Source: an uncultured bacterium (GTDB taxonomy: Bacteria; UBP14; UBA6098; B30-G16). Taken from it: a DNA stretch of 46,535 bases. Shown here piece by piece: positions 1 through 46,535 of this stretch. Position 1 is the stretch's first letter. The number at the start of each line of letters is the position of its first letter. Under the pieces are notes generated by a model that was given only the letters and a program-made list of their open reading frames with translations, had not been told where the DNA came from and did not search any database. The stretch is from positions 1 to 46,535 of the forward strand of contig CAZLTJ010000007.1 in assembly GCA_964562425.1 (NCBI GenBank), in the 5' to 3' direction. A program made the translations under genes and the position numbers.

Positions 1-55
1 TTAATATTGACATAACTTCACCTCTGTATTTTAATTAAAATTTAAACCTGACAAT

Positions 56-1432
56 TTAAAGTGCTTGTACTGTACGCCATGCGCCATTCGCATAGCACAT
101 TAAAGTACCATTTGCTCCCGCATCCGTATCAAGCCATAAAGCGCCAGCAGTAACAGACGTAGGCGCTGCATTTTGTGCAATGGCATGTATAGTAGTTGCA
201 TTATATGGAATCAATCCATTTGCATCTATGGTAAAATATTCCGTTGTTTCAACACCAATACTGAAACCGCCTCCACCATTTGAATATTTTAAAAATCCTG
301 GATCCTCGTCTGCGGTATCACCAAAATATATTCTTGATTGCCCATCAACAGCCGATATAATAGAGATACTACAATTCTGTCCCTCGCCAACCGTTTTGGA
401 AAATACAGCAACAGTATCAGCATCTAAAGCAGGAACAGTAGACACATCACCACGAACATCTAATAATGAAGCTGGTGAACCTGTACCTATACCAATAAAA
501 CCCGTACCTCCATCGATAAATACGGATATCCCTACCGTTGTTCTAAACTCATAATTTACATCAGCCTCCGGGTCATTAAATTCAACTTTACTTGGACTAA
601 TCTCAAGTACTCTCGTACCGCCTATTTCCCATTTGAAATCAGCAGTAGAATCCATGTTATCAATGAAGAATTTAGCAACATTATTATTGCCATTTTTTCC
701 CCAGTAAAATCCTGCTGCTACGTCAGCAAGAAGACTCATATAACAATCCCCATCAGATTCCAATGTAAGGAGAGTATTTGCAATAGCGGTTACTGTCCCG
801 GCTGAACCCTCGAATATATGAAATAATGTATCTGGGGACTTCATACCAATACCAATTTTTCCTGTCCCCATATCCATGGCGAGGATATTATCAACCCTTA
901 TTCCCGCAGCATCGTCAATACTCCGAAATCTCGCCACACCATCACTAACATAATATCCCATTATTTTATCATCGGCAGCGGCATTGCTATCAGCCAAAAA
1001 TAAAGAAGCAGTTATTCCCTCAAGAATCAATCTGGCAATACCTGCGCCTTTGACATGTAAACCAGTCCCGGTAAAATCACCGGCAGCAGTACCTACATTT
1101 TGAAACGGGTCTTCTGTACCCATGCCAATAATTTGAGAGCTATCAATTGTCATAGCAAAAGTAAGTGTTCCGTCCGTTGCAGTATAAAATTTTAAATTAC
1201 CGTCCCAATCAGCAGCCGCACCATAATAATCAGAATCTTTTCCGGCAACTATTTTCGCAAAGGACGCATCGGAATAACTAGCTGTCCCGGTTGAATCTCC
1301 GCGTCCACCGAAAAGCAATGCCACGGCCTGCCCTGTTTCAGTCGTTGCCGGATTGTCCGTATTCCTAAGAGTAAAGGCCGTCAATTCCGCATCGGCCTGT
1401 TGCCGTCTGATTTCCCTTATAAAGTCAGCCAT
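56..1432 (-). CDS. tail fiber / receptor-binding protein
   Basis: 458-aa ORF at the distal end of the tail module. Gly/Thr/Ala-rich, with three copies of a fiber-type motif (IGMGTEDPFQNV, IGIGMKSPDTLFHI, IGIGTGSPASLLDV). Overlaps the upstream ORF by 8 nt. Confidence 0.6.
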   Translation of the reverse strand: MADFIREIRRQQADAELTAFTLRNTDNPATTETGQAVALLFGGRGDSTGTASYSDASFAKIVAGKDSDYYGAAADWDGNLKFYTATDGTLTFAMTIDSSQIIGMGTEDPFQNVGTAAGDFTGTGLHVKGAGIARLILEGITASLFLADSNAAADDKIMGYYVSDGVARFRSIDDAAGIRVDNILAMDMGTGKIGIGMKSPDTLFHIFEGSAGTVTAIANTLLTLESDGDCYMSLLADVAAGFYWGKNGNNNVAKFFIDNMDSTADFKWEIGGTRVLEISPSKVEFNDPEADVNYEFRTTVGISVFIDGGTGFIGIGTGSPASLLDVRGDVSTVPALDADTVAVFSKTVGEGQNCSISIISAVDGQSRIYFGDTADEDPGFLKYSNGGGGFSIGVETTEYFTIDANGLIPYNATTIHAIAQNAAPTSVTAGALWLDTDAGANGTLMCYANGAWRTVQAL

Positions 1433-1661
1433 CTTTTTTATCCTGTTTAGGTTTTTTCAATTCAGATAATTCCTGTAACAACTTAACATTTTCCTGTTTT
1501 GATTTTTCAAGATCAACCAATAAATTAAGAATTAAATCATTTATGTCCTGTACTGCGGCCGCTTCCCGGTTTTTTAGTCTGTTGATATCGGCCATTTTTG
1601 CAAGGACGTAAGTTTTAGCATCAACCTGATTTTGTTTTACGTTGTTCTCCATTTTGTTCAA
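1425..1661 (-). CDS. hypothetical coiled-coil protein
   Basis: 78-aa ORF, charged and heptad-like (LILNLLVDLEKSKQENVKLLQELSELKK). Overlaps the fiber gene start, consistent with coupling. Function unknown. Confidence 0.4.
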   Translation of the reverse strand: MNKMENNVKQNQVDAKTYVLAKMADINRLKNREAAAVQDINDLILNLLVDLEKSKQENVKLLQELSELKKPKQDKKDG

Positions 1662-1678
1662 TCCTTTCTGTGATTAAA

Positions 1679-1975
1679 TTATTTCCCTTTTTTATTATTT
1701 TTTATTTCAGCAATAATCTTTGTTTCGGCCAGCTCAATACGCTTGTCAAATCTATCCCGGCAATTGCCCTCCTGCTCTTTAATCATAAGCCGGACATTTG
1801 TTTTGGTTATCTTGCCGTTTCCATTTTCTGAATTACCATTCTTGCCGTTCTTTCTTTTCTTATAAATAACAACACCGCCAATTAAGGCAGCTGCAATATA
1901 GGGCGGTGCAGCGATAAGTAACCTAACGATATCTTTAACAATTAATAATTGCTCTGTTGTGAATAATGTCTGCAT
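1679..1975 (-). CDS. small single-pass membrane protein
   Basis: 98 aa with one hydrophobic segment (LLIAAPPYIAAALIGGVVIY) followed by a basic KKRKNGKNG stretch. A holin-like role is only a guess. Confidence 0.4.
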   Translation of the reverse strand: MQTLFTTEQLLIVKDIVRLLIAAPPYIAAALIGGVVIYKKRKNGKNGNSENGNGKITKTNVRLMIKEQEGNCRDRFDKRIELAETKIIAEIKNNKKGK

Positions 1976-1981
1976 AATTAA

Positions 1982-2638
1982 TTACCAAGGCTCCGTATTA
2001 TTATTGGTTGCATGTCTAATGACTTTTAATTGCTTAGATTCAATTGTTACCGAATCACCCCCTGCGTCTGTATTTATTCTATACTGGATTCTTACGAGGC
2101 ATATATCATTTGCACCTACACCAGTTATGCTTTGCCCTGTATACAAAGTATAAGATGTCCAAACCCCTCCCACAGTGAGATTTTGAGTTGCTGCTCCGAC
2201 TTTTGACGTTACTACGCCTGTTGATGAAACTTCAAATATTTCATATTCAATTTGTAAGTCTGCCGCAACAAAGCCCCCTCCGTTTATTGTCGCTTTTACT
2301 GCAATGGTTGCGTCAATAGTAGCAACAGCTCCGCGTATAAATTCTATTGTATTAGCAACTCTTTTTACATCATTAGTACCTACAACAGCTAAATATACAC
2401 TGCCCGATTCTGGCGTATACGAACCATAGGCAAGCGCCGGAGGATTATTATACCAGGTTGATGTTGTAATTCCTATTACGTTTCCTTGGTTTATTATGAA
2501 TGAATCCATATTCAATATAGGAAACATATATTGAGGATTAATGTTATCAGCGGTATTATTTGCGTCGTCATTTAAATTCTGCTGCATTGTCCTTGTAACT
2601 TGGTCGCCGCTATTGATTGTCTGGTTAGCTATTGCCAT
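1982..2638 (-). CDS. hypothetical tail-tip associated protein
   Basis: 218-aa ORF between the large tail-tip protein and the fiber. Beta-rich composition. Assigned by position only. Confidence 0.4.
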   Translation of the reverse strand: MAIANQTINSGDQVTRTMQQNLNDDANNTADNINPQYMFPILNMDSFIINQGNVIGITTSTWYNNPPALAYGSYTPESGSVYLAVVGTNDVKRVANTIEFIRGAVATIDATIAVKATINGGGFVAADLQIEYEIFEVSSTGVVTSKVGAATQNLTVGGVWTSYTLYTGQSITGVGANDICLVRIQYRINTDAGGDSVTIESKQLKVIRHATNNNTEPW

Positions 2639-2649
2639 AATTTAATCCT

Positions 2650-4947
2650 TTAATAAACGTGATAACTATTTCCTATTGACCATGTGACGTTAGCATGTGC
2701 GATACTCGCTATGTCGCCCCCGCCCTCTAACGATTCTTCTATTTCAAAAGTTATTGTCGTTAATATTTGTTTCAATCTAAAATGTTCAAATGTCGCGTTG
2801 TCGCCGTCAAGGGTTATAGCCATTCCCGGTATTGCAATGTTTGAATCAATTGTTTCTCCGCTTGCCAATGTGACAACAGTACCGTTTAGCTCAATACTTG
2901 CATCCGCGCCATTACCGCCTATCTGATCGTCATCGACATAAGCGCAACCGACAAAAGCCCATTTCTTAAAAGGATTGCTTTCTTCCGGGCCATATAAATC
3001 TGTATATCGTTTCGCAACAAGACCCGTACCCGTACCGTTGACAGCAAAGCCACTGTTAAATATTTGCGCTATTATCGTTTCATTAATTTTATGTTCATGT
3101 AATTTAACATAGTCGCCAAGTTCGACAACAAGTCCGGATGCGTCTAGGTCAGTATTGATAATTTCAGGCGGTTTATTTAGTTGACTTAATAATCTTTGCG
3201 CAATTGAATCTGCAGCGGCCCCTGAATTATAAAAATATACAGGCGGGTTAGTAGGTGCGCTTAATTGTAAAACTCTATTGCCCGTACCCTGTATTTTAAC
3301 ATCAAAATTATCGGGCGTTGAAATACCTGAATCAAAGTTTGTTATAATGACTTTATCTTTAAGGTCATCTGAATTTGTATTAACTTGATATGATTGTAAT
3401 TTACCGGCTGTTGACAGAGACAACAATGCAGGCGGATCGTCTGTACATGGTGAGACTGTACGATTATATAAAAGATGTATACGCCTGTCTTCAGATATTG
3501 ATTTTTTCTTTTCAGTAAAGAAATACATTCCGCATATTTTTGCAATGTCCTCAACAATTCTTAACAATCCTATCTCTTTATTATAATCAGTATTAATTTC
3601 AGCATCTTCACCATTAAAGAAATTAAATGTTTCATCAAATGAATAACCCTCGACCGGTGTTTGTAATTGTAAAAAAATTGAACCAATAACACCGTCAAAT
3701 ACTCCTCTTTGGGGAGAAGATATGTCTAACATACCAGAGTCAAATCCTATAAACCTGCTATTAGTCAAAAGGTCGTAAATTATTAAAACCGGATTTGGAT
3801 TATAAGTACCGTTTATATACGTGTTGCTTTTTGTTTCAATACATATCATTGGATCCGGATTATCATCTGCCCAGGCTGATGCTCCTGATTTATAATCACT
3901 CCATGTTCCGGTAAATCCATCAGGAATGCTGGTTAGTATTTTTACAAATATTCCATCTATTCCACTAATTTTAGTAACCTCAACTTTTGAATTAAAATTT
4001 GTAGAATCAAATGGTGTCCATTTTTTTTGTCCGCTTCTATAATCCCAATAATAAACTTTATAAGTGCCTCCTGAATAATTTACAGCAGAAACGTCAATAT
4101 CATTTATAAAAGGAAAATACCAAAGATAATATGAAGGAACTATTGAATCACCACTACCAATTATTATTGCATTTGCTAAGTTTGGATTTCCAAGTGTTAT
4201 AGAAAAAGGATTTTTCCTTTCTGATATTTCCTTTCCTTCACTATTAGTTATTAATTTATGTATTCCATATTTTATTACTTGTTGATAGCCAACATCATTA
4301 TAATCCGTAGATGTTCCATAATCAAAAATCTCACTTGCGAGAATTAACGTACACACTTTAAAATCATTAATCCTTTTTGTAATGTCCTTTGAACCTACAT
4401 TGACAATACCGGCCATTCTTTGCTCTGTCTTTGTATAAATATCGCCCCGGTATATTTCAACCGTTTCTTCCCTTGCCGATGTTAGCGATTCCGTACCCGA
4501 TGGAGGAACACCCCACCCAAGCGTTGCAGGGGTTGCGATAATGTCCGTGGGTTCATCCCCAAAACCTAAAGGGGAAATGACAGGCAATGTAACCGATATG
4601 GATGTTGTGACCGGTATCTGTTTAAAACCCCAAAGGATATAATACTCTTTGTCCATCCAGAAATCAGAACCGAATTTTTTACGCAAAGTAAAAAGCCAAT
4701 CACCTATATCAGTTTTATTATTGCTCAATTCAAAAGAATGGCCGCCGGGAGAAAACTTGCCGATATCATAAGACATTGAACGTTTGACATTACCCCATGC
4801 GTTTATAAATTGAGATACATCCAAATCAAATGACATTAAACCGTGATCAGGTTCATCAGCCGTGTCCTCAAATACTAATTTTGCAAATGGATTTAAAACC
4901 TGATTTGCAAATAGTACTTTCTTAAAGGCATCTGATAAGGCAAGCAT
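2650..4947 (-). CDS. large tail-tip protein (Tal-like minor tail protein)
   Basis: 765-aa ORF, second gene after the tape measure, which is the canonical TMP-Dit-Tal order in siphoviruses. No enzymatic motif recognised. Confidence 0.5.
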   Translation of the reverse strand: MLALSDAFKKVLFANQVLNPFAKLVFEDTADEPDHGLMSFDLDVSQFINAWGNVKRSMSYDIGKFSPGGHSFELSNNKTDIGDWLFTLRKKFGSDFWMDKEYYILWGFKQIPVTTSISVTLPVISPLGFGDEPTDIIATPATLGWGVPPSGTESLTSAREETVEIYRGDIYTKTEQRMAGIVNVGSKDITKRINDFKVCTLILASEIFDYGTSTDYNDVGYQQVIKYGIHKLITNSEGKEISERKNPFSITLGNPNLANAIIIGSGDSIVPSYYLWYFPFINDIDVSAVNYSGGTYKVYYWDYRSGQKKWTPFDSTNFNSKVEVTKISGIDGIFVKILTSIPDGFTGTWSDYKSGASAWADDNPDPMICIETKSNTYINGTYNPNPVLIIYDLLTNSRFIGFDSGMLDISSPQRGVFDGVIGSIFLQLQTPVEGYSFDETFNFFNGEDAEINTDYNKEIGLLRIVEDIAKICGMYFFTEKKKSISEDRRIHLLYNRTVSPCTDDPPALLSLSTAGKLQSYQVNTNSDDLKDKVIITNFDSGISTPDNFDVKIQGTGNRVLQLSAPTNPPVYFYNSGAAADSIAQRLLSQLNKPPEIINTDLDASGLVVELGDYVKLHEHKINETIIAQIFNSGFAVNGTGTGLVAKRYTDLYGPEESNPFKKWAFVGCAYVDDDQIGGNGADASIELNGTVVTLASGETIDSNIAIPGMAITLDGDNATFEHFRLKQILTTITFEIEESLEGGGDIASIAHANVTWSIGNSYHVY

Positions 4948-4950
4948 ATT

Positions 4951-5868
4951 TTATAGCTCTTGCAAATTAAGTGTTTGAACGTATCCATCACCTGTAAACG
5001 GGGATCGCCAATTGGCATTAAAAGCATTTGTCTGTTTTATTCCAAATCCGTTTACAATTAATTCCACATAATTGATTTCATGTGTCAATGTCCATACGGC
5101 TCCGGGTGTTCTTTCCTGTGCATTAGTAACTTTAAACTGACAGAAACTAGAACCGTCAATGAAGTCTGAAAAAGATGTGAATCCCTCTAATGGTCTTAAT
5201 GATGCAAACTGTTGATTAGTTGCATCAACTGTAATAGACTGTCTTTTTATTTCAACCCATTCAGCATTAGTATAATTGTAAGCATAAATGATATAGCCCA
5301 AATCATTTGTATTCGCGCCACTTGTTTCTTTTACACGCGGGTCTTGCATAAATAAAGTTAAGCGTCTTAGATATTCAGCGCCATAAGCTGCAATCCAGGT
5401 GCTTAAATCAAACTGATAGAAGTAATGGATGTTCTTTAATGTCGCTGTACTGACAGTAACATCCGTACTAAAATTTTGTATTGCCGTATACTGACCGCCT
5501 GTAAATTCCGTTGCACTTGCATAAGTAGGTTCTGCTAAATCAGAAGCAAGTTGTTTGCCCTCGTTGCCGCCTGTATTATTAATGTTTATTCTCTGGCTTG
5601 CTGCTGCCGGTTCATGGATATAAACCTTATGCGGATATGCCCGGTTATTCATTACCTTTGCAATTGTGTTGCCAAAATCGGCTTGAGTGACAGCATCAAG
5701 TTCAAGCGTAATCTGCGCTTTCATTGAATCTTCAATAAAAAACCCATCCCTTGCACCGCCCCGGTTAAAACTCACATCCGAATCGTCATCAAGATTTATC
5801 CTGACAGCATCGGATATTGTTTTTAATCCTGTGCCTGCTGAATTTATAAAGCCTATTTTAAAACTCAT
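4951..5868 (-). CDS. distal tail protein (Dit)-like
   Basis: 305-aa ORF immediately after the tape measure, with a 4-nt overlap. Assigned by position. Confidence 0.45.
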   Translation of the reverse strand: MSFKIGFINSAGTGLKTISDAVRINLDDDSDVSFNRGGARDGFFIEDSMKAQITLELDAVTQADFGNTIAKVMNNRAYPHKVYIHEPAAASQRININNTGGNEGKQLASDLAEPTYASATEFTGGQYTAIQNFSTDVTVSTATLKNIHYFYQFDLSTWIAAYGAEYLRRLTLFMQDPRVKETSGANTNDLGYIIYAYNYTNAEWVEIKRQSITVDATNQQFASLRPLEGFTSFSDFIDGSSFCQFKVTNAQERTPGAVWTLTHEINYVELIVNGFGIKQTNAFNANWRSPFTGDGYVQTLNLQEL

Positions 5869-7784
5869 GCGAAAGATACTCCGTTTACTTTCATAAATTT
5901 ATTTAATACTGTGAATACTGCCTGACCTGTTGCGTCCGGATCTATTGCGCCATTGACAGTTATATTAATACTTGCACCGCTTCGCCTGCCTATTTCCTCA
6001 CCACCATGAGCGGGAATTAAAACGCGCTCCGTTGATGCACCTGGTACCGTTCTTGTCATCCCTTCAGATGTTTGAAAAGATGTTGCTGCGATTTTACTTA
6101 TTAAAGCACCTGTTGCACCTAATGATATAGCGGAAAAAATACCGCCAAGAATAGGGCCACCAAGTTTAGCGCCAAATTTAAAAGAATGGATTGCGGCTTC
6201 GTAGCCTGCAACTGTTGCGTCTGCAATTGCTGCCACTTGTGCAATTCCTGAAAATTCTTTAACTTCACTTGCAAGTAGACTAAGATTATCCGCTAAAAAT
6301 CCTGTGGTTTGTTTTGCTATATCTATTTTTCTCATTTGTTGTTCTTCAAAGAAATCTGTTTCTCTTTTATCTATTTCATTCATTTTAACTTGTCTGGCTT
6401 CACGCAATGCTGTAACTGCTTCATCATTTCCTTTAACAATTTCAAAATCTGAAAGGAAACTTTCTTGTAATTTTTGTCTTTCTAAATCAAATTGATTTGT
6501 AGCTAATTCATTTTTTGATTCATTAAATATTTGCTGTTGTTCTAAATCTTTTTTTCTTTGTTCATCAATTATCTTTTGCTTTTCTTCTGCTCTGAATTTT
6601 TCAAAATCAAGTTCAACTCCTATGTCATCTTCTTTTTCTTTTTCTTCTTCTTTTGCTTTCGGTTTCGGTTTCGGTTTTTCTTTTACCACTTTTGCAAGTT
6701 CTTTTTCTTCTTTTATTTGTTTTTGTAACTCTTTCCTTCTCTTCAATAGACTTTTAGAGCTTTCATCAGCCGATAACGATTCATCAGCAAATGCACCGAC
6801 AACATCAAAAATCGCAACAGCTTCTCCTTTTGCTTCTGCTGCTGCAATTTTTCTTTGTACTATTAGCCGTTGCTCCTCTTCTTTTGCTGTTTTCCCAGCG
6901 TCTATTTGCCTTTCTAAAGTAGTTTCTAACTGAATACCGTTTTTTATTAATTCTCGCTCTATTTTAACAAGCTCTGTTTCTGTACTTGTCAAACCTTCTA
7001 TTTCTATTCTTGCTTCACTAAGCGCACCAATCAAATCATCAGTAGAGTTTTTTAGAAAATATATTGCGTTTTGAAATAAAGATGATTTCCCTATCGATTG
7101 TCCTAATACCTCTCCAAGATCGCCCAAAGAATTACCAAGCTGATCAATAGTCCCGAAACCTTTAGCCGCCGCTTCCGCTTGCCCGCCAAATTGTTTATTT
7201 AATTCTTCTAATATAACCGCTTGTGCTCCTGCTGTATCACCCGCATCAACCATTGTCTTTATCATGTCTTTCTGGACATCATTAAATGTAATTCCGGTTC
7301 TTGATAGTGCGGATATACCCAATATAGGATCGTTTAATGCTTTGCCAAGTTGTATTGCTGAAGATTTTAAATCTTGCCCCATACCAACAGAAACGTCAAG
7401 TACTGCTTTAAGTGCCTCTGGAAAAACATCTTTACCAATATTTGTAAATGTTGCAAGTAATGATTGTGATTCAATAATAGCTTCATCACCAAAAGTAGTG
7501 ATGTCCTGCAATGCACTTGCCATCTTAGTAAGTTCATCGAAAGTAAAGCCTGCTGCCATCCCTGTGCTTTTTATTGTTTGAGCAAGTTTTTTTTCAACTC
7601 TTTCCTGTTCAGATGCTAATCCAATAAGTTTTTTAAAACCAACGGTTAATAGTCCAGCGGCAAGAGTACCGAGAAGCATTTGATTTCTTAATCTTGATAT
7701 AGAAACACGGACACCCTCAATACCTTTTTTGGCTCTTTGTGTTCCTTTTGCCGTTACTCTTAACCCCAGTTCTTTATCGGCCAT
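5865..7784 (-). CDS. tail tape measure protein
   Basis: 639 aa. N-terminal TM-like segment (LLGTLAAGLLTVGF), a TMP core-like region (QLGKALNDPILGISALSRTGITF), a long charged coiled coil with a KPKPKPK tract, and a Gly-rich hydrophobic C-terminal region. Lies downstream of the chaperone pair. Confidence 0.85.
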   Translation of the reverse strand: MADKELGLRVTAKGTQRAKKGIEGVRVSISRLRNQMLLGTLAAGLLTVGFKKLIGLASEQERVEKKLAQTIKSTGMAAGFTFDELTKMASALQDITTFGDEAIIESQSLLATFTNIGKDVFPEALKAVLDVSVGMGQDLKSSAIQLGKALNDPILGISALSRTGITFNDVQKDMIKTMVDAGDTAGAQAVILEELNKQFGGQAEAAAKGFGTIDQLGNSLGDLGEVLGQSIGKSSLFQNAIYFLKNSTDDLIGALSEARIEIEGLTSTETELVKIERELIKNGIQLETTLERQIDAGKTAKEEEQRLIVQRKIAAAEAKGEAVAIFDVVGAFADESLSADESSKSLLKRRKELQKQIKEEKELAKVVKEKPKPKPKAKEEEKEKEDDIGVELDFEKFRAEEKQKIIDEQRKKDLEQQQIFNESKNELATNQFDLERQKLQESFLSDFEIVKGNDEAVTALREARQVKMNEIDKRETDFFEEQQMRKIDIAKQTTGFLADNLSLLASEVKEFSGIAQVAAIADATVAGYEAAIHSFKFGAKLGGPILGGIFSAISLGATGALISKIAATSFQTSEGMTRTVPGASTERVLIPAHGGEEIGRRSGASINITVNGAIDPDATGQAVFTVLNKFMKVNGVSFA

Positions 7785-8378
7785 GTCTTATTTTATTCCT
7801 TAATCTATTAGTCGATTCAGCATGTTTGCTTTTTTGTTCTATCATTTTTTCATATCTATTATGTGCTTTTATTAAACAATCAATTTGCAACCACGTCATA
7901 TTAATAAATTCATTTAAATTATTTACTAATTTTGTTTTTTTTAATCCAACGTACTTCTCAAAATATCCGATATTTTCTGTATTTCTTCTTTCTTTATTGT
8001 TTTTTTTTCAAAGGCTTTTTTTCTTCTTATAAATACATAATTTAGGATTCCTTCAATGTTTTCAAAATCTTCAAATGAAATCATATCTTTTTTATGCCAA
8101 TCCTTAACGTCTGTTTTTGTTATTTCAGCAAACACTTCAATTTTGATATCATCTAATTGTTTTAATGTTATCTTTTCCGTTATCCTTTTATTTATACTTG
8201 CCAATAAATCAGAATCATAAATTGTTAATTGTGGTATCTGTAATTCCACTCCCCCTTGTGTTACATACTTTATCTTCTTTCCAGTTAATACGATATATTC
8301 TTCTTCATCGGTAAGTTCATCTTCCTTTGCCGTTGTCTGTGACTTGGATAATTGGTTTGTTTTTTCCTCTTTGTTCAT
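7774..8378 (-). CDS. tail assembly chaperone, -1 frameshift fusion product (gpGT-like)
   Basis: Hand translation. After the A9 run (8000-8008) the -1 frame is open for 75 codons (NNKERRNTENIGYFEKYVGL...IRHGR). It ends at TAA 7774-7776, just inside the tape measure start. This exactly fills the otherwise non-coding 7785-7940 gap. Confidence 0.55.
7941..8378 (-). CDS. tail assembly chaperone (gpG-like, zero-frame product)
   Basis: 145-aa acidic ORF between the major tail protein and the tape measure. Contains A-rich slippery sites near its 3' end. Confidence 0.7.
   Translation of the reverse strand: MNKEEKTNQLSKSQTTAKEDELTDEEEYIVLTGKKIKYVTQGGVELQIPQLTIYDSDLLASINKRITEKITLKQLDDIKIEVFAEITKTDVKDWHKKDMISFEDFENIEGILNYVFIRRKKAFEKKTIKKEEIQKISDILRSTLD
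8000..8008 (-). promoter_or_regulatory. programmed -1 ribosomal frameshift slippery site (G AAA AAA AAC context)
   Basis: Nine consecutive A on the coding strand, read as gaa-aaa-aaa-aca in the zero frame. The -1 frame has a TGA immediately upstream and opens exactly at this run. Confidence 0.55.
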
Positions 8379-8419
8379 GGTGTAATCCTTTCTAATTTAA
8401 ATACATTGTTAAATTATTC

Positions 8420-9376
8420 TTACGCACTGTAAGCCGTTGACCTTTCATTCTGCAATACTACTTCATTATTATCTTCTGTTGCAAAAAGTGTAGTGGCAAT
8501 GTTTAAAAGAGCATTTGCAGATGGGGCCGGAGGTGTCCAGCTATTGTAAATCATTGCCGGAAAGTTAAAATCAATGTAGTTTGAATTTGCATCTGTAAGA
8601 GTCAGCCTGAATGGTGTTGCTGTCTTTGCCCTGTACTTGTCATATTCCGTTTCAGATGTAAAGTCCAAACCGGCAAGACTTACGGCAATCCCAAAGTTGG
8701 CAGAATAGATATTATCTATTGTCTGTATATTTGAAATGGCCTTATGTCTCTGATTGTCCCGCGTAATCGTTATCTCGCAAGTGTTAAAATTCGTATTAGG
8801 TGAGCCGCCTAGCGTCCATATACTCGCATTGTGTGCCGTAAGAATGGGAGAGGTTGAATAGGTAAGGGACTGCGTTGCAAGCTCGCTGTCTATCTGATAG
8901 AAACCCTCGACCGTAACTGTGACCGCGCCCGTACCTGAATCAATGGAAAACGTAAGGGTATTTACCCTGAAACCTCTATACTGCTTTGAATCAATATCTT
9001 TATCAGACCAGAGATTAAACCAGGTGGGTATACTCGTATCATTGCGGGTAAACGTATGTGTATAGGGTGGAGATTCGCCGATGGTATCCGTACCGAAAAT
9101 AGATTGTAAAAAATGGCCGATATTACCAGACGTATTGTCACCTACATCAAGTGCAAAGCCTAATGAAAGGTTAAGGAATATCGGCGGCGTTGTCGTTTTC
9201 CTTATTTGAAGACTTGAACCTACCTGATTGACAGGCTCTGGCGCGAATTCCTCTGTTGTCCCAAAGTTAGTACACAACAGGCCTAAAGTAAAAGACTCGG
9301 CTGCCGTACCAAAAGCCCCTGCACCTAACGCAATACCTACATCAACTAAGTTTGATGAATCTCCTTGTGAACTCAT
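8420..9376 (-). CDS. major tail (tube) protein
   Basis: 318-aa ORF directly upstream of the chaperone/TMP pair. Strong SD (aaaggagcac) before the ATG. Assigned by position and size. Confidence 0.65.
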   Translation of the reverse strand: MSSQGDSSNLVDVGIALGAGAFGTAAESFTLGLLCTNFGTTEEFAPEPVNQVGSSLQIRKTTTPPIFLNLSLGFALDVGDNTSGNIGHFLQSIFGTDTIGESPPYTHTFTRNDTSIPTWFNLWSDKDIDSKQYRGFRVNTLTFSIDSGTGAVTVTVEGFYQIDSELATQSLTYSTSPILTAHNASIWTLGGSPNTNFNTCEITITRDNQRHKAISNIQTIDNIYSANFGIAVSLAGLDFTSETEYDKYRAKTATPFRLTLTDANSNYIDFNFPAMIYNSWTPPAPSANALLNIATTLFATEDNNEVVLQNERSTAYSA

Positions 9377-9408
9377 TTTGTGCTCCTTTTTTATTTAATT
9401 AAATTTCT

Positions 9409-10203
9409 CTATTTGAATCCTGCTTTAAAACGTATTGATAAAATAGTCACGGTAAAATTACATTGACCTGTTCTACCATCGGACTTATCCAAATTCCGAT
9501 AACTGAAAACCATATTTGCAATCCTGCCAGTACCGTTGATTGTCAAATCAGAGCCGACCGCATTTGATATTAATTCATTTGCTTTTAACATTTCATCTTC
9601 AAGCAATGCCGCCGTATTTGCCTTGACTTTAACGTGTCCGGTAATTACAAGAGGCTCTTCCTGTCTTTTCGGGAATGTGTCAAACTCCGGGTCACTATCC
9701 GCAACCCATGCCTTAACATGTGGTATCTGTTTATCAAATTCAATATCAGGTTCCCGGCTGAATAAAAATCTGCTTGAAACGTAAGTGTCAAGTGTGCTGT
9801 TATTTTCCAACTGGCTTTTAAATTCCGTCCAGATGTTTCTTAATATCTGATTTGTCGCTGTTGTGGATTCATTGAATGAATTTGAATAGGATGAAGTACC
9901 AAACTCATTTGTTGCGCTATACCTATAATAATAAGTTGTCCCTGCGGAAAGCCCGGTATCTTCATAAGTATTTTCTGTCCATAATTCAGCACCTGGTATA
10001 TCAGAGAAAGAAATATTATCTGTTGAACGTTGTATTTTTAAAGATTCTGCACCTGCTGTAAAATCTAAAGCCAATTTCAACGCGGCTGAAGATATAGTCC
10101 TGATAGTTCCGATATTAGGCGTGCCAGGTGCGCTTCCATTTGTTGCATCATTAGCATAACCTAACGATGGGACGGCTAATTTATTTGCAGGATTTAGAGC
10201 CAT
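9409..10203 (-). CDS. fibronectin type III domain fused to a tail-terminator-like domain
   Basis: The N-terminal half has an FN3 signature (LKIQRSTDNISFSDIPGAELWTENTYEDTGLSAGTTYYYRYSATNEFGTSSYS). The C-terminal ~140 aa sits in the position of a tail terminator/completion protein just before the tube gene. Confidence 0.5.
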   Translation of the reverse strand: MALNPANKLAVPSLGYANDATNGSAPGTPNIGTIRTISSAALKLALDFTAGAESLKIQRSTDNISFSDIPGAELWTENTYEDTGLSAGTTYYYRYSATNEFGTSSYSNSFNESTTATNQILRNIWTEFKSQLENNSTLDTYVSSRFLFSREPDIEFDKQIPHVKAWVADSDPEFDTFPKRQEEPLVITGHVKVKANTAALLEDEMLKANELISNAVGSDLTINGTGRIANMVFSYRNLDKSDGRTGQCNFTVTILSIRFKAGFK

Positions 10204-10207
10204 AGTA

Positions 10208-11017
10208 TTAAGCCCATGTCGGAGTCCATATAAACGGAGCGGTTGCGCTTCTATTAAGAGTTACAAGTAAGTTACCGGCAACGTCATATTTTTTAATTTG
10301 TGTACCTGCTGCATTAATATCCATTCTCCCGGCAATCGCGCCTTTTACTTGTGCTAATGTTGCTGCTAATGCCAAACCACTTTGTATCGCTGTGATTGCG
10401 CTCGCATTTGGTGCATCGATTAAATCCATTTTAGCGCCAGCCGCCAGGACTGACCTCGAAGAAACGGCGACATCAAGATTTGTAACGTCTGCCTTACTTG
10501 CTGTCCGGGAAGCCGAATCCGTTGTGACCGTACCCGAAACAGTCGCCGCATTAACAGTACCAACCGTAACGCCGGACTGGTCGTTGTTTAAATCATATCC
10601 TGTCTTATCGTTGTTTGTGCCAACCGTTACAGTGCCTATTTGAAACTCTGCCTCATTCTCTGCTGCATCGGCCGCACCATGTATTGATACAAGAAGTTGT
10701 GTTGTCGAAGCATATCTTGCATCGGCAATCATTATTTGATAAACGCCTGGATGATTTGTTGGGTCTATTTCTTTAAATCTGCATTTAGTTGCGGCAGGTA
10801 TAACATAAGTCCCAATAGTCGCTATTGTCTCTATGGTATTTCCAGCTTGAGAGTAGATAGTAGGAGTCGCCTCACCAATTTTAATAGTGCTGATAATCAA
10901 ACCAGCGGAATTAAATACCAAACCAGTTAAGCCCCTTCCATCTGTTGCGGTCGAATCAAGTATCTTAACATTAAAGACAACGCTTGACGGCGTTCCCTGT
11001 AAAAAAAACTTAGCCAT
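10208..11017 (-). CDS. hypothetical virion-associated protein
   Basis: 269-aa Thr/Ala/Gly-rich ORF. Its start overlaps the stop of the beta-helix gene (aATGGCTAAg). Function unknown. Confidence 0.4.
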   Translation of the reverse strand: MAKFFLQGTPSSVVFNVKILDSTATDGRGLTGLVFNSAGLIISTIKIGEATPTIYSQAGNTIETIATIGTYVIPAATKCRFKEIDPTNHPGVYQIMIADARYASTTQLLVSIHGAADAAENEAEFQIGTVTVGTNNDKTGYDLNNDQSGVTVGTVNAATVSGTVTTDSASRTASKADVTNLDVAVSSRSVLAAGAKMDLIDAPNASAITAIQSGLALAATLAQVKGAIAGRMDINAAGTQIKKYDVAGNLLVTLNRSATAPFIWTPTWA

Positions 11018-12092
11018 TTATTCCTCCTGTCATACCTCTATTGGAAAGTAAACCTCCACCGGCACCGGCAATAGGCGGTAAACCTGCTGCAATGTAAAAG
11101 TTATTTGTTGCATCAATCGCAATTTGTGTATTCCTTAATTCAGCATCAGACGCAAGATTGAAATTATCCGTACCACCACCACCGCGACCGCCTACATACT
11201 TATCATCTGCCATTGCAACATTATTACCCAAGTCAATTAATTGACAACCGGCCGGGATATTTGAAACCGCTGTATTGCCATAAGTTCCACAAAAATCATA
11301 ACTTGCAAAATCTGCCCCTGTTAAACTTATTCCAGTAGCGTTATTTGTTATGCGCGTACCCCTAATGGCAATGTTTACAGCGTTTATGGCTATCCCAACA
11401 CCCGCAGCGGCGGAGCCATTCCAACCGTCAACTATACAATTAAATATTGCACTACCTTGACGGGCGAGAATTTGAGACGTTGTATTATTATGAGAAAGAC
11501 AGCCGATCATTTGAGCATAAAGATCCAAATAAAAACCGCGACCTCCATTTCCTATTGCAGTACAAAAATGAGCGATATTATAAGCCCATAATAATATCCC
11601 CTCTGCTGTATTATTTTCCGCCCTGCATCTATCTAAAGTAGACAGGATAGAGGCGGCCATGTCAAAACCCCTCGCTCCATTATTATAAGAATAAATGTTT
11701 TCCAGGGTAAGATAATCTCCTGTTGCTGCTGTATTAAATCCATCTCCTGTTGCGTTTTTTAATTCAAGATTTTTAAATTTCCAGTAATTTTTATTTATTA
11801 AAATGCAATTAGTGGCAGCATTATTGCCATCCATTACAAATCTAGTACCGTCATCAACACCGCTGGTATTTACCCCTATCCAATTAATATAACCGCTTGT
11901 CAAGTCGCCGCTACCTACATTAACATCAATAGTCGCCGCTAATGTTTCAACTGCTCTAGCAACTGTATAGAGATTATTTCCCGCTGCGCCACCAGCCGTG
12001 TTAACAGCCGTTTGCAAATTTGTTGCTGCTTTTGCTTGCGTATCATAAGGGGCTGTATTTGACCCGTTTGGGTCATACCATACATCAGCCAT
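11010..12092 (-). CDS. right-handed parallel beta-helix protein (depolymerase/tailspike-like fold)
   Basis: 360 aa with periodic PbH1-like repeats (NIYSYNNGARGFDM, AENNTAEGILLW, AIGNGGRGFYLD, RITNNATGISL) and a Gly-rich C-terminus. Confidence 0.6.
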   Translation of the reverse strand: MADVWYDPNGSNTAPYDTQAKAATNLQTAVNTAGGAAGNNLYTVARAVETLAATIDVNVGSGDLTSGYINWIGVNTSGVDDGTRFVMDGNNAATNCILINKNYWKFKNLELKNATGDGFNTAATGDYLTLENIYSYNNGARGFDMAASILSTLDRCRAENNTAEGILLWAYNIAHFCTAIGNGGRGFYLDLYAQMIGCLSHNNTTSQILARQGSAIFNCIVDGWNGSAAAGVGIAINAVNIAIRGTRITNNATGISLTGADFASYDFCGTYGNTAVSNIPAGCQLIDLGNNVAMADDKYVGGRGGGGTDNFNLASDAELRNTQIAIDATNNFYIAAGLPPIAGAGGGLLSNRGMTGGING

Positions 12093-12442
12093 TATATAAC
12101 TCCGATTGAATCTTTTAAATTAAAAACTTTTTTAGCTTCTATTTTTGCAATCTCACCATATTGTTCTTGAATCATTTTTAATTCCATATTGGCAAGTTCT
12201 GCTTGTGTCAATTCAGGTTCAATAACAATTTCAGCATGATACGGTTTGCATCCAATGAATTTTGTATCCACTGGAAATACGCAATTCCTGATATTGCTAT
12301 TTTTAATAGTTAGATTTTTTAGTCCTTTACAAACATCAGTATTAATATTTTGTTGCGTACAATTACAATTTTCAATTGTATCACCTGATTTGATACCGGT
12401 TAATGTTTTACGATGAAAGTTTTTATTTATAATTGTTGCCAT
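12092..12442 (-). CDS. hypothetical protein
   Basis: 116-aa ORF. Its stop overlaps the start of the beta-helix gene by 1 nt. The Cys-containing N-terminal half has short repeat-like NC/NI segments. Confidence 0.4.
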   Translation of the reverse strand: MATIINKNFHRKTLTGIKSGDTIENCNCTQQNINTDVCKGLKNLTIKNSNIRNCVFPVDTKFIGCKPYHAEIVIEPELTQAELANMELKMIQEQYGEIAKIEAKKVFNLKDSIGVI

Positions 12443-12583
12443 TTATTTTATCCTGCTAATATCCCTGCATTCAATACATCTTTCTTCAATACACTTTTCA
12501 CGCTTGCTATCATAATATTTTACTTGTTTATTCAAACAACATCCATTTAAAATCAAAAACAAGAAAATCAATTTCTCAGTCAT
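12443..12583 (-). CDS. small putative lipoprotein (46 aa)
   Basis: Not in the ORF track (<60 aa). Hand translation: MTEKLIFLFLILNGCCLNKQVKYYDSKREKCIEERCIECRDISRIK. Signal-like N-terminus with lipobox-like LNGC and a Cys-rich mature part. It exactly fills the gap between two CDSs, but the SD is weak. Confidence 0.35.
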   Translation of the reverse strand: MTEKLIFLFLILNGCCLNKQVKYYDSKREKCIEERCIECRDISRIK

Positions 12584-12586
12584 TTA

Positions 12587-13381
12587 TTAATCATCTATCA
12601 AAATTAAACCAGATTCAATTGTTACTGCTGAAGCTACTGATGTTTGTGCAAGAAACTCAATATCAGATTTTTCAGGTATGATAGGCGGTATTTGTAAATC
12701 ACTACCATCATTTATTGTTACTCCATAACCATAAAGAAATTCCCACCAAGATAATCCAAAAGGTCTTATCCTTAACGTCAATGTCCCAAATTGAAGTGTC
12801 TGTAATAAAAAATACGGTGTTCTGGAAATCATATATGCTGTTTTTCCTGCTGGCACTGTATAAACACCAAGCCTCGACCTTCCTTTAACCGCTGCAATTG
12901 TACCTGCAACTTTTGTGGCTGTTTGGGGTACGCCTGCAACAATAGCATCGGATGTATCATAAGCATAAATAATACCAACATTATTTCCAGTTGCACCAAA
13001 TGTTGCAACATACATTTCATGAAGATTCAAATATTGATTTACTGTTTCTACTTTTGCCTGTCCGTTCATTGTAATCGTTTCGGTTACTAAAGCATAGGCA
13101 GCATTTACACCTGTGATTATAATTGTTATTGCACCCGTACCCGCTGCTGCATCATTTGCACTGCCAGAAGAAATACCAAGCGTTTTCGCCGCTGTAAACC
13201 ATGTTTTAGTTCCGCCATAATCCCATAATGTTTCCGATGCTTGTAAATTAGCATTATATCCAAATATTTGCGCAGCACTCATATTAGAAACATTACCCGC
13301 CTGTAATTCCATACCTAATTTTAAGCTAGGTGAGAATAATGCTAATTGTGAATCTGGTCTGAAGAATTCTAATGAAGACAT
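12587..13381 (-). CDS. hypothetical structural protein
   Basis: 264-aa beta-rich ORF with a good SD (aaggagtaagaaATG). Lies inside the connector-to-tail interval. No motif recognised. Confidence 0.45.
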   Translation of the reverse strand: MSSLEFFRPDSQLALFSPSLKLGMELQAGNVSNMSAAQIFGYNANLQASETLWDYGGTKTWFTAAKTLGISSGSANDAAAGTGAITIIITGVNAAYALVTETITMNGQAKVETVNQYLNLHEMYVATFGATGNNVGIIYAYDTSDAIVAGVPQTATKVAGTIAAVKGRSRLGVYTVPAGKTAYMISRTPYFLLQTLQFGTLTLRIRPFGLSWWEFLYGYGVTINDGSDLQIPPIIPEKSDIEFLAQTSVASAVTIESGLILIDD

Positions 13382-13391
13382 TTCTTACTCC

Positions 13392-13892
13392 TTATTTTAA
13401 TTTCTTCCATGCATTTAAAACCCGTTTTCTTATTTCCTCTGTAAGTATCTTTTGAATCTTTTTAACGTTCGGTTTAATCATCGGATGCGCCCTTATGCCT
13501 TTAACAGAAACCGCAAAGACATCTTTACCAACTTTATTTCCTTTTATTGGTTTCCATCTTAAAATAAAAGGCTTACCGGTAATTGGACTTATTTTTTTAC
13601 CTCTTATCTCTCCCTTTGCCTTATTAGGCCCGAATAATCCCGTACCTGTTTCAAGAAACAATGCACGTTTTAATGAATTAAATATTTCATAAGAAAACAT
13701 GGCTATCTTTCTTGTTTTCCATTCGCGTCGTGTTCTGCCCGTTCCTATCTTTGTTGAACGTATGATTAAGCCTTTCCCTTTTGCAGACGCTGCTTTAGTT
13801 GCCTGGTCAACAACAGTAGGAAATTTCTTAACGAAAAGATTTATTTCCGCTAAGTCTCTTTTATCAATCGTTACGTTTAATCCTAATGACAT
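13392..13892 (-). CDS. HK97 gp10-like head-tail joining / neck protein
   Basis: 166-aa basic ORF following the gp6-like connector. Size, position and the N-terminal pattern (KRDLAEINLFVKKFPTVVDQATKAASAKG) resemble the HK97 gp10 family. Confidence 0.5.
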   Translation of the reverse strand: MSLGLNVTIDKRDLAEINLFVKKFPTVVDQATKAASAKGKGLIIRSTKIGTGRTRREWKTRKIAMFSYEIFNSLKRALFLETGTGLFGPNKAKGEIRGKKISPITGKPFILRWKPIKGNKVGKDVFAVSVKGIRAHPMIKPNVKKIQKILTEEIRKRVLNAWKKLK

Positions 13893-13900
13893 AATAATCC

Positions 13901-14488
13901 TTACCAGCTATACCAACGATGGACGTATCTGTCCAATATTGTTTTAATGTCCTTTGGTACGGTATTAATAAACACAACGGCCTCGACACCTTCATTATCA
14001 ACAAAGGTACGCTTCATTAATCCTGCGCCGATACCGACCATTATATAAAATGCCTTTACAACATCTTGCGCTCCGGTCAAATCAACGCCGCCAACATACG
14101 TCACTACAATGTCATTTCTTACCCTTGACCAATGACCTTTTGAAGTTTGCCCCCGCGTAATGTCACTCAAGTCTGTTATCTTTTCAACAAGACCGGTTCC
14201 CTTATCCACATAAAAGTCATCATCTTCAATTAATGTAAGTCCACCTTCAACGATAGATGTAATAGACGCAATAGGTCTATTGTGTAAATAGAATCTATCG
14301 GTAAGTTTTTCAATCAACGGTTTCTCTTCCCTTGACTGTGACAGAAAATCATGTTTGCAATACTTCTGTATTTCATCGGCAACCAATGGTAAGTGAACGG
14401 CTATAACGCCGTCCTTGTCCGTGCCGGTTATACCATGATATGCTTTTACGTCTGCTGTAGTGATACTGTCTAGAGTGCCAATTGACAT
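13901..14488 (-). CDS. head-tail connector (gp6-like adaptor)
   Basis: 195 aa. The N-terminal ITTADVKAYHGITGTDKDGVI...ADEIQKYC pattern is typical of gp6-like DNA-packaging/connector proteins. Lies downstream of the capsid module. Confidence 0.55.
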   Translation of the reverse strand: MSIGTLDSITTADVKAYHGITGTDKDGVIAVHLPLVADEIQKYCKHDFLSQSREEKPLIEKLTDRFYLHNRPIASITSIVEGGLTLIEDDDFYVDKGTGLVEKITDLSDITRGQTSKGHWSRVRNDIVVTYVGGVDLTGAQDVVKAFYIMVGIGAGLMKRTFVDNEGVEAVVFINTVPKDIKTILDRYVHRWYSW

Positions 14489-14490
14489 CT

Positions 14491-14700
14491 TTATCTTCCT
14501 TTGTTATCTTTAACAGTTACCCATTCGGATATAATTTCTGATATTCTATCGGCAATCGGTTTAGATTCTACTATCATCCAATCAGGAATCATACCATTAA
14601 GTTCATTTAATAACGCAACCATTTCTATAAAATCTTCGATGCACTTTTCTTTCTTAAGGGTAATTATCATTTTAGCGTTTGCCATTATGCGTATTCCCAT
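14491..14700 (-). CDS. hypothetical protein
   Basis: 69-aa ORF overlapping the upstream glycosyltransferase-like gene by 16 nt. Confidence 0.35.
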   Translation of the reverse strand: MGIRIMANAKMIITLKKEKCIEDFIEMVALLNELNGMIPDWMIVESKPIADRISEIISEWVTVKDNKGR

Positions 14701-15488
14701 TGACCTTGATAGTGATTCATTAATATTTCGGATGACTCTTTAGACATAAAAACAACGTCATCTTTTTCCGCAATGATATCTTTATTAGTTACCGGATCAT
14801 TTCCAGTGAACTTTTTTATAATGCCAGTTGCCTTGAACCTTAACCCGATAGGTGTAATTTCATTAGAGATAAATGTATTGACAGGTATAGGGATATTATT
14901 CTCATTGCGTGTACGCATGTATTCCCCATCAAGTCCTAATCTTCTCGTGCCTCTTAATTCAGGAGTATGGATAATTTTAGCACTCTCGCATAATGGTTTA
15001 TCATGGATGGGGATATTTAATATCTTCCCCTGGCCGTCTTTTATGACATTATGTTTCTTATTATAATGAATGCCGGGGACGTTCCTGAATATCCTATTAT
15101 TCTGTGATGGCAATTCAACACCGCCTTGATGCATTATGTTTTTCATCTTATAGACATCTTCTTTAAGACTGCTCTTGTCTATTTGACCATCAAGATATTC
15201 ATCCGTATCTATAATGAAATAGTAATCGTTTTCTGATTTGGAAGTGAAATACATATTTCTCTTTGTCGGCTGATCCTTCCATGCTTCTTTACATTCGATA
15301 ATTTCATCAGAATATGCTTTAGCAATGTCCAGACAACCATCTGTGGAATATGGTTTGTTATGAGAAAACTCCTTATATGCACCATCAACACATACAATCT
15401 TATCAACAGTATCCCTGATTGAAATCAATAACCTTTCAAATAAATCAGGGGTATCGTTAAAGAAGATTGTACAGGCTATCAGGTTCAT
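14685..15488 (-). CDS. GT-A type glycosyltransferase-like protein (paralog of 36077-36766)
   Basis: 267 aa. Motifs VCVDGAYKEF, YSTDGCLDIAK and the DxD-like FIIDTDEY align with IAVDGAFKEF, YSTDGCIDVV and FSIDADEI in the island gene. Located directly after the major capsid gene. Confidence 0.6.
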   Translation of the reverse strand: MNLIACTIFFNDTPDLFERLLISIRDTVDKIVCVDGAYKEFSHNKPYSTDGCLDIAKAYSDEIIECKEAWKDQPTKRNMYFTSKSENDYYFIIDTDEYLDGQIDKSSLKEDVYKMKNIMHQGGVELPSQNNRIFRNVPGIHYNKKHNVIKDGQGKILNIPIHDKPLCESAKIIHTPELRGTRRLGLDGEYMRTRNENNIPIPVNTFISNEITPIGLRFKATGIIKKFTGNDPVTNKDIIAEKDDVVFMSKESSEILMNHYQGQWEYA

Positions 15489-15506
15489 ACTGTCCTTTCT
15501 TAGTTA

Positions 15507-15543
15507 GTAAAATGCAGGGATGCGGATTAAACACCCCTGCATT
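15507..15543 (-). terminator. putative intrinsic terminator/attenuator after the major capsid gene
   Basis: 9-bp perfect stem (plus strand aatgcaggg 15511-15519 / ccctgcatt 15535-15543) with a 15-nt loop. On the coding strand the stem runs into CATTTTAC. Lies in the 78-nt capsid-GT intergenic gap. Confidence 0.4.
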
Positions 15544-15566
15544 TGTTTCAGCCTTACAGGAGGGCA

Positions 15567-16829
15567 TTAAGTGATATCAATATCGATACCGTAATTAACA
15601 ATCCGCTCAGTGGCAATCGCAGCGCGAGGCTTGAAATCCTGACGGGTAGTTGCAACCATCTGATTAAGACCGGACACAATGTTTCTGTCAGTTTCAAGTT
15701 TCATCTGCCGTTTCATACCCCTGGTAAATAAATCCCTGCGACAAACAAGAAGCGCACCGTTATTAGTCACAGAGCCGTCGTATACACCGGAAGTATTTAA
15801 ATCTTCCCGCATAAACTCCGTAATGACATAAGGTGATGCACCGAGTTTGCCAATCTGACCGGGAAGAATGTTAAGGGATTCAGGGCCAGTGTTGACATTC
15901 TCTGTAAAGACCCTGTTATTATTGGCATCAACCAAGTCTTTGGTTTTGCCCTGCACTTTAACACCGGATATAAAAACCAGATTTCTGAAAGCAGCGGCAT
16001 ATTTACCCATATCCGTAACAAGAGACGTAATCTTGTTTGACGTAAAAGTAGACAGTGACCTGGTATAAGAATTTGCAATTGCAAGCCTTCTTAAACCATC
16101 CCATGCTTTCCTGTGGTCATTGGCAAGCGTAACATCACTGTCCTGATGAACAACGGAAGTATCAGAATTAACAATAGCATCGTCAATTGCCCGTGCCATT
16201 ACATTACCGATATCTTCTCGTACTACTGCCATAGTAGCAACTGCCGCATCTTCTGTCAGCTCATCGGACACCTGCACATAATCACCAATGGCAACAGGCA
16301 AGAGATTTACCTTTCCATCCGAGATTGATGATTCAGTAATTGCAGAACCTTCAGATTTAAGATATGCCGTTGACCGTCCTGTCTTAATAGGAAGGTCAAG
16401 ACTCTCAACACCTTGCGGAACAACAGTAATACCAAACAACTTCGCAATCATAAGATCAATCTGTATGAGATCGATAAGCTGCCGGGACATTCCATCAGGA
16501 ACCCAGTCGGCCGTATTGGTCGTGGTCATTGCTTTACCGAGTTCTGATGTTTCCATAAACTCTTCAAAGCGTTTATAAAGCTTCAGGTCTTTTACGGGAA
16601 CCCTTAACATCTTTGAAACGATGTGAAGTTCATCGCACATGTTCTGAAACTTTACAATCTTGATTTCTTCATGGTCTTTGGTATTGGGATCAATCTCTCG
16701 CTTGTGAAGTTCAATCGGGTTAAGGCCGCGTTCGTTATTGATAGCGAACTGACCGTCCCTTATGACATTACTCTTTTTAAATGCTCTTATTGTTTTACCA
16801 ATAAGTTTTTGTGCTTCTAACTTATCCAT
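15567..16829 (-). CDS. major capsid protein (HK97 fold)
   Basis: 420 aa with a coiled N-terminal delta-like region followed by a typical HK97-family core (TADWVPDGMSRQLIDLI..., LPIKTGRSTAYLKSEG, VSDELTEDAAVA). Preceded by protease and scaffold genes. Confidence 0.9.
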   Translation of the reverse strand: MDKLEAQKLIGKTIRAFKKSNVIRDGQFAINNERGLNPIELHKREIDPNTKDHEEIKIVKFQNMCDELHIVSKMLRVPVKDLKLYKRFEEFMETSELGKAMTTTNTADWVPDGMSRQLIDLIQIDLMIAKLFGITVVPQGVESLDLPIKTGRSTAYLKSEGSAITESSISDGKVNLLPVAIGDYVQVSDELTEDAAVATMAVVREDIGNVMARAIDDAIVNSDTSVVHQDSDVTLANDHRKAWDGLRRLAIANSYTRSLSTFTSNKITSLVTDMGKYAAAFRNLVFISGVKVQGKTKDLVDANNNRVFTENVNTGPESLNILPGQIGKLGASPYVITEFMREDLNTSGVYDGSVTNNGALLVCRRDLFTRGMKRQMKLETDRNIVSGLNQMVATTRQDFKPRAAIATERIVNYGIDIDIT

Positions 16830-16860
16830 GTTATTTTCCTTTCGTGTTTACTGTTTAAAA

Positions 16861-17412
16861 TTATTTCGCTGCAACAATGTCTTTGAGTGCCTTTGCAAGT
16901 ACATCAGCGGGTGATGTCGCCGGACGCTCTTCACCAAGCAATTCATATTTGATTTCATCGCTTACCATTTTGGCAAAGTCGTCATCGGATATTTCTTTAT
17001 CAGCGTCATCGGTTTTCTTGACAGGCTTTTCATCTTCTGTTTTGTCCTCTTTCTTTGCAGGCCCGGCCATTGCAACCAGCTTGTCAATAGCGGTCTTCAT
17101 GGAATTAAGAATAGCAAGGGCATCTTTATTGAATCGCGCACCGGCTTTGTTTACGTCCAGTTCGCTTTCAAGCGCCTTTTCAACCTTACCCCTGACATCT
17201 TCATCAAGGCCTTCAAGGACTTCGTTTCTCTCATCTTCCGTTTCACAGGCTTTTAAGAGTTTAATTGCAAGTTTCTCATTCATGGTATTTCCTTTCATGC
17301 GTTTAAACAAAAACATTTTTTTATTGTTTGCACCGTCATCAACTAGGGCAACGGCACTAACTGCCATATTGACCAGATTGTTCAGGCGGTCAAACTTTCT
17401 TTTCTTTGCCAT
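16861..17412 (-). CDS. putative scaffolding protein
   Basis: 183-aa highly charged helical protein between the protease and capsid genes. N-terminal VALVDDGANNKKMFLFKR motif. Confidence 0.5.
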   Translation of the reverse strand: MAKKRKFDRLNNLVNMAVSAVALVDDGANNKKMFLFKRMKGNTMNEKLAIKLLKACETEDERNEVLEGLDEDVRGKVEKALESELDVNKAGARFNKDALAILNSMKTAIDKLVAMAGPAKKEDKTEDEKPVKKTDDADKEISDDDFAKMVSDEIKYELLGEERPATSPADVLAKALKDIVAAK

Positions 17413-17415
17413 ACA

Positions 17416-19146
17416 TTAACCTTTCACTTGTGATTCAATGTCTGGTATTGGTTTACCTCTCATTGACTGACCTTCCATTGAAAAGGCGTTAATCTTTCCT
17501 TCTTTTACTAACTTTCTAAGCCTTGGCGATTTCACCTTGACACCTAATACCCATGACCCCGTGATAATAGTTTGACCGCCCTCTTCAAAATCAGCGCGGG
17601 CAATACCACTTTCGATTATTGCAACATCGGCCTTGGATAAAGATTTGCGGTGCATCTCGTTTATGGTTTGATGATCCTCCATAAACTTATGTGCCGCTTT
17701 CTCTATCTCTTCCGCTGTTGCGTAATCGCCTTGGAGGTCAATAGTATTAGGTTCATAGACAACGCCCAGGACTTTGCCTTCTTTCAATAGCCTTTCAGAT
17801 TTAATGATTGGTATTTTTTTATTTATTAAAACATCCCCATCATTTGTATTATTTGAATCGGCTATCCATCCAAGCTTTTTCAAATCCTCAATAATGGTTT
17901 TGTCTGCTTTTAATATTTTCTTTTCATCAGCAAGCTTAATGATATACTTTACCCTGTCTGGTTTCTGCTCGCCTTGATTGACTTCCTTAACAATAGCGTC
18001 CTTAATTATTGCATGATATTGTTTGTCTATCTTGTAAGGCTCGATTGATTTTGCAAGGACAGTAACAATATCATTTTCATCAACGTCAATTTCAGGTGTT
18101 TCAATCTCAATGGCCTTGTGAATATTCTCCGCGTCATTGCCGTCCTTTTTCGTGTCAATGACATATCCCAAATCAAGCATCATCAAACCCTTTAATTCCG
18201 ACTCCTTTTTGTTTATAACTTTAAATTTCAATTCTACCATGTGTTTATTTTGTACAGTACTATTGCCACCGCTATACAAAGTACTGCTATTGAAAATAGT
18301 TCTAACATCTCTTTCACCTTTGATAATGTTTACCAATTCAAGAGATAGTCTATTGAGATTATCTTCATTTAGCCGGATGTCTTTTCTTGATTGCATTTCT
18401 TCATATACTGCCTTTGCTTCTTTGATAATGTCCAATTCAATATTATCTTTTAATCTCTGCTGTTTATATTCATTACACAATATGCTAAAGTGTTTTATCA
18501 ATAGACCGTCACTATACTTTATAACTTTGCTTTTTACTTTATTCTTGATAATGCTGTGGACATGACCGTCCTTTTCCTTAATATCAAATTCAACTACATC
18601 ATGGAAATGTTCATTAAAGATTGATGTTCTGCCGTTTCCTTTTTCATCCAGGTCAACCGTATGCTTATGATCGTCAACTTCCGATGTCTCAAACTTCTCC
18701 TTCTTGAGTCCCTTATTAACGGCCTCTTCAAAAAGGATGGGTGTATGATTATGATCCTTAAGCCAGGCTCTTGCTTCTGCCGGTGTGAATTTCTTAGCGT
18801 CAAACCGGATAGCCTGTAATACTGATTTATCATCTGACGTAATGCCAAAGATAAAATCAATACCCGCGCCGCCCTTATCATTTTGTCTCGCAAACTTATC
18901 AAACTTTTTAGGGTCAACTAATCTTCCGCTATGTTCATTTGGAAACGGTTTGTTAATTACGTTTTTTGATTTGTCTTCTTTTCCAATCATTTTAGATCCG
19001 CATTCAGGACATACTTCGTTTACGCAAGGCGTACCCCTATCATGTTGTTTCTCATGTCCGCATTCAGGGCATACGCATTTATCCGCACCGCCGTCCCTTT
19101 GCGCTGCATTCCCCTGTCCCATACCCCGGCCGCGTATCTTTTTCAT
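17416..19146 (-). CDS. prohead protease-like protein (XkdF-type C-terminal domain) with N-terminal zinc ribbon
   Basis: 576 aa. The N-terminus has CPECGHEKQHDRGTPCVNEVCPECG. The C-terminal ~130 aa matches the XkdF-like pattern (YEPNTIDLQGDYATAEEIEKAAHKFM...HR...IIESGIA). Positioned between portal and scaffold. Confidence 0.6.
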   Translation of the reverse strand: MKKIRGRGMGQGNAAQRDGGADKCVCPECGHEKQHDRGTPCVNEVCPECGSKMIGKEDKSKNVINKPFPNEHSGRLVDPKKFDKFARQNDKGGAGIDFIFGITSDDKSVLQAIRFDAKKFTPAEARAWLKDHNHTPILFEEAVNKGLKKEKFETSEVDDHKHTVDLDEKGNGRTSIFNEHFHDVVEFDIKEKDGHVHSIIKNKVKSKVIKYSDGLLIKHFSILCNEYKQQRLKDNIELDIIKEAKAVYEEMQSRKDIRLNEDNLNRLSLELVNIIKGERDVRTIFNSSTLYSGGNSTVQNKHMVELKFKVINKKESELKGLMMLDLGYVIDTKKDGNDAENIHKAIEIETPEIDVDENDIVTVLAKSIEPYKIDKQYHAIIKDAIVKEVNQGEQKPDRVKYIIKLADEKKILKADKTIIEDLKKLGWIADSNNTNDGDVLINKKIPIIKSERLLKEGKVLGVVYEPNTIDLQGDYATAEEIEKAAHKFMEDHQTINEMHRKSLSKADVAIIESGIARADFEEGGQTIITGSWVLGVKVKSPRLRKLVKEGKINAFSMEGQSMRGKPIPDIESQVKG

Positions 19147-19304
19147 TTCTCTATTCCTCTTTTAACTATGCCAATGATTAAAGCCAACACTTTTTCCTTT
19201 TCCTTCTCTGGTTGCGTTCCGTTTTTCATGACAAAGTATTGTCTATGCTCAATCAGCGCGTCACTTGCTTTATTAATCGCATCGACTATATTAATCTTTT
19301 CCAT
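19143..19304 (-). CDS. small hypothetical protein (53 aa)
   Basis: Hand translation: MEKINIVDAINKASDALIEHRQYFVMKNGTQPEKEKEKVLALIIGIVKRGIEK. Its stop overlaps the protease ATG (ATGA). Fills an otherwise empty 140-nt gap. Confidence 0.3.
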   Translation of the reverse strand: MEKINIVDAINKASDALIEHRQYFVMKNGTQPEKEKEKVLALIIGIVKRGIEK

Positions 19305-19489
19305 TTTTCAGCCTTATAAAATTTAGCTTCCTTATCTTCGACTACTTTTAATTCTTCTTTTTTAGTATCTTTATTACGAATAATCGATATCGGTGGATAA
19401 CCACCAAGAGTTTCTATTTCGTGTTTATCCCTATCAAAGAGACTGTAATATTCTTGCCCTGATATTTCTTTCCAGTTTGTTTTTTCCAT
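19286..19489 (-). CDS. hypothetical protein
   Basis: 67-aa ORF. Its start codon overlaps the portal stop by 1 nt. Confidence 0.4.
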   Translation of the reverse strand: MEKTNWKEISGQEYYSLFDRDKHEIETLGGYPPISIIRNKDTKKEELKVVEDKEAKFYKAEKWKRLI

Positions 19490-21711
19490 TACTTACCTAA
19501 ACTCTCTACAAAAGTGCAGCGGCAGTTAACTAAATCGGCAACATTACCTGTTGGGTCTCCCGGAAATCTTAAACCACCATGAGCAGTTGGAAATAGTTCA
19601 CCAAACTTTTTTATTTGCCCATCAAGCGATGAATGATCTGATCTGTCATCAGGTGGCCCTGCTGAAATCCATTCAATATGAGTAAAACCACTCTTCTGCA
19701 TTGTTTCGATTTTTGTTATACCGGAAACTTTTAATGTTTCAGTTCTTGCAATCGTTCTTGACCAGACTGCCGTCCCTTTATTTTCAACATCGAATGCGCG
19801 TTGTATGTTTGCAGTCATTTCACTTATTGATGCGTCTTTTCTGACCAAGTCTTCAAGACGTTCTTGAACTCTTGTTTGTGTTGTAGTTGTAATACTTCGT
19901 GCTGAATCTTGCGCTAATTTTTCAAGCCTATCGTTTGTTGCGCTAGTTAACTCTTTTAATACTTGGTCACTAATAACTTCATTATTTATTCTTTTATATT
20001 CATCCTGGATAAACTTTTTTGTTATTGCGGTTTCAGAATTAATCATCAATCTCATAATATTTTTTGTTTCTTTATCTAATGCAGTAATTGCATCTTTAAC
20101 TATATCTTGCTTTATAAAACTAAAAGTCTTTTTAAATTTATTCAATGAACTAATAACGACATCTTCTTGAATTTTCATTATCTTCTTTGCCATTATCTCA
20201 AGTTTTTTTAATCCAAACTGAAAGAATGAATTAAACATTGCTATTACTTTTTGACGTTTTTCTAATAGTTCCTTTTTGCTTAATGTTCTAGGCCCCGGCT
20301 TGTCCTTTTTCTTAGGCTTATCCGCTGGTTTGTTTTTATCTTCAGGATTAACGAAACGTGCTTCAAACATCATACCCTGTTGTTGCCCTCCGCCTTTGGG
20401 CACGATTAGTTTATCGGCGGCCTCATCTTCAGCAGGTTTGATGTTCCAGATAACTTTCCTGACTTCATTCTGTGACCATTGCCCGGATTCAATTAGTGTC
20501 TTTCCTGTTTCTGATTTTAATTTTAAATCTTCCTGAAGCACTGCAATATCAGAAAAATCAAACTTCATCTTCATGTCAAACGGCGTATAGAACTCTTTGT
20601 TTAACGCATCTTCAAGCTGCCGCATCAATGGCATCATTGTTTCTTCCCAAAAGAATATCTTCTGCTCTTTGGCATTGTTGTAGTGTGTATCATTCGGGAG
20701 TCCGACCATAATCGGCGGCACATTAAACGCTGTAAGTATTTCCTCCATATTGGATTTTTTATGTTCCGGCAATAACGTCTTGTCCGGCTGGATACCGATT
20801 TGTTTTATTTCAGTACCCTGGTCAAGTACCCTGATTTCATGTGAATTTTGTACACCGCCCCACATAGTATTTAGTTCTTGCTTTAATCTTTTCGCCTCTT
20901 CATTATCAAGATCACCCGGTACTTGTGCGTACAAGTCTACGTTGCCGCCCTGCTTAAAGAAATTCTTTGCATAGGTGCGCGTATAGACATCAAGGATTAT
21001 AGACGCACCTGCCGGTTGTGTTGCCCCCATGCCGTACAGTTCTGAACGCGGATGAAACAATGCGACCCTAAACACTTTTTCTTTTTCAAGTTTTTGCTGT
21101 ACTCCATTTGGATTATAAGCATATCCTGTTATCAATTCCTGTGGTGAGGTCAGGACAGTTGTATAATCCGGCCTTAAAACATAAACCTGTTCAGGCATAT
21201 CAGGACTAGACTTTTCCCAGTAGTTGTTGCCTGTCAGTTGCAGATAAGCTATTGTTGCATAAATGAGATTAAATTTACTCATGTACGGATTAGGACTATT
21301 AAGTAATTCAAACGATTCACCATCGGTTATCAGCTTACCTTCTTCATCATCGTTGTCGGGCTTCTTTGTCAAATCAAATATGCGTATAGGAAGTTTGGCG
21401 CCATTCCTAGCAATAGCGTCAACCGCTGCATACGTCCAGATATTCTGCTCATAAACTTTTAAAAACGTTGTTTGATCTTGTCCCTCTTTGATTTCAGCTT
21501 CCCGATGTACTCGCATGTCATCATTGATAACAACAGAGCTGTCTCGTTTTGATAATGCTCTCTGGACTAAGACGGGGACTTGTTTGTTAATGATGCTTGT
21601 TACCCTCTGCTGTATTTCCCTCTCCTGGTATAGATTAGTCCTTACAACCTGTACGGCTGTAGGTTTAGGTTCAAATTTGGTTAAGACTTTATCAAGAAAC
21701 TGTTTTATCAT
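19489..21711 (-). CDS. portal protein fused to a MuF/SPP1 gp7-like head morphogenesis domain
   Basis: 740 aa. The N-terminal ~450 aa is portal-like (AAVDAIARNGAKLPIRIF, LLNSPNPYMS, LTGNNYWEK). The C-terminal ~130 aa carries the MuF signature (RTIARTETLKVSG...HSSLDGQ...VNCRCTF). Confidence 0.8.
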   Translation of the reverse strand: MIKQFLDKVLTKFEPKPTAVQVVRTNLYQEREIQQRVTSIINKQVPVLVQRALSKRDSSVVINDDMRVHREAEIKEGQDQTTFLKVYEQNIWTYAAVDAIARNGAKLPIRIFDLTKKPDNDDEEGKLITDGESFELLNSPNPYMSKFNLIYATIAYLQLTGNNYWEKSSPDMPEQVYVLRPDYTTVLTSPQELITGYAYNPNGVQQKLEKEKVFRVALFHPRSELYGMGATQPAGASIILDVYTRTYAKNFFKQGGNVDLYAQVPGDLDNEEAKRLKQELNTMWGGVQNSHEIRVLDQGTEIKQIGIQPDKTLLPEHKKSNMEEILTAFNVPPIMVGLPNDTHYNNAKEQKIFFWEETMMPLMRQLEDALNKEFYTPFDMKMKFDFSDIAVLQEDLKLKSETGKTLIESGQWSQNEVRKVIWNIKPAEDEAADKLIVPKGGGQQQGMMFEARFVNPEDKNKPADKPKKKDKPGPRTLSKKELLEKRQKVIAMFNSFFQFGLKKLEIMAKKIMKIQEDVVISSLNKFKKTFSFIKQDIVKDAITALDKETKNIMRLMINSETAITKKFIQDEYKRINNEVISDQVLKELTSATNDRLEKLAQDSARSITTTTQTRVQERLEDLVRKDASISEMTANIQRAFDVENKGTAVWSRTIARTETLKVSGITKIETMQKSGFTHIEWISAGPPDDRSDHSSLDGQIKKFGELFPTAHGGLRFPGDPTGNVADLVNCRCTFVESLGK

Positions 21712-21726
21712 TTTGATATTTTCCTT

Positions 21727-23295
21727 TTACCAGACACCCGGCCCACGTTTGGTTATTCTTTTCAATGCACCCTGTGATGCATCCGGGCCGTCTTTCTTTG
21801 CCTGCGGATAATTCTGGAATTGTTCAACCAATAATCTGTAATTCTCCGGTGCGCTCTTCCAGTCTTTGCGAAACATATACACACCGGTTGTTATAAACGG
21901 CTCCTGCCATTGTATACGGCTGTCCTTATCATGCATGTTCGCCTTGCCCTTAGTAGGTACAGGCGCCTTTCCATCGTTAAGAGATTTCCTTATTGCACCG
22001 TCTTTCATTAACGCCTGAAAGCCATTGTCCTCCATGTAAACATGATAAATAACTCCGTCATTGACCTCTGATATATCCCTGTAAATTCTGTTATGATCCT
22101 GGATTAACTTTGTCGGTGGACGCTTATCAATGGACGCATAGAGACACATGAACTTTCCCTTGAACTCGCCGTCTTTGATTCTACCGATAACGACAATGGC
22201 AGAGTAGTCTGATGTTTTTGTTTCCTTTAACGCCGGGTCTGTCCATTGAACAATCTTATCATACGTCAAGTGCTGATGATCTTCAAATGTAAACTCTTTA
22301 AAGATTTGCGTCTTAGGGTCAAGGGGTCTAAGTTCATACTCTGCCATGTACGTTGCAAAGTCAGTGCCATCTTGTCCCTCTTTAACAATGCGCAATTCTT
22401 TCAATTTCTTTTCAGGAAGTATGTCCGGGAAATTAAGTGCATCATTGTCCGGGTCGCCGTCTTTGTGTGCCGATGTTTCCATGATGTTGAAACCCTGTAG
22501 TTTTTCTTTTAACAGGTGCGGATTGATAACTTCTTTGATGTGGTTATAAATGTCATACACATGCTTCCGGGTGCCAGGCATTATGTATATGCCATTGTCC
22601 TTTTTAAGTAAATCCCATACGTCTTGAAAGAAAGATAATGTTTGGTCTCTGCCTGCTTGCGATTCCTTATCTTTCTTCCCTGCAATATCATCAGCAATGA
22701 TAATGTCAGGATGGATTGAAGTTAAAGCGGTTCCTATCCCGGCAACAGAGATAGATTTCTCTTTCATGTTCTTTGTCTTGCGGTTGATAGTAATAGACTC
22801 TTTACTCCAATCATCGGTTGAAACATAATTTCCAAACAGATCACGCAGCTTCTCATTCTTTTCAAAGTGCGATTTAATTTCCTTGAGCATGTTCTTTGCA
22901 ATTTCATGCGTATCATTGACTATGAGAATTGATAATTCAGGATTGTTTAAAAGAATGGCAATGGATAAAGTAATGGTGAAAAACGTTGTCTTGTAAACTT
23001 CCCTTGGCTGTAAGATTAAATTTTTACTTGGCGTACCACCGGTCAAGTCAATATGCTTATTAGTCCAATCATTCCAGCGTTTATGAGTATTATTAAGCTC
23101 CCGATAACCAAGTATATTTTTTCCCAGGTAGAAAAGATTTGATTTAGCGAGTACGCGGATTTTGCTTTTTTCGTTTTCTTCTTCTTCAAGTTGTTTATCT
23201 GTTAAGGATTTTTCAAGACTGTCCCTTAAGCCGGATATAAGCCGGTCTCTGCAGGCGTTTACAATGTCACCTTTACGCAGCTTGCTTTTCACCAT
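21727..23295 (-). CDS. terL: terminase large subunit
   Basis: 522 aa. Walker A-like QPREVYKTTF, Walker B-like DIIIADDIAG, and a C-terminal RNaseH-like nuclease region (SDYSAIVVIGR ... MEDNGFQ). Immediately upstream of the portal gene. Confidence 0.85.
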   Translation of the reverse strand: MVKSKLRKGDIVNACRDRLISGLRDSLEKSLTDKQLEEEENEKSKIRVLAKSNLFYLGKNILGYRELNNTHKRWNDWTNKHIDLTGGTPSKNLILQPREVYKTTFFTITLSIAILLNNPELSILIVNDTHEIAKNMLKEIKSHFEKNEKLRDLFGNYVSTDDWSKESITINRKTKNMKEKSISVAGIGTALTSIHPDIIIADDIAGKKDKESQAGRDQTLSFFQDVWDLLKKDNGIYIMPGTRKHVYDIYNHIKEVINPHLLKEKLQGFNIMETSAHKDGDPDNDALNFPDILPEKKLKELRIVKEGQDGTDFATYMAEYELRPLDPKTQIFKEFTFEDHQHLTYDKIVQWTDPALKETKTSDYSAIVVIGRIKDGEFKGKFMCLYASIDKRPPTKLIQDHNRIYRDISEVNDGVIYHVYMEDNGFQALMKDGAIRKSLNDGKAPVPTKGKANMHDKDSRIQWQEPFITTGVYMFRKDWKSAPENYRLLVEQFQNYPQAKKDGPDASQGALKRITKRGPGVW

Positions 23296-23923
23296 CGGGT
23301 TTATCTTTATCTAAGTTTAATTTTTCAACCTTGGCAAGAACTCTCTGTAATAATTCCTGCTTAACCTTTTCCGGTATTTCTGTTGCGTTTATTTCACCAA
23401 TGACATCATCCATCAAGGACAACACCGCTGACATTTCGTAATGTATTTGCGTATTCGTTTCGGAGAAGTTATTGACCATCTGTTCAAACAGTTTTGATGC
23501 GGCAACAGCGTATGACCCCTTATCCTTTGCCAACCTGGATAAATTCTGCATGTGTAAAAAAGATAACGGCTTTAATTCTTTACGGCAATTCTCAAAGTGC
23601 ATTGATTCAAGATGTACCTTTGCGGTTCTGTAATCGATCTGTAATTCCCTGGCAATCGTTAATGCATCCGGTATTAAAGTTTCATCCCTTTCGAGAAGTT
23701 CAATAAACTTTTCCCTGACCTTCATCTGGACAATTCGCCAATCAATCCGTTTCTTGAACTTATCCGGCTTAATGCCAATGCGTATAGCTTCTTCCTGTAG
23801 CTTTTTGTCTTCAGGATTTTTCAGTAATGATTTATCGGTGTCGAGAGAGGCGCCGTTGTTACATTTTGGTGTATTATCTTGATTAGGATTTTTTAAATTA
23901 TCTTGATTTAATTTGTCATTCAT
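23273..23923 (-). CDS. putative terminase small subunit
   Basis: 216-aa ORF overlapping the terL start by 23 nt. HTH-like segment (ALTIARELQIDYRTAKVHL). Assigned mainly by position. Confidence 0.4.
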   Translation of the reverse strand: MNDKLNQDNLKNPNQDNTPKCNNGASLDTDKSLLKNPEDKKLQEEAIRIGIKPDKFKKRIDWRIVQMKVREKFIELLERDETLIPDALTIARELQIDYRTAKVHLESMHFENCRKELKPLSFLHMQNLSRLAKDKGSYAVAASKLFEQMVNNFSETNTQIHYEMSAVLSLMDDVIGEINATEIPEKVKQELLQRVLAKVEKLNLDKDKPDGEKQAA

Positions 23924-24004
23924 TATCTATAACTTAGATAAGAATTACAAGGAAGTCAAATAAAAAGATGTTATATATATAATATAGGTAAGATTGAGGG
24001 GCTA

Positions 24005-24136
24005 TTATTCAAACATTTTTTCCAATATTTTTCCATAAATTTTTTGTGTTTCGAGAATCTTTTTAATTACACGATTTATTTTTTTTAATGCTTCGTCATG
24101 TTCTTTTAATTTTTTAGTTACTTGTTCAGAATCCAT
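24005..24136 (-). CDS. small hypothetical protein (43 aa)
   Basis: Hand translation: MDSEQVTKKLKEHDEALKKINRVIKKILETQKIYGKILEKMFE. Good SD (cacGGAGGcacaaaATG). Overlaps the helicase stop by 11 nt. Confidence 0.35.
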   Translation of the reverse strand: MDSEQVTKKLKEHDEALKKINRVIKKILETQKIYGKILEKMFE

Positions 24137-25223
24137 TTTGTGCCTCCGTGTAAATGCCTGTTATTTTATCATAGTTAAAATCTACTTTTCCTGTATGCCC
24201 CCTTATTTTAAATCTAACTTTTTGTATGTGTATGGATGTTGAGTCATCGGAATTACGAAATACAGTCAGGCAGTTTTCCGGTTTATTATACCAATTTGCA
24301 GAGCCGTGTATATCGTAAGGTGTTGGTACGTTTCTGTTGCCGTCTTTGTCTCTATATAATTTTTGAGGATGTGCAATTATCCAAATAGCAATATTGTTTA
24401 GTCTTGCAAACTTTTTTATTTTGATAAGACTTTCCCCTATATAATCTGTTTCGGATCTCATGTTTCCGCTTGCGTGTTCTATTTCATTCCAGGGGTCTAT
24501 GAGAAGGCAGTCTATCTTGTAGAGCTTGATGGCTTTCTTTGCGAGTTCAAGGATTGCTTCGAGAGACACATTGCTTTCGTGCGGTTCAATAAAGTAAAAG
24601 TATTCAAATATCCATGCGATAGAGTCGTTTAATTCCTGTGTGGATAGTCTATCTGTTTTACCGGTGTGGAATGGTTTACCAATGAGTTTACTTGAAAGTT
24701 TATCAAAGTGCATTTCATAAGGATAATTTTCAGGAGAGAATAGGGCAAACTTCCAGTTATAATCTTTAGCAAGGTTTATCATCATGGCGTCTGCAAATTC
24801 AGATTTCCCATGCGAGGGTATGCCGGTGATGACAGTAACTTCTCTTTTAGCAATTTTAAAGTGTTCTTGAAAGACAGGCCATTGTTTAATTTTAATTCCT
24901 GTGTCGTAACTTTCCTTGTAGAAGTCGAATATTTTTTCCTTGAAGTTATCGACTGTAATTATACGGCCCCTTGATTCGTTTGTGAGTTGGCTGTTTGCTT
25001 CTTTGAGACATTCGTTAAAGTCGCTCCAATCAAATTCAATTTCTTCCTGCCATTCGGCATACAGGGACACCATAAGGCTTATCATTTCGACATTGTTTCC
25101 AACTTCCCCGCGTATGAACTTTCTGAAGTATTGGATAACTCTTATGACAACAGACCGAATGTAACTTGGATTATCTTTAAGCAGGACGTTTTTTTCTGTC
25201 AGTAATTTAATTATGGCTTCCAT
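24126..25223 (-). CDS. DnaB-like replicative helicase (RecA-fold C-terminal domain type)
   Basis: 365 aa. Walker A ITGIPSHGKSEFA and Walker B CLLIDPWNE. Follows the replisome organizer with a 17-nt overlap. Confidence 0.7.
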   Translation of the reverse strand: MEAIIKLLTEKNVLLKDNPSYIRSVVIRVIQYFRKFIRGEVGNNVEMISLMVSLYAEWQEEIEFDWSDFNECLKEANSQLTNESRGRIITVDNFKEKIFDFYKESYDTGIKIKQWPVFQEHFKIAKREVTVITGIPSHGKSEFADAMMINLAKDYNWKFALFSPENYPYEMHFDKLSSKLIGKPFHTGKTDRLSTQELNDSIAWIFEYFYFIEPHESNVSLEAILELAKKAIKLYKIDCLLIDPWNEIEHASGNMRSETDYIGESLIKIKKFARLNNIAIWIIAHPQKLYRDKDGNRNVPTPYDIHGSANWYNKPENCLTVFRNSDDSTSIHIQKVRFKIRGHTGKVDFNYDKITGIYTEAQNGF

Positions 25224-25899
25224 AAAACGCTACTTCCTTTTGTGGTTTTGGATTTGATTTTTGGTTTGCCTGGTCTTTTAACGGGAATACGCCCTGCCAA
25301 GAATTAATAATTGATTGTTCAAGTATTTTAATTTTGGTATCGTTGTCATCCGGCGCTATTTCCTGTAGTTTATTTAATATAAGTTTGACTGCTTTGCTAG
25401 TGGTTGGTTTTTTAATTTTCTTTCTCATTTCAAGAAAGTCATTAAAAACGGTTTTTATTGGTTCTATTCTCCTTGTATTTTCTATATCTACATCTACATC
25501 TACGCCGTACTTTTTTTTGTTTGATCCTAATGTACCTTTTTTTGTACCCTTTGATGTACCTTTAGTATCTTTTTTCTTATATTGTTTAAGTCTTTGATAT
25601 TCGGATTGATAGTAAACCCAATCCTTTAAAATAATAACATTTTTATCATCAATTTCTATGTAGTTTTCGAGGTCAGAAAATATTTTTAATGCTTTTTTTA
25701 AAATATCACACTTTGTATTGAATAATTTTGACAATTGGTCAAGGGAAAAAGGCAGGTTTTCAGTGATACATATCTTTCCGCGTGGGTTACATATATCCGC
25801 AAATGCCTGAAGGTCTAACCATACGGCCCTAATCTCCGGGTCATATTTTCTTATAGATCCATACAGCCATGCGTCCGAGTGAAGCTTTGTCCAGCTCAT
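25207..25899 (-). CDS. phage replisome organizer-like protein
   Basis: 230 aa. The N-terminal WTKLHSDAWLYGSIRKYDPEIRAVWLDLQAFA pattern resembles replisome-organizer N-terminal domains. Has a basic linker, and the helicase gene lies adjacent. Confidence 0.5.
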   Translation of the reverse strand: MSWTKLHSDAWLYGSIRKYDPEIRAVWLDLQAFADICNPRGKICITENLPFSLDQLSKLFNTKCDILKKALKIFSDLENYIEIDDKNVIILKDWVYYQSEYQRLKQYKKKDTKGTSKGTKKGTLGSNKKKYGVDVDVDIENTRRIEPIKTVFNDFLEMRKKIKKPTTSKAVKLILNKLQEIAPDDNDTKIKILEQSIINSWQGVFPLKDQANQKSNPKPQKEVAFYGSHN

Positions 25900-25907
25900 A
25901 GTATGTC

Positions 25908-25960
25908 CTTATATAAATAAACAGACCGGATGCGCTTGGCCTGGGTAGACAGCGCACCCG
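25908..25960 (-). terminator. putative hairpin terminator downstream of the methyltransferase operon
   Basis: GC-rich hairpin (plus strand ccggatgcgct ... agcgcacccg, 25926-25960; 6 bp, one mismatch, then 3 bp; 14-nt loop). Followed on the coding strand by tctgtttatttatat. Lies in a 151-nt intergenic gap. Confidence 0.35.
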
Positions 25961-26050
25961 CAAGAGGTTGATTCCTATCTGTTATAAATTTCATTGAAAG
26001 TTACCCAGACCATACCCCTAACATATATTTATTTCTCTTTAAAGTCAAAA

Positions 26051-26710
26051 CTAAAACAACTCCCCTTGTGCCTGCTCCTCTTTTAAGCGACGGCAGCTTA
26101 AATCATAATATTTCTTTTCTTTTTCAATACAAATAAAACGGCGGTTTAAACGGTGGGCCGCGATCGCGGTTGTGCCAGACCCGGAAAACGGATCAAGTAT
26201 TAAATCGTTTTCTTTACCATAATCATATAAAATCTTCTCAAACAATTTCACTGGTTTTTGCGTTGGATGGATGCGTTTTTGCTTGTCTGCAGATTCCTTC
26301 GTGGTTGCTCTATTGTGAAAACTACACATTGTTATTTTTTTTAATGCCCTTTGAAAACTGGTATAAATCAACTCACCATCTGAAAAATCACCGCCCATCA
26401 TTTTATCCCAAAATATCCATCCCATTGAAGATGTCAAATATTCTACGAAATAATTCGCACCAAATATTATTTGATTTTTAGAAACCCTAAATATCTCACT
26501 AAAGCAATCTGCAGACGGCTTCTCCCTGTCCCATTTTATTTTATCATAAGTGGTAAATTGAACACCGCCCCTTGTTCTATCTGGTCTATATCCATCCTCA
26601 CCTATTGCATAAGGAGGATCTGTCAATACTAAATCAATAGAATTATCAGGTAACTCTTTTAATATATCCATACAATCGGCGTGTATTATTTTATTGATAT
26701 ATTCTTTCAT
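26051..26710 (-). CDS. DNA methyltransferase (N6-adenine or N4-cytosine, beta class)
   Basis: 219 aa. Catalytic motif IV LTDPPYAIG lies near the N-terminus and AdoMet motif I DPFSGSGTT near the C-terminus. Confidence 0.85.
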   Translation of the reverse strand: MKEYINKIIHADCMDILKELPDNSIDLVLTDPPYAIGEDGYRPDRTRGGVQFTTYDKIKWDREKPSADCFSEIFRVSKNQIIFGANYFVEYLTSSMGWIFWDKMMGGDFSDGELIYTSFQRALKKITMCSFHNRATTKESADKQKRIHPTQKPVKLFEKILYDYGKENDLILDPFSGSGTTAIAAHRLNRRFICIEKEKKYYDLSCRRLKEEQAQGELF

Positions 26711-26916
26711 CTTTATAACCTTTTCAATTGCCTTACAATATCTTCCGGCATTTCATTGATGCCTTCGATTGTCATCTTACTTCCTTGTATAGTGCGTTTA
26801 TTAAACATTCATTTTTCAAAGAAGTTTACCTTGTCAACCAGTTCATTAATTTTATTTATTCTACACTCCTGGGTAAGTGGACGCGCTAGATCGTGTTCTA
26901 ATTTTTTAATCATAAT

Positions 26917-27753
26917 TCATCCTTTCCTTAATTCATCAAGTAGTTTAATTGTCGCTTCGGCTTCATGCAATTTAAACTTGCCCTCATTAATAATAGCTTC
27001 GTAATTTTGAATATGCAGATCGTTATCCGATAGGTCGAGCAATTGGCCGTTGATAAGAAAATCCCTCCTGATCTTTCCTTCGCTGCTTTTAATTCCGTGT
27101 TTATCGACCGTTGAACTGGCAATTGATAGAGACCAAGCCGCCCTCGCATAATCAAAAGACGATACGCCCTCTATATGACCATGGCCTAAAGCCGCGCCCG
27201 TACTATCAATAAACGACCCTTTGTGATTACCAAACATATACAGAAGCAAATCGAATAAATGTATCCCGATATTAGAAAGCAAGCCGCCCGATTTGACGAC
27301 ATCGCCCTTCCAGCTTTTAGAATACCAATCTCCACGCGGAGTCCTATATACGATTTCAACAATATTTTTTGCATCGCGCTTGAAGTTTACTATCTCGGGA
27401 TGTAGACGTAATTGACTTATGAAACGAATGTGACTTTTAGCTAAATATAACCTGTTAAAATCGTACATGCTTAAGACAAGCGGCTTTTCGCAGATGACAT
27501 ATTTTGATCGTGAAAGTAAACAATGCTGAAAATGTAAATGGTTCGGCGTACAGATGACCGTATAATCGCAATCGGCCGTCCACCGGAAAAACTCTGTCTC
27601 GCAGGTAGTGAATTTAATTCCCCTATCAAAACTATCAAGCCAGCCAACATTTGTCGAGATATCACAAGCATATTTGACCGTATGTCCCAGGTCGTAAATG
27701 ACTTTAACATGACGCGGTGCAATGTAACCTAATCCTATAATTGCAAATTTCAT
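26917..27753 (-). CDS. Gfo/Idh/MocA-family NAD(P)-dependent sugar oxidoreductase
   Basis: 278 aa. N-terminal Rossmann motif MKFAIIGLGYIAPRH and the family EKP motif (VICEKPL). ATGA overlap with the upstream kinase-like gene. Confidence 0.7.
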   Translation of the reverse strand: MKFAIIGLGYIAPRHVKVIYDLGHTVKYACDISTNVGWLDSFDRGIKFTTCETEFFRWTADCDYTVICTPNHLHFQHCLLSRSKYVICEKPLVLSMYDFNRLYLAKSHIRFISQLRLHPEIVNFKRDAKNIVEIVYRTPRGDWYSKSWKGDVVKSGGLLSNIGIHLFDLLLYMFGNHKGSFIDSTGAALGHGHIEGVSSFDYARAAWSLSIASSTVDKHGIKSSEGKIRRDFLINGQLLDLSDNDLHIQNYEAIINEGKFKLHEAEATIKLLDELRKG

Positions 27754-28142
27754 AATTTAGGCTCCGGGGATTGTAAATCATGTCCGAAATAATAAACCCC
27801 GTCTTCATATTCATAAGGATATTCCGGGTGAACTTTCCCGCCACTAAGATAAATAAATACGCAGCCTGTTATTTCCTGTATTGCTTTTCTGGTTTTCTTA
27901 TATGGCGCTATGACCGAGACAATCACATCAACGCCTTGAGAGTCAATCAGCTTTGCGATTTTGGCAATTCTCAAGTTATGGTTGTGTCTATTGTCTTCAG
28001 AAAATCCCGTTGGATAAATATCCCGAATTGCATCGCCATCCAAAAGAACAGCACTCTTGCCGAATTTTCTTAGCTGACCTTGCATCTGAAGACCAAGGGA
28101 AGTTTTGCCACTTTCACTTTGCCCTGTAATCCATATTATCAC
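27750..28142 (-). CDS. adenylylsulfate (APS) kinase-like P-loop kinase, short form
   Basis: 130 aa. Aligns by eye with E. coli CysC over about 95 residues: P-loop WITGQSESGKTS, LLDGDAIR, GFSEDNRHNHNLR and VIAPYKKTR. Lacks the CysC C-terminal lid (KGLYKKAR). GTG start with GGAGG 7 nt upstream. Confidence 0.6.
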   Translation of the reverse strand: MIIWITGQSESGKTSLGLQMQGQLRKFGKSAVLLDGDAIRDIYPTGFSEDNRHNHNLRIAKIAKLIDSQGVDVIVSVIAPYKKTRKAIQEITGCVFIYLSGGKVHPEYPYEYEDGVYYFGHDLQSPEPKL

Positions 28143-28258
28143 TTCTGTTCCTCCGGTATAACCAATGAATCAGACATCATCTTATCGTATTTAAGTATGT
28201 CTTTTGTGTCAGACTTACCTCCGCAGCCAAGGAGAAGTAAGAGAATTAAGTATTTCAT
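28139..28258 (-). CDS. small lipoprotein (39 aa)
   Basis: Not in the ORF track. Hand translation: MKYLILLLLLGCGGKSDTKDILKYDKMMSDSLVIPEEQK. Classical lipobox LLGC. The ATG overlaps the upstream stop (ATGA) and the stop overlaps the downstream GTG start (GTGA). Confidence 0.5.
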   Translation of the reverse strand: MKYLILLLLLGCGGKSDTKDILKYDKMMSDSLVIPEEQK

Positions 28259-28836
28259 TTCAGAGCACCCCATTGTTCGGCCATAGCATCAGCCGGGCCT
28301 TGATAAGTGATTGACCTCAATTTACCCCTGTCCTCGGATGGAGGCATTCTGTGTATTCTGGCCTCACGCCCGGAAACTATATTAGTGGGGTTCAAGGGCG
28401 GTAGGTTTTGCAGCCATAAACAAGTGGCCTTAGTTTCCCCGTGTCCGAATTGCCACGGCTGGATTAACTGGTTGTGTTTTCTGCCTATAACCTTTACCGC
28501 GTATTTGTGCATTATTGGGTTTTCGACTGCAATTTTATCAACCGGAGCATCCATCATAGCTTTAAAAAATAGGGCGGCTTGATACATTTTATTCCACCGG
28601 TCCTCATTGTCTTTCAGCCAGCGCACCCCCGAATTACATAGATAAGTACAGTCAGGATGAGCAATGAGCATATCCCATCCATCATAAAGCCAATGAAATA
28701 CGTTCCCTTGGTAATGGAATCCGGCCTCTTTCTTGGATTCGGTCGGCCTGAAATCACATGACCAGGCGTCATGTCCTCTCGCCCTGAACGCATCCCTAAC
28801 GATACCGGAGAACTCACAAGCTACCAAAACTTTCAT
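28255..28836 (-). CDS. short C5-cytosine methyltransferase-like protein
   Basis: 193 aa. Motif I-like VACEFSG, a motif IV-like Cys (HPDCTYLCNSG) and motif VI-like AVENPIM. No obvious target-recognition domain. Visibly more GC-rich than its neighbours. Confidence 0.45.
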   Translation of the reverse strand: MKVLVACEFSGIVRDAFRARGHDAWSCDFRPTESKKEAGFHYQGNVFHWLYDGWDMLIAHPDCTYLCNSGVRWLKDNEDRWNKMYQAALFFKAMMDAPVDKIAVENPIMHKYAVKVIGRKHNQLIQPWQFGHGETKATCLWLQNLPPLNPTNIVSGREARIHRMPPSEDRGKLRSITYQGPADAMAEQWGALK

Positions 28837-28862
28837 CTCTCTCCTATTGTTAAATTAATCCA

Positions 28863-29339
28863 TCATCCCCATTTCAGGCGGTTCCTTGCCTCTTTATCAA
28901 TACGACACACACTTGAATGGCCCGTATCTGTATTTGGTTGCCATTTATCAAGGTCACAATTACATTGCATTTTTGATTCCAACTCCTTGACTATTTTTTT
29001 TATCTTTTCCATACCACACCTCCTAAATTCTCGAATATCTTCAACCAAATCATTGCAGGAGTCGTATAAATTGCGATTACCTTCGGTATTGTCCCAAGCA
29101 TGTAAAAATTTGGTGATTTTAGTCTTTAATGATTGAGGTACGTCGGATTGTGTTTCAGTTGGATTAATAGCATATTCCACTTTGGCATCTTTTGGATAAT
29201 AAGCTATTACGTTTAAGCGTAAATTACCATTAAGTTCGTCTGCTTTTATTTTTGCTGTGGGTGGTAGACCATATATATTAATCATTCTTTCTTTGTCATT
29301 TGCTTTACCATCAGAAATAGTTACGATAATTTTTTCCAT
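28863..29339 (-). CDS. hypothetical protein
   Basis: 158-aa ORF. Its start overlaps the upstream stop by 1 nt. Cys-containing C-terminal region. Confidence 0.4.
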   Translation of the reverse strand: MEKIIVTISDGKANDKERMINIYGLPPTAKIKADELNGNLRLNVIAYYPKDAKVEYAINPTETQSDVPQSLKTKITKFLHAWDNTEGNRNLYDSCNDLVEDIREFRRCGMEKIKKIVKELESKMQCNCDLDKWQPNTDTGHSSVCRIDKEARNRLKWG

Positions 29340-29659
29340 TATCCATTCTCCTTTAGGTTATCCTGCCGACCTGAACCCTTGCAAGTTGGACATAACATTC
29401 TGTCGCTTTTACTACCACCCTTTGTATTTGGTACGTCTCTGCGTCCACCACATTCGCATGGTTCTCTCTTTTGGGATTTAGACTGTTCACTTGGTAGGTC
29501 GGACACAAATGTTACATATACCACCGGTTTGTCATTTACTACATCATAATTACTATAAATCCAACCACCTGGAACACGAGTAACCGTTTTTGAAATTTCA
29601 GAAACCCATAATTGTTCATATAGTTTTAAATCATAAATTGTCTTTTTCAATTCAGCCAT
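29339..29659 (-). CDS. small protein with C-terminal DnaJ-type zinc knuckle
   Basis: 106 aa, ending in CECGG...MLCPTCKGSGRQDN. Its start lies within junction cassette copy 1. Confidence 0.45.
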   Translation of the reverse strand: MAELKKTIYDLKLYEQLWVSEISKTVTRVPGGWIYSNYDVVNDKPVVYVTFVSDLPSEQSKSQKREPCECGGRRDVPNTKGGSKSDRMLCPTCKGSGRQDNLKENG

Positions 29660-30035
29660 TATCTACCTCCCTTTCAGGTAATGTACCCTTTAGCTCATCA
29701 ATATCAGTGTTGCCAAATGGTTTCTGTTCAGGGCATTGTTGTAATTTATCAAACTCTTTTTGTGTTTCAGATACATCTTGAACCTCTGATAATTCATTTA
29801 AAGATTCTTTAACGGTTTCGGTTATGGTTGGCAGTTCAGGGCATTGGTCTGGTAATGTACCACTGACTCTGGTGTTCCATGAATCTTTCAAGATATTATA
29901 AGACAATCTAACTGCCTCTAGCATACTGTCAAGATATTCCAATGCGTGTCCATTTGTTACCTGTCTACTCATCGTTTTCATTATTGTATCTTTAAGACCG
30001 TCAATATCAATTATACATGGTTTTAAATCTTCCAT
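29652..30035 (-). CDS. hypothetical protein with GTLP / CPE(L/Q) repeat modules
   Basis: 127 aa containing GTLPDQCPELPTI, QQCPEQKPFGN and a C-terminal KGTLPEREVDNG tail. These are encoded by the short DNA repeats shared with neighbouring genes. Confidence 0.45.
   Translation of the reverse strand: MEDLKPCIIDIDGLKDTIMKTMSRQVTNGHALEYLDSMLEAVRLSYNILKDSWNTRVSGTLPDQCPELPTITETVKESLNELSEVQDVSETQKEFDKLQQCPEQKPFGNTDIDELKGTLPEREVDNG
29655..29690 (-). repeat. gene-junction cassette, copy 1
   Basis: Plus strand gccattatctacctccctttcaggtaatgtaccctt. On the coding strand it encodes the GTLPEREVDNG tail, a GGGAGG SD and the next ATG. 35/36 nt identical to copy 3. Confidence 0.8.
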
Positions 30036-30070
30036 CCTCTATCCCTCCCTTTTAGGTAATGTACCCGTAC
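30032..30070 (-). repeat. gene-junction cassette, copy 2 (diverged)
   Basis: Plus strand ccatcctctatccctcccttttaggtaatgtacccgtac. Encodes the GTGTLPKREG tail, an SD and the next ATG. Confidence 0.6.
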
Positions 30071-30446
30071 CGTTGCACTGCCACTTATTATTACAATGCC
30101 TTTCAAAGCACTCCCACGTATTGCCATAGGGGTTCTTAATCCATGTTGAATTACATTCAGGGCAGTGTGTGGGTTTCTGTTCAGGGCATTGGTCTGGTAA
30201 TGTAGGTAAAGGCTCATAAGTCATTTCAAAGATGTCTGGTTTGCATGGATAGTATTCACCTTTTACCCCTCTGATAATCCAATCTCCTGACTCTGCCTGC
30301 ATAGAACCCTCAAGCGTATCAATGAATAAGTACCGCCCCTTTACCCTGATTGACGATATGAGTTTCATGTTCTCAACGCACTGTGGGTCATCTGGATTCC
30401 ACTGGTCTGCATCAATCTCAACTGGTTTCTTTATATATCTTGCCAT
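30039..30446 (-). CDS. hypothetical phage protein (KKPV...YPCKPDIFE domain) with Cys-rich tail
   Basis: The track ORF runs to 30527. I prefer the ATG at 30446 (MARYIKKPVEIDA...) because GGAGGAG lies 7 nt upstream and it sits 4 nt after the upstream stop. The C-terminus ends in HCPEC...CNGTGTLPKREG. Confidence 0.5.
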   Translation of the reverse strand: MARYIKKPVEIDADQWNPDDPQCVENMKLISSIRVKGRYLFIDTLEGSMQAESGDWIIRGVKGEYYPCKPDIFEMTYEPLPTLPDQCPEQKPTHCPECNSTWIKNPYGNTWECFERHCNNKWQCNGTGTLPKREG

Positions 30447-30450
30447 CTGT

Positions 30451-30942
30451 TTACTCCTCCTCTGGTAATGTAGGTAAAGGCATCCAGTGGGTGACCTCCC
30501 AACCATCATCTTTATCAGTATCACCACACCAATCTACCCAATATTTTTGGGTCGAGTCATAGTAGGCTTGAAAATGAACAATCTTTCCGCAAGTTTTAAC
30601 TTTGACTAATTTCCCTATTTTGTTTTCCGGCAATCTATCTTTAACGCTTATCCATTCAGGCCGTTCCAGCCCAGCCTGTACAGCCAAGAGGAATGTCAAT
30701 TCAGCTTCTGCGTTTCTAATTGTTGTACCATACATACCGTTTGGCTTTTCCCACAACCATGCAAGACACTTTTCAAGATTTCCCATGGATGGGATCTTTG
30801 GCTTATCAGGGGTGCAGGATTTGAGTTTTTTTTCTAAAAAATCTACATAATCAGGATTTGCAAGTTCTCTGCCTATCTCCTGCTTGGTTATTTTCCACCA
30901 TATTTCACGCCCGAACTCTTTACGCAATTCTGATACTGTCAT
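30451..30942 (-). CDS. DUF551-domain protein
   Basis: 163 aa. C-terminal DUF551 signature WISVKDRLPE ... VTHWMPLPTLPE. Confidence 0.6.
   Translation of the reverse strand: MTVSELRKEFGREIWWKITKQEIGRELANPDYVDFLEKKLKSCTPDKPKIPSMGNLEKCLAWLWEKPNGMYGTTIRNAEAELTFLLAVQAGLERPEWISVKDRLPENKIGKLVKVKTCGKIVHFQAYYDSTQKYWVDWCGDTDKDDGWEVTHWMPLPTLPEEE
30625..30684 (-). repeat. 60-nt block identical to 31627-31686
   Basis: ttccggcaatctatctttaacgcttatccattcaggccgttccagcccagcctgtacagc occurs verbatim in both DUF551 genes. It encodes AVQAGLERPEWISVKDRLPE. Confidence 0.9.
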
Positions 30943-30959
30943 TTATTTTCTCCTTGATT

Positions 30960-31022
30960 TTAGCCATTATCTACCTCGCTTTCAGGTAATGTACCCTTAC
31001 CGCTGCATTTTAAACAGGTCAT
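30960..31022 (-). other. 20-codon mini-ORF / junction-cassette remnant
   Basis: Hand translation MTCLKCSGKGTLPESEVDNG reproduces only the CxxCxGxG-TLPE tail seen at the ends of neighbouring genes. It is followed by a decayed start (ATGGCTAA) where cassette copy 1 has ATGGCTGAA. Confidence 0.3.
30963..31000 (-). repeat. gene-junction cassette, copy 3
   Basis: Plus strand gccattatctacctcgctttcaggtaatgtacccttac. Lies in the gap between two genes and terminates the 20-codon mini-ORF. Confidence 0.8.
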
Positions 31023-31026
31023 TAAT

Positions 31027-31233
31027 TTAATACCCTTCCTCAGGGCATTTATCCCCCTTGCTGGATAATAGCGGATATGTTTCTTTACATTTACAACATA
31101 CTAATTTATCAAATTCAGGTTGAAAAATTTCAAAAACATGTTCGCATGAAGTTTTTAATGAATTAAATTTCTTTTGCGAGGGCTTTGTTGCATTATTAAT
31201 AAACCACCGCCAGCTTATTAATTTTTTTTTCAT
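31027..31233 (-). CDS. small Cys-rich hypothetical protein
   Basis: 68 aa with CEH...CCKCK...CPE. Has an A9 run right after the ATG. Confidence 0.4.
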   Translation of the reverse strand: MKKKLISWRWFINNATKPSQKKFNSLKTSCEHVFEIFQPEFDKLVCCKCKETYPLLSSKGDKCPEEGY

Positions 31234-31288
31234 ACTATTCTCCGTTCAGGTTCTTTCTTTTGGGATTCGGTGGAAATGGGTAATCTTT

Positions 31289-31486
31289 TCAGCAAAACCC
31301 ATTAATTTCTTTTTTTAATAATTTAATTTCATTTTTAAGCCGTTCAATTACCCTCTGCTGTTTTCGTATTTTACGATTGGATGTGACCAATTCAGTTCGC
31401 CATTCAAATGCCTGTGCTTTCCATAAATTAGCCTGTGTCCTATATGCAGGTGGTAAGTCTAAATCGGTCATTGGTTTGTTGTCCAT
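31289..31486 (-). CDS. hypothetical coiled-coil protein
   Basis: 65-aa ORF. The ATG overlaps the upstream stop (TAATG) within junction cassette copy 4. Confidence 0.4.
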   Translation of the reverse strand: MDNKPMTDLDLPPAYRTQANLWKAQAFEWRTELVTSNRKIRKQQRVIERLKNEIKLLKKEINGFC

Positions 31487-31536
31487 TACTCCCCCTCGCT
31501 TTCAGGTAATGTAGGTAAAGGCATCCAGTGGGTGAC
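31483..31536 (-). repeat. gene-junction cassette, copy 4, merged with the DUF551 3' block
   Basis: Plus strand ccattactccccctcgctttcaggtaatgtaggtaaaggcatccagtgggtgac. Its last 32 nt are identical to 30464-30495. Confidence 0.8.
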
Positions 31537-31983
31537 ACCGTTTAAATCAAATTCCCCAAGCCCGCTAAAATAATAATCCGTTGTAATGATGCCGTCCTGT
31601 CGTGCCACAATATAGTCGGCGCGTTCTTCCGGCAATCTATCTTTAACGCTTATCCATTCAGGCCGTTCCAGCCCAGCCTGTACAGCAATCTTAATCAAAT
31701 CATATATTTTTTCAATAGCATCTCTAGAGGCTTTTTCAACACCATATTCTACAAGATAATGACCACCATCTCTATGCAGTATGGCAAGTATTTCTTGCAG
31801 CCAATGTTTATAATTTCCAGGTTCCTTTGGCTTATCAGGGGTGCGGGTGTTCCATTTCTCAAATGAGTGAAATGTCTCGCTTAAAATACAACCTGATGGT
31901 GGATGCCACACCAATTTTTTTTTGTTTGAATAACCAGGTAAAATTCCACAAAACGGACACGGTTTCAATTCTGATACTGTCAT
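31486..31983 (-). CDS. Lar-like (restriction alleviation family) N-terminal domain fused to DUF551
   Basis: 165 aa. The N-terminal LKPCPFCG ... EKWNTR matches the Lar-family signature, but the second Cys pair is degenerate. The C-terminus has DUF551 (WISVKDRLPE ... VTHWMPLPTLPE). Confidence 0.55.
   Translation of the reverse strand: MTVSELKPCPFCGILPGYSNKKKLVWHPPSGCILSETFHSFEKWNTRTPDKPKEPGNYKHWLQEILAILHRDGGHYLVEYGVEKASRDAIEKIYDLIKIAVQAGLERPEWISVKDRLPEERADYIVARQDGIITTDYYFSGLGEFDLNGVTHWMPLPTLPESEGE
31627..31686 (-). repeat. 60-nt block identical to 30625-30684
   Basis: Second copy of the same 60-mer, checked base by base. Confidence 0.9.
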
Positions 31984-32000
31984 ATTATCTAGCCCCCTCC

Positions 32001-32225
32001 TTAAATCTGTTTAAAATATTTTACTTTATAGTCCTGTACTTCAAATTCTATCCCGCCATACCAATATGTATCATAGGATATTTCAACCTTTACCTTGTTC
32101 TGTGACAGCGTTGTATTGATTTCGTTAATTCCACTGACAAGTTTTTTAAGTTTCTTTATCAGCTTATCAACTTCGTTGTGATCTAATATTTTATGTCCAG
32201 GCTTTTTGATTATTTGTTTTGCCAT
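32001..32225 (-). CDS. hypothetical protein
   Basis: 74-aa ORF overlapping the end of the upstream ORF. Confidence 0.35.
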   Translation of the reverse strand: MAKQIIKKPGHKILDHNEVDKLIKKLKKLVSGINEINTTLSQNKVKVEISYDTYWYGGIEFEVQDYKVKYFKQI

Positions 32226-32439
32226 TTAGTCCGTGCCTTTCTGCGTTTTCATATACATTTATAGTTAAAAAATCTGGAATAGTTTGGCGCTGCGTACTGA
32301 TATGTATATCCCCATTATCTCTCCATCTGATATGTATTTTATTTGGTTTTCGTATTCGTATCTTTTCTCTTATATATAAAGTCCATCCTGTAAATAATAA
32401 TATTGTCAAGATGGCGGCCATCATCTTATATATTTCCAA
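32191..32439 (-). CDS. small membrane protein
   Basis: 82 aa with an N-terminal hydrophobic helix (MMAAILTILLFTGWTLYI) followed by a basic stretch. Confidence 0.4.
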   Translation of the reverse strand: MEIYKMMAAILTILLFTGWTLYIREKIRIRKPNKIHIRWRDNGDIHISTQRQTIPDFLTINVYENAERHGLNGKTNNQKAWT

Positions 32440-32548
32440 TCATAATCCATATGAGCGGGAATAATTTCACAATCACTTTTATACCCTGGAACCCATGCCC
32501 TAAATTTTTTAATCATTTAAACATCCTTTCCAATTCAGGTTTATTATT

Positions 32549-33235
32549 TTAGTATAAATTAAAGTCATTTAATATCGTATTCATTGTCCTTGAGTATTGT
32601 CCTGAATGCCACTTTAATATTTTCTCAGTGGGGTTGCGCCCGCTTTGCATCCACCATATAGGGTGGATATTACATTGTACGGATTGCCCTTTTTTAAACC
32701 ACTCGCTTTCAAATGGATTCCCTTCACGGAAAAATCCCCTTGAATCAGAGATATATTTAATGTCCCCAAACCATTGCTTTTTATAAGTATGTTCTATTGT
32801 TGGTGCATAGCTTGAAAAAGATTTTATTGCAGGTTTATGAATTGATATTATCTTTGGGAATATGCAAAATGTTTTAAAAAATATACTGCATTCAGTATAA
32901 CATTCAACTTTAACGTCTTCACCATAGATACCGGGATTAAAATGTAAGCTGATATCATGATGTTTTAATATATTATTAATCAACGTCCTGTTTTCTTCTT
33001 CCAGTATGCTATAAAAAGGTAGTGTCATTATAAAGAAATACGTTGCATCTATCCCGTAAGAATTTTCAAGCAGTGACATTGCGTAAGCATATTGTATGTC
33101 AAAGTCAATATCATGTCTTAATATTACTTGTTTATCTTTACCATGCTCAAAAATCTTGAACGTCTTAAAGACGTAATCATGTTTAATAAAAGTATCTAAG
33201 AAATTATGGTATGTGCCGAACTCATTTGTATTCAT
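32549..33235 (-). CDS. polysaccharide deacetylase-like protein
   Basis: 228 aa. The VILRHDIDFD ... GIDATYFF pattern resembles the divergent polysaccharide deacetylase/carbohydrate esterase families found in surface-glycan clusters. Overlaps the sulfotransferase gene by 14 nt. Confidence 0.4.
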   Translation of the reverse strand: MNTNEFGTYHNFLDTFIKHDYVFKTFKIFEHGKDKQVILRHDIDFDIQYAYAMSLLENSYGIDATYFFIMTLPFYSILEEENRTLINNILKHHDISLHFNPGIYGEDVKVECYTECSIFFKTFCIFPKIISIHKPAIKSFSSYAPTIEHTYKKQWFGDIKYISDSRGFFREGNPFESEWFKKGQSVQCNIHPIWWMQSGRNPTEKILKWHSGQYSRTMNTILNDFNLY

Positions 33236-34160
33236 TTAATGCCTTTCCATTATAATTTAATTTGATTATGATATCTTCCAGCATAACTTTAAGTAAAGAT
33301 ATTTCACTGGCTGTCAAATCCTTTCTCCATCTTCCAATATTGTGTTTGTTTAGATTAATATCCAACATCTTTTTATTAAATGGCAGACCGATAAAATTAC
33401 AAATATCCGTAATAGTTTCTTTAGGATTATGTATTAATTTTTCAAATCTGATTTCATAAAAAGAATTTACAGGCAATCCCTTTCTTATTTCAAACCAGCG
33501 ATTAATAATATCAGCGTACATTTTAACCGATAATTCAATTTCAGACGGACACCATCTTTGTTTTACGAATGAAGTTACAACGTCTAGCGGATTGCGGTAT
33601 ATGTGAATTATTTTAGCGTCCGGCATTATTTCTAATAGCTCTTTAGCAAAAAGAATATTCCATGTGTTATCTTCAACATACATTTTTTTATTCTGCTTCT
33701 TAAGAATACTGCTGATAACATCATTGATAAACTTTCTTATGATAGGTTTTAATGTTTCTTTAGATTTAGGTGACGAATAACACATTTGTATTGCTTGATT
33801 TTCTGCACCAATCCACGATCCATAAAAATAAAAAGTATGCAATTCGTTAATTAATTTAACAACAAACTCACTGAATTCTGGAATATGTTTATCAAGTTCC
33901 CAATCCTTATAACCAATGAGTTGTGATTTCTTGTTAGAAAGTTTTTCTAAAAGAGTTTCCAGTCTTTTCAATCGCCTGTCAATTACATAAGGTGTCCACG
34001 TTTCAAAACTATTATAGAAATCAACTAACCCATCCGGATCGATTATAAACCGATATTCAAAAGGCAGCGTTGCGATATCAGTGTGCAAGCCTAAAATATC
34101 TTTAAGAATGTTAGTACCGCACCTGCCAGTACCGCCTATGAATACAATTTTAGTTTCCAT
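33222..34160 (-). CDS. PAPS-dependent sulfotransferase
   Basis: 312 aa. 5'-phosphosulfate-binding loop FIGGTGRCGTN at the N-terminus and 3'-phosphate-binding motif IIHIYRNPLDVVTS mid-protein. Confidence 0.7.
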   Translation of the reverse strand: METKIVFIGGTGRCGTNILKDILGLHTDIATLPFEYRFIIDPDGLVDFYNSFETWTPYVIDRRLKRLETLLEKLSNKKSQLIGYKDWELDKHIPEFSEFVVKLINELHTFYFYGSWIGAENQAIQMCYSSPKSKETLKPIIRKFINDVISSILKKQNKKMYVEDNTWNILFAKELLEIMPDAKIIHIYRNPLDVVTSFVKQRWCPSEIELSVKMYADIINRWFEIRKGLPVNSFYEIRFEKLIHNPKETITDICNFIGLPFNKKMLDINLNKHNIGRWRKDLTASEISLLKVMLEDIIIKLNYNGKALNEYK

Positions 34161-34176
34161 TTGTCCTCCATAGTTT

Positions 34177-34764
34177 TTATAAATAAGCCTTAAGGAATTC
34201 AGCGATTTTGTTTCCTAGAACATTATTGCCGAAATCGTTTTGATGAACACCGTCTGTTGATATACATTTTTTTCTGTTGTTTTCAATAATAACTTTATGC
34301 AGATCGTTGACGGTTATATTTTCATCCTCGATCACCTCTAGGGAAGCTTTATTATATTTGTCAACATCTATATTATTGCGAATATAAATTTTTGTTTCTT
34401 GGCTTTCTTTTCTAAGGGGTGTTATCGTTGCCCATATTAATGTAATATTTTCTGATTTGCAACGCTGAATTACTTCACGAATATTTTTTTGATATTGCGG
34501 TACGCTGCAGCAATAATTTCCACGCCGTTCTAAATCCTTCCATATTTTTAAATCATGCAGGCCAGCATTCCAGTGCATTATATCCGGCTTGATTAATGTA
34601 ACCCATTTGTTCCAGTTATTCAAAATATATACCGACCGACCGCCATTATCGCTATATTCTTTGTCTTTTATAATTGAAAAGTCAGCTTTTCCCTTTAGCC
34701 GATCCATAACAACATGACGGTATCTTTTACATATACTATCACCTGCAAGCAATATTTTTTTCAT
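34177..34764 (-). CDS. SGNH/GDSL-family hydrolase (esterase)
   Basis: 195 aa. Block I LLAGDSI with the nucleophile Ser, and block V TDGVHQN (DxxH). Confidence 0.7.
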   Translation of the reverse strand: MKKILLAGDSICKRYRHVVMDRLKGKADFSIIKDKEYSDNGGRSVYILNNWNKWVTLIKPDIMHWNAGLHDLKIWKDLERRGNYCCSVPQYQKNIREVIQRCKSENITLIWATITPLRKESQETKIYIRNNIDVDKYNKASLEVIEDENITVNDLHKVIIENNRKKCISTDGVHQNDFGNNVLGNKIAEFLKAYL

Positions 34765-36087
34765 TTAAAACCTCACATATTCAATAAGCGCTACATTTTT
34801 TCCAAAGAATTCTTTAAATCCCTGCCTGAATTGATTAAGTCCGGTATTTAATATTTCTTCAGTTATCATGTATGTATGAAATTCATTTGGCTTAATATTC
34901 AATCCGGTAAGGATTAAAATATTCGTCTTTGTTACTCGACCTATCTGTAATAGCGCCCTGTCCAAATGACAAACGCTATCTAATACAGCAAAGGCAATTG
35001 TAGTATCAAACCATAAATCAGGATAGCTTAGTTTTTCTATTTTCATCCTTACTACATTATTATTTACAGGATATGCGTCAATGCCGGTGTATTCTGTATC
35101 GGGCGATAAGTATCCTTTCACAATCATTGATCCGCATCCAATATCTAAAACTTTCTTTCCGATGTTTACCTTTTTAACGTGTGAATCATACTTGTTTACC
35201 GGCCCCTTGATTAAGTTTACACGTTCTTTCCTGCGCTCCTTTCTACGCTGCATTAGATTTTCCATTTTTCTATACCACACCTGCCTTTCATTATTACGGA
35301 TCGTGTGGAGCGCTTCCATTTCTTCATCGCTGATTTGTTCTTTTTGATTTTGCTCTTGTGCCTTCAAAATAATTCCCTTGTTATTAGTTTCTATTCCAGT
35401 TAATTTCCAATTAATACTTTGCGCTAAAATTGTCAGGGGTTCGGGGTTTGCAATAGTTTCTTTCCAAATTGTACGATCTTTCCCTGCTCTCGGTTGATTA
35501 ATTAAATATCCCGTTTCGTGATTAACAGCTATAATTGGTATGTTCTTTTCCTGTGCAAAAATAGAAAACTCCACATCATCTAAATTTCTATTCTTAAATT
35601 CACTTAATTTAATTTCTATCGTATCTGAATGATATGACATTACCCCTGTACCGGCAACATGAATCTCTCTATCGTTAGGCCAATCGCGTAAACATCTACA
35701 TATAATTTCCTGGTCAACAATCCAATGGTGTAATGGTTGTTTTAAAATACGACCGTGTAAAGTTATAATTGCCCTGCGTTCATATTGTTCTATTTTTGCA
35801 ATTGATTTTTCTATATAATCTTCAGGATAGATAATGTCATCATCCAAATAAAATAAATAGCCTTTGATTTTATCAGAGATGTAAAACCTGCTTGCCGATC
35901 CATAGTCTTTACCAATAATACAAATTATTTTATCATTATCTAAAAGGAAGCCAGGCACACTACTAAAATCATTGAGGTAAATATAAAACGTATCGATCTG
36001 GTCAATTATACTTGATACTGCCTTTTGTAAATATTCGACTCTGTTTGGCATTGTTGGTATGATTGCGGTTTTCATTTTAGAAATCAT
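34765..36087 (-). CDS. bifunctional GT-A glycosyltransferase / class I SAM methyltransferase
   Basis: 440 aa. The N-terminal GT2-like half has TAIIPTMPNR and the DxD motif FYLDDDIIYP. A basic linker follows, then a C-terminal methyltransferase with motif I KVLDIGCGS. Confidence 0.65.
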   Translation of the reverse strand: MISKMKTAIIPTMPNRVEYLQKAVSSIIDQIDTFYIYLNDFSSVPGFLLDNDKIICIIGKDYGSASRFYISDKIKGYLFYLDDDIIYPEDYIEKSIAKIEQYERRAIITLHGRILKQPLHHWIVDQEIICRCLRDWPNDREIHVAGTGVMSYHSDTIEIKLSEFKNRNLDDVEFSIFAQEKNIPIIAVNHETGYLINQPRAGKDRTIWKETIANPEPLTILAQSINWKLTGIETNNKGIILKAQEQNQKEQISDEEMEALHTIRNNERQVWYRKMENLMQRRKERRKERVNLIKGPVNKYDSHVKKVNIGKKVLDIGCGSMIVKGYLSPDTEYTGIDAYPVNNNVVRMKIEKLSYPDLWFDTTIAFAVLDSVCHLDRALLQIGRVTKTNILILTGLNIKPNEFHTYMITEEILNTGLNQFRQGFKEFFGKNVALIEYVRF

Positions 36088-36766
36088 TTAATTCCCTCCG
36101 GTATTCCCATTCTTTACGGTTAGCTTTATAGCTTTCCTTTTGATGTTGTCTTTTCTTTGGCCTTAAATCCTGCCTGTTATGAATTAACATTGTATCGCCA
36201 TTTTTATCTACAAGTGACTTTCTTGTTTTATTCATCCTGCCCTTTGCACTTGTAACTAATCCGCTTTCTAAGTCCCCTTCCTTATGCTGTCTTGTCCTGT
36301 AAATCGTGCAATGACGGTATCGGTATTCAATATCGTCATACATTTTATAACCCCGGACAGTATTGAGCATCAAAGTGGTGCCGTCTTCGTGAAACCGTTT
36401 TTGTTTTATACGGTATACATCTTCTGTTAATTCTATTCCATCCCAACTGAATGGCTGCATTATTTCATCCGCATCAATGGAAAAACAATAGGAACCTATC
36501 GGCGTATGTTTAAAATATTGGTTTCTTTTTACCGCCTGGTTAAACCAAAAATCTTTAGGTGCGCTAACATGAATATCAGCATATTTTCTAACAACATCAA
36601 TACATCCATCGGTTGAATAATATTTTTCATTTGGCAATAATGGAAACTCTTTAAAAGCGCCGTCTACTGCAATTATTTTAAAACCATTTGCCTTTAATGC
36701 TTTAAAGCAACTCTCAAGCAAGCCAGGCGAATCATTATAATAGATGACCCCTGCATATAATTTCAT
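36077..36766 (-). CDS. GT-A type glycosyltransferase-like protein (paralog of 14685-15488)
   Basis: The track ORF starts at GTG 36793. I prefer ATG 36766 (MKLYAGVIYYND), which aligns with MNLIACTIFFND of the paralog. Motifs IAVDGAFKEF, YSTDGCIDVV and FSIDADEI. Confidence 0.6.
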   Translation of the reverse strand: MKLYAGVIYYNDSPGLLESCFKALKANGFKIIAVDGAFKEFPLLPNEKYYSTDGCIDVVRKYADIHVSAPKDFWFNQAVKRNQYFKHTPIGSYCFSIDADEIMQPFSWDGIELTEDVYRIKQKRFHEDGTTLMLNTVRGYKMYDDIEYRYRHCTIYRTRQHKEGDLESGLVTSAKGRMNKTRKSLVDKNGDTMLIHNRQDLRPKKRQHQKESYKANRKEWEYRRELNDF

Positions 36767-36780
36767 TTTAAAATCTCTGT

Positions 36781-36897
36781 TTATTTCTTCCACATTCTAC
36801 TTCTGTTTGCTTTTGAACCCATAAAAAATACTACATATAATAATAGCATAATTATATAAAGTAGAAACACATCAAATAGAATGTGAATCCACCCCAT
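36781..36897 (-). CDS. 38-aa hydrophobic peptide
   Basis: Hand translation MGWIHILFDVFLLYIIMLLLYVVFFMGSKANRSRMWKK gives one TM helix plus a basic tail. GGAAG lies 2 nt before the ATG (short SD spacing). Lies between two GT genes. Could be chance in AT-rich DNA. Confidence 0.3.
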   Translation of the reverse strand: MGWIHILFDVFLLYIIMLLLYVVFFMGSKANRSRMWKK

Positions 36898-36925
36898 TGC
36901 TTCCGGATCAATCGAATCTTTAATT

Positions 36926-37741
36926 TCATATAATCTTTTTATCAAATACATCTTTACTTAATCCTAATAATCTATCTGCGATATATTCAGGGACAATATC
37001 GCCGATGACTTTATCGGTTTTATAAAAAGGCGGTTGTGGGTTTTGATAGTGCCGGACTCTCTTAAGGGAAATTTTATTGAATCCATCTGTATTAATACCA
37101 GTTTCCCAATTCCCTCCATTCCATATAGTATTCATATCAGATCTAAATATATCATATTTAACCGATCTTGCATTCCTATAAAGCCAACCATCAATCGTAA
37201 AGCCCTTATCTCTAAACGGAAGATTTTTAATAAGCTCCATCCTTATAGAGATGTTTACACCTTTCGACGAAAAGGACTTTGATTTTTTAGATGGGATATG
37301 ACTTCTTAATATAATCTGTCCCGTTTTGCAATTATAAAAATATATGTTTTCATAATGTATCCAATCGTATCCGCCCTTTATATGATTATAAGCAGTTGAA
37401 ATCCTATCATTCTGTGAATAGTTATCAGATGCTTGCAATAACAACATCTCTGATTTTTTATCAGCTGACTGGACAATGAATTTCCATTTACTTTCAAGGG
37501 TCACATAATCTTCCAAGTCAATAAATTTTATTTCCCTGCACCCTGCTTTATAAAGCCTGTCTCTGTAAGAATCAAAGAATTGATTTCCGCAATATCCATC
37601 TTCACTATCAGGACATAATTCTTCACAGATAATTAATTCCCATTTAAAATTAATGTTTACTTGATTACATAGGCTTTCCATGGCAAGCCATACGATTGCA
37701 CTTGATTTAAACACTGGCAAACCTACGGATAGTTCAATCAT
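36926..37741 (-). CDS. family 2-like glycosyltransferase
   Basis: 271 aa. Typical GT2 N-terminus LSVGLPVFKSSAIVWLAMESLCNQ. ATGA-type overlap with the upstream acyltransferase gene. Confidence 0.6.
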   Translation of the reverse strand: MIELSVGLPVFKSSAIVWLAMESLCNQVNINFKWELIICEELCPDSEDGYCGNQFFDSYRDRLYKAGCREIKFIDLEDYVTLESKWKFIVQSADKKSEMLLLQASDNYSQNDRISTAYNHIKGGYDWIHYENIYFYNCKTGQIILRSHIPSKKSKSFSSKGVNISIRMELIKNLPFRDKGFTIDGWLYRNARSVKYDIFRSDMNTIWNGGNWETGINTDGFNKISLKRVRHYQNPQPPFYKTDKVIGDIVPEYIADRLLGLSKDVFDKKII

Positions 37742-38523
37742 TTAGTTTCTTGCCTTTTTGCAGGGACACCCATTACTGTAATATTGTCAGGTATGTCTTT
37801 AGTGACCACACTCCCCATGCCCACCATGCAATTACTCCCTACTTTAATTCTGTTTCTGATTATAGCACCCGGAGCTATCCGCGTACCCTCTCCTATTTCG
37901 CAATGACCGAGCAGGATTGCGCTGGACATAATCAAAGAGTTGTCGCCTATTTTAACGTCATGCGATATGGAGCAAAGATTATCTATCTTCACACCATTTC
38001 CAATTACAGTATTGCCAAAAGTCCCCCGGTCAATGCAGACACAAGCACCAATGTCAACGTTATTTCCAATTATCACACCGCCGATATTAGGAAATCGAAT
38101 AGGTTTATTATTTTCATCCTTAACGAATCCATAATTATCTTTTCCTATAACACTATTTTCGCCTACATAAACGTCTCTGCCTGTTTCACAACAGGAATAA
38201 ACAGTAGCATTGTCAAACTTACTGTTATTTATCCCATCTCTTATAGGAAATTTCTGCATTTGATAATGATAAAACTGTTTAATAACCTTTGCCATTGCAA
38301 GGCGCGGATTATCAACAGGAATAAATGATTTACATTCACCATACACTTCCTCTAATTCCGGTGCTAATACAATCATATTTTGATTTAATAATTTAACAAC
38401 ATCATTATACATAAACGTCAACGTATTCTCTTTGTAATTATCAAACTCCGACACTCCTTCAATTTCAACGTCCTCTCCAATGATAGGCGCGTTTAAAAAT
38501 TCTGCTATTACAGATAGTTTCAT
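37738..38523 (-). CDS. LpxD-type UDP-aminosugar N-acyltransferase (left-handed beta-helix)
   Basis: 261 aa. LpxD-like N-terminal domain (MKLSVIAEFLNAPIIGEDVEIEGVSEFDNYKENTLTFM). The hexapeptide core aligns closely with E. coli LpxD and keeps the catalytic His context: IGGVIIGNNVDIGACVCIDRGTFGNTVIGNGVKIDNLCSISHDVKIGDN. Confidence 0.75.
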   Translation of the reverse strand: MKLSVIAEFLNAPIIGEDVEIEGVSEFDNYKENTLTFMYNDVVKLLNQNMIVLAPELEEVYGECKSFIPVDNPRLAMAKVIKQFYHYQMQKFPIRDGINNSKFDNATVYSCCETGRDVYVGENSVIGKDNYGFVKDENNKPIRFPNIGGVIIGNNVDIGACVCIDRGTFGNTVIGNGVKIDNLCSISHDVKIGDNSLIMSSAILLGHCEIGEGTRIAPGAIIRNRIKVGSNCMVGMGSVVTKDIPDNITVMGVPAKRQETK

Positions 38524-38696
38524 TTATCCCCCCTGAAACAATAAAGAGTTAATTTTTTATCCTTGTCTATCTTCACATCAAGGACAACGCTATTTTTGCC
38601 ACCCTTAAAAATACAATTCTTAACCCCGCAAGTATTTTTAATCAGGCAGTCAAAGTTATGAACATAGCCGATTTCAGTTGATAGTTCTTTAGACAT
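38520..38696 (-). CDS. small hypothetical protein (58 aa)
   Basis: Hand translation: MSKELSTEIGYVHNFDCLIKNTCGVKNCIFKGGKNSVVLDVKIDKDKKLTLYCFRGDK. Its stop overlaps the acyltransferase ATG (ATGA). Fills the gap after the Ntn hydrolase gene. Confidence 0.35.
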   Translation of the reverse strand: MSKELSTEIGYVHNFDCLIKNTCGVKNCIFKGGKNSVVLDVKIDKDKKLTLYCFRGDK

Positions 38697-38704
38697 ATTA
38701 ACCC

Positions 38705-39265
38705 CTATCCTAAATTCATTATCTTAAATGGTCGCCTTACAAAAGGACTATAATATTCTGACGTTTCCAACGCTTTAATAATTAATACATCTGGCGCTAT
38801 TTTTCTTTTGATTGATCTATATAGATCAATAGACGTTCTCATAGATGCTAATGCATATTGGAAACCACACCCTACTGAGCAATAATTATCTGATGGAATT
38901 GCTACTTGGAAATCTGGCTGTATCTCATATAATCTATTTTTAAGTCCGACAATAAACGAACCGCCCTCTTCTACCTTGTTTACTATCTCGGTGAAACCGC
39001 CATCTTTAAATACCTTCCTTATTTTATCAATAAATAGTGTATTAATATATTCATCTACATCCATTCCTTCGGGAAAAGATGGTCTAATAAATTTCCAACG
39101 TAGTAAATTACCCATTCTATAGGATGTTGTAAAACCATATATTGCATTGTCCTTAATAAATACTTTATCATCGCCCCTAGACATAATGCGAGAATTATTT
39201 GAACCGGCATTATCTGCGCCAATATAAATCTTTTTATCATAAATCCAACCTACTACACAAGTCAT
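38705..39265 (-). CDS. proteasome beta / HslV-like Ntn hydrolase
   Basis: 186 aa. Thr at position 2 (MTCVVGW) could serve as the N-terminal nucleophile. GADNAGS, DDKVF and the late VGCGFQYALAS motif parallel HslV TTIV..GDGQ..KV..GSGGPYA. Confidence 0.6.
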   Translation of the reverse strand: MTCVVGWIYDKKIYIGADNAGSNNSRIMSRGDDKVFIKDNAIYGFTTSYRMGNLLRWKFIRPSFPEGMDVDEYINTLFIDKIRKVFKDGGFTEIVNKVEEGGSFIVGLKNRLYEIQPDFQVAIPSDNYCSVGCGFQYALASMRTSIDLYRSIKRKIAPDVLIIKALETSEYYSPFVRRPFKIMNLG

Positions 39266-39270
39266 CTAAT

Positions 39271-39507
39271 TTACCCCTTTCTGATAAATCCAATCCCCTC
39301 TTTAATATCTTTGATTGTAAAACCCAGTTTCTTTGCTTCTTTTTTTAAGATTGGGAACACCTCCCTTTTCCAGAATAATCTTTTTTGTTTCTCCATCTGT
39401 TTGTAATTAAAATTCTTAACATCAACAGTATTTAACATCAATGGGTCTATACTATAAGCCTTGATAATTTTATCCCTTTGTTTTTCTAATTCAGTTTTCT
39501 TTTTCAT
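39271..39507 (-). CDS. hypothetical protein
   Basis: The track ORF uses TTG at 39531. I prefer ATG 39507 (MKKKTELEK) with GAAAGG 6 nt upstream. Basic 78-aa product. Confidence 0.4.
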   Translation of the reverse strand: MKKKTELEKQRDKIIKAYSIDPLMLNTVDVKNFNYKQMEKQKRLFWKREVFPILKKEAKKLGFTIKDIKEGIGFIRKG

Positions 39508-39724
39508 TATCATCCTTTCTGATAAATCCAAATTTCTTTTTACCCCACACTACTATTTCAGGCTTTTCAAATTTAATCTGATATTCACAAGCATTATCTT
39601 TAAATGGATATGCCTTACATAATCTTGCACCTAATCCAAATAAATTTTTCTTAATCTTTTCGTTCTTACAATAACCACCAGGATTGTCAGCATAAATACA
39701 ATTTATATTTATAAAAACACCCAT
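39491..39724 (-). CDS. hypothetical Cys-containing protein
   Basis: 77-aa ORF. Its C-terminus FGFIRKDD is encoded by the 18-nt repeat shared with the next gene boundary. Confidence 0.4.
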   Translation of the reverse strand: MGVFININCIYADNPGGYCKNEKIKKNLFGLGARLCKAYPFKDNACEYQIKFEKPEIVVWGKKKFGFIRKDDNEKEN

Positions 39725-39728
39725 AATA

Positions 39729-39917
39729 TTATCCTTTTATTAAAAATCCCTCTGACTTTTTCTGCCTAACAAAATATTTAACGTTTGAAAGTATTCCACC
39801 TGTAAATCGTTTCATCCCGTTCTTTTTAAAAAGTATCTCACCATTGTAATGTCTTAGCTTTTCATCAATTTCTAATACTGTGATTGTTCTCGGCTTATCT
39901 GATTCAAGAGTTATCAT
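39729..39917 (-). CDS. hypothetical protein
   Basis: 62-aa ORF. ATGA overlap with the upstream DUF1937 gene. Confidence 0.35.
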   Translation of the reverse strand: MITLESDKPRTITVLEIDEKLRHYNGEILFKKNGMKRFTGGILSNVKYFVRQKKSEGFLIKG

Positions 39918-40261
39918 AGTATAAAGTCCTCATTGATATATTCTATCTCTAGGCCTAAATGAGTGGCTATCTCGATTTCATTCGTAATGCCGGTCGATGT
40001 TTCCCACCCTTGAAGTTTAAGCACAAACATTTTATAACAGACAGACAAATAAACAGTGTCAAATTTTTCCCAGTACCTCCATTCAACAGGCAGTTTGCAT
40101 TGCATTGCAATGGGATGCGTATGTGATATAGGGGAAAAGATAATGTGTCCTTTCTGCATTAACAAACCAGCGCACTTGCTGACTTTTTCAAACCGTTCTC
40201 TCATTACAATGGCTGATTGATGCGTATACGGACAAGCTAAATAAGCTATTTGTTTATTCAT
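39914..40261 (-). CDS. DUF1937 protein (nucleoside 2-deoxyribosyltransferase-like fold)
   Basis: 115 aa. AYLACPYTH, IFSPISHTHP and LQGWETSTGITNEIEIA match the DUF1937 pattern. Confidence 0.55.
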   Translation of the reverse strand: MNKQIAYLACPYTHQSAIVMRERFEKVSKCAGLLMQKGHIIFSPISHTHPIAMQCKLPVEWRYWEKFDTVYLSVCYKMFVLKLQGWETSTGITNEIEIATHLGLEIEYINEDFIL

Positions 40262-40262
40262 T

Positions 40263-40478
40263 TTAAAATAACTCCGTTTGTTTAGGACTATAATATTCTT
40301 CCGTTGTTAAGACTTCACCTTTTGTTAGATTAAAACCCTTATTATATGCATACCATTTCTTTCTTTCAATTGATGTATCCGAGGGATCGCCACTAAAGGG
40401 ATTAAAATTATATTTCTTTTCAATCTTATCTTTCTTTCCTAATCTATAAGCATGAATAAGTTGTATAAACTCGGTCAT
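40263..40478 (-). CDS. hypothetical protein
   Basis: 71-aa ORF, tightly packed against its neighbours. Confidence 0.35.
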   Translation of the reverse strand: MTEFIQLIHAYRLGKKDKIEKKYNFNPFSGDPSDTSIERKKWYAYNKGFNLTKGEVLTTEEYYSPKQTELF

Positions 40479-40651
40479 TTCTTTTTTCCCTTGATAACTT
40501 CTGCTTTAGCGTGAAAGACGGACTTTCTTATTTCCTTGCCATTGGATAGCAGGACGTATTGTTCGCCGATATATTTTCCTTTGTATATTTCCCGGTGCAT
40601 TATAACTTTTTCAACGGTCACTATTTCGTTTAGGTATTTATATTTAAGCAT
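40475..40651 (-). CDS. small hypothetical protein (58 aa)
   Basis: Hand translation: MLKYKYLNEIVTVEKVIMHREIYKGKYIGEQYVLLSNGKEIRKSVFHAKAEVIKGKKK. ATGA overlap with the downstream gene and an 8-nt overlap upstream. Confidence 0.35.
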   Translation of the reverse strand: MLKYKYLNEIVTVEKVIMHREIYKGKYIGEQYVLLSNGKEIRKSVFHAKAEVIKGKKK

Positions 40652-40994
40652 CGGCCTTTCCTTTCAGTTGCCAGATCGCTATTATGTTTCCATGTGAACC
40701 ATTTGCTTTCGATTGATAGTATCCTACTCTTTTAAATCGACCGTCACGAAATACAGCGCCCATGACATTGTTAGAATATTTTATACCGCTGTTTTTTATG
40801 TTCATTAATTCCCTTGCGTCATCAGATGTAATGCAATTAGGAAGGTTATATTTTGGATATCCCTTGTTAGCATAACAAAAATGTCTCGCTTGTTTTCTTG
40901 CTTCCTTAAGCCATGATGAATCCGTGTACTCAAAGGAGTCAAGCGCCTCTTCTTTTTTGTCTAGCTCTGTTAAAAAGTTTAGTTGTGGTTTCAT
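40644..40994 (-). CDS. hypothetical protein
   Basis: 116-aa ORF. No recognisable motif. Confidence 0.4.
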   Translation of the reverse strand: MKPQLNFLTELDKKEEALDSFEYTDSSWLKEARKQARHFCYANKGYPKYNLPNCITSDDARELMNIKNSGIKYSNNVMGAVFRDGRFKRVGYYQSKANGSHGNIIAIWQLKGKADA

Positions 40995-41198
40995 ATTTTA
41001 AAACCGCTGCCAGTGCTTCATGTACGGGTTCAAACTGCACTATCCACACCGGCAAGCAGTTAGTTAAATTATTTCACAGTTTTCCTTTACACAATTAGGT
41101 CTTGACTTAAGTTCCTTTTCTCTACTGCATTTAAAACATTCATCATAAGTTACAAGACCTTTAATTTTACAATTGTACTTCGGCAATTGCTCACCCTT

Positions 41199-41423
41199 TC
41201 AGGACTCAATTAATTTTGACACCGTTTCTTTCTGTACTTTGATATCCTTTTCAGATATCGAGCCGTAACGATAAGTTACATTTGCCTTTCCGTTTTCTCC
41301 AATCCAATTCTTTGCGTCCTTTGAAGATTCAAAGCCGTCCTGTTCGATTGTAAACGCTTCGCCCTCATTGTGTTTTACTTTCTGGAATACGCATAAGATT
41401 GTCTTACGCTTCTTGTCTGCCAT
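41199..41423 (-). CDS. hypothetical protein
   Basis: 74-aa ORF with an SD (aaggaaggattaatcATG). Confidence 0.4.
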   Translation of the reverse strand: MADKKRKTILCVFQKVKHNEGEAFTIEQDGFESSKDAKNWIGENGKANVTYRYGSISEKDIKVQKETVSKLIES

Positions 41424-41437
41424 GATTAATCCTTCCT

Positions 41438-41743
41438 TTAAGATTTATTTTTAAATAATTTATAAAGACTCGGTTCTATTATATCACGAGCTTTATTATG
41501 TGGAATATCTAAATGTAATGTTATATTTATTTCCTTATGATAAAATTCATACCATGCTGTTTTTTCCGTTACTCTACTAAATTTAAATTTTTCTGCAAAT
41601 TCTTTTTGTGTAATTGGTGTGCTTTCTAACCCTCCTAATAATCTTATAGCACCATTATCCCAATAATTTACACAATAGAAATATTTTAATAATCCTTTAG
41701 TGTCATTCTTTTTTGCCATTGAAATAATTTCATCCGTCCACAT
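41438..41743 (-). CDS. hypothetical protein
   Basis: The track ORF extends to 41812, deep into the VRR-NUC gene. I prefer ATG 41743 (MWTDEIISMAKK), preceded by aaagaaagga. Confidence 0.4.
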   Translation of the reverse strand: MWTDEIISMAKKNDTKGLLKYFYCVNYWDNGAIRLLGGLESTPITQKEFAEKFKFSRVTEKTAWYEFYHKEINITLHLDIPHNKARDIIEPSLYKLFKNKS

Positions 41744-41762
41744 AATAATCCTTTCTTTAAAG

Positions 41763-42086
41763 TTATTCAATAAATTTAAAAACATCTTCAATACAACACA
41801 CAACAAGGGCAAGCCCTTTATTATTGTTTATATCCACTAAAAAATTGTGTTGATTATCGGATAGTTTATTAGGCTTAATCTTTACTTCAATTGCTAAGAA
41901 TCTGCCATTAGGTAATATTCCTAGAATATCAGATACACCTTTCACTGATGTATTAGTCCTAAAAATTCTACGTGCAGGATCGTAAATCCCTGTACTATTA
42001 TGATTCTTCCATGCAAAGACTTTTTTAATCTTTAGATATTCAAGTATCTGCTTTTGAAGTGCGGATTCCTTGGCTTTAGTTTTCAT
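41763..42086 (-). CDS. VRR-NUC domain nuclease
   Basis: 107 aa. ESALQKQILEYLK ... GVSDILGILPNGRFLAIEVKIK ... LSDNQ fits the PD-(D/E)XK-type VRR-NUC core (D ... E-x-K). Confidence 0.65.
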   Translation of the reverse strand: MKTKAKESALQKQILEYLKIKKVFAWKNHNSTGIYDPARRIFRTNTSVKGVSDILGILPNGRFLAIEVKIKPNKLSDNQHNFLVDINNNKGLALVVCCIEDVFKFIE

Positions 42087-42256
42087 ATTGCTATTCCTTC
42101 TTTAATAACCCAACAACATATTTTACGACATTTTTCACATTGTGAATGTCTAAATCCCGGCGCGCATCCAAACCATATTAGACCCCAGTCATGATCGCAA
42201 TTTATTTGTTTCAGATAAAAGAGAATCTGATTAAAATATTTTTCATATTTATTCAT
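42083..42256 (-). CDS. small Cys/His-rich protein
   Basis: The track ORF starts at GTG 42268. ATG 42256 (MNKYEKY) is more likely. Contains CDHD...C...HSQCEKCRKICC. ATGA overlap with VRR-NUC. Confidence 0.4.
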   Translation of the reverse strand: MNKYEKYFNQILFYLKQINCDHDWGLIWFGCAPGFRHSQCEKCRKICCWVIKEGIAI

Positions 42257-42331
42257 TATTATACCCACAAATGATAATCTAAATGCCTAAAATCACATCG
42301 TATTGTTTTTCTAAATATGCAAGGATGTGTT

Positions 42332-42472
42332 TTATTCATTTTCATCCTTTCCTATTTTACCATTATCGTACTCGGACATTTTGCCGTCTATTCTTTTGCA
42401 AAAATAACACCTGTTAGGATCGTTAAGGCAATCTTTAACATTACACATCTTATTGGCTTTGTAAATGTTCAT
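42332..42472 (-). CDS. small zinc-ribbon-like protein (46 aa)
   Basis: Hand translation: MNIYKANKMCNVKDCLNDPNRCYFCKRIDGKMSEYDNGKIGKDENE. CxxxxC...CxxC arrangement. SD aaagga lies 7 nt upstream. Antisense to track ORF 42317-42529. Confidence 0.35.
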   Translation of the reverse strand: MNIYKANKMCNVKDCLNDPNRCYFCKRIDGKMSEYDNGKIGKDENE

Positions 42473-42608
42473 AAACTATCCTTTCATAGATATTTCTTTT
42501 TATATCTTGTATTTAATTTACGGGCATAGCAACATGAACAGCCTCTTTTACAGCCGACAATCGGATTTAAAGTAAAATTGCACTATTCGATGGCTGTTTT
42601 ATTCATAG

Positions 42609-43283
42609 TTATTTCCTCCGCGTCTCAACGTCTTTGTAAACTCGCAAACCGTCTGCTTTAAATTCGCTTTCCTTAATCTTCACACCGGCCTTTAACGTCT
42701 TTTCATCAATAGTTAGATATTCGTATTGTCCAGTCTTGATAAAGAACATTATCAGCCGTTTGATGTCAGTTATTTCATACTTCCACTTGATTATCCTTGA
42801 TACTCCCTGCGGCTCAGCTTGTTTCTCGACAATATTAGAAACGGTCATGTCCGCTTCTTGTCTGATTTGCTCTGCGACTTCCGGCTTTTTTTCTTCCAGC
42901 TTTTCTGCTTTCTTTTCCATCTTCTCTTTTTCAAGCCGGACACGTTCATCTTCAATGGCCTGTTCTTTTGCTTTGCGTATATTTTCGCTTTCCTGCCAGT
43001 CGTAAGTTTTGCCGTCAAGGTTTTTCTTAACTCTGGCAAAGTCTGCAAGGATAGGTTTAAAATAAGATATGATGCTTTTCTTTTTTCTTTCAAGTGGTTG
43101 TGTCAATGTTTCCTTATCGTTAATTAAAGTCTTTTCCTCTTTCCTGATTTGCTTTGAGAGCTCTGAAGCCGCCATGAACTGCATTTCATCTGTAATCGTT
43201 TCAATCTCTGCACCGGAAATAAGTTCCTTGATTTCGCCTTGGATTTTTTCCTGAATTGTTTTCGGGATTAGTTCGTTGTCCAT
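42609..43283 (-). CDS. hypothetical coiled-coil protein (recombination-module associated)
   Basis: 224 aa with a long charged helical centre (RVRLEKEKMEKKAEKLEEKKPEVAEQIRQE). Resembles the DUF1351-type proteins found beside phage recombinases, but I cannot confirm this. Confidence 0.4.
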   Translation of the reverse strand: MDNELIPKTIQEKIQGEIKELISGAEIETITDEMQFMAASELSKQIRKEEKTLINDKETLTQPLERKKKSIISYFKPILADFARVKKNLDGKTYDWQESENIRKAKEQAIEDERVRLEKEKMEKKAEKLEEKKPEVAEQIRQEADMTVSNIVEKQAEPQGVSRIIKWKYEITDIKRLIMFFIKTGQYEYLTIDEKTLKAGVKIKESEFKADGLRVYKDVETRRK

Positions 43284-43289
43284 GATTAA

Positions 43290-43799
43290 TTATCCTTTCT
43301 TTTCGGTAGGTTTATAATTCTTTAATAGGAATTCAAACATTTCTTTTTCTTTATCATACAAACCGGTAAAGCGTTGAAATGTTTCTATTAATTTATCAAA
43401 TCCAAATGTGCTGATTTTGCATAGACTTTCATTAACTATATCAATTTTCTTTTGAAGCGGATCGAGAACATCACACGCGGTATTGATTTTCTTTTCAAGC
43501 AATGTTCGATCTGCGTCATATTTTTCCCAACAGGCATAAAATGCGTTTAGTGATTCATTCTTTGCTTGTTCAAAACGTTTCTTTACTTTTAAAATAAGCC
43601 CTTCATAAATAACAGCATCTTCTTCAAGCGATTCAAGACTTGTTTTAAATTCATCCTGAATAGTTTTATTACGTGTCTGAAGATATTCGTTAATCATTTT
43701 CATTCTGGCATTACTATCACCGATTTTGTTGTAACGTTCGGAAATTTCTTTAGGAACCCAAATCAATTCCGTGTCATTTTCTGTTTTCGTCTTTTCCAT
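43290..43799 (-). CDS. hypothetical helical protein
   Basis: 169-aa ORF. No diagnostic motif. Confidence 0.4.
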   Translation of the reverse strand: MEKTKTENDTELIWVPKEISERYNKIGDSNARMKMINEYLQTRNKTIQDEFKTSLESLEEDAVIYEGLILKVKKRFEQAKNESLNAFYACWEKYDADRTLLEKKINTACDVLDPLQKKIDIVNESLCKISTFGFDKLIETFQRFTGLYDKEKEMFEFLLKNYKPTEKKG

Positions 43800-44008
43800 A
43801 ATGTCACCCTTTCCTTAAATCCTTTTATATTTATTATTTGATTTCCAATAGTTAGAATACCTTCGCATACACTGTAATTTAAAATAATCCCACATTCTTC
43901 ATTTTCGTTTTTCTGGTCAATTGTATTTTGCATTATTTCCCGAAGTCCTTCAACGATCCCCCAATGCTTTACATAATTAGGTGAAATGGTTAAATTAATA
44001 TTTGTCAT
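43763..44008 (-). CDS. hypothetical protein
   Basis: 81-aa ORF. Its last 37 nt overlap the next gene. The N-terminal WGIVEGLREIMQNTIDQ faintly resembles a GHKL N-box. Confidence 0.35.
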   Translation of the reverse strand: MTNINLTISPNYVKHWGIVEGLREIMQNTIDQKNENEECGIILNYSVCEGILTIGNQIINIKGFKERVTLWKRRKQKMTRN

Positions 44009-44014
44009 TATTGT

Positions 44015-44596
44015 TTATCCTTTCTTATACTTCATTAAGTTCATTGCAGACTGGAAATAAATCCAATCTGTTGATTGTTTGTGAATGTTAATCTTTGGCC
44101 GTTTATCCGGGACAAGATGAACACACATTCTTTTTATCCTGGCATTTGAATTAAGACTATAATGTTCTTTAATCAATTGTGCATAGGCCGATGTTTGGAG
44201 AGGGCAAGCGTTAGTACAGATACCAGACTTGATGTCTACAAGCAACTTTGATTCAAGGCTGAATACATCAGGAGTCCCGGCGTATCCTAAACGTGAATGT
44301 AAAGGCTGTTCAATCAAAGACCATTTAGGATAGTTATTTTCTTTAAGAAAGATTTTCCATGAAGCAAGATAGGATAAAGAGATGGGATCAAGCGCGTCAA
44401 CGTCAAGGTCATCCTTATTATAGAGAGCGCACATTTTGTGAATCTTCTTGCCTTTAATACGCGCTTTCTTTAACAATTCAGGCTTGACCATTGAGAAATC
44501 CGACAAGCCCTCCGCTTCGAGTATGCCCGTCACAGAGGGCAGCCGCCTTCCATTAAAAAAATATCTATGCTTTACCGGGTCGAATGTCAAGCACAT
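44015..44596 (-). CDS. PD-(D/E)XK exonuclease (RecB/Cas4-like phage exonuclease)
   Basis: 193 aa. HRYFFNGRRLPSVTGIL at the N-terminus, catalytic GTPDVF ... LVDIKSG (D ... D-x-K), and the QxxxY motif LQTSAYAQL. Confidence 0.65.
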   Translation of the reverse strand: MCLTFDPVKHRYFFNGRRLPSVTGILEAEGLSDFSMVKPELLKKARIKGKKIHKMCALYNKDDLDVDALDPISLSYLASWKIFLKENNYPKWSLIEQPLHSRLGYAGTPDVFSLESKLLVDIKSGICTNACPLQTSAYAQLIKEHYSLNSNARIKRMCVHLVPDKRPKINIHKQSTDWIYFQSAMNLMKYKKG

Positions 44597-44883
44597 CGAT
44601 TAATTATTCTCCTAACCATAAAGTTTTCTTTACCTGTCCTTAGAATATGTAAATACATAAACCACCATATTTTATGTATTATTTTTGATTTATTATTTTT
44701 GAGTACACACACCCTGCTATTCATCGTTATTCGTTTACCTATTTGATATATTTTCATAATATATTTAATGTTTTAATAAATAGGGGAATTTCACCCCCAT
44801 GTGTTGCGACACCTTGCTATTATTTCAAGCAAGACAACTCTGTATGCTTCAATGTTCGGAACCGGAAAACCGGCCTATTGGTT

Positions 44884-45324
44884 CTATCCACATACTGTCA
44901 TCCTGTCGTTTAACCGAACAGATTTTTTTAATATTCGTGTCTTAAGTGAGACATATCCCAATCCCGCCATTTGTTTTTTTAATTCATCAGACAAAAAAGG
45001 AATTGTATCAGGCGTTAATGCATCCCAAACGTTCAAAAGATGTCCTAGTCCTATTGTCATTAATGCTATTCCCTGATCTCCCATTTCGCCACCAACCTGT
45101 AAATATGAATGTTCGTTTCCATCAAACCATTGCGGATATTCTTCTTTTGCCATTTTTTCAAATACTTTTTTATCAACGCCATCTTTTGCTTTTAAACTAA
45201 AGAATATAAGATTTATTGTATGCCCACCAGGCTGTTTTTCTTTTGGATTTTCAGGTGCATCAATACATCTTTTACAAGTACATGCGCCACGCTCTGCGAA
45301 AGTTTGTACATAATCTGCTAACAT
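44884..45324 (-). CDS. hypothetical protein
   Basis: 146-aa ORF between the candidate annealing protein and the exonuclease. N-terminal CTCKRC motif. Confidence 0.4.
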   Translation of the reverse strand: MLADYVQTFAERGACTCKRCIDAPENPKEKQPGGHTINLIFFSLKAKDGVDKKVFEKMAKEEYPQWFDGNEHSYLQVGGEMGDQGIALMTIGLGHLLNVWDALTPDTIPFLSDELKKQMAGLGYVSLKTRILKKSVRLNDRMTVCG

Positions 45325-45347
45325 AAGAATATCCTTTTTTAATTAGT

Positions 45348-46346
45348 TTATTTCTTCAATCCCTTGACAATCGCCTTTAACATCGGGATTAAATCTTCAT
45401 AGTGATTGATTTCTAAAAACATCGGCTCAACGCTGTTTTCATTTAGATACTTTTCATAGATATCTTTCCAGCTGTCTTTAACTTTTTTGCTCTTTTGTTC
45501 AAGGATTGTAAGTAGATCATCAAAGTCAACTTTTAACTGTGACTTTTTATTTTCTGGCTTATCCTTGCCCGTCTTTGATTGCGGTTCGGAAATCGTTTCA
45601 TCAGGGTCAACAAACTGTTCATCAACGGTTGTATCTTCCTCCTGAATAGCCGTATAGATACCGATTAACGCTTCAACATCAGTCAGGTTAATATCGGCCT
45701 CGCCCTCTTTTTCCAGCTTATCAAGAAGCTGCTGTTTTGAAACACCAAGTCCCTCAAATTTGTCAAACATTGTTTTCTTCCGGTCATTCATTGTAGACTT
45801 GTCCCCGACAGCAACACTTTTAATTTTATACTGTAATGATTTTAACTGCCCGGCCATGCCTTTAAAAATGGCATTCCTGAAAGCGATTGCCCCGGATGCA
45901 TTCGTTGTAGTGGTTATCATGTCCTCTGAAAATCTCTCACCGTCCTTATTGGTTATCTTTCTGTGGTTTTCAACTTTAATAGCAACGTTGTTTTCCAAGT
46001 CCCAAAAAAATCCCTCTGTAATGACCTTGGACTGCTCAACCGCAATTGTTCTGAAACCTGCCCGGCAATTTCCAAACTGATTCATTGCCATTTCAGCAAG
46101 CCGTACACTTGGCCCCTCAATTGTTTTACCGCCCCTAGGTAATTGATAGAAACAGGACATTGCCGTTTCTACGTCCTGCGTTGCCATTGAAATAACATTC
46201 TTGCGGAACTTCTCAATTGATCGCTTGAATCTTTTGGCCGTTGATATCTGGATATCAATTTCAGATTTGTTAATTATTTCAAGTGCGGTCGTTTCTACAA
46301 CTGTCACTTCGCCTAAACTTTTTTCAATCTGTTTTCCGTTTTCCAT
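45348..46346 (-). CDS. candidate single-strand annealing protein (function uncertain)
   Basis: 332 aa. The coding call is firm. The function is inferred only from synteny with the exonuclease and a loose RecT-like tail pattern (SGAIAFRNAIFKGM compared with RecT KKTAIRRLFKYLP). Acidic C-terminal extension. Confidence 0.35.
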   Translation of the reverse strand: MENGKQIEKSLGEVTVVETTALEIINKSEIDIQISTAKRFKRSIEKFRKNVISMATQDVETAMSCFYQLPRGGKTIEGPSVRLAEMAMNQFGNCRAGFRTIAVEQSKVITEGFFWDLENNVAIKVENHRKITNKDGERFSEDMITTTTNASGAIAFRNAIFKGMAGQLKSLQYKIKSVAVGDKSTMNDRKKTMFDKFEGLGVSKQQLLDKLEKEGEADINLTDVEALIGIYTAIQEEDTTVDEQFVDPDETISEPQSKTGKDKPENKKSQLKVDFDDLLTILEQKSKKVKDSWKDIYEKYLNENSVEPMFLEINHYEDLIPMLKAIVKGLKK

Positions 46347-46348
46347 GA

Positions 46349-46535
46349 TTATTTCACCTCCTTAAAATTTACCTCTACCGTTTTACCACGATAGGATATT
46401 TTTGTTTTGTCAAAGTTTGTATCACATATGTCGGCACCGTACAGGTTGGCACCGCGCAAGTCGGAATTGTTAAGATCGGAATTGCTAAGGGTGGCACCGC
46501 GCAAGTCGGAATTGTTAAGATCGGAATTGCTAAGG
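46349..46535 (-). CDS. pentapeptide-repeat protein (C-terminal part; 5' end outside the window)
   Basis: Not in the ORF track. Hand translation: LSNSDLNNSDLRGATLSNSDLNNSDLRGANLYGADICDTNFDKTKISYRGKTVEVNFKEVK, then stop. Regular A(D/N)LxX pentads. A 45-nt DNA segment is repeated in tandem (46446-46490 / 46491-46535). The SD for the next gene lies in its last codons. Confidence 0.75.
   Translation of the reverse strand, partial: LSNSDLNNSDLRGATLSNSDLNNSDLRGANLYGADICDTNFDKTKISYRGKTVEVNFKEVK

Follow-up and report, generated by a model that had tools for sequence, protein, structure and literature searches.

Organization of the locus

The window, by which we mean the whole stretch of 46,535 nucleotides analysed here, belongs to an uncultured marine-sediment phage with a GC content of 37%. 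On its minus strand, a gene for a glycosyltransferase (GT) that we call GTcap sits between the gene of an HK97-type major capsid protein (MCP) and that of a head-tail adaptor, with a hairpin preceding it (Table 1). The coordinates and the length of 267 residues given in a preliminary description of the locus were right, and so was the placement of the gene behind the capsid gene and hairpin and ahead of connector genes, as the capsid, adaptor and Neck1 genes could be assigned. The window also encodes a scaffold (16861-17412) and a protease (17416-19146). A second GT of the same family, GTisl, lies in a distant island of putative glycan-tailoring genes.

Table 1. Features of the GTcap locus and of the glycan-tailoring genes in the window
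Feature	Position	Strand	Basis or remark
Neck1	13392-13892		downstream of GTcap and head-tail adaptor
Head-tail adaptor	13901..14488	(-)	phrog_442, E 9e-18
Small ORF, 64-69 aa	14491..14700	(-)	3' of GTcap; family searches gave no match
GTcap gene	14685..15488	(-)	267 aa, soluble; N-terminal GT-A catalytic domain, linker, C-terminal module
GTcap C-terminal module of ~50 aa, residues ~216-267	14688..14843	(-)	separate model, module HMM
GTcap linker, about residues 199-215	14844..14894	(-)	low model confidence
GTcap catalytic GT-A domain, residues 1 to ~198	14895..15488	(-)	invariant columns, alignment to GmaR
Shine-Dalgarno-like GAAAGGA	15493..15499	(-)	sequence reading; 4 nt 5' of GTcap start codon
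Hairpin, 14-bp stem, 7-nt loop	15510..15544	(-)	RNA fold; between MCP stop and GT start
Major capsid protein, HK97 fold	15567..16829	(-)	PF05065, E 1.6e-12; phrog_10
GFO/IDH/MocA sugar oxidoreductase and APS kinase	26917..28142	(-)	Pfam; outside island
Glycan-tailoring island	32549..38523	(-)	Pfam matches
GTisl, 229 aa	36077..36766	(-)	same catalytic domain, other C-terminus, other subfamily

The 82-nt intergenic stretch holding the hairpin had a folding energy of -25.2 kcal/mol (z -3.3), and none of 200 shuffled sequences was as stable. UUUUAC follows 3' of the stem-loop, and because of this short U tract the hairpin was not called by a simple terminator scan; it is probably a leaky terminator or an mRNA-stabilising element. 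No minus-strand promoter-like site was present in the gap between the MCP and GTcap genes (15489-15566). The stop codon of GTcap overlaps the start of the small ORF (TAATG at 14683-14687), which implies translational coupling of the two. GTcap is thus integrated into the head operon by its Shine-Dalgarno sequence, the TAATG overlap and the gap devoid of promoter-like sites. With 35% GC, the gene falls inside the range of its neighbours, so that its composition gave no sign of recent acquisition. An Rfam scan of positions 14400-17000 returned nothing meaningful.

GTcap belongs to an unannotated family of the GT-A fold

The AlphaFold2 model of GTcap had a pLDDT of 77.7, falling below 50 for residues 199-220, and the linker is variable in both length and sequence across the subfamily alignment A3. 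In a Foldseek search, the best PDB matches of the model were the peptide S-glycosyltransferases SunS and ThuS (E 7e-7 to 3e-6), with other GT-A enzymes ranking after them; all of the best 49 listed PDB matches were GT-A enzymes. Viral GT2 models in BFVD were matched as well, most of the viral matches being GT-A proteins. At the sequence level, the A3 family profile searched against the PDB aligned to GmaR over 142 residues of its GT domain (E 5e-10), while SunS and ThuS, the next profile matches, were weak (E about 0.07). The residues D35-G36, K76-R77, D94-x-D96-E97, H146 and R179 are invariant in both subfamily alignments, A2 and A3, at a mean column identity of about 41-45%. D94-T-D96-E97 constitutes the DxD motif of GTcap, and both this motif and D35, the N-terminal nucleotide-binding Asp, line up with their counterparts in GmaR. 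The identification as a glycosyltransferase, made earlier from the sequence, therefore holds on three counts (a predicted GT-A fold and not that of some other kind of protein, an invariant DxD motif and a family profile matching GmaR), and we predict with high confidence that GTcap is an active enzyme.

No Pfam, NCBIfam or PHROG model covers GTcap. Its best Pfam score was 17.5 bits to PF13704, against a cut-off of 27.5, and PF00535 was matched weakly by just 4 of 16 subfamily members. Since no curated GT2 model scored above its gathering score, we count GTcap and its relatives, on the basis of sequence, as a new family within the GT-A fold and outside the named Pfam families. The family is large (1420 clusters at 50% identity). 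For relatives of the GT in known phages, tblastn against 50,697 phage records gave none, all that a word-indexed protein search turned up was a fragment plus an ortholog on a contig of 928 nt, and a third search, with the profile, added little. One contig with 98% identity (P0001) appears to encode residues 134-267 only, so that the DxD region is missing. An exact-pattern scan of metagenome contigs for this truncated variant gave nothing, and in the Logan contigs assembly breaks fall within the GTcap gene, with no deletion joint seen.

Recurrence in phage head modules

Some related phages carry a GT at the same head-module position, a check suggested in the preliminary description. The family recurs in phage head modules, usually straight after the capsid gene, and the adjacent MCPs span at least four capsid families (phrog_10, 212, 264 and 2263). 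In scans seeded with the GT, it was located no more than one gene after the MCP in L002, L003, L015-L019, L021, L119, L121, L133, L153, L158, L160, L161 and L171. Other head-module sites were also occupied: L020 has the gene between portal and MCP, L013 has it between TerL and portal, and in L004, L007-L011, L124 and L149 its neighbours are connector genes. The metagenome locus L124 repeats the gene order of the window, i.e. GT with module, adaptor and Neck1. When the scan was seeded with the MCP instead, a GT was present in 13 of 80 loci with MCP homologs, and in 12 of these 13 the GT start lay in the interval from 91 nt upstream to 473 nt downstream of the MCP stop codon. Within the related capsid lineage, no more than about 18% have the GT, and the GT-positive MCPs are polyphyletic.

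The C-terminal module

Modelled separately, residues 206-267 gave a pLDDT of 88 and a pTM of 0.71, with four beta strands followed by a helix and a final strand. The consensus of the module reads ..KF.G..Y.G.D...I.VS.EKA.QLL.DFP..W. Stand-alone proteins of 56-110 aa that matched the module HMM (E 1e-5 to 1e-23) were encoded 3' of the MCP in 30 of 66 related loci, L041:5275-5607 being one example. Fusion to the GT is seen in the window, L001 and L124, whereas L152 has the module in a separate gene adjoining the GT, and in L038 a second GT carries two of them in tandem at its N-terminus. The module often has a charged tail after it. From its sequence and predicted structure, it can be regarded as an autonomous unit. 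Directly behind the capsid gene, loci mostly have either the GT or the free module, both being present in only 3 of 12 GT loci. Searches of Pfam, PHROGs and PDB profiles for the identity of the module gave nothing above threshold, and Foldseek reached a best E of 0.56, its GINS B-domain-like matches not being significant.

The island paralog and associated tailoring genes

The island encodes a 228-aa protein with no assignment, a sulfotransferase, an SGNH/GDSL hydrolase and a GT2-methyltransferase fusion, then GTisl, a 271-aa protein with no assignment and an LpxD-like hexapeptide acyltransferase. The sugar oxidoreductase and APS kinase encoded outside the island are possible supporting genes. 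The product of APS kinase, PAPS, is the donor for sulfotransferases.

Paralogy of GTcap and GTisl, proposed earlier on the strength of common motifs, was confirmed by BLASTP (37% identity over 155 aa, E 5e-27), and all of the quoted motifs, VDGA(Y/F)KEF, YSTDGC(L/I)D and (I/S)ID(T/A)DE, are present in both proteins. The suggested alignment of the two succeeded for these 155 N-terminal, catalytic residues and failed for the C-termini, which are unrelated. What was not supported is the notion of a second copy produced by duplication within this genome. GTisl ranks only 70th among 156 family members by similarity to GTcap, and GTcap 47th in the reverse comparison; they represent distinct, widely distributed subfamilies with different typical contexts. 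Recent duplication could thus be rejected, each paralog having many closer relatives in other phages besides the unrelated C-termini. The island-subfamily profile matches GmaR with an E of 0.002. Because island-type homologs occupy early or replication regions in other phages, the GT family as a whole is not exclusively linked to heads; P0007, for example, adjoins genes for SSB and an AAA_24 ATPase in L114.

Comparison with known glycosylation systems

The nearest characterised relatives of GTcap all glycosylate proteins or peptides. GmaR of Listeria monocytogenes (PDB 22ao/22ap) is the sole solved structure with significant sequence similarity to GTcap. Its GT domain transfers GlcNAc to flagellin, the building block of a protein polymer that assembles itself (PMC9638930). 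As in GTcap, a soluble GT2-like domain of ~180 residues precedes a distinct domain with a presumed role in substrate recognition. The architectures then diverge: TPR, linker and anti-repressor domains follow in GmaR, whereas GTcap has no TPR-type substrate-recognition domain but its ~50-residue beta-alpha module instead. GTcap further contains a family-specific insertion (GAYKEF...YSTDG) where GmaR has D-TGSTD, and it is encoded in a phage head operon while GmaR is a cellular regulator. SunS and ThuS (PDB 7msp, 7msn and 7msk) are likewise GT2-like and glycosylate a polypeptide directly, the acceptor residue being Cys (or Ser) in bacteriocin precursors that are small and secreted. Their match to GTcap is significant at the structural level only (TM about 0.45-0.48, query-normalised), and they differ from it in sequence (16-18% identity) and in their TPR-type peptide-binding domains.

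According to our literature search, phage-encoded virion glycosylation has been established experimentally only for a few mycobacteriophages. Here the phages' own GTs glycosylate capsid and tail-tube subunits (PMC12363180, PMC11600133, PMC12619734), and the modification shields the particles from antibodies. In Corndog, genes 35-38 lie inside the head module, between gp34, which resembles the portal of the window, and the protease gp39; they can be taken as a glycosylation cluster, given how cluster O is arranged and what role has been published for gp38. A methyltransferase accompanies the GTs in these systems, and both Che8 gp108 and the product of 34765-36087 in the window are GT-methyltransferase fusions. 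On the other hand, the GT genes of Che8 are placed at the right genome end, the Che8 and Corndog GTs have no C-terminal module of the GTcap type, and their hosts are Actinomycetota. Although mycobacteriophage GTs had been invoked as precedent in the preliminary description, no sequence kinship was found. Comparison of GTcap with Che8 gp108-110 and Corndog gp36-38 gave hhalign probabilities of 0.1-0.2%, and hmmsearch and phmmer gave E values of 0.017-2 in a 9-sequence database. Across Che8 gp108-110 and Corndog gp35-38, hhalign probabilities stayed below 1% and hmmsearch E values above 0.01. The search for homology to mycobacteriophage virion GTs, which covered Che8 gp108-110 and Corndog gp34-38 and gp41, gave none.

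The envelope enzymes TarS, TarP and GtrB, some of them phage-encoded, have the GT-A fold and DxD chemistry in common with GTcap (Foldseek E 3e-5 to 1e-4 for TarS). Their targets are envelope polymers or lipid carriers, they are either bound to the membrane or form trimers with dedicated domains, and their genes reside in lysogenic-conversion regions, whereas GTcap is small and soluble, with no transmembrane segment (maximum Kyte-Doolittle 19-residue mean of 0.94), and belongs to a late head operon.

A model of GTcap function and its alternatives

We propose that GTcap is a late-expressed, head-tethered protein GT whose acceptor is the capsid protein or some other protein of the virion, a reading that we hold to be about evenly poised. 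According to the model, GTcap would be a soluble, metal-dependent GT-A enzyme of an unannotated GT2-like family, sharing a transcript with the late head genes, coupled in translation to the head gene that follows and, owing to the upstream hairpin, expressed below the level of the capsid protein. Its catalytic domain would transfer the first sugar from a nucleotide sugar onto Ser/Thr of a virion protein, likeliest the MCP, while the C-terminal module would anchor GTcap to some component of the head. The island enzymes might then extend and decorate the glycan, through GTisl, the GT2-methyltransferase fusion, the sulfotransferase using phage-made PAPS, and the acyltransferase. The idea of a virion acceptor, which we favour slightly over all else taken together, is strengthened indirectly by the recurrence of the family beside capsid genes in many unrelated phages, by the protein- or peptide-directed activity of the nearest characterised relatives, and by fusion of GTcap to a module that is elsewhere encoded alone by the capsid gene. 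That the acceptor is the capsid protein itself seems plausible, at somewhat less than even chances. The capsid protein of the window contains a Ser/Thr-rich loop at residues 151-170, and a column-wise comparison of Ser/Thr content, setting capsid proteins that have a linked GT against those that have none, put the top columns in a cluster at 151-168. This loop is not specific to GT-carrying phages: close GT-negative relatives share it, and the signal was therefore discarded as a clade effect that is no evidence for an acceptor site. Against the model also stand the failure of the module to match any known structure and the lack of sequence similarity to validated virion GTs.

The most serious competitor is an accessory (moron-type) gene that would modify a glycan of the host envelope (teichoic acid, capsule or O-antigen) late in infection and so make infected cells or debris unavailable for adsorption by progeny or competitor phages, the island being a kit for modification of cell-surface polysaccharide. 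The sulfotransferase, acyltransferase, SGNH hydrolase and oxidoreductase do resemble surface-polysaccharide loci, and GTs near family members in L002, L003 and L017 match PHROGs named GtrB-like O-antigen conversion. Foldseek also matches the GTcap model to the wall-teichoic-acid enzymes TarS and RmlT and to polysaccharide synthases; as TarS, RmlT and KfiA score similarly, the predicted fold alone leaves the acceptor class unfixed. The slot past the hairpin 3' of the capsid gene, moreover, commonly holds accessory genes, and the GT is patchy among relatives. Nevertheless, GTcap is devoid of a membrane segment, no flippase, GtrA or Wzx was found among the scanned ORFs, and the gene, which has no separate promoter, is tied into the head operon by translational coupling. 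Four unrelated capsid families have members of the GT family as neighbours, portal and connector genes do as well, the enzyme is fused or adjacent to a small protein specific to head modules, and its best sequence relatives are protein GTs. We consider an envelope target unlikely.

Somewhat less probable still is another head-associated acceptor, such as the module protein, a decoration, scaffold or portal protein, or tail proteins, with the module serving as a substrate-like or partner domain and not as a capsid dock. The occurrence of the module in fused, adjacent or free form, often with a charged tail, would fit this, as would the family members neighbouring portal or connector genes and not a capsid gene, and the glycosylation of the tail tube besides the capsid in mycobacteriophages (PMC12619734). 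However, the near-exclusion of GT and free module at the post-capsid slot argues against the free module as a general substrate, and the capsid gene is the commonest neighbour. A DNA glycosyltransferase that sugars hydroxymethylated bases around packaging, guarding the genome from restriction, appears very improbable. Phage enzymes of the GT-A fold glycosylating 5hmC do exist (bioRxiv 10.1101/2023.12.21.572611), the island-type homolog P0007 has SSB and an AAA_24 ATPase as neighbours, and a DNA N6/N4 methylase is encoded in the window. Yet no C5-methyltransferase, TET/JBP-type oxygenase or thymidylate-synthase-like hydroxymethylase was found among the scanned ORFs, and the closest structures of GTcap are peptide or protein GTs, while the published DNA GT-As match TarP and JGT. 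The signature described for those enzymes is R...DDD...EDY/F, from which the K76R77 ... D94TD96E97 of GTcap appears to differ, and neither placement in the head module nor fusion to the module would be explained. The least probable alternative, to which we give hardly any weight, is a catalytically dead GT-fold protein with a structural or assembly role in the head, decoration- or chaperone-like. Fusion to a head-module small protein and the apparently truncated, nearly identical P0001 would agree with it, but invariance of the nucleotide-sugar and metal signature residues in both subfamilies would be unexpected in a dead enzyme, and the hairpin implies sub-stoichiometric expression.

A bolder version of the head-tethered model can be imagined, in which the module is a miniature decoration- or cement-like protein, native to this phage lineage, that binds the capsid lattice, so that GTcap is docked on heads during or after their assembly, possibly carried in the virion, and builds a glycan coat in situ that the island enzymes methylate, acylate and, with PAPS made by the phage, sulfate. 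We regard this as unlikely. If true, it would represent the first sulfated glycan shield known on a phage, and head-module GTs would stand for widespread, independently evolved virion glycosylation outside actinobacteriophages. More generally, if virion proteins are also targets of this family, glycosylated capsids would be far commoner in environmental phages than recognised, gene position would provide a simple genomic marker for them, and the occurrence of the module in a free, a split and a fused form would offer a handle on the targeting of enzymes to capsids. A glycan coat could influence adsorption to particles or mucus, decay, grazing and immune recognition, and it might be of use in phage engineering. 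The same arrangement of a capsid gene followed by a GT is present in a prophage of the cultured actinobacterium Fodinicola feengrottensis HKI 0501 (L027), in the order portal, 402-aa protein and GT, and with this host the idea of capsid glycosylation becomes testable.

Identity and genomic setting of GTcap

Among Pfam families, GTcap, the protein encoded directly after the major capsid protein (MCP) gene, matched PF13704 alone, at 17.5 bits and under its cut-off. Scans of NCBIfam and PHROGs gave no match, and PF00535 was weakly matched by 4 of the 16 subfamily members. The AlphaFold2 model (pLDDT 77.7) has a GT-A fold, with the peptide S-glycosyltransferases SunS and ThuS as best PDB matches (E 7e-7 to 3e-6), followed by TarS, RmlT, WrtF, polypeptide GalNAc-transferases and glycogenin; in BFVD, it is matched by viral GT2 models. 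When a profile of 16 full-length relatives was searched against solved structures in the PDB, the single significant match was the glycosyltransferase (GT) domain of GmaR (E 5e-10, 142 residues), with SunS and ThuS ranking next. In Listeria, GmaR attaches GlcNAc to flagellin (PMC9638930). Residues D35-G36, K76-R77, D94-x-D96-E97, H146 and R179 are invariant across both subfamily alignments (A2 and A3), and no hydrophobic segment was found in the GTcap sequence. The fold, the GmaR match and the invariant D94-x-D96-E97 bear out the glycosyltransferase identity given in the preliminary description, and the fold prediction, run as a check, speaks against a non-GT protein. With high confidence, GTcap is predicted to be an active, soluble, metal-dependent glycosyltransferase. 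Its family is a new one in the GT2-like fold, and the closest characterised relatives use polypeptides as acceptors.

All window genes lie on the minus strand. The 78-nt gap between the MCP stop codon and GTcap contains a 14-bp hairpin, and the 82-nt stretch 15489-15570 folds at -25.2 kcal/mol (z -3.3). Since a good Shine-Dalgarno sequence follows the hairpin, the stop codon of GTcap shares bases with the ATG of the next ORF (TAATG), and no promoter-like site was found on the minus strand of the MCP-GT gap (15489-15566), GTcap belongs to the late head operon. Its expression probably stays under the level of the capsid protein and is coupled to that of the head genes downstream of it. The location first described, inside the head module and after a hairpin, is thus confirmed by the order MCP, hairpin, GTcap, 69-aa ORF, adaptor, Neck1. 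At 576 aa, the prohead protease is unusually long, and only residues 454-561 belong to the XkdF domain, which is preceded by a Cys-rich, zinc-ribbon-like N-terminus. The portal carries a fused Mu F-like domain.

Features of the window and positions of GT family genes in homologous loci (L numbers)
Feature	Position or loci	Strand	Remark
Neck1	13392-13892	-	after head-tail adaptor
Head-tail adaptor	13901-14488	-	phrog_442
69-aa ORF		-	between GTcap and head-tail adaptor
GTcap ORF	14685-15488	-	267 aa
Hairpin	15510-15544		14 bp
HK97-type major capsid protein	15567-16829	-	PF05065, phrog_10; GTcap ORF next
183-aa acidic protein, likely scaffold		-	between XkdF-type protease and MCP gene
XkdF-type protease	17416-19146	-	between portal-MuF fusion and 183-aa acidic protein
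Portal-MuF fusion	19489-21711	-	gene order around GTcap
Large terminase	21727-23295	-
GFO/IDH/MocA sugar oxidoreductase	26917-27753	-	adjoins APS kinase
APS kinase	27750-28142	-	PF01583, E 6e-22
Sulfotransferase	33222-34160	-	PF13469, E 5e-23
GT2-methyltransferase fusion	34765-36087	-	440 aa
186-aa protein	38705-39265	-	beside island
Repeat	46443-46535		reaches right contig end
GT gene <=1 gene downstream of capsid gene	L002, L003, L015, L016, L017, L018, L019, L021, L119, L121, L133, L153, L158, L160, L161, L171
GT gene between portal and capsid gene	L020, L163
GT gene between terminase and portal	L013, L014
GT gene adjoining connector genes	L004, L007-L011, L124, L149
555-591-aa GT-domain proteins	L024:6122-9585, L136:4062-5837, L138:4125-5792, L030:5942-7708, L172:1585-3351

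Two subfamilies of the GT family

An exhaustive HMMER search over 1.84 billion cluster representatives returned 1420 clusters of the GTcap family at E <= 1e-3, 404 of them at E <= 1e-10. GTcap and GTisl, the paralog from the glycan-tailoring island, are indeed homologous (BLASTP E 5e-27, 37% identity across 155 aa), and the three motifs previously quoted for them are seen in this alignment. GTcap belongs to a subfamily of 250-290-aa proteins that can be aligned over their full length at 30-43% identity, GTisl to one of ~225-aa proteins, 43-71% identical, with a C-terminus unlike that of the GTcap subfamily. In each other's match lists the two rank 70th and 47th of 156; because each stands so far down the other's list, they are old paralogs of two subfamilies. 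Copying within this genome was accordingly rejected, and the terms "second copy" and "duplicated GT" of the preliminary description do not hold. As for island-type homologs, P0007 is encoded in an early region, with SSB and an AAA_24 ATPase as neighbours, and P0009 has a GT2-like gene two genes downstream.

Proteins of 555-591 aa, two of them in tandem in L024, carry the same GT domain C-terminal to a ~300-aa region; Actinomycetota MAGs are the source of those in the genome collection. In a 21-kb JGI contig 98% identical to the window, a product of only 148 aa (P0001) is recorded for the GTcap gene. Its first 16 aa are read from window ~15340-15385 in a different frame, and the remainder corresponds to GTcap residues 134-267, which suggests either an internal deletion of ~250 nt (window 15165-15341 region) removing the DxD region, or misassembly. 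Logan contigs from two sediment runs break within the affected stretch, and no such deletion joint was seen in them.

Recurrence of GT genes beside capsid genes

Scans seeded with the GT profile yielded 22 viral, 8 reference-genome and 54 metagenome loci, in which neighbours were annotated by the window's own proteins and PHROGs. At least four PHROG families (10, 212, 264 and 2263) are represented among the capsid proteins adjacent to GT family genes, and one or two extra GT2 genes directly follow the family GT in L002, L003 and L017. A head/neck location was observed in about 13 of ~17 distinct viral lineages; if head/neck modules make up 20-30% of the genome, the binomial tail is ~1e-6 to 1e-4, a rough figure because lineages were counted by hand. 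In L027 (NZ_WOTO01000035.1), the cultured actinobacterium Fodinicola feengrottensis HKI 0501 carries an apparent prophage with a 402-aa ORF, a putative capsid gene, downstream of the portal gene and the family GT immediately after this ORF. This prophage could serve as an experimental system.

The converse scan, seeded with the capsid protein, gave 80 loci, of which 68 extend 900 nt or more beyond the capsid gene; a GT was carried by 13 of the 80. In 12 of these 13, the GT started -91 to +473 nt relative to the capsid stop codon, so the head-module position does recur in related phages, a check proposed at the outset. GT-positive capsid proteins are interspersed among GT-negative ones. From this clustering and scatter, it can be inferred that the GT gene is accessory, yet regained or kept at the same slot.

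A C-terminal module shared with small head-module proteins

The last ~50 residues of GTcap (~216-267), which the preliminary description does not mention, form an independent unit. Searches with the A3 profile, and subsequently with an HMM specific to this module (A6), detected it as stand-alone proteins of 56-110 aa encoded downstream of the capsid gene within GTcap's own capsid lineage (consensus ..KF.G..Y.G.D...I.VS.EKA.QLL.DFP..W). In 66 loci, the sequence continues for 1500 nt or more past the capsid gene. Of these, 30 contained the module, starting 38-74 nt past the capsid stop in 9 of the 30 and within 700 nt in 22; a GT was present in 12 of the 66, and both in just three. The closest capsid relatives of the window (L034, L036 and L037) have a free module and lack the GT. 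Module and GT are fused in the window, P0010/L001 and L124, the last having the same order as the window (GT+module, adaptor, Neck1). In L152, the module is a separate gene immediately 3' of the GT, and in L038 a tandem pair of modules forms the N-terminus of a second GT-like protein, after the capsid gene and family GT. The existence of fused, split and free forms thus ties the enzyme functionally to a small head-module protein, and the simplest reading is that the module would dock on a head component. Modelled alone (pLDDT 88, pTM 0.71), it has four strands, a helix and a strand, and no significant match was found in PDB, Pfam or PHROGs. It offers a concrete experimental handle.

In L075:6700-7014, a stand-alone module is joined to a HeH/LEM domain (PF12949, E 2e-7), a type that is usually DNA-binding; other stand-alone copies have Lys/Glu-rich tails at their ends.

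Proposed function and its alternatives

According to our model, the head operon would yield abundant capsid protein late in infection, and less GTcap past the hairpin. The GT domain, with a nucleotide sugar and a divalent metal (DxD motif), would glycosylate Ser/Thr of a virion protein; an inverting mechanism is normal for GT2 enzymes. The C-terminal module would retain GTcap on the head or on its substrate, and the island may elaborate the glycan begun by GTcap. As the most frequent neighbour, the capsid protein is the best candidate acceptor; MCP loop 151-170 is Ser/Thr-rich, a feature also found in capsids of phages without the GT. We regard it as an evenly balanced proposition that GTcap is a late, head-tethered protein GT acting on the capsid or another virion protein. 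The case for this acceptor is circumstantial, yet it rests on dozens of independent genomes instead of one.

A role in modifying host-envelope glycans would agree with the resemblance of the fold to TarS and RmlT and with neighbouring GTs whose names are GtrB-like, but is unlikely for a soluble enzyme that is fused to a protein of the head module and coupled into the head operon. Within the virion-protein reading, an acceptor in the head other than the capsid protein is a variant to which we give a low probability. GT-A DNA glycosyltransferases exist (bioRxiv 10.1101/2023.12.21.572611), but DNA glycosylation by GTcap seems very improbable, given that its nearest relatives are protein GTs and that no base-hydroxymethylation genes (C5-methylase, TET/JBP oxygenase or hydroxymethylase) were found among the window ORFs scanned. 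Finally, the invariant catalytic residues make a dead enzyme with a structural role hardly credible.

It is established that the virions of mycobacteriophages Che8, Corndog and Myrna are glycosylated (PMC12363180, PMC11600133, PMC12619734). In cluster O phages, an O-methyltransferase gene is followed downstream by three tandem GT genes, and an essential role in capsid glycosylation is reported for gp38 (PMC12363180, PMC11600133). In Corndog, genes 35-38 are flanked on one side by gp34, a protein similar to the portal of the window, and on the other by the protease, and so provide a precedent for head-module placement; in Che8, by contrast, the GT genes are at the genome end. No relationship was detectable between the Che8 and Corndog virion GTs and the GTcap family. 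The GT identity, homology and head placement of the preliminary reading stand, while within-genome duplication does not. The island's GT2-methyltransferase fusion has the domain order of Che8 gp108 without detectable sequence similarity to it (phmmer E about 1). Full-text searches of the accessible literature returned no description of the GTcap family or the module. Virion glycosylation by GTcap would represent the same, here unproven, idea of a phage using its own enzymes, with a different, unannotated family and a new predicted targeting module.

The island and the remaining genome

The island comprises genes for a sulfotransferase, an SGNH hydrolase, the GT2-methyltransferase fusion (GT2-like N-terminus, class I methyltransferase C-terminus), GTisl, a 271-aa protein and an LpxD-like acyltransferase. 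As both an APS kinase and a sulfotransferase are encoded, the phage could make and use PAPS. No flippase was found among the window ORFs scanned. The 186-aa protein has a weak proteasome/Ntn-hydrolase-like match (PF00227, E 0.0095, below cut-off).

The phage has a GC content of 36.9% and no tRNAs, and was detected in marine-sediment metagenome runs. Its capsid protein and terminase are merely 25-29% identical to known-phage proteins; of all entries in the phage collection, ANMV-1, an archaeal virus with an uncultured host, gave the best match to the large terminase (29% identity, covering 89% of the protein). Shine-Dalgarno sites and Phage_rep_org_N, DnaB and DUF551 domains look bacterial. The repeat at the contig end comprises 2.1 copies of a 45-nt unit (97% matches), is not coding in the frame checked and may be terminal or assembly-related.

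Follow-up and report, generated by a model that had tools for sequence, protein, structure and literature searches.

The window analysed here, a stretch of 46,535 nucleotides, carries the gene for a 130-aa phage protein of the APS-kinase family that lacks the lid of the canonical enzymes. This protein is probably (we put the probability at about 0.68) a naturally lidless, catalytically competent APS kinase, which would convert host-made APS into PAPS, the universal sulfate donor, for use by a sulfotransferase of the same phage in glycan sulfation.

The kinase gene and its affiliation

The kinase gene and the genes around it are located in the window as follows.

27750..28142, minus strand: lidless APS-kinase-family protein, 130 aa, GTG start (PF01583, AF2, Foldseek, hhalign)
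28142..28258, minus strand: 39-aa ORF with the lipobox LLLGC, its stop overlapping the kinase start (GTGA)
26917..27753, minus strand: WbpB-like Gfo/Idh/MocA sugar-nucleotide 3-dehydrogenase, its start overlapping the kinase stop (ATGA)
28255-28836: 193-aa MTase-like protein, PHROG-757 'DNA methyltransferase', with an ATGA overlap to the lipobox ORF
26051-26710: DPPY N6_N4 MTase (Pfam), 1 kb downstream of the kinase

The GTG start of the kinase ORF is preceded by a GGAGG Shine-Dalgarno sequence, and its N-terminus, MIIWITG, is common to the window protein and other family members. An earlier note, made from the letters of the sequence, had read this ORF as CysC-like, and the assignment holds. 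The protein matches the Pfam profile APS_kinase (PF01583) far beyond chance, with 78.8 bits (E=5.9e-22) and thus above the gathering score of 21.1, its residues 1-93 covering profile positions 3-97 of 152. APS_kinase is also the best profile in the comparison with other kinase families that the note had proposed, the next-best family in the Pfam scan reaching 18.7 bits or less, about 60 bits lower. Against the NCBI apsK equivalog TIGR00455 the kinase scores 76.5 vs. a cut-off of 138.7, and it falls short of all NCBIfam subfamily cut-offs. In the PDB, its sequence is matched best by APS kinases from A. fulgidus and M. thermolithotrophicus (solved APS kinases, E=1e-15), and the ATP sulfurylases 1m8p, 1i2d, and 3cr8 are also among its homologues; ATP sulfurylases contain inactive APS-kinase-like domains, the fungal one being allosteric and placed at the C-terminus. 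In PHROGs, only the generic 'kinase' family phrog_10255 is matched (E=2.9e-7), and a protein named cytidine diphosphoramidate kinase (P0009, 176 aa) is a distant homologue (E=3e-6, 63% coverage).

The AlphaFold (AF2) model of the 130-aa kinase is a confident, compact fold (pLDDT 91). All of the top 50 Foldseek matches of this model in the PDB are APS kinases (TM(query) 0.66-0.83), on which it superposes with an rmsd of 1.2-1.4 Å over about 101-108 aligned columns. As modelled, the window protein would have the three-dimensional fold of an APS kinase; the earlier note had named a better structural or profile match to a non-APS kinase as the outcome that would speak against its assignment, and both searches led to APS kinases.

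The kinase is the third of four ORFs that overlap in a chain by 4 nt each, with the C5-MTase-like gene first. This agrees with the translational coupling to a 39-aa lipoprotein and to a Gfo/Idh/MocA oxidoreductase that had been noticed before, as well as with the presence of two flanking DNA methyltransferase genes. The coupled oxidoreductase matches WbpB in the PDB (3o9z/3oa2) over its full length with E=1e-37, in agreement with Pfam. The phage is also represented by two further contigs, from independent metagenomes, which show an identical gene order and encode a kinase at least 99% identical, with one listed difference, at the first residue; the lipobox ORF is called as a gene in both of them too. 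Among cultured phages, tblastn gave only five weak matches and megablast only a 63-bp match at chance level, thus no annotated relative is available.

Conserved residues and the missing lid

The motifs of the kinase, whose conservation was counted over 62 lidless family members, are the following.

28101..28124, minus strand: Walker A P-loop GQSESGKT (G7-T14); G7, G12, and K13 invariant, T/S14 in 62/62
28023..28043, minus strand: LDGDAIR (L34-R40), with the Mg/ribose-binding aspartates and R40; D35 and R40 invariant
27975..28007, minus strand: GFSEDNRHNHN (G46-N56); R52 in 60/62, N56 in 50/62, F47 in 35/62
27903..27911, minus strand: I78-A79-P80, the canonical (I/V)SP; P80 in 62/62
27819..27845, minus strand: SGGKVHPEY, a 9-residue loop in place of the lid of about 30 residues (motif spacing and hhalign gap)
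27810..27818, minus strand: PYE (P109-Y110-E111), kept in 58-62 of 62 and aligned with the canonical PYE

Each of the CysC motifs that had been aligned by eye (P-loop, LDGDxxR, GFSxxxR..N, and (I/V)(S/A)P) can thus be placed. In addition to the invariant G7, G12, K13, D35, R40, and P80, residues R52, R85, P109, and E111 are conserved in at least 90% of the 62 members, and the two aspartates of LDGD show almost no variation, or none, within the clade. In Mtb CysC, Arg483, which corresponds to R40 of the window protein, is a ligand of the phosphosulfate, Arg497 (R52) binds the sulfate and the adenine N1, a core Phe (F47) stacks on the APS adenine, and the backbone amides of Ile523/Ser524 (equivalent to I78-A79) clamp the phosphosulfate (PMC4373884). 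The clamp Ser is replaced by Ala or Cys in most lidless members, the contact at this position being made by the backbone. R40, R52, and the I-A-P backbone are therefore predicted, from their alignment, to be exactly the APS phosphosulfate ligands of Mtb CysC, and the conservation of these and of the catalytic residues would reflect selection on catalysis and on APS in the lidless clade.

When the lidless family is aligned with canonical APS kinases by hhalign (probability 100%, E=1.4e-45), the only gap, about 23 aa long, falls at the lid. It lies opposite the canonical segment CxxRDxKGLYxKAxxGxIxxFTG, which is located between beta4 and beta5 and is missing from the window kinase. The distance from (I/V)(S/A/C)P to PYE is 31-34 residues in lidless vs. 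54-59 in canonical proteins, and a second spacing measure gives 29-31 residues in the lidless clade. The claim that the C-terminal lid is lacking was thus right as to the loss of the lid, but not as to a simple C-terminal truncation: the deletion is internal, the PYE downstream of it is retained, and the C-terminus is shortened in addition. Moreover, the description of the gene as truncated is misleading, since a whole large clade is regularly built in this lidless form, and the gene is not a decayed copy.

The lid of canonical APS kinases contributes an Arg (Arg559), which stacks on the ATP adenine, a Lys (Lys562), which contacts the gamma-phosphate and the 2'-OH of APS, and a Phe (Phe576), which stacks on the APS adenine; closure of the lid has been reported to be essential, and even the C556S substitution abolishes activity (PMC4373884). 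No conserved substitute for the lid Arg, Lys, or aromatic residue was found in the 62 lidless members. The literature searched contained neither a description of lidless APS kinases nor an assay of any member of the clade.

The lidless clade and its genomic linkage

The lidless architecture recurs, with tight motif spacing, in more than 130 loci. The non-redundant set, in which lid status was assigned by competing HMM scores, comprises 112 loci from viral contigs, CPR/Patescibacteria, which dominate the clade, and one Nanoarchaeote. As judged from these sequences, the lidless kinases form a large, undescribed clade common to phages and to ultra-small bacteria and archaea.

In 97 of the 112 loci, the kinase adjoins or is fused to a sulfotransferase, to CysD/CysN, or to a small NMNAT-like adenylyltransferase. 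A sulfotransferase gene is found within 8 kb in 49/112 loci, within 1 kb in 30/112 (p=1e-15 vs. uniform placement), and abutting the kinase in 20/112, and 43/54 of these neighbouring sulfotransferases were confirmed by Pfam as Sulfotransfer_3. Fusions of the kinase to a sulfotransferase (P0014 and P0099) and to CysD (P0088, NF003587 278 bits, above the cut-off of 195) were also found. In Peribacteria, a CysN-kinase fusion stands beside CysD with the lidless domain in the position of CysC, and in these CysD/CysN-C systems, which are located beside sulfotransferases, no kinase other than the lidless domain is present. Such fusions and adjacencies tie the clade to sulfate activation. The NMNAT/PPAT-like adenylyltransferase is paired with or fused to the kinase in 74/112 loci and rarely meets CysD (both in 1 locus, adenylyltransferase only in 73, CysD only in 5; Fisher p=0.017), as expected if both do the same job.

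The phage sulfotransferase and the glycan genes

The presumed consumer of PAPS and the genes next to it are located as follows.

33222..34160, minus strand: sulfotransferase, presumed PAPS consumer (Sulfotransfer_3 83 bits, Sulfotransfer_1 52 bits)
34177..38523, minus strand: glycan-modification block (Pfam; PDB 8vh7 E=1.7e-21, 5z8b E=2e-12, 3eh0 E=9e-30)
34177-34764, minus strand: SGNH/GDSL hydrolase, member of the block
34765-36087, minus strand: KfiA/heparosan-synthase-like GT fused to a SAM methyltransferase, member of the block
37738-38523, minus strand: LpxD-like hexapeptide N-acyltransferase, member of the block

The sulfotransferase, which had already been recognized some 5 kb from the kinase, is separated from it by 5080 bp with small unrelated phage genes. 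Both of its PAPS-binding elements are present, namely the 5'-PSB loop G12-R13-C14-G15-T16 and the 3'-PB stretch R189-N-P-L-D-V-V-T-S197, and these fall on alignment columns with Gly in 53/54, Arg in 52/54, and Ser in 50/54 of the kinase-linked sulfotransferases. The 3'-phosphate-binding Arg and Ser are kept, thus a 3'-phosphorylated donor would be needed. The pairing of PAPS supply with PAPS use that the earlier note had proposed is supported by these residues, by the sulfotransferases close to kinases in the clade, and by the fusions to sulfotransferase, CysD, and CysN.

The glycan block contains two further ORFs with no assigned identity, and no Pfam or PDB sequence match was found for the ORFs 32549-33235 and 36926-37741. 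From its co-location with the sulfotransferase, the block probably makes or modifies the acceptor of sulfation. Searches of all six-frame ORFs of the window by phmmer with CysD, adenylyltransferase, and related seeds gave no match at E<=1, and no Pfam domain of an ATP sulfurylase (CysD/CysN, Sat) or of the NMNAT-like adenylyltransferase was found in the window ORFs scanned; APS would thus have to come from the host. Amidotransferase and glutamine-kinase domains were likewise not found among the scanned subset of window ORFs.

Alternative functions

The lack of lid residues held to be essential, with no conserved stand-in, would also suit a non-catalytic module that binds APS or PAPS and serves the sulfotransferase or ATP sulfurylase as carrier, scaffold, or regulator; inactive APS-kinase-like domains do occur in ATP sulfurylases, and frequent fusion to partner enzymes fits a scaffold as well. 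However, the near invariance of the Walker A Lys/Thr and of the LDGD aspartates is unexpected for a mere binding domain, the Peribacteria systems have no other kinase, and there is no ATP sulfurylase in the window for the phage to regulate, so that such a module seems unlikely. A 3'-kinase acting on another (d)NDP-X acceptor, such as CDP-amidate (as Campylobacter Cj1415), dephospho-CoA, or the ADP-linked product of an adenylyltransferase, with the loss of the lid opening the acceptor pocket, is equally improbable. Recruitment of the APS-kinase fold elsewhere, as the name of P0009 indicates, would favour it, as would the absence of the Phe with which the lid encloses the adenine of APS and the frequent adenylyltransferase, whose pairing is formally like that of PPAT and dephospho-CoA kinase. 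Nevertheless, conservation extends to both arginines and to the backbone clamp that hold the terminal APS sulfate, the rarity with which adenylyltransferase and CysD occur together would fit a shared role, and neither an adenylyltransferase nor a partner of the MeOPN pathway was seen among the window ORFs scanned. A CoA- or NAD-type acceptor is thus less likely, given the conserved sulfate-binding arginines and the ties between the clade and CysD, CysN, and sulfotransferases, and a Cj1415-type kinase was rejected as the best reading owing to the low similarity to P0009, which is much weaker than that to bona fide APS kinases, and to the absence of the partner genes.

The C5-MTase-like gene at the head of the four-ORF chain and the DPPY MTase 1 kb downstream of the kinase had led the earlier note to consider a DNA or nucleotide kinase involved in hypermodification of the phage DNA together with the flanking methyltransferases. 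This possibility found no support and is very improbable: no DNA- or nucleotide-kinase profile in Pfam, NCBIfam, or PHROGs scores comparably, the methyltransferases do not recur as neighbours of the family (PHROG-757 gene in 0 loci, N6_N4 MTase in 3), the gene coupled directly to the kinase on its downstream side encodes a UDP-sugar dehydrogenase of the WbpB type, and in compact phage genomes start codons commonly overlap stop codons. It is just as hard to regard the gene as a decaying, functionless remnant of a cysC captured from a host. Although canonical CysC exceeds the product in length by 50-70 residues and the TIGR00455 cut-off is missed, the same architecture with strongly conserved residues is found clade-wide, the predicted fold is compact, start codon, Shine-Dalgarno sequence, and translational coupling are intact, and the protein is kept nearly unchanged, in the same gene order, in the two other contigs. 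A pseudogene or an artefact of truncation was rejected on account of this conserved, clade-wide architecture.

Proposed mechanism and comparison with known systems

As a lidless APS kinase, the window protein would bind ATP-Mg in its Rossmann-like P-loop core through K13/T14 and D35/D37, and APS would be held by R40, R52, F47, and the I78-A79-P80 backbone clamp. By passing the gamma-phosphate on to the 3'-OH of APS made by the host, it would form PAPS, which the phage sulfotransferase could then spend on the sulfation of a glycan built or modified by the WbpB-like, LpxD-like, KfiA-like GT/methyltransferase, and SGNH enzymes of the phage. The acceptor would probably be a Gram-negative envelope polysaccharide or an LPS-type sugar, or possibly a glycan of the virion.

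Counted against a working lidless APS kinase were the unreplaced lid residues, the missed TIGR00455 cut-off, the lack of an ATP sulfurylase in the window, and the 5 kb to the sulfotransferase.

The protein shares with canonical CysC (Mtb 4BZQ, A. fulgidus 7YQ0/7YQ1, and P. chrysogenum 1M7G) the fold, the P-loop, LDGDxxR, GF(S/T)xxxR..N, (I/V)(S/A)P, PYE, and the predicted phosphosulfate ligands, but it has no lid of about 23-30 residues (RDxKGLY...FTGID), a shorter C-terminal helix, and 130 aa instead of about 170-200. As in NodP/NodQ with NodH and in RaxP/RaxQ with RaxST, which sulfate secreted or surface molecules, an APS kinase is encoded with a PAPS-dependent sulfotransferase, and, as in NodQ, related lidless loci contain CysN-kinase fusions beside CysD. 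The likeness to NodQ/NodH drawn in the earlier note thus stands for the kinase-sulfotransferase pair but is incomplete, since the window contains no CysD/CysN or Sat; the pair is, moreover, virus-borne and its kinase lidless, unlike NodPQ and RaxPQ. The Cj1415-type cytidine diphosphoramidate kinase also combines an APS-kinase fold with a 3'-phosphorylated nucleotide donor for the modification of surface glycans, whereas P0009 keeps an insert of the length of the lid and MeOPN partners were not seen in the window. The allosteric domain of fungal ATP sulfurylase (1M8P/1I2D) is likewise a derived module of the APS-kinase fold and a sequence homologue, but the lidless clade, unlike it, keeps Walker A and LDGD intact.

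Viral cysC/APS kinase genes have already been reported in metagenomic surveys, which assign them to assimilatory sulfate reduction and mention neither a lidless form nor pairing with a sulfotransferase (PMC12482060, PMC7940616). In contrast to that reading, the linkage found here points to sulfation, with PAPS as donor, rather than to cysteine synthesis. Phage kinase-sulfotransferase pairs or phage-directed glycan sulfation were not described in the literature searched.

Biological implications

A wider proposal, which we put forward tentatively and at odds well short of even, is that lidless APS kinases constitute a distinct minimal class that is catalytically competent without a lid and that, in most lineages, the NMNAT-like adenylyltransferase of about 110-130 aa paired with or fused to them might be a new kind of ATP sulfurylase replacing CysDN, both together forming a miniature PAPS synthase. 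Phages and CPR/DPANN organisms could use it to sulfate glycans, which for this phage might be an LPS- or heparosan-like glycan of the envelope or the virion, and many viral 'cysC' AMGs could serve sulfation instead of sulfur assimilation.

If the lidless enzyme is active, the view of lid closure as indispensable in APS kinases would be overturned, and it would be the smallest known PAPS-forming enzyme, with a possible use in enzymatic sulfation and PAPS regeneration. The phage would then bring its own PAPS supply for glycan sulfation, and viral 'cysC' AMGs in viromes would stand for sulfation rather than for assimilatory sulfate reduction. The dominance of CPR/Patescibacteria in the clade, together with the Nanoarchaeote, suggests that sulfated surface molecules may be an overlooked trait of episymbiotic microbes, and the pairing of the kinase with the NMNAT-like adenylyltransferase points in the same direction.

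Kinase gene and coupled neighbours

The window is a fragment of a tailed-phage genome, with genes for a terminase, portal, major capsid protein, tape measure and primase-helicase, and the minus strand carries all of its genes. The kinase gene has a GTG start with GGAGG ahead of it and is the third in a run of four ORFs, each linked to the next by a 4-nt start/stop overlap (ATGA, GTGA and ATGA, in that order), which bears out the translational coupling on both sides proposed in the earlier note.

28255-28836, minus strand: 193-aa protein, PHROG 757 'DNA methyltransferase' (207 bits)
28142-28258, minus strand: 39-aa lipobox peptide
27750-28142, minus strand: kinase, 130 aa
26917-27753, minus strand: 278-aa Gfo/Idh/MocA oxidoreductase, WbpB-like UDP-sugar 3-dehydrogenase, full-length match to WbpB (E=1e-37)

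This gene order is identical in two independent JGI metagenome contigs. WbpB, matched by the coupled oxidoreductase, is the UDP-GlcNAcA 3-dehydrogenase of O-antigen diacetamido-sugar synthesis. The 39-aa ORF, kept in both other contigs of the same phage, has a lipoprotein signal and lipobox (MKYLILLLLLGC), overlaps the methyltransferase-like gene and the kinase gene by 4 nt each, and has a possible role in superinfection exclusion or the envelope. The 193-aa protein lacks a Pfam match, shows C5-methyltransferase-like motifs by eye (ACEFSG, PDCTY, ENP) and looks too small for a target-recognition domain.

Identity of the kinase

The motifs recognized by eye are all present at their positions (P-loop GQSESGKT, LDGDAIR, GFSEDNRHNHN and IAP), and the N-terminus, MIIWITG, is the same in homologues. 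Pfam APS_kinase matches the protein with 78.8 bits (E=5.9e-22), the runner-up kinase-type family being Zeta_toxin with 18.7 bits. Among solved structures, the archaeal APS kinases 7YQ0 and 8A8H come closest in sequence. An AlphaFold2 model built with 62 family members as input (pLDDT 91, pTM 0.84) was compared with the PDB by Foldseek, and the best 50 matches are without exception APS kinases or APS-kinase domains, typically with an rmsd of 1.2-1.4 A over ~101-108 aligned columns. Profile, sequence and fold all lead to APS kinases; a better match to a non-APS kinase, which the earlier note named as evidence against its reading, did not emerge. The protein is a member of the Pfam APS_kinase homology family and probably works in a CysC-like manner. 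NCBIfam adenylyl-sulfate kinase models also match it, yet all curated cut-offs are missed (TIGR00455, 76.5 against a cut-off of 138.7). Because it misses this equivalog threshold and lacks the lid, one of the structural features that define characterised APS kinases, it is classed as a variant and not as an ordinary APS kinase.

The missing lid and the retained residues

Profile-profile alignment of the short family with canonical APS kinases (probability 100%, E=1.4e-45) holds one gap of ~23 residues, opposite the canonical CxxRDxKGLYxKAxxGxIxxFTG, and the PYE motifs of both align beyond it. Thus, the lid is indeed absent, but through an internal deletion and not, as had been thought, through loss of a C-terminal segment. 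Between (I/V)(S/A/C)P and PYE, the short family has a spacing of 31-34 residues versus 54-59 in lid-bearing homologues; the window protein has a nine-residue loop, SGGKVHPEY, in place of the lid, and its C-terminal helix is shortened too.

In M. tuberculosis CysC, the lid (residues 552-581) stacks Arg559 on the ATP adenine and Phe576 on the APS adenine, and brings Lys562 into contact with both the gamma-phosphate and the APS 2'-OH; lid closure is judged essential, and C556S alone abolishes activity (PMC4373884). No conserved substitute for Arg559, Lys562 or Phe576 was found in the short family. The APS-phosphosulfate ligands of the same enzyme (Arg483, Arg497 and the backbone amides of Ile523/Ser524) all belong to the core (PMC4373884) and correspond to R40, R52 and I78-A79 of the window kinase. 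R40 is invariant, R52 is kept in 60 of the 62 lidless members, and I78-A79 stand directly before P80, itself invariant. The P-loop is likewise retained, as are the two LDGD aspartates.

The lidless clade

Exhaustive HMMER searching of 1.84 billion representative proteins gave 4456 matches, the best-scoring being mostly of 105-160 aa and aligned through query position ~112, PYE included. Targeted scans, whose pattern was derived from the family's own P-loop and which therefore bias the taxonomic picture toward the family, added 50 IMG/VR viral contigs and 79 genome contigs, the latter nearly all from CPR/Patescibacteria (Peribacteria/Peregrinibacteria, Saccharibacteria, Parcubacteria, Woesebacteria and others) plus one Nanoarchaeote. 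Competing HMM scores assign the lidless form to 137/142 fetched loci, so the gene cannot be regarded as a one-off truncation. Essentially no relative appears in cultured-phage GenBank records, and public sources name none of the proteins. Homing-endonuclease-type domains (NUMOD3, HNH) repeatedly lie beside the kinase gene as inserts or are fused to the kinase N-terminus (L001:10354-10845; proteins P0011, P0033, P0038, P0054, P0062). In the fetched locus L001, the insert sits between kinase and sulfotransferase.

Fusions and genomic partners

Lidless kinases are fused to sulfotransferases (homologues P0014 and P0099), to CysD (P0088; NF003587, 278 bits, over the cut-off of 195) and, in four Peribacteria/Peregrinibacteria genomes, to CysN in proteins of ~600 aa adjoining CysD (L078:6600-8456, L097:6651-8456, L120:6645-8465, L114:3-1769), where the kinase holds the position of CysC in NodQ or M. 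tuberculosis CysNC, without the lid.

Partners in 112 non-redundant lidless loci (ORFs called in this analysis, HMMs built by iteration, partial Pfam cross-check)
Sulfotransferase within 8 kb of kinase: 49
Sulfotransferase within 1 kb: 30
Sulfotransferase abutting kinase: 20
NMNAT-like adenylyltransferase within 1 kb: 74, of which 26 fused
CysD within 3 kb: 6
Any of these partners: 97

Given their presence within 8 kb, sulfotransferases cluster within 1 kb (binomial p=1e-15 versus uniform placement), and Pfam confirms Sulfotransfer_3 in 43/54 neighbouring proteins. Another phage carries a glycan cluster with adenylyltransferase, kinase, NUMOD3 endonuclease insert and sulfotransferase, in that order, and the Nanoarchaeote locus combines kinase, sulfotransferase and polysaccharide flippase.

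The adenylyltransferase, of ~110-130 aa with GRFQPFHxGH and ISATDIR motifs, lies next to the kinase (L001:9675-10001, L019:7306-7644, L096:7573-7965) or is fused to it (P0015, P0025, P0029). Pfam confirms CTP_transf_like in 47/48, and the solved structures nearest to it belong to archaeal NMN adenylyltransferases. It rarely occurs together with CysD (both, 1 locus; adenylyltransferase only, 73; CysD only, 5; Fisher p=0.017), the pattern expected if both supply the same step, and is a candidate minimal ATP sulfurylase of a new kind.

Sulfotransferase and glycan genes of the window

The sulfotransferase reported in the window is confirmed, 5080 bp from the kinase.

32549-38523, minus strand: block upstream of the kinase, with sulfotransferase, SGNH hydrolase, GT-methyltransferase, LpxD-like enzyme and unmatched ORFs
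33222-34160, minus strand: sulfotransferase, 5'-phosphosulfate loop G12-R13-C14-G15-T16, 3'-phosphate motif R189...S197
34765-36087, minus strand: GT-SAM methyltransferase fusion, GT like heparosan synthase PmHS2 and KfiA (E=1.7e-21)
37738-38523, minus strand: LpxD-like hexapeptide N-acyltransferase (E=9e-30)

Both PAPS motifs fall on near-invariant columns of kinase-linked sulfotransferases and, thus, a 3'-phosphorylated donor would be required. CysD, CysN, Sat or an NMNAT-like gene were not detectable in the window. Two ORFs of the block (32549-33235, overlapping the end of the sulfotransferase gene, and 36926-37741, minus strand; 228 and 271 aa) gave no match in Pfam or among PDB sequences.

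Elsewhere in the window, two DUF551 paralogues (30039-30942 and 31486-31983, minus strand; 163 and 165 aa) share the terminal sequence VTHWMPLPTLPE, and small ORFs nearby repeat LPTLPDQCPEQKP-like strings, which points to a DNA segment that recurs at several junctions between genes of this block. The C-terminal region (residues ~440-563) of a 576-aa head-module protein (17416-19146, minus strand) matches head-maturation-protease PHROGs and also a PHROG annotated as DNA methyltransferase, with no assignment for the first 350 residues.

Proposed function

Published surveys already list viral cysC genes, as auxiliary metabolic genes serving assimilatory sulfate reduction (PMC12482060; PMC7940616). 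A literature search, with most subscription journals outside its scope, found neither the lidless architecture nor its CPR/phage distribution or sulfotransferase pairing.

The window protein is probably an active, lidless APS kinase that feeds PAPS to the phage sulfotransferase for glycan sulfation (probability of about 0.68). Its homology, fold, deletion, conserved residues and genomic linkage are shown by the data; its activity and substrate, the APS source and the acceptor are inferred. The domain could instead be a non-catalytic APS/PAPS-binding module, but this is rather unlikely with Walker A and LDGD intact. Similarly doubtful is a kinase that phosphorylates the 3' position of a different nucleotide, for example an acceptor of the CoA, NAD or CDP-amidate type, against which stand the conserved sulfate ligands and partners belonging to sulfate activation. 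A role in DNA hypermodification, despite the flanking methyltransferase-like gene, is very improbable, and a dead remnant equally so.

The WbpB-like enzyme, KfiA-like GT, LpxD-like enzyme, SGNH hydrolase and sulfotransferase look like a cassette that builds or remodels an envelope glycan of a Gram-negative cell; together with the DUF551-type genes, the LpxD- and WbpB-type genes point to a Gram-negative host. As an active APS kinase, the lidless protein would turn host APS into PAPS, with which the phage sulfotransferase would sulfate a glycan of the envelope or virion that the neighbouring enzymes handle.

Follow-up and report, generated by a model that had tools for sequence, protein, structure and literature searches.

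The DNA analysed here (hereafter the window) is a contig of 46,535 nt from an uncultivated tailed phage of Baltic Sea sediment, with the features of a siphovirus-like phage; a terminal repeat is lacking, and the contig may not be complete. Positions 32549-38523 hold a block of eight minus-strand ORFs, named P1 to P8 (Table 1), flanked, as an earlier note on this DNA had described, by DUF551 genes and early genes. The block lies in the early region, outside the structural genes and upstream of the replication genes and the sole DNA methylase of the window, which is of the N6/N4 type. Its junctions measure -4, -26, -13, -11, 0, +16 and -14 nt, with overlap at five of seven, in agreement with the seven or eight co-directional, mostly overlapping genes of that note. 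The block is real, but the coordinates had been drawn too narrowly: the system also comprises an APS-kinase/WbpB-like pair (26917-28142), whose genes overlap by 4 nt and form a translationally coupled pair, and a fourth glycosyltransferase (GT) next to the capsid gene, bringing the pathway genes to about 11. The tight overlaps, the shared direction and the recurrence of the same combinations in cellular loci support reading these genes as one functional unit. Moreover, assemblies of three independent samples (3300028837, 3300008516 and SRR3085416) all contain the same block; therefore, it is phage DNA, and a chimeric assembly with bacterial flank is excluded.

Table 1. Predicted pathway genes and related features in the window.
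Feature	Position	Strand	Length (aa)	Main support
P8, CE4/NodB-fold metal-dependent deacetylase-like	32549..33235	-	228	AF2 pLDDT 93.5
P7, PAPS-dependent sulfotransferase	33222..34160	-	312	Sulfotransfer_3 4.7e-23, Sulfotransfer_1 8.6e-14
P6, soluble SGNH/GDSL esterase or O-acyl-transfer enzyme	34177..34764	-	195	DUF459 32.7 bits, over cut-off
P5, GT-methyltransferase fusion	34765..36087	-		GT ~aa 1-230, linker, class I SAM methyltransferase ~aa 300-440
P4, GT-A, GmaR/SunS-like family	36077..36793	-	238	AF2 pLDDT 92.9
P3, single-pass membrane protein	36781..36951	-	56	Kyte-Doolittle 19-residue maximum 2.79
P2, phage-specific probable GT-A	36926..37741	-	271	Weak GT2 support
P1, LpxD-like UDP-aminosugar N-acyltransferase	37738..38523	-	261	Hexapep 5.8e-24
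APS kinase-like P-loop kinase	27750..28142	-	130	PF01583 5.9e-22
WbpB-like UDP-sugar 3-dehydrogenase, GFO/IDH/MocA family	26917..27753	-	278	PF01408 4e-12
P4b, P4 paralogue	14685..15488	-	267	Immediately downstream of major capsid gene
Major capsid protein, candidate glycan acceptor (context only)	15567..16829	-		phrog_10 and phrog_617 major head protein

The sulfotransferase, SGNH esterase, LpxD-type N-acyltransferase and deacetylase-like protein proposed earlier were all recovered by profile or structure searches. Both PAPS motifs are present in the P7 translation (GTGRCGTN and IHIYRNPLDVVTS), and 332 homologues were retrieved, the nearest (57% identity) on a phage-like contig (L001) and the others, at no more than 45% identity, in cellular polysaccharide clusters. 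Of the 80 cellular sulfotransferase homologues, 12 have a left-handed beta-helix (LbH) acyltransferase gene no more than 8 kb away, 7 a WbpB-like gene and 3 an APS kinase gene, some loci (e.g., L116 and L095) carrying pathway-like combinations. P6 has the motifs GDS and DGVH (DxxH), also matches Lipase_GDSL_2 (2.7e-7) and is devoid of hydrophobic segments. The WbpB-like dehydrogenase aligns over its full length with WbpB in the PDB (3o9z, 1.1e-37), and a WbpE-type transaminase is absent from the window. The APS kinase-like protein matches PDB APS kinases at 1e-15, covering residues 2-98 only, and is short of approximately 23 lid-region residues; this lid-less protein may be inactive or may use another substrate. 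The tailoring enzymes resemble genes of cellular polysaccharide clusters.

P1 displays a left-handed beta-helix with a conserved catalytic His and is devoid of the C-terminal ACP-binding helices. It matches E. coli LpxD in the PDB at 9.4e-30 (residues 151-307), 'SISHD' aligning with 'QIAHN' at H239, and the NCBIfam LpxD model at 8.7e-51, yet under the cut-off; the LpxD N-domain (PF04613, 26.8 bits) also scored under its cut-off. For P8, whose family has no Pfam model, the best 24 Foldseek matches were, with few exceptions, CE4 deacetylases or esterases (TM 0.4-0.58, probability 1.0), and residues R40, H41, D42, D44, H93, H98, H133 and H191 are invariant. A family member in Muricauda lies inside a Wzx/Wzy cluster, and a P8-family gene directly adjoins an LpxD-like acyltransferase gene in 9 of the 39 evaluable cellular metagenome loci, which provides independent support for the de-N-acetylation followed by N-acylation that had been suggested for the block.

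Three GT-A enzymes had also been announced, and these fared unequally: P4 and P5 were confirmed, while P2 was left with weak GT2 support. P4, which shortens to 229 aa if the ATG at 36766 is the start, retrieved GT-A folds by Foldseek (probability 1.0), which put it equally close to GTs active on polysaccharides and teichoic acids; its family profile matches GmaR (1.6e-10), SunS (1.2e-4), ThuS and TarS, its homologues match Glyco_tranf_2_4 (23/40) and GT2 (19/40), and D107, D109 and E110 are invariant. The nearest relatives of the P4 family with solved structures, GmaR and SunS, attach sugars to proteins or peptides inside the cytoplasm, which favours a virion target. P5 is indeed a GT-methyltransferase fusion, but its N-terminal domain is specifically alpha-GlcNAc-transferase-like of the KfiA/PmHS2 type (GT45) and not a generic GT2, with PDB matches to PmHS2 (heparosan synthase B, residues 305-523; 1.7e-21) and KfiA (2.2e-12), and values of 1.5e-40 and 2e-23, respectively, in profile searches; its homologue in a related phage (L008) clears the GT2 cut-off. 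The linker is charged and possibly helical, and the methyltransferase domain carries the expected KVLDIGCGS motif (Methyltransf_11, 24.0 bits against a cut-off of 21.2). P2 is a probable, not firmly assigned, glycosyltransferase: P2 itself has no Pfam match, 4 of its 13 homologues match GT2 (best 1e-4), the family profile matches K4CP (0.005) and TarS (0.02), and hhalign found no relationship to P4 or P5. These 13 homologues, the only ones among 5.8 billion proteins, are all on phage-like contigs, and the family is present in 51 IMG/VR loci.

P4b is related to P4 both by BLASTP (37% identity, 7e-27) and by an hhalign comparison with the P4 family (6.7e-45, probability 100), and the same capsid-GT arrangement was found on an independent contig (L221). 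In other uncultivated phages these GT families again neighbour genes for capsid, portal or terminase proteins: in one (L009), three paralogues of P4, together with a homologue of the P5 GT, border the terminase genes, a GT plus methyltransferase cassette follows the terminase in another (L007), 6 of 34 non-redundant IMG/VR lineages have a P2-type GT no more than two genes from a capsid gene that lies just upstream, and seven retrieved P2-type loci have a relative of the portal protein of this phage approximately 3.5-7 kb away. Further, WbpB-like and LbH genes adjoin P2-type GTs in four viral loci (L034, L038, L039 and L056). With a GT gene lying beside the capsid gene, the virion may thus be given a sulfated glycan coat by the phage itself.

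The gene order P2-P3-P4-P5-P7-P8 is kept in a sister phage (L008 and L001) at 49-73% identity, and queries of about 50,000 GenBank phages with the sulfotransferase and two island GTs gave no homologue. The GC contrast previously estimated from sampled lines (25-27% against 43%) was not reproduced, the measured values being 33.6% for the island, 37.3% for the rest of the phage and 34.8% for the neighbouring early region; GC3 was 0.302 against 0.324 elsewhere (Mann-Whitney p = 0.55). Since the composition is undifferentiated, and since the closest relatives of the GTs, sulfotransferase and deacetylase are on other phage contigs, the suggested AT-rich, moron-like acquisition found no support.

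Taking homology and gene neighbourhood together, we consider it highly probable that the phage encodes a soluble, cytoplasmic pathway that assembles and tailors a glycan. The cytoplasmic chemistry anticipated in the earlier note agrees with the enzymes, as the hydropathy scan gave no hydrophobic segment in any of them, but a conserved membrane protein, P3, lies within the block. For the whole statement, namely that this pathway places a methylated, sulfated glycan on virion proteins, we estimate a probability of roughly 0.45. The WbpB-like dehydrogenase, by enzyme homology, would oxidise UDP-HexNAc(A) at C3, with a transaminase partner presumably supplied by the host; P8 and P1 would replace the N-acetyl group of an amino sugar, either UDP-linked or already part of a glycan, with a different acyl group. 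Initiation on a protein side chain may fall to P4 and the capsid-adjacent P4b, and elongation to P2 and to P5 through its KfiA/PmHS2-like domain, P5 probably adding alpha-linked GlcNAc. Methylation, and perhaps capping, of the chain would be the task of the methyltransferase part of P5, P6 would remove or move O-acyl groups, and P7 would transfer sulfate from PAPS, whose supply from host APS the phage APS kinase could raise. The acceptor would most likely be a virion protein, the major capsid protein being the first candidate. If so, progeny would wear a negatively charged, methylated, sulfated glycan coat, which could change adsorption, aggregation or recognition in the sediment. No virus is known to give its virion a sulfated glycan by means of enzymes that it encodes itself.

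The same enzymes might instead remodel the host envelope, a destination we regard as possible although rather unlikely. Acting at the inner membrane face, they would add sugars to O-antigen, capsule or teichoic-acid intermediates carried on undecaprenyl phosphate or lipid, and re-acylate, methylate and sulfate them, host flippases or transporters exporting the product; the altered cell surface would block superinfection or keep progeny off debris. P7, P8, P1 and the WbpB-like gene have cellular homologues that are all situated in polysaccharide clusters, of the Wzx/Wzy type or rich in glycosyltransferases, and serve envelope polysaccharides, which weighs against a virion target, as do the placement of the main island among early genes and the fact that P4 is equally close to GTs active on polysaccharides and teichoic acids. 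P5 is homologous to capsule (heparosan) synthases; P3, conserved as a 62% identical ORF at the same position in L008, could tether the enzymes to the membrane; and the early position of the island is in line with this destination, expression being therefore expected ahead of the structural genes. TarS, a soluble GT-A for membrane-bound polymers, is also among the matches, and TarP is likewise a soluble GT-A acting on a membrane-bound polymer. Against envelope remodelling, the scanned ORFs lack an initiating transferase, a flippase, a polymerase and an exporter (none of them has a Wzx, Wzy, ABC-transporter or phosphoglycosyl-transferase domain), as well as any integrase or repressor pointing to lysogenic conversion; for the GT families of P2, P4 and P5, the closest relatives are on phage contigs instead of in cellular clusters; and the head-module paralogue P4b and the recurrence of the P2 family by capsid genes would be left unexplained. 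Between these two targets, both of which the earlier note had kept in view, the evidence leans towards the virion without settling the matter.

Hypermodification of DNA appears improbable. The GTs would place sugars on a hydroxylated or hydroxymethylated base, to be then methylated or sulfated, evading restriction and CRISPR, and the location of the island upstream of the replication genes and DNA methylase would fit. However, TET/JBP dioxygenase, thymidylate-synthase-like hydroxymethylase or hydroxylase, and C5 methyltransferase are absent from all ORFs of at least 100 aa, unannotated ORFs checked by tblastn gave an exonuclease or hypothetical proteins, and the only methylase is of a different type (N6/N4). 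We know of no sulfation or N-acyl exchange of DNA-linked sugars. According to one preprint, phage GT-A enzymes related to LPS/teichoic-acid GTs glycosylate 5hmC, and DNA-modifying GT clusters can occur close to terminase genes and genes for structural proteins, so adjacency to capsid or terminase is non-specific; in the same preprint, about 65% of phage GT contigs are without base-modification partners and were judged by its authors unlikely to act on DNA (bioRxiv 10.1101/2023.12.21.572611). CAZy GT45 is among the GT profiles used in one study for annotating phage T-dioxygenase contigs, that is, it was looked for and not thereby found (bioRxiv 10.1101/2025.08.14.668559).

Finally, the pathway might yield a small glycoconjugate, either free or linked to lipid, for instance a sulfated, methylated and N-acylated oligosaccharide resembling a Nod factor, or a nucleotide sugar carrying a modification, the product serving as a signal, decoy or metabolic poison in infection. 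All Nod-factor tailoring steps have counterparts here, and the P8/P1 pair mirrors the logic of NodB/NodA and LpxC/LpxD. We nonetheless hold this to be quite unlikely: P1 is without the ACP-recognition domain that LpxD-type fatty acyl transfer needs, four GTs, one in the head module, exceed what such a product needs, an exporter is unencoded, and the families are mostly unlike the Nod enzymes. With respect to the Nod-factor set, the phage has counterparts of the GlcNAc-type GT, the CE4 deacetylase, the N-acyltransferase, the SAM methyltransferase, the PAPS sulfotransferase and the APS kinase, whereas the Nod enzymes belong to other families, save for the sulfotransferase and methyltransferase superfamilies and the CE4-like deacetylase fold. 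Because each chemical step has its counterpart, the parallel drawn in the earlier note, which had already recognized the differing families, is a fair functional analogy rather than a family relationship.

Our results indicate, with a probability of roughly 0.85, that the phage studied here encodes a cytoplasmic pathway that would assemble, N-reacylate, methylate and sulfate a glycan. The core of this pathway is a block of eight ORFs (P1 to P8, 32549-38523), which an earlier note had described as an AT-rich, acquired island for glycan decoration; what was observed there is largely borne out and is extended here, while its interpretation is supported only in part. The inventory of genes in the block stands, but its bounds were drawn too small, as an APS-kinase-like and WbpB-like gene pair, together with P4b (a paralogue of the glycosyltransferase P4), lie outside it. 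The two genes of the pair overlap each other by 4 nt and are located ~4.4 kb downstream of the block. None of the enzymes contains a hydrophobic segment, and no flippase or polymerase domain was detected in ORFs of at least 100 aa, in agreement with the cytoplasmic chemistry proposed in that note.

Genes of the phage contig considered in this analysis (GT, glycosyltransferase; LbH, left-handed beta-helix)
Feature	Position	Strand	Description
P1	37738-38523	-	LpxD-like LbH N-acyltransferase; Hexapep 5.8e-24
P2	36926-37741	-	Probable GT; no Pfam match, weak GT-A support
P3	36781-36951	-	Conserved 56-aa single-pass membrane protein; sole membrane protein counted
P4	36077-36793	-	GT-A; AF2 pLDDT 92.9; Foldseek GT-A enzymes, probability 1.0
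P5	34765-36087	-	GT45-type domain, highly charged linker, class I SAM methyltransferase
P6	34177-34764	-	Predicted soluble SGNH enzyme
P7	33222-34160	-	PAPS sulfotransferase; both nucleotide-binding motifs
P8	32549-33235	-	Widespread family without Pfam model; CE4/NodB fold by AF2 model, pLDDT 93.5
APS-kinase-like gene	27750-28142	-	130 aa; PF01583 5.9e-22
WbpB-like gene	26917-27753	-	Full-length homology to WbpB
P4b	14685-15488	-	Directly downstream of major capsid gene; 37% identity to P4 (7e-27), hhalign probability 100
Pentapeptide-repeat protein gene	46349-46535	-	Cut by contig 3' end; contains LSNSDLNNSDLRGATLSNSDLNNSDLRGANLYGADICDTNF
DUF1937/DUF4406 protein	39914-40261	-	1.2e-21; nucleoside 2-deoxyribosyltransferase-like fold family
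HslV/proteasome-like peptidase	38705-39265	-	phrog_1040 1.4e-16, weak Pfam Proteasome match; directly upstream of block
N6/N4 DNA methyltransferase	26051-26710	-	PF01555 2.4e-28; between WbpB-like gene and replication genes
576-aa head-maturation protein	17416-19146	-	Unusual length; Cys-rich zinc-ribbon-like N-terminus, prohead-protease-like C-terminus (phrog_3017, 5e-30)
360-aa Gly/Asn/Ala-rich protein	11010-12092	-	Tail/neck region; no Pfam match
264-aa protein	9409-10203	-	Tail/neck region; weak Ig/FN3-like match

The window corresponds to a novel siphovirus-like phage with all genes on the minus strand, including those for the large terminase (TerL), portal, major capsid protein, tape measure, DnaB-like helicase and replisome organiser. 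Among the samples containing this phage, SRR3085416 comes from Baltic Sea subsurface sediment (PMC9301287). TerL displays at most 29% identity to any GenBank phage, and no close cultured relative was found, as 11 kb searched by megablast yielded a single 63-bp match. This stretch (~30226-30288, 86% identity) is common to 27 Vibrio siphophages (SSP002-like) and constitutes the sole nucleotide-level likeness to cultured phages; it is located in the DUF551-rich region, within an ORF (30039-30527) bearing a PLPTLP motif like the neighbouring DUF551 proteins. The tblastn searches of P7, P4 and P5 against ~50,000 GenBank phage genomes gave no match, nor did close-pattern scans of IMG/VR with P7, P5 and P4b or a scan with the P7 family alignment, and the P4 alignment retrieved one IMG/VR locus. 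No tRNAs were found in the window and no terminal repeat in the contig, which is probably incomplete. At its end, the final 25 bases are present twice, 45 nt apart, and the truncated pentapeptide-repeat gene may serve early in infection in anti-defence or gyrase protection, since proteins of this kind can mimic DNA. Regarding transcription, the ORF junctions in the block measure -4, -26, -13, -11, 0, +16 and -14 nt, and a small ORF upstream also overlaps by 4 nt; these mostly overlapping junctions indicate that the block forms part of a longer transcription unit of co-directional genes. Promoter and terminator scans returned counts indistinguishable from those of shuffled sequence.

A chimeric assembly, in which the block would be bacterial flank, was ruled out, as the block and its phage flanks were recovered on three independent contigs; the junction between the capsid gene and P4b was found on a fourth, independent contig. 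The proposal of an AT-rich island or recent moron was also rejected. Its GC contrast (25-27% versus 43%) proved to be a sampling artefact, the measured values being 33.6% for the block, 37.3% for the remaining window and 34.8% for the adjoining early region, with a GC3 of 0.302 versus 0.324 (p = 0.55); base composition does not point to a recent acquisition. In a sister phage, represented by two contigs from one sample (L008 and L001), the order P2-P3-P4-P5-P7-P8 is kept at 49-73% identity, with YopX in the place of the esterase and the region upstream of P2 devoid of an LpxD-like gene. In addition, an inserted 313-aa radical-SAM protein separates its P4 homologue from that of P5 (L008:2331-3272; CSMNCNFC motif, weak PF04055 match of 0.0064); this protein may provide extra sugar tailoring absent from our window, e.g., C-methylation or epimerisation. 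Two layers of ancestry can be distinguished: the GT families belong to a phage toolkit, and the tailoring enzymes resemble genes of cellular polysaccharide clusters.

With regard to these tailoring enzymes, the sulfotransferase with both PAPS motifs announced in the earlier note was recovered as a prediction well above the Pfam cut-offs (P7; 83 bits versus 27 for PF13469, and 52 versus 22 for PF00685). The P7 translation carries GGTGRCGT and RNPLDVVTS, and the family alignment shows no variation at residues G9, G10, G12, R13, G15, T16, R189, D193 and S197. The APS-kinase-like protein reaches 78.8 bits against a PF01583 cut-off of 21.1 and contains GQSESGKTS, LLDGDAIR and VIAPY, with a match restricted to positions 3-97 of 152 and an incomplete C-terminal lid region; compared with Escherichia coli CysC, ~23 residues are missing between a beta-strand and the PYE motif. 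Residues 2-272 of the WbpB-like protein align with residues 5-291 of the solved WbpB (3o9z, 1.1e-37), and no DegT-family (WbpE-type aminotransferase) ORF was found in the window. P1 aligns with residues 151-307 of E. coli LpxD (9.4e-30) and keeps the catalytic His. Its NCBIfam LpxD scores fall below the cut-offs (173 versus 207, and 160 versus 242.5), and it stops at approximately LpxD position 313, having fewer coils and no C-terminal ACP-binding helices; P1, which has the LbH domain but no equivalog-level score, was therefore classed as LpxD-like rather than as LpxD. P8 constitutes a distinct family outside the Pfam and NCBIfam models, with no sequence match in Pfam (including PF01522), NCBIfam or PDB. 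Searched with Foldseek against PDB, its model finds CE4 deacetylases or esterases in nearly all of the top 24 matches (probability 1.0, TM 0.4-0.58). In the sequence alignment, invariant D42, D44, H93, H98, H133 and H191 fit the CE4 motif pattern, and these Asp and His residues would suit a metal-dependent deacetylase as predicted from model and alignment.

Four GT or GT-like genes are present in the window. The P2 and P4 families, like that of P8, have neither a Pfam model nor any characterised member. P2 belongs to a family with just 13 members in a collection of 5.8 billion proteins, all on phage-like contigs, and with 51 loci (34 non-redundant lineages) in IMG/VR; GT2 is matched by 4 of the 13 members, and the family profile matches K4CP (0.005) and TarS (0.02). 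Paralogy of P2 with P4 or with P5 was ruled out (hhalign probability <2%). P4 and P4b display a GT-A fold and a DxD motif. The profile of the 40-member P4 family, 23 of which match Glyco_tranf_2_4, finds the Listeria flagellin O-GlcNAc transferase GmaR (1.6e-10) and the S-glycosyltransferase SunS (1.2e-4), and the structural neighbours of P4 in BFVD include giant-virus and phage GT2s. In P5, residues 10-219 align with PmHS2 305-523 (1.7e-21) and residues 8-223 with KfiA 8-222 (2.2e-12), the N-terminal family profile reaching 1.5e-40 and 2e-23, respectively; a DDD motif at residues 82-84 is invariant, and the methyltransferase domain scores above the Methyltransf_11 cut-off. Given its homology to PmHS2 and KfiA along the whole length, the N-terminal domain was placed in CAZy GT45. 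Similar GTs were found in other phages: in an unrelated 63.6-kb phage (L009, IMG/VR 3300031997_000009), three tandem P4 paralogues followed by a stand-alone P5-type KfiA-like GT (6621-9358) lie directly upstream of the terminase genes, of which the gene beside the large-terminase-like one is, by position, a probable small terminase; at another locus (L007), the order is terminase, P2, GT2, methyltransferase and GT2.

Gene neighbourhoods in other genomes offer further context for these functions. Genomic relatives of the P7 family number at least 231, show at most 45% identity and come from Anaerolineales, Flavobacteriales, Marinimicrobia and archaea; the best 80 cellular ones have, at a distance of up to 8 kb, LbH acyltransferases (12), WbpB-like genes (7), APS kinases (3) and P8-like genes (2). 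Of 39 evaluable metagenome loci, 9 have an LpxD-like acyltransferase immediately beside the P8 family member (lowest E 2e-44), which lends support to the de-N-acetylation and N-acylation sequence postulated earlier. None of the 80 metagenome loci fetched with P8 places it beside a sulfotransferase. An NDST-like pairing of the two as a conserved rule is weakened by these counts (0/80 P8 loci, 2/80 sulfotransferase loci), and so is an NDST-like step of deacetylation followed by N-sulfation, though it is still compatible with them. P2-type GTs lie at most two genes from a capsid gene in 6 of 34 IMG/VR lineages. Among their 132 immediate neighbours, the top Pfam families are GT2 (17), Phage_capsid (5) and methyltransferases (5), with DegT (3/132), Hexapep, GFO_IDH_MocA and Phage_connect_1 also present. 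At four loci (L038:9941-12268, L034, L039 and L056), a P2-type GT directly precedes a WbpB-like dehydrogenase plus an LbH acyltransferase, the latter matching P1 at 1e-39 in L038. This arrangement, along with the DegT neighbours, suggests that viruses repeatedly carry a module with which a 2,3-diamino sugar is synthesised and transferred.

As for the acceptor, we lean tentatively, at slightly under even odds, towards virion proteins, given that P4b adjoins the capsid gene, P2-type GTs occur near capsid genes, and the nearest relatives of P4 with solved structures have proteins or peptides as acceptors; these relatives and the capsid-adjacent position are the two grounds on which P4 and P4b may have a protein or peptide acceptor. 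Two further proteins of the tail/neck region, the 360-aa one, which from its composition might be a beta-helix, and the 264-aa one, are candidates for receptor-binding, depolymerase or decoration functions and possible alternative acceptors. Against the virion count the position of the block among early genes, the GTs acting on polysaccharides and teichoic acids among the Foldseek neighbours of P4, and the envelope glycans on which the cellular relatives of the tailoring enzymes act. Host envelope glycans are the second candidate, of lower probability; no integrase and no GtrA/GtrB/Gtr-type or acyltransferase_3 domain was found in the window, which speaks against lysogenic seroconversion. It also counts against the virion that clusters of DNA-glycosylating phage GTs are reported among structural-protein genes and beside terminase genes (bioRxiv 10.1101/2023.12.21.572611). 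DNA itself is a very unlikely acceptor here, since no enzyme making a hydroxyl handle on a base was found in a contig that may be incomplete: Pfam searches of ORFs of at least 100 aa and tblastn of three unannotated ORFs revealed no 5mYOX/TET, ThyA-like or C5-methyltransferase protein. The N6/N4 DNA methyltransferase is the sole DNA-modification enzyme detected in the window. A free glycoconjugate as the product is just as improbable, and no initiating transferase, flippase, polymerase or exporter was found in window ORFs of at least 100 aa.

A bolder version of the virion reading, which we consider unlikely, is that the phage builds a heparan-sulfate-like coat for its own capsid with its own enzymes. 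In this scheme, priming of capsid residues would fall to the GmaR/SunS-like GTs and the addition of alpha-GlcNAc to the KfiA/PmHS2-like GT. This sugar would lose its N-acetyl group through the CE4-fold enzyme and receive sulfate from the overlapping sulfotransferase in an NDST-like manner, with the APS kinase of the phage supplying the PAPS, and the methyltransferase fused to the GT would cap the chain. The heparosan-pathway context of P5 (UDP-glucose dehydrogenase, Kps genes) was not found in the window, and no GT here was identified as KfiC-like. If true, glycan sulfation would for the first time be encoded by a virus, and a bacteriophage would for the first time make a sulfated glycoprotein virion with its own enzymes.

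The locus offers the first coherent and testable pathway context for virus-encoded sulfation, in which the sulfotransferase shares an operon with four GTs, a methyltransferase, a deacetylase/N-acyltransferase pair and a cognate APS kinase. Should the product reside on the virion, particle glycosylation in phages would reach beyond actinobacteriophages, and a strongly anionic modification could affect adsorption to minerals and cells, immune or grazer recognition, and persistence in sediment. The compact soluble enzymes, namely the KfiA-like GT-methyltransferase fusion, the small sulfotransferase, the CE4-like deacetylase and the minimal APS kinase, are of biotechnological interest for the bacterial production of sulfated glycosaminoglycan-like molecules, and the P2 and P4 GT and P8 deacetylase families merit description.

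Virus-encoded glycosylation is known in chloroviruses, giant viruses and some mycobacteriophages. In chlorovirus PBCV-1, A064R combines two GT domains with a methyltransferase domain that methylates the sugar just added, and the glycan clusters of PBCV-1 and giant viruses direct a cytoplasmic assembly independent of the host, with LbH N-acetyltransferases among the GT genes. Viral cytoplasmic glycan assembly, a GT-methyltransferase fusion and nucleotide-sugar tailoring enzymes beside GTs are shared with our phage, whereas hosts (eukaryotic) and GT families differ; to our knowledge, sulfation does not form part of that machinery. Che8-type mycobacteriophages reportedly carry glycans on the C-termini of capsid and tail-tube subunits, where they act as a shield (Freeman et al., 2023; PMC12619734). 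These are likewise tailed phages with their own soluble GTs, but the tblastn searches with P4, P5 and P7 revealed no sequence kinship, virion glycosylation is a candidate role in our phage, and its GT set is joined by a sulfotransferase, an APS kinase, a deacetylase, an N-acyltransferase, a dehydrogenase and an esterase.

Several cellular systems provide partial parallels. The N-terminal domain of P5 is homologous to the heparosan synthases KfiA (E. coli K5) and PmHS2 (Pasteurella) over the catalytic domain, with the DDD motif kept; those synthases lack the methyltransferase that P5 carries, and the phage lacks an identified beta-GlcA transferase partner, UDP-glucose dehydrogenase and Kps export. 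NDST1 joins deacetylase and PAPS sulfotransferase activities (PMC10864358), a logic resembled by the overlap of the phage genes for a (beta/alpha)-barrel metal deacetylase and a PAPS sulfotransferase, yet the conserved cellular partner of the P8 family is an LpxD-like acyltransferase. The WbpB/WbpE/WbpD route to UDP-2,3-diacetamido-2,3-dideoxy-uronic acids is matched by a full-length WbpB homologue and an LbH N-acyltransferase, but not by a WbpE-type transaminase in the window, and the acyltransferase is LpxD-like with a UDP-binding N-terminal domain rather than WbpD-like. The parallel once drawn with Nod factors (NodB, NodA, NodS, NodH, NodPQ) holds as a functional analogy of deacetylation, N-acylation, methylation, sulfation and PAPS supply, and not as family kinship, since no NodA or NodC family member occurs here and none of the proteins closely resembles a Nod protein.

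Our literature searches found neither the wording "phage-encoded", "viral" or "virus-encoded sulfotransferase" nor a description of a viral glycan-sulfation pathway, and the P7 family was not found in the GenBank phages and IMG/VR sequences searched. Viral metagenomes and Synechococcus phage S-SRM01 have yielded Sulfotransfer_3-type auxiliary metabolic genes, with a function described as unclear (PMC10580990, PMC8290583). Phage sulfotransferases have so far been reported only as such isolated genes, whereas the one described here shares its operon with GTs and is accompanied by a cognate APS kinase.
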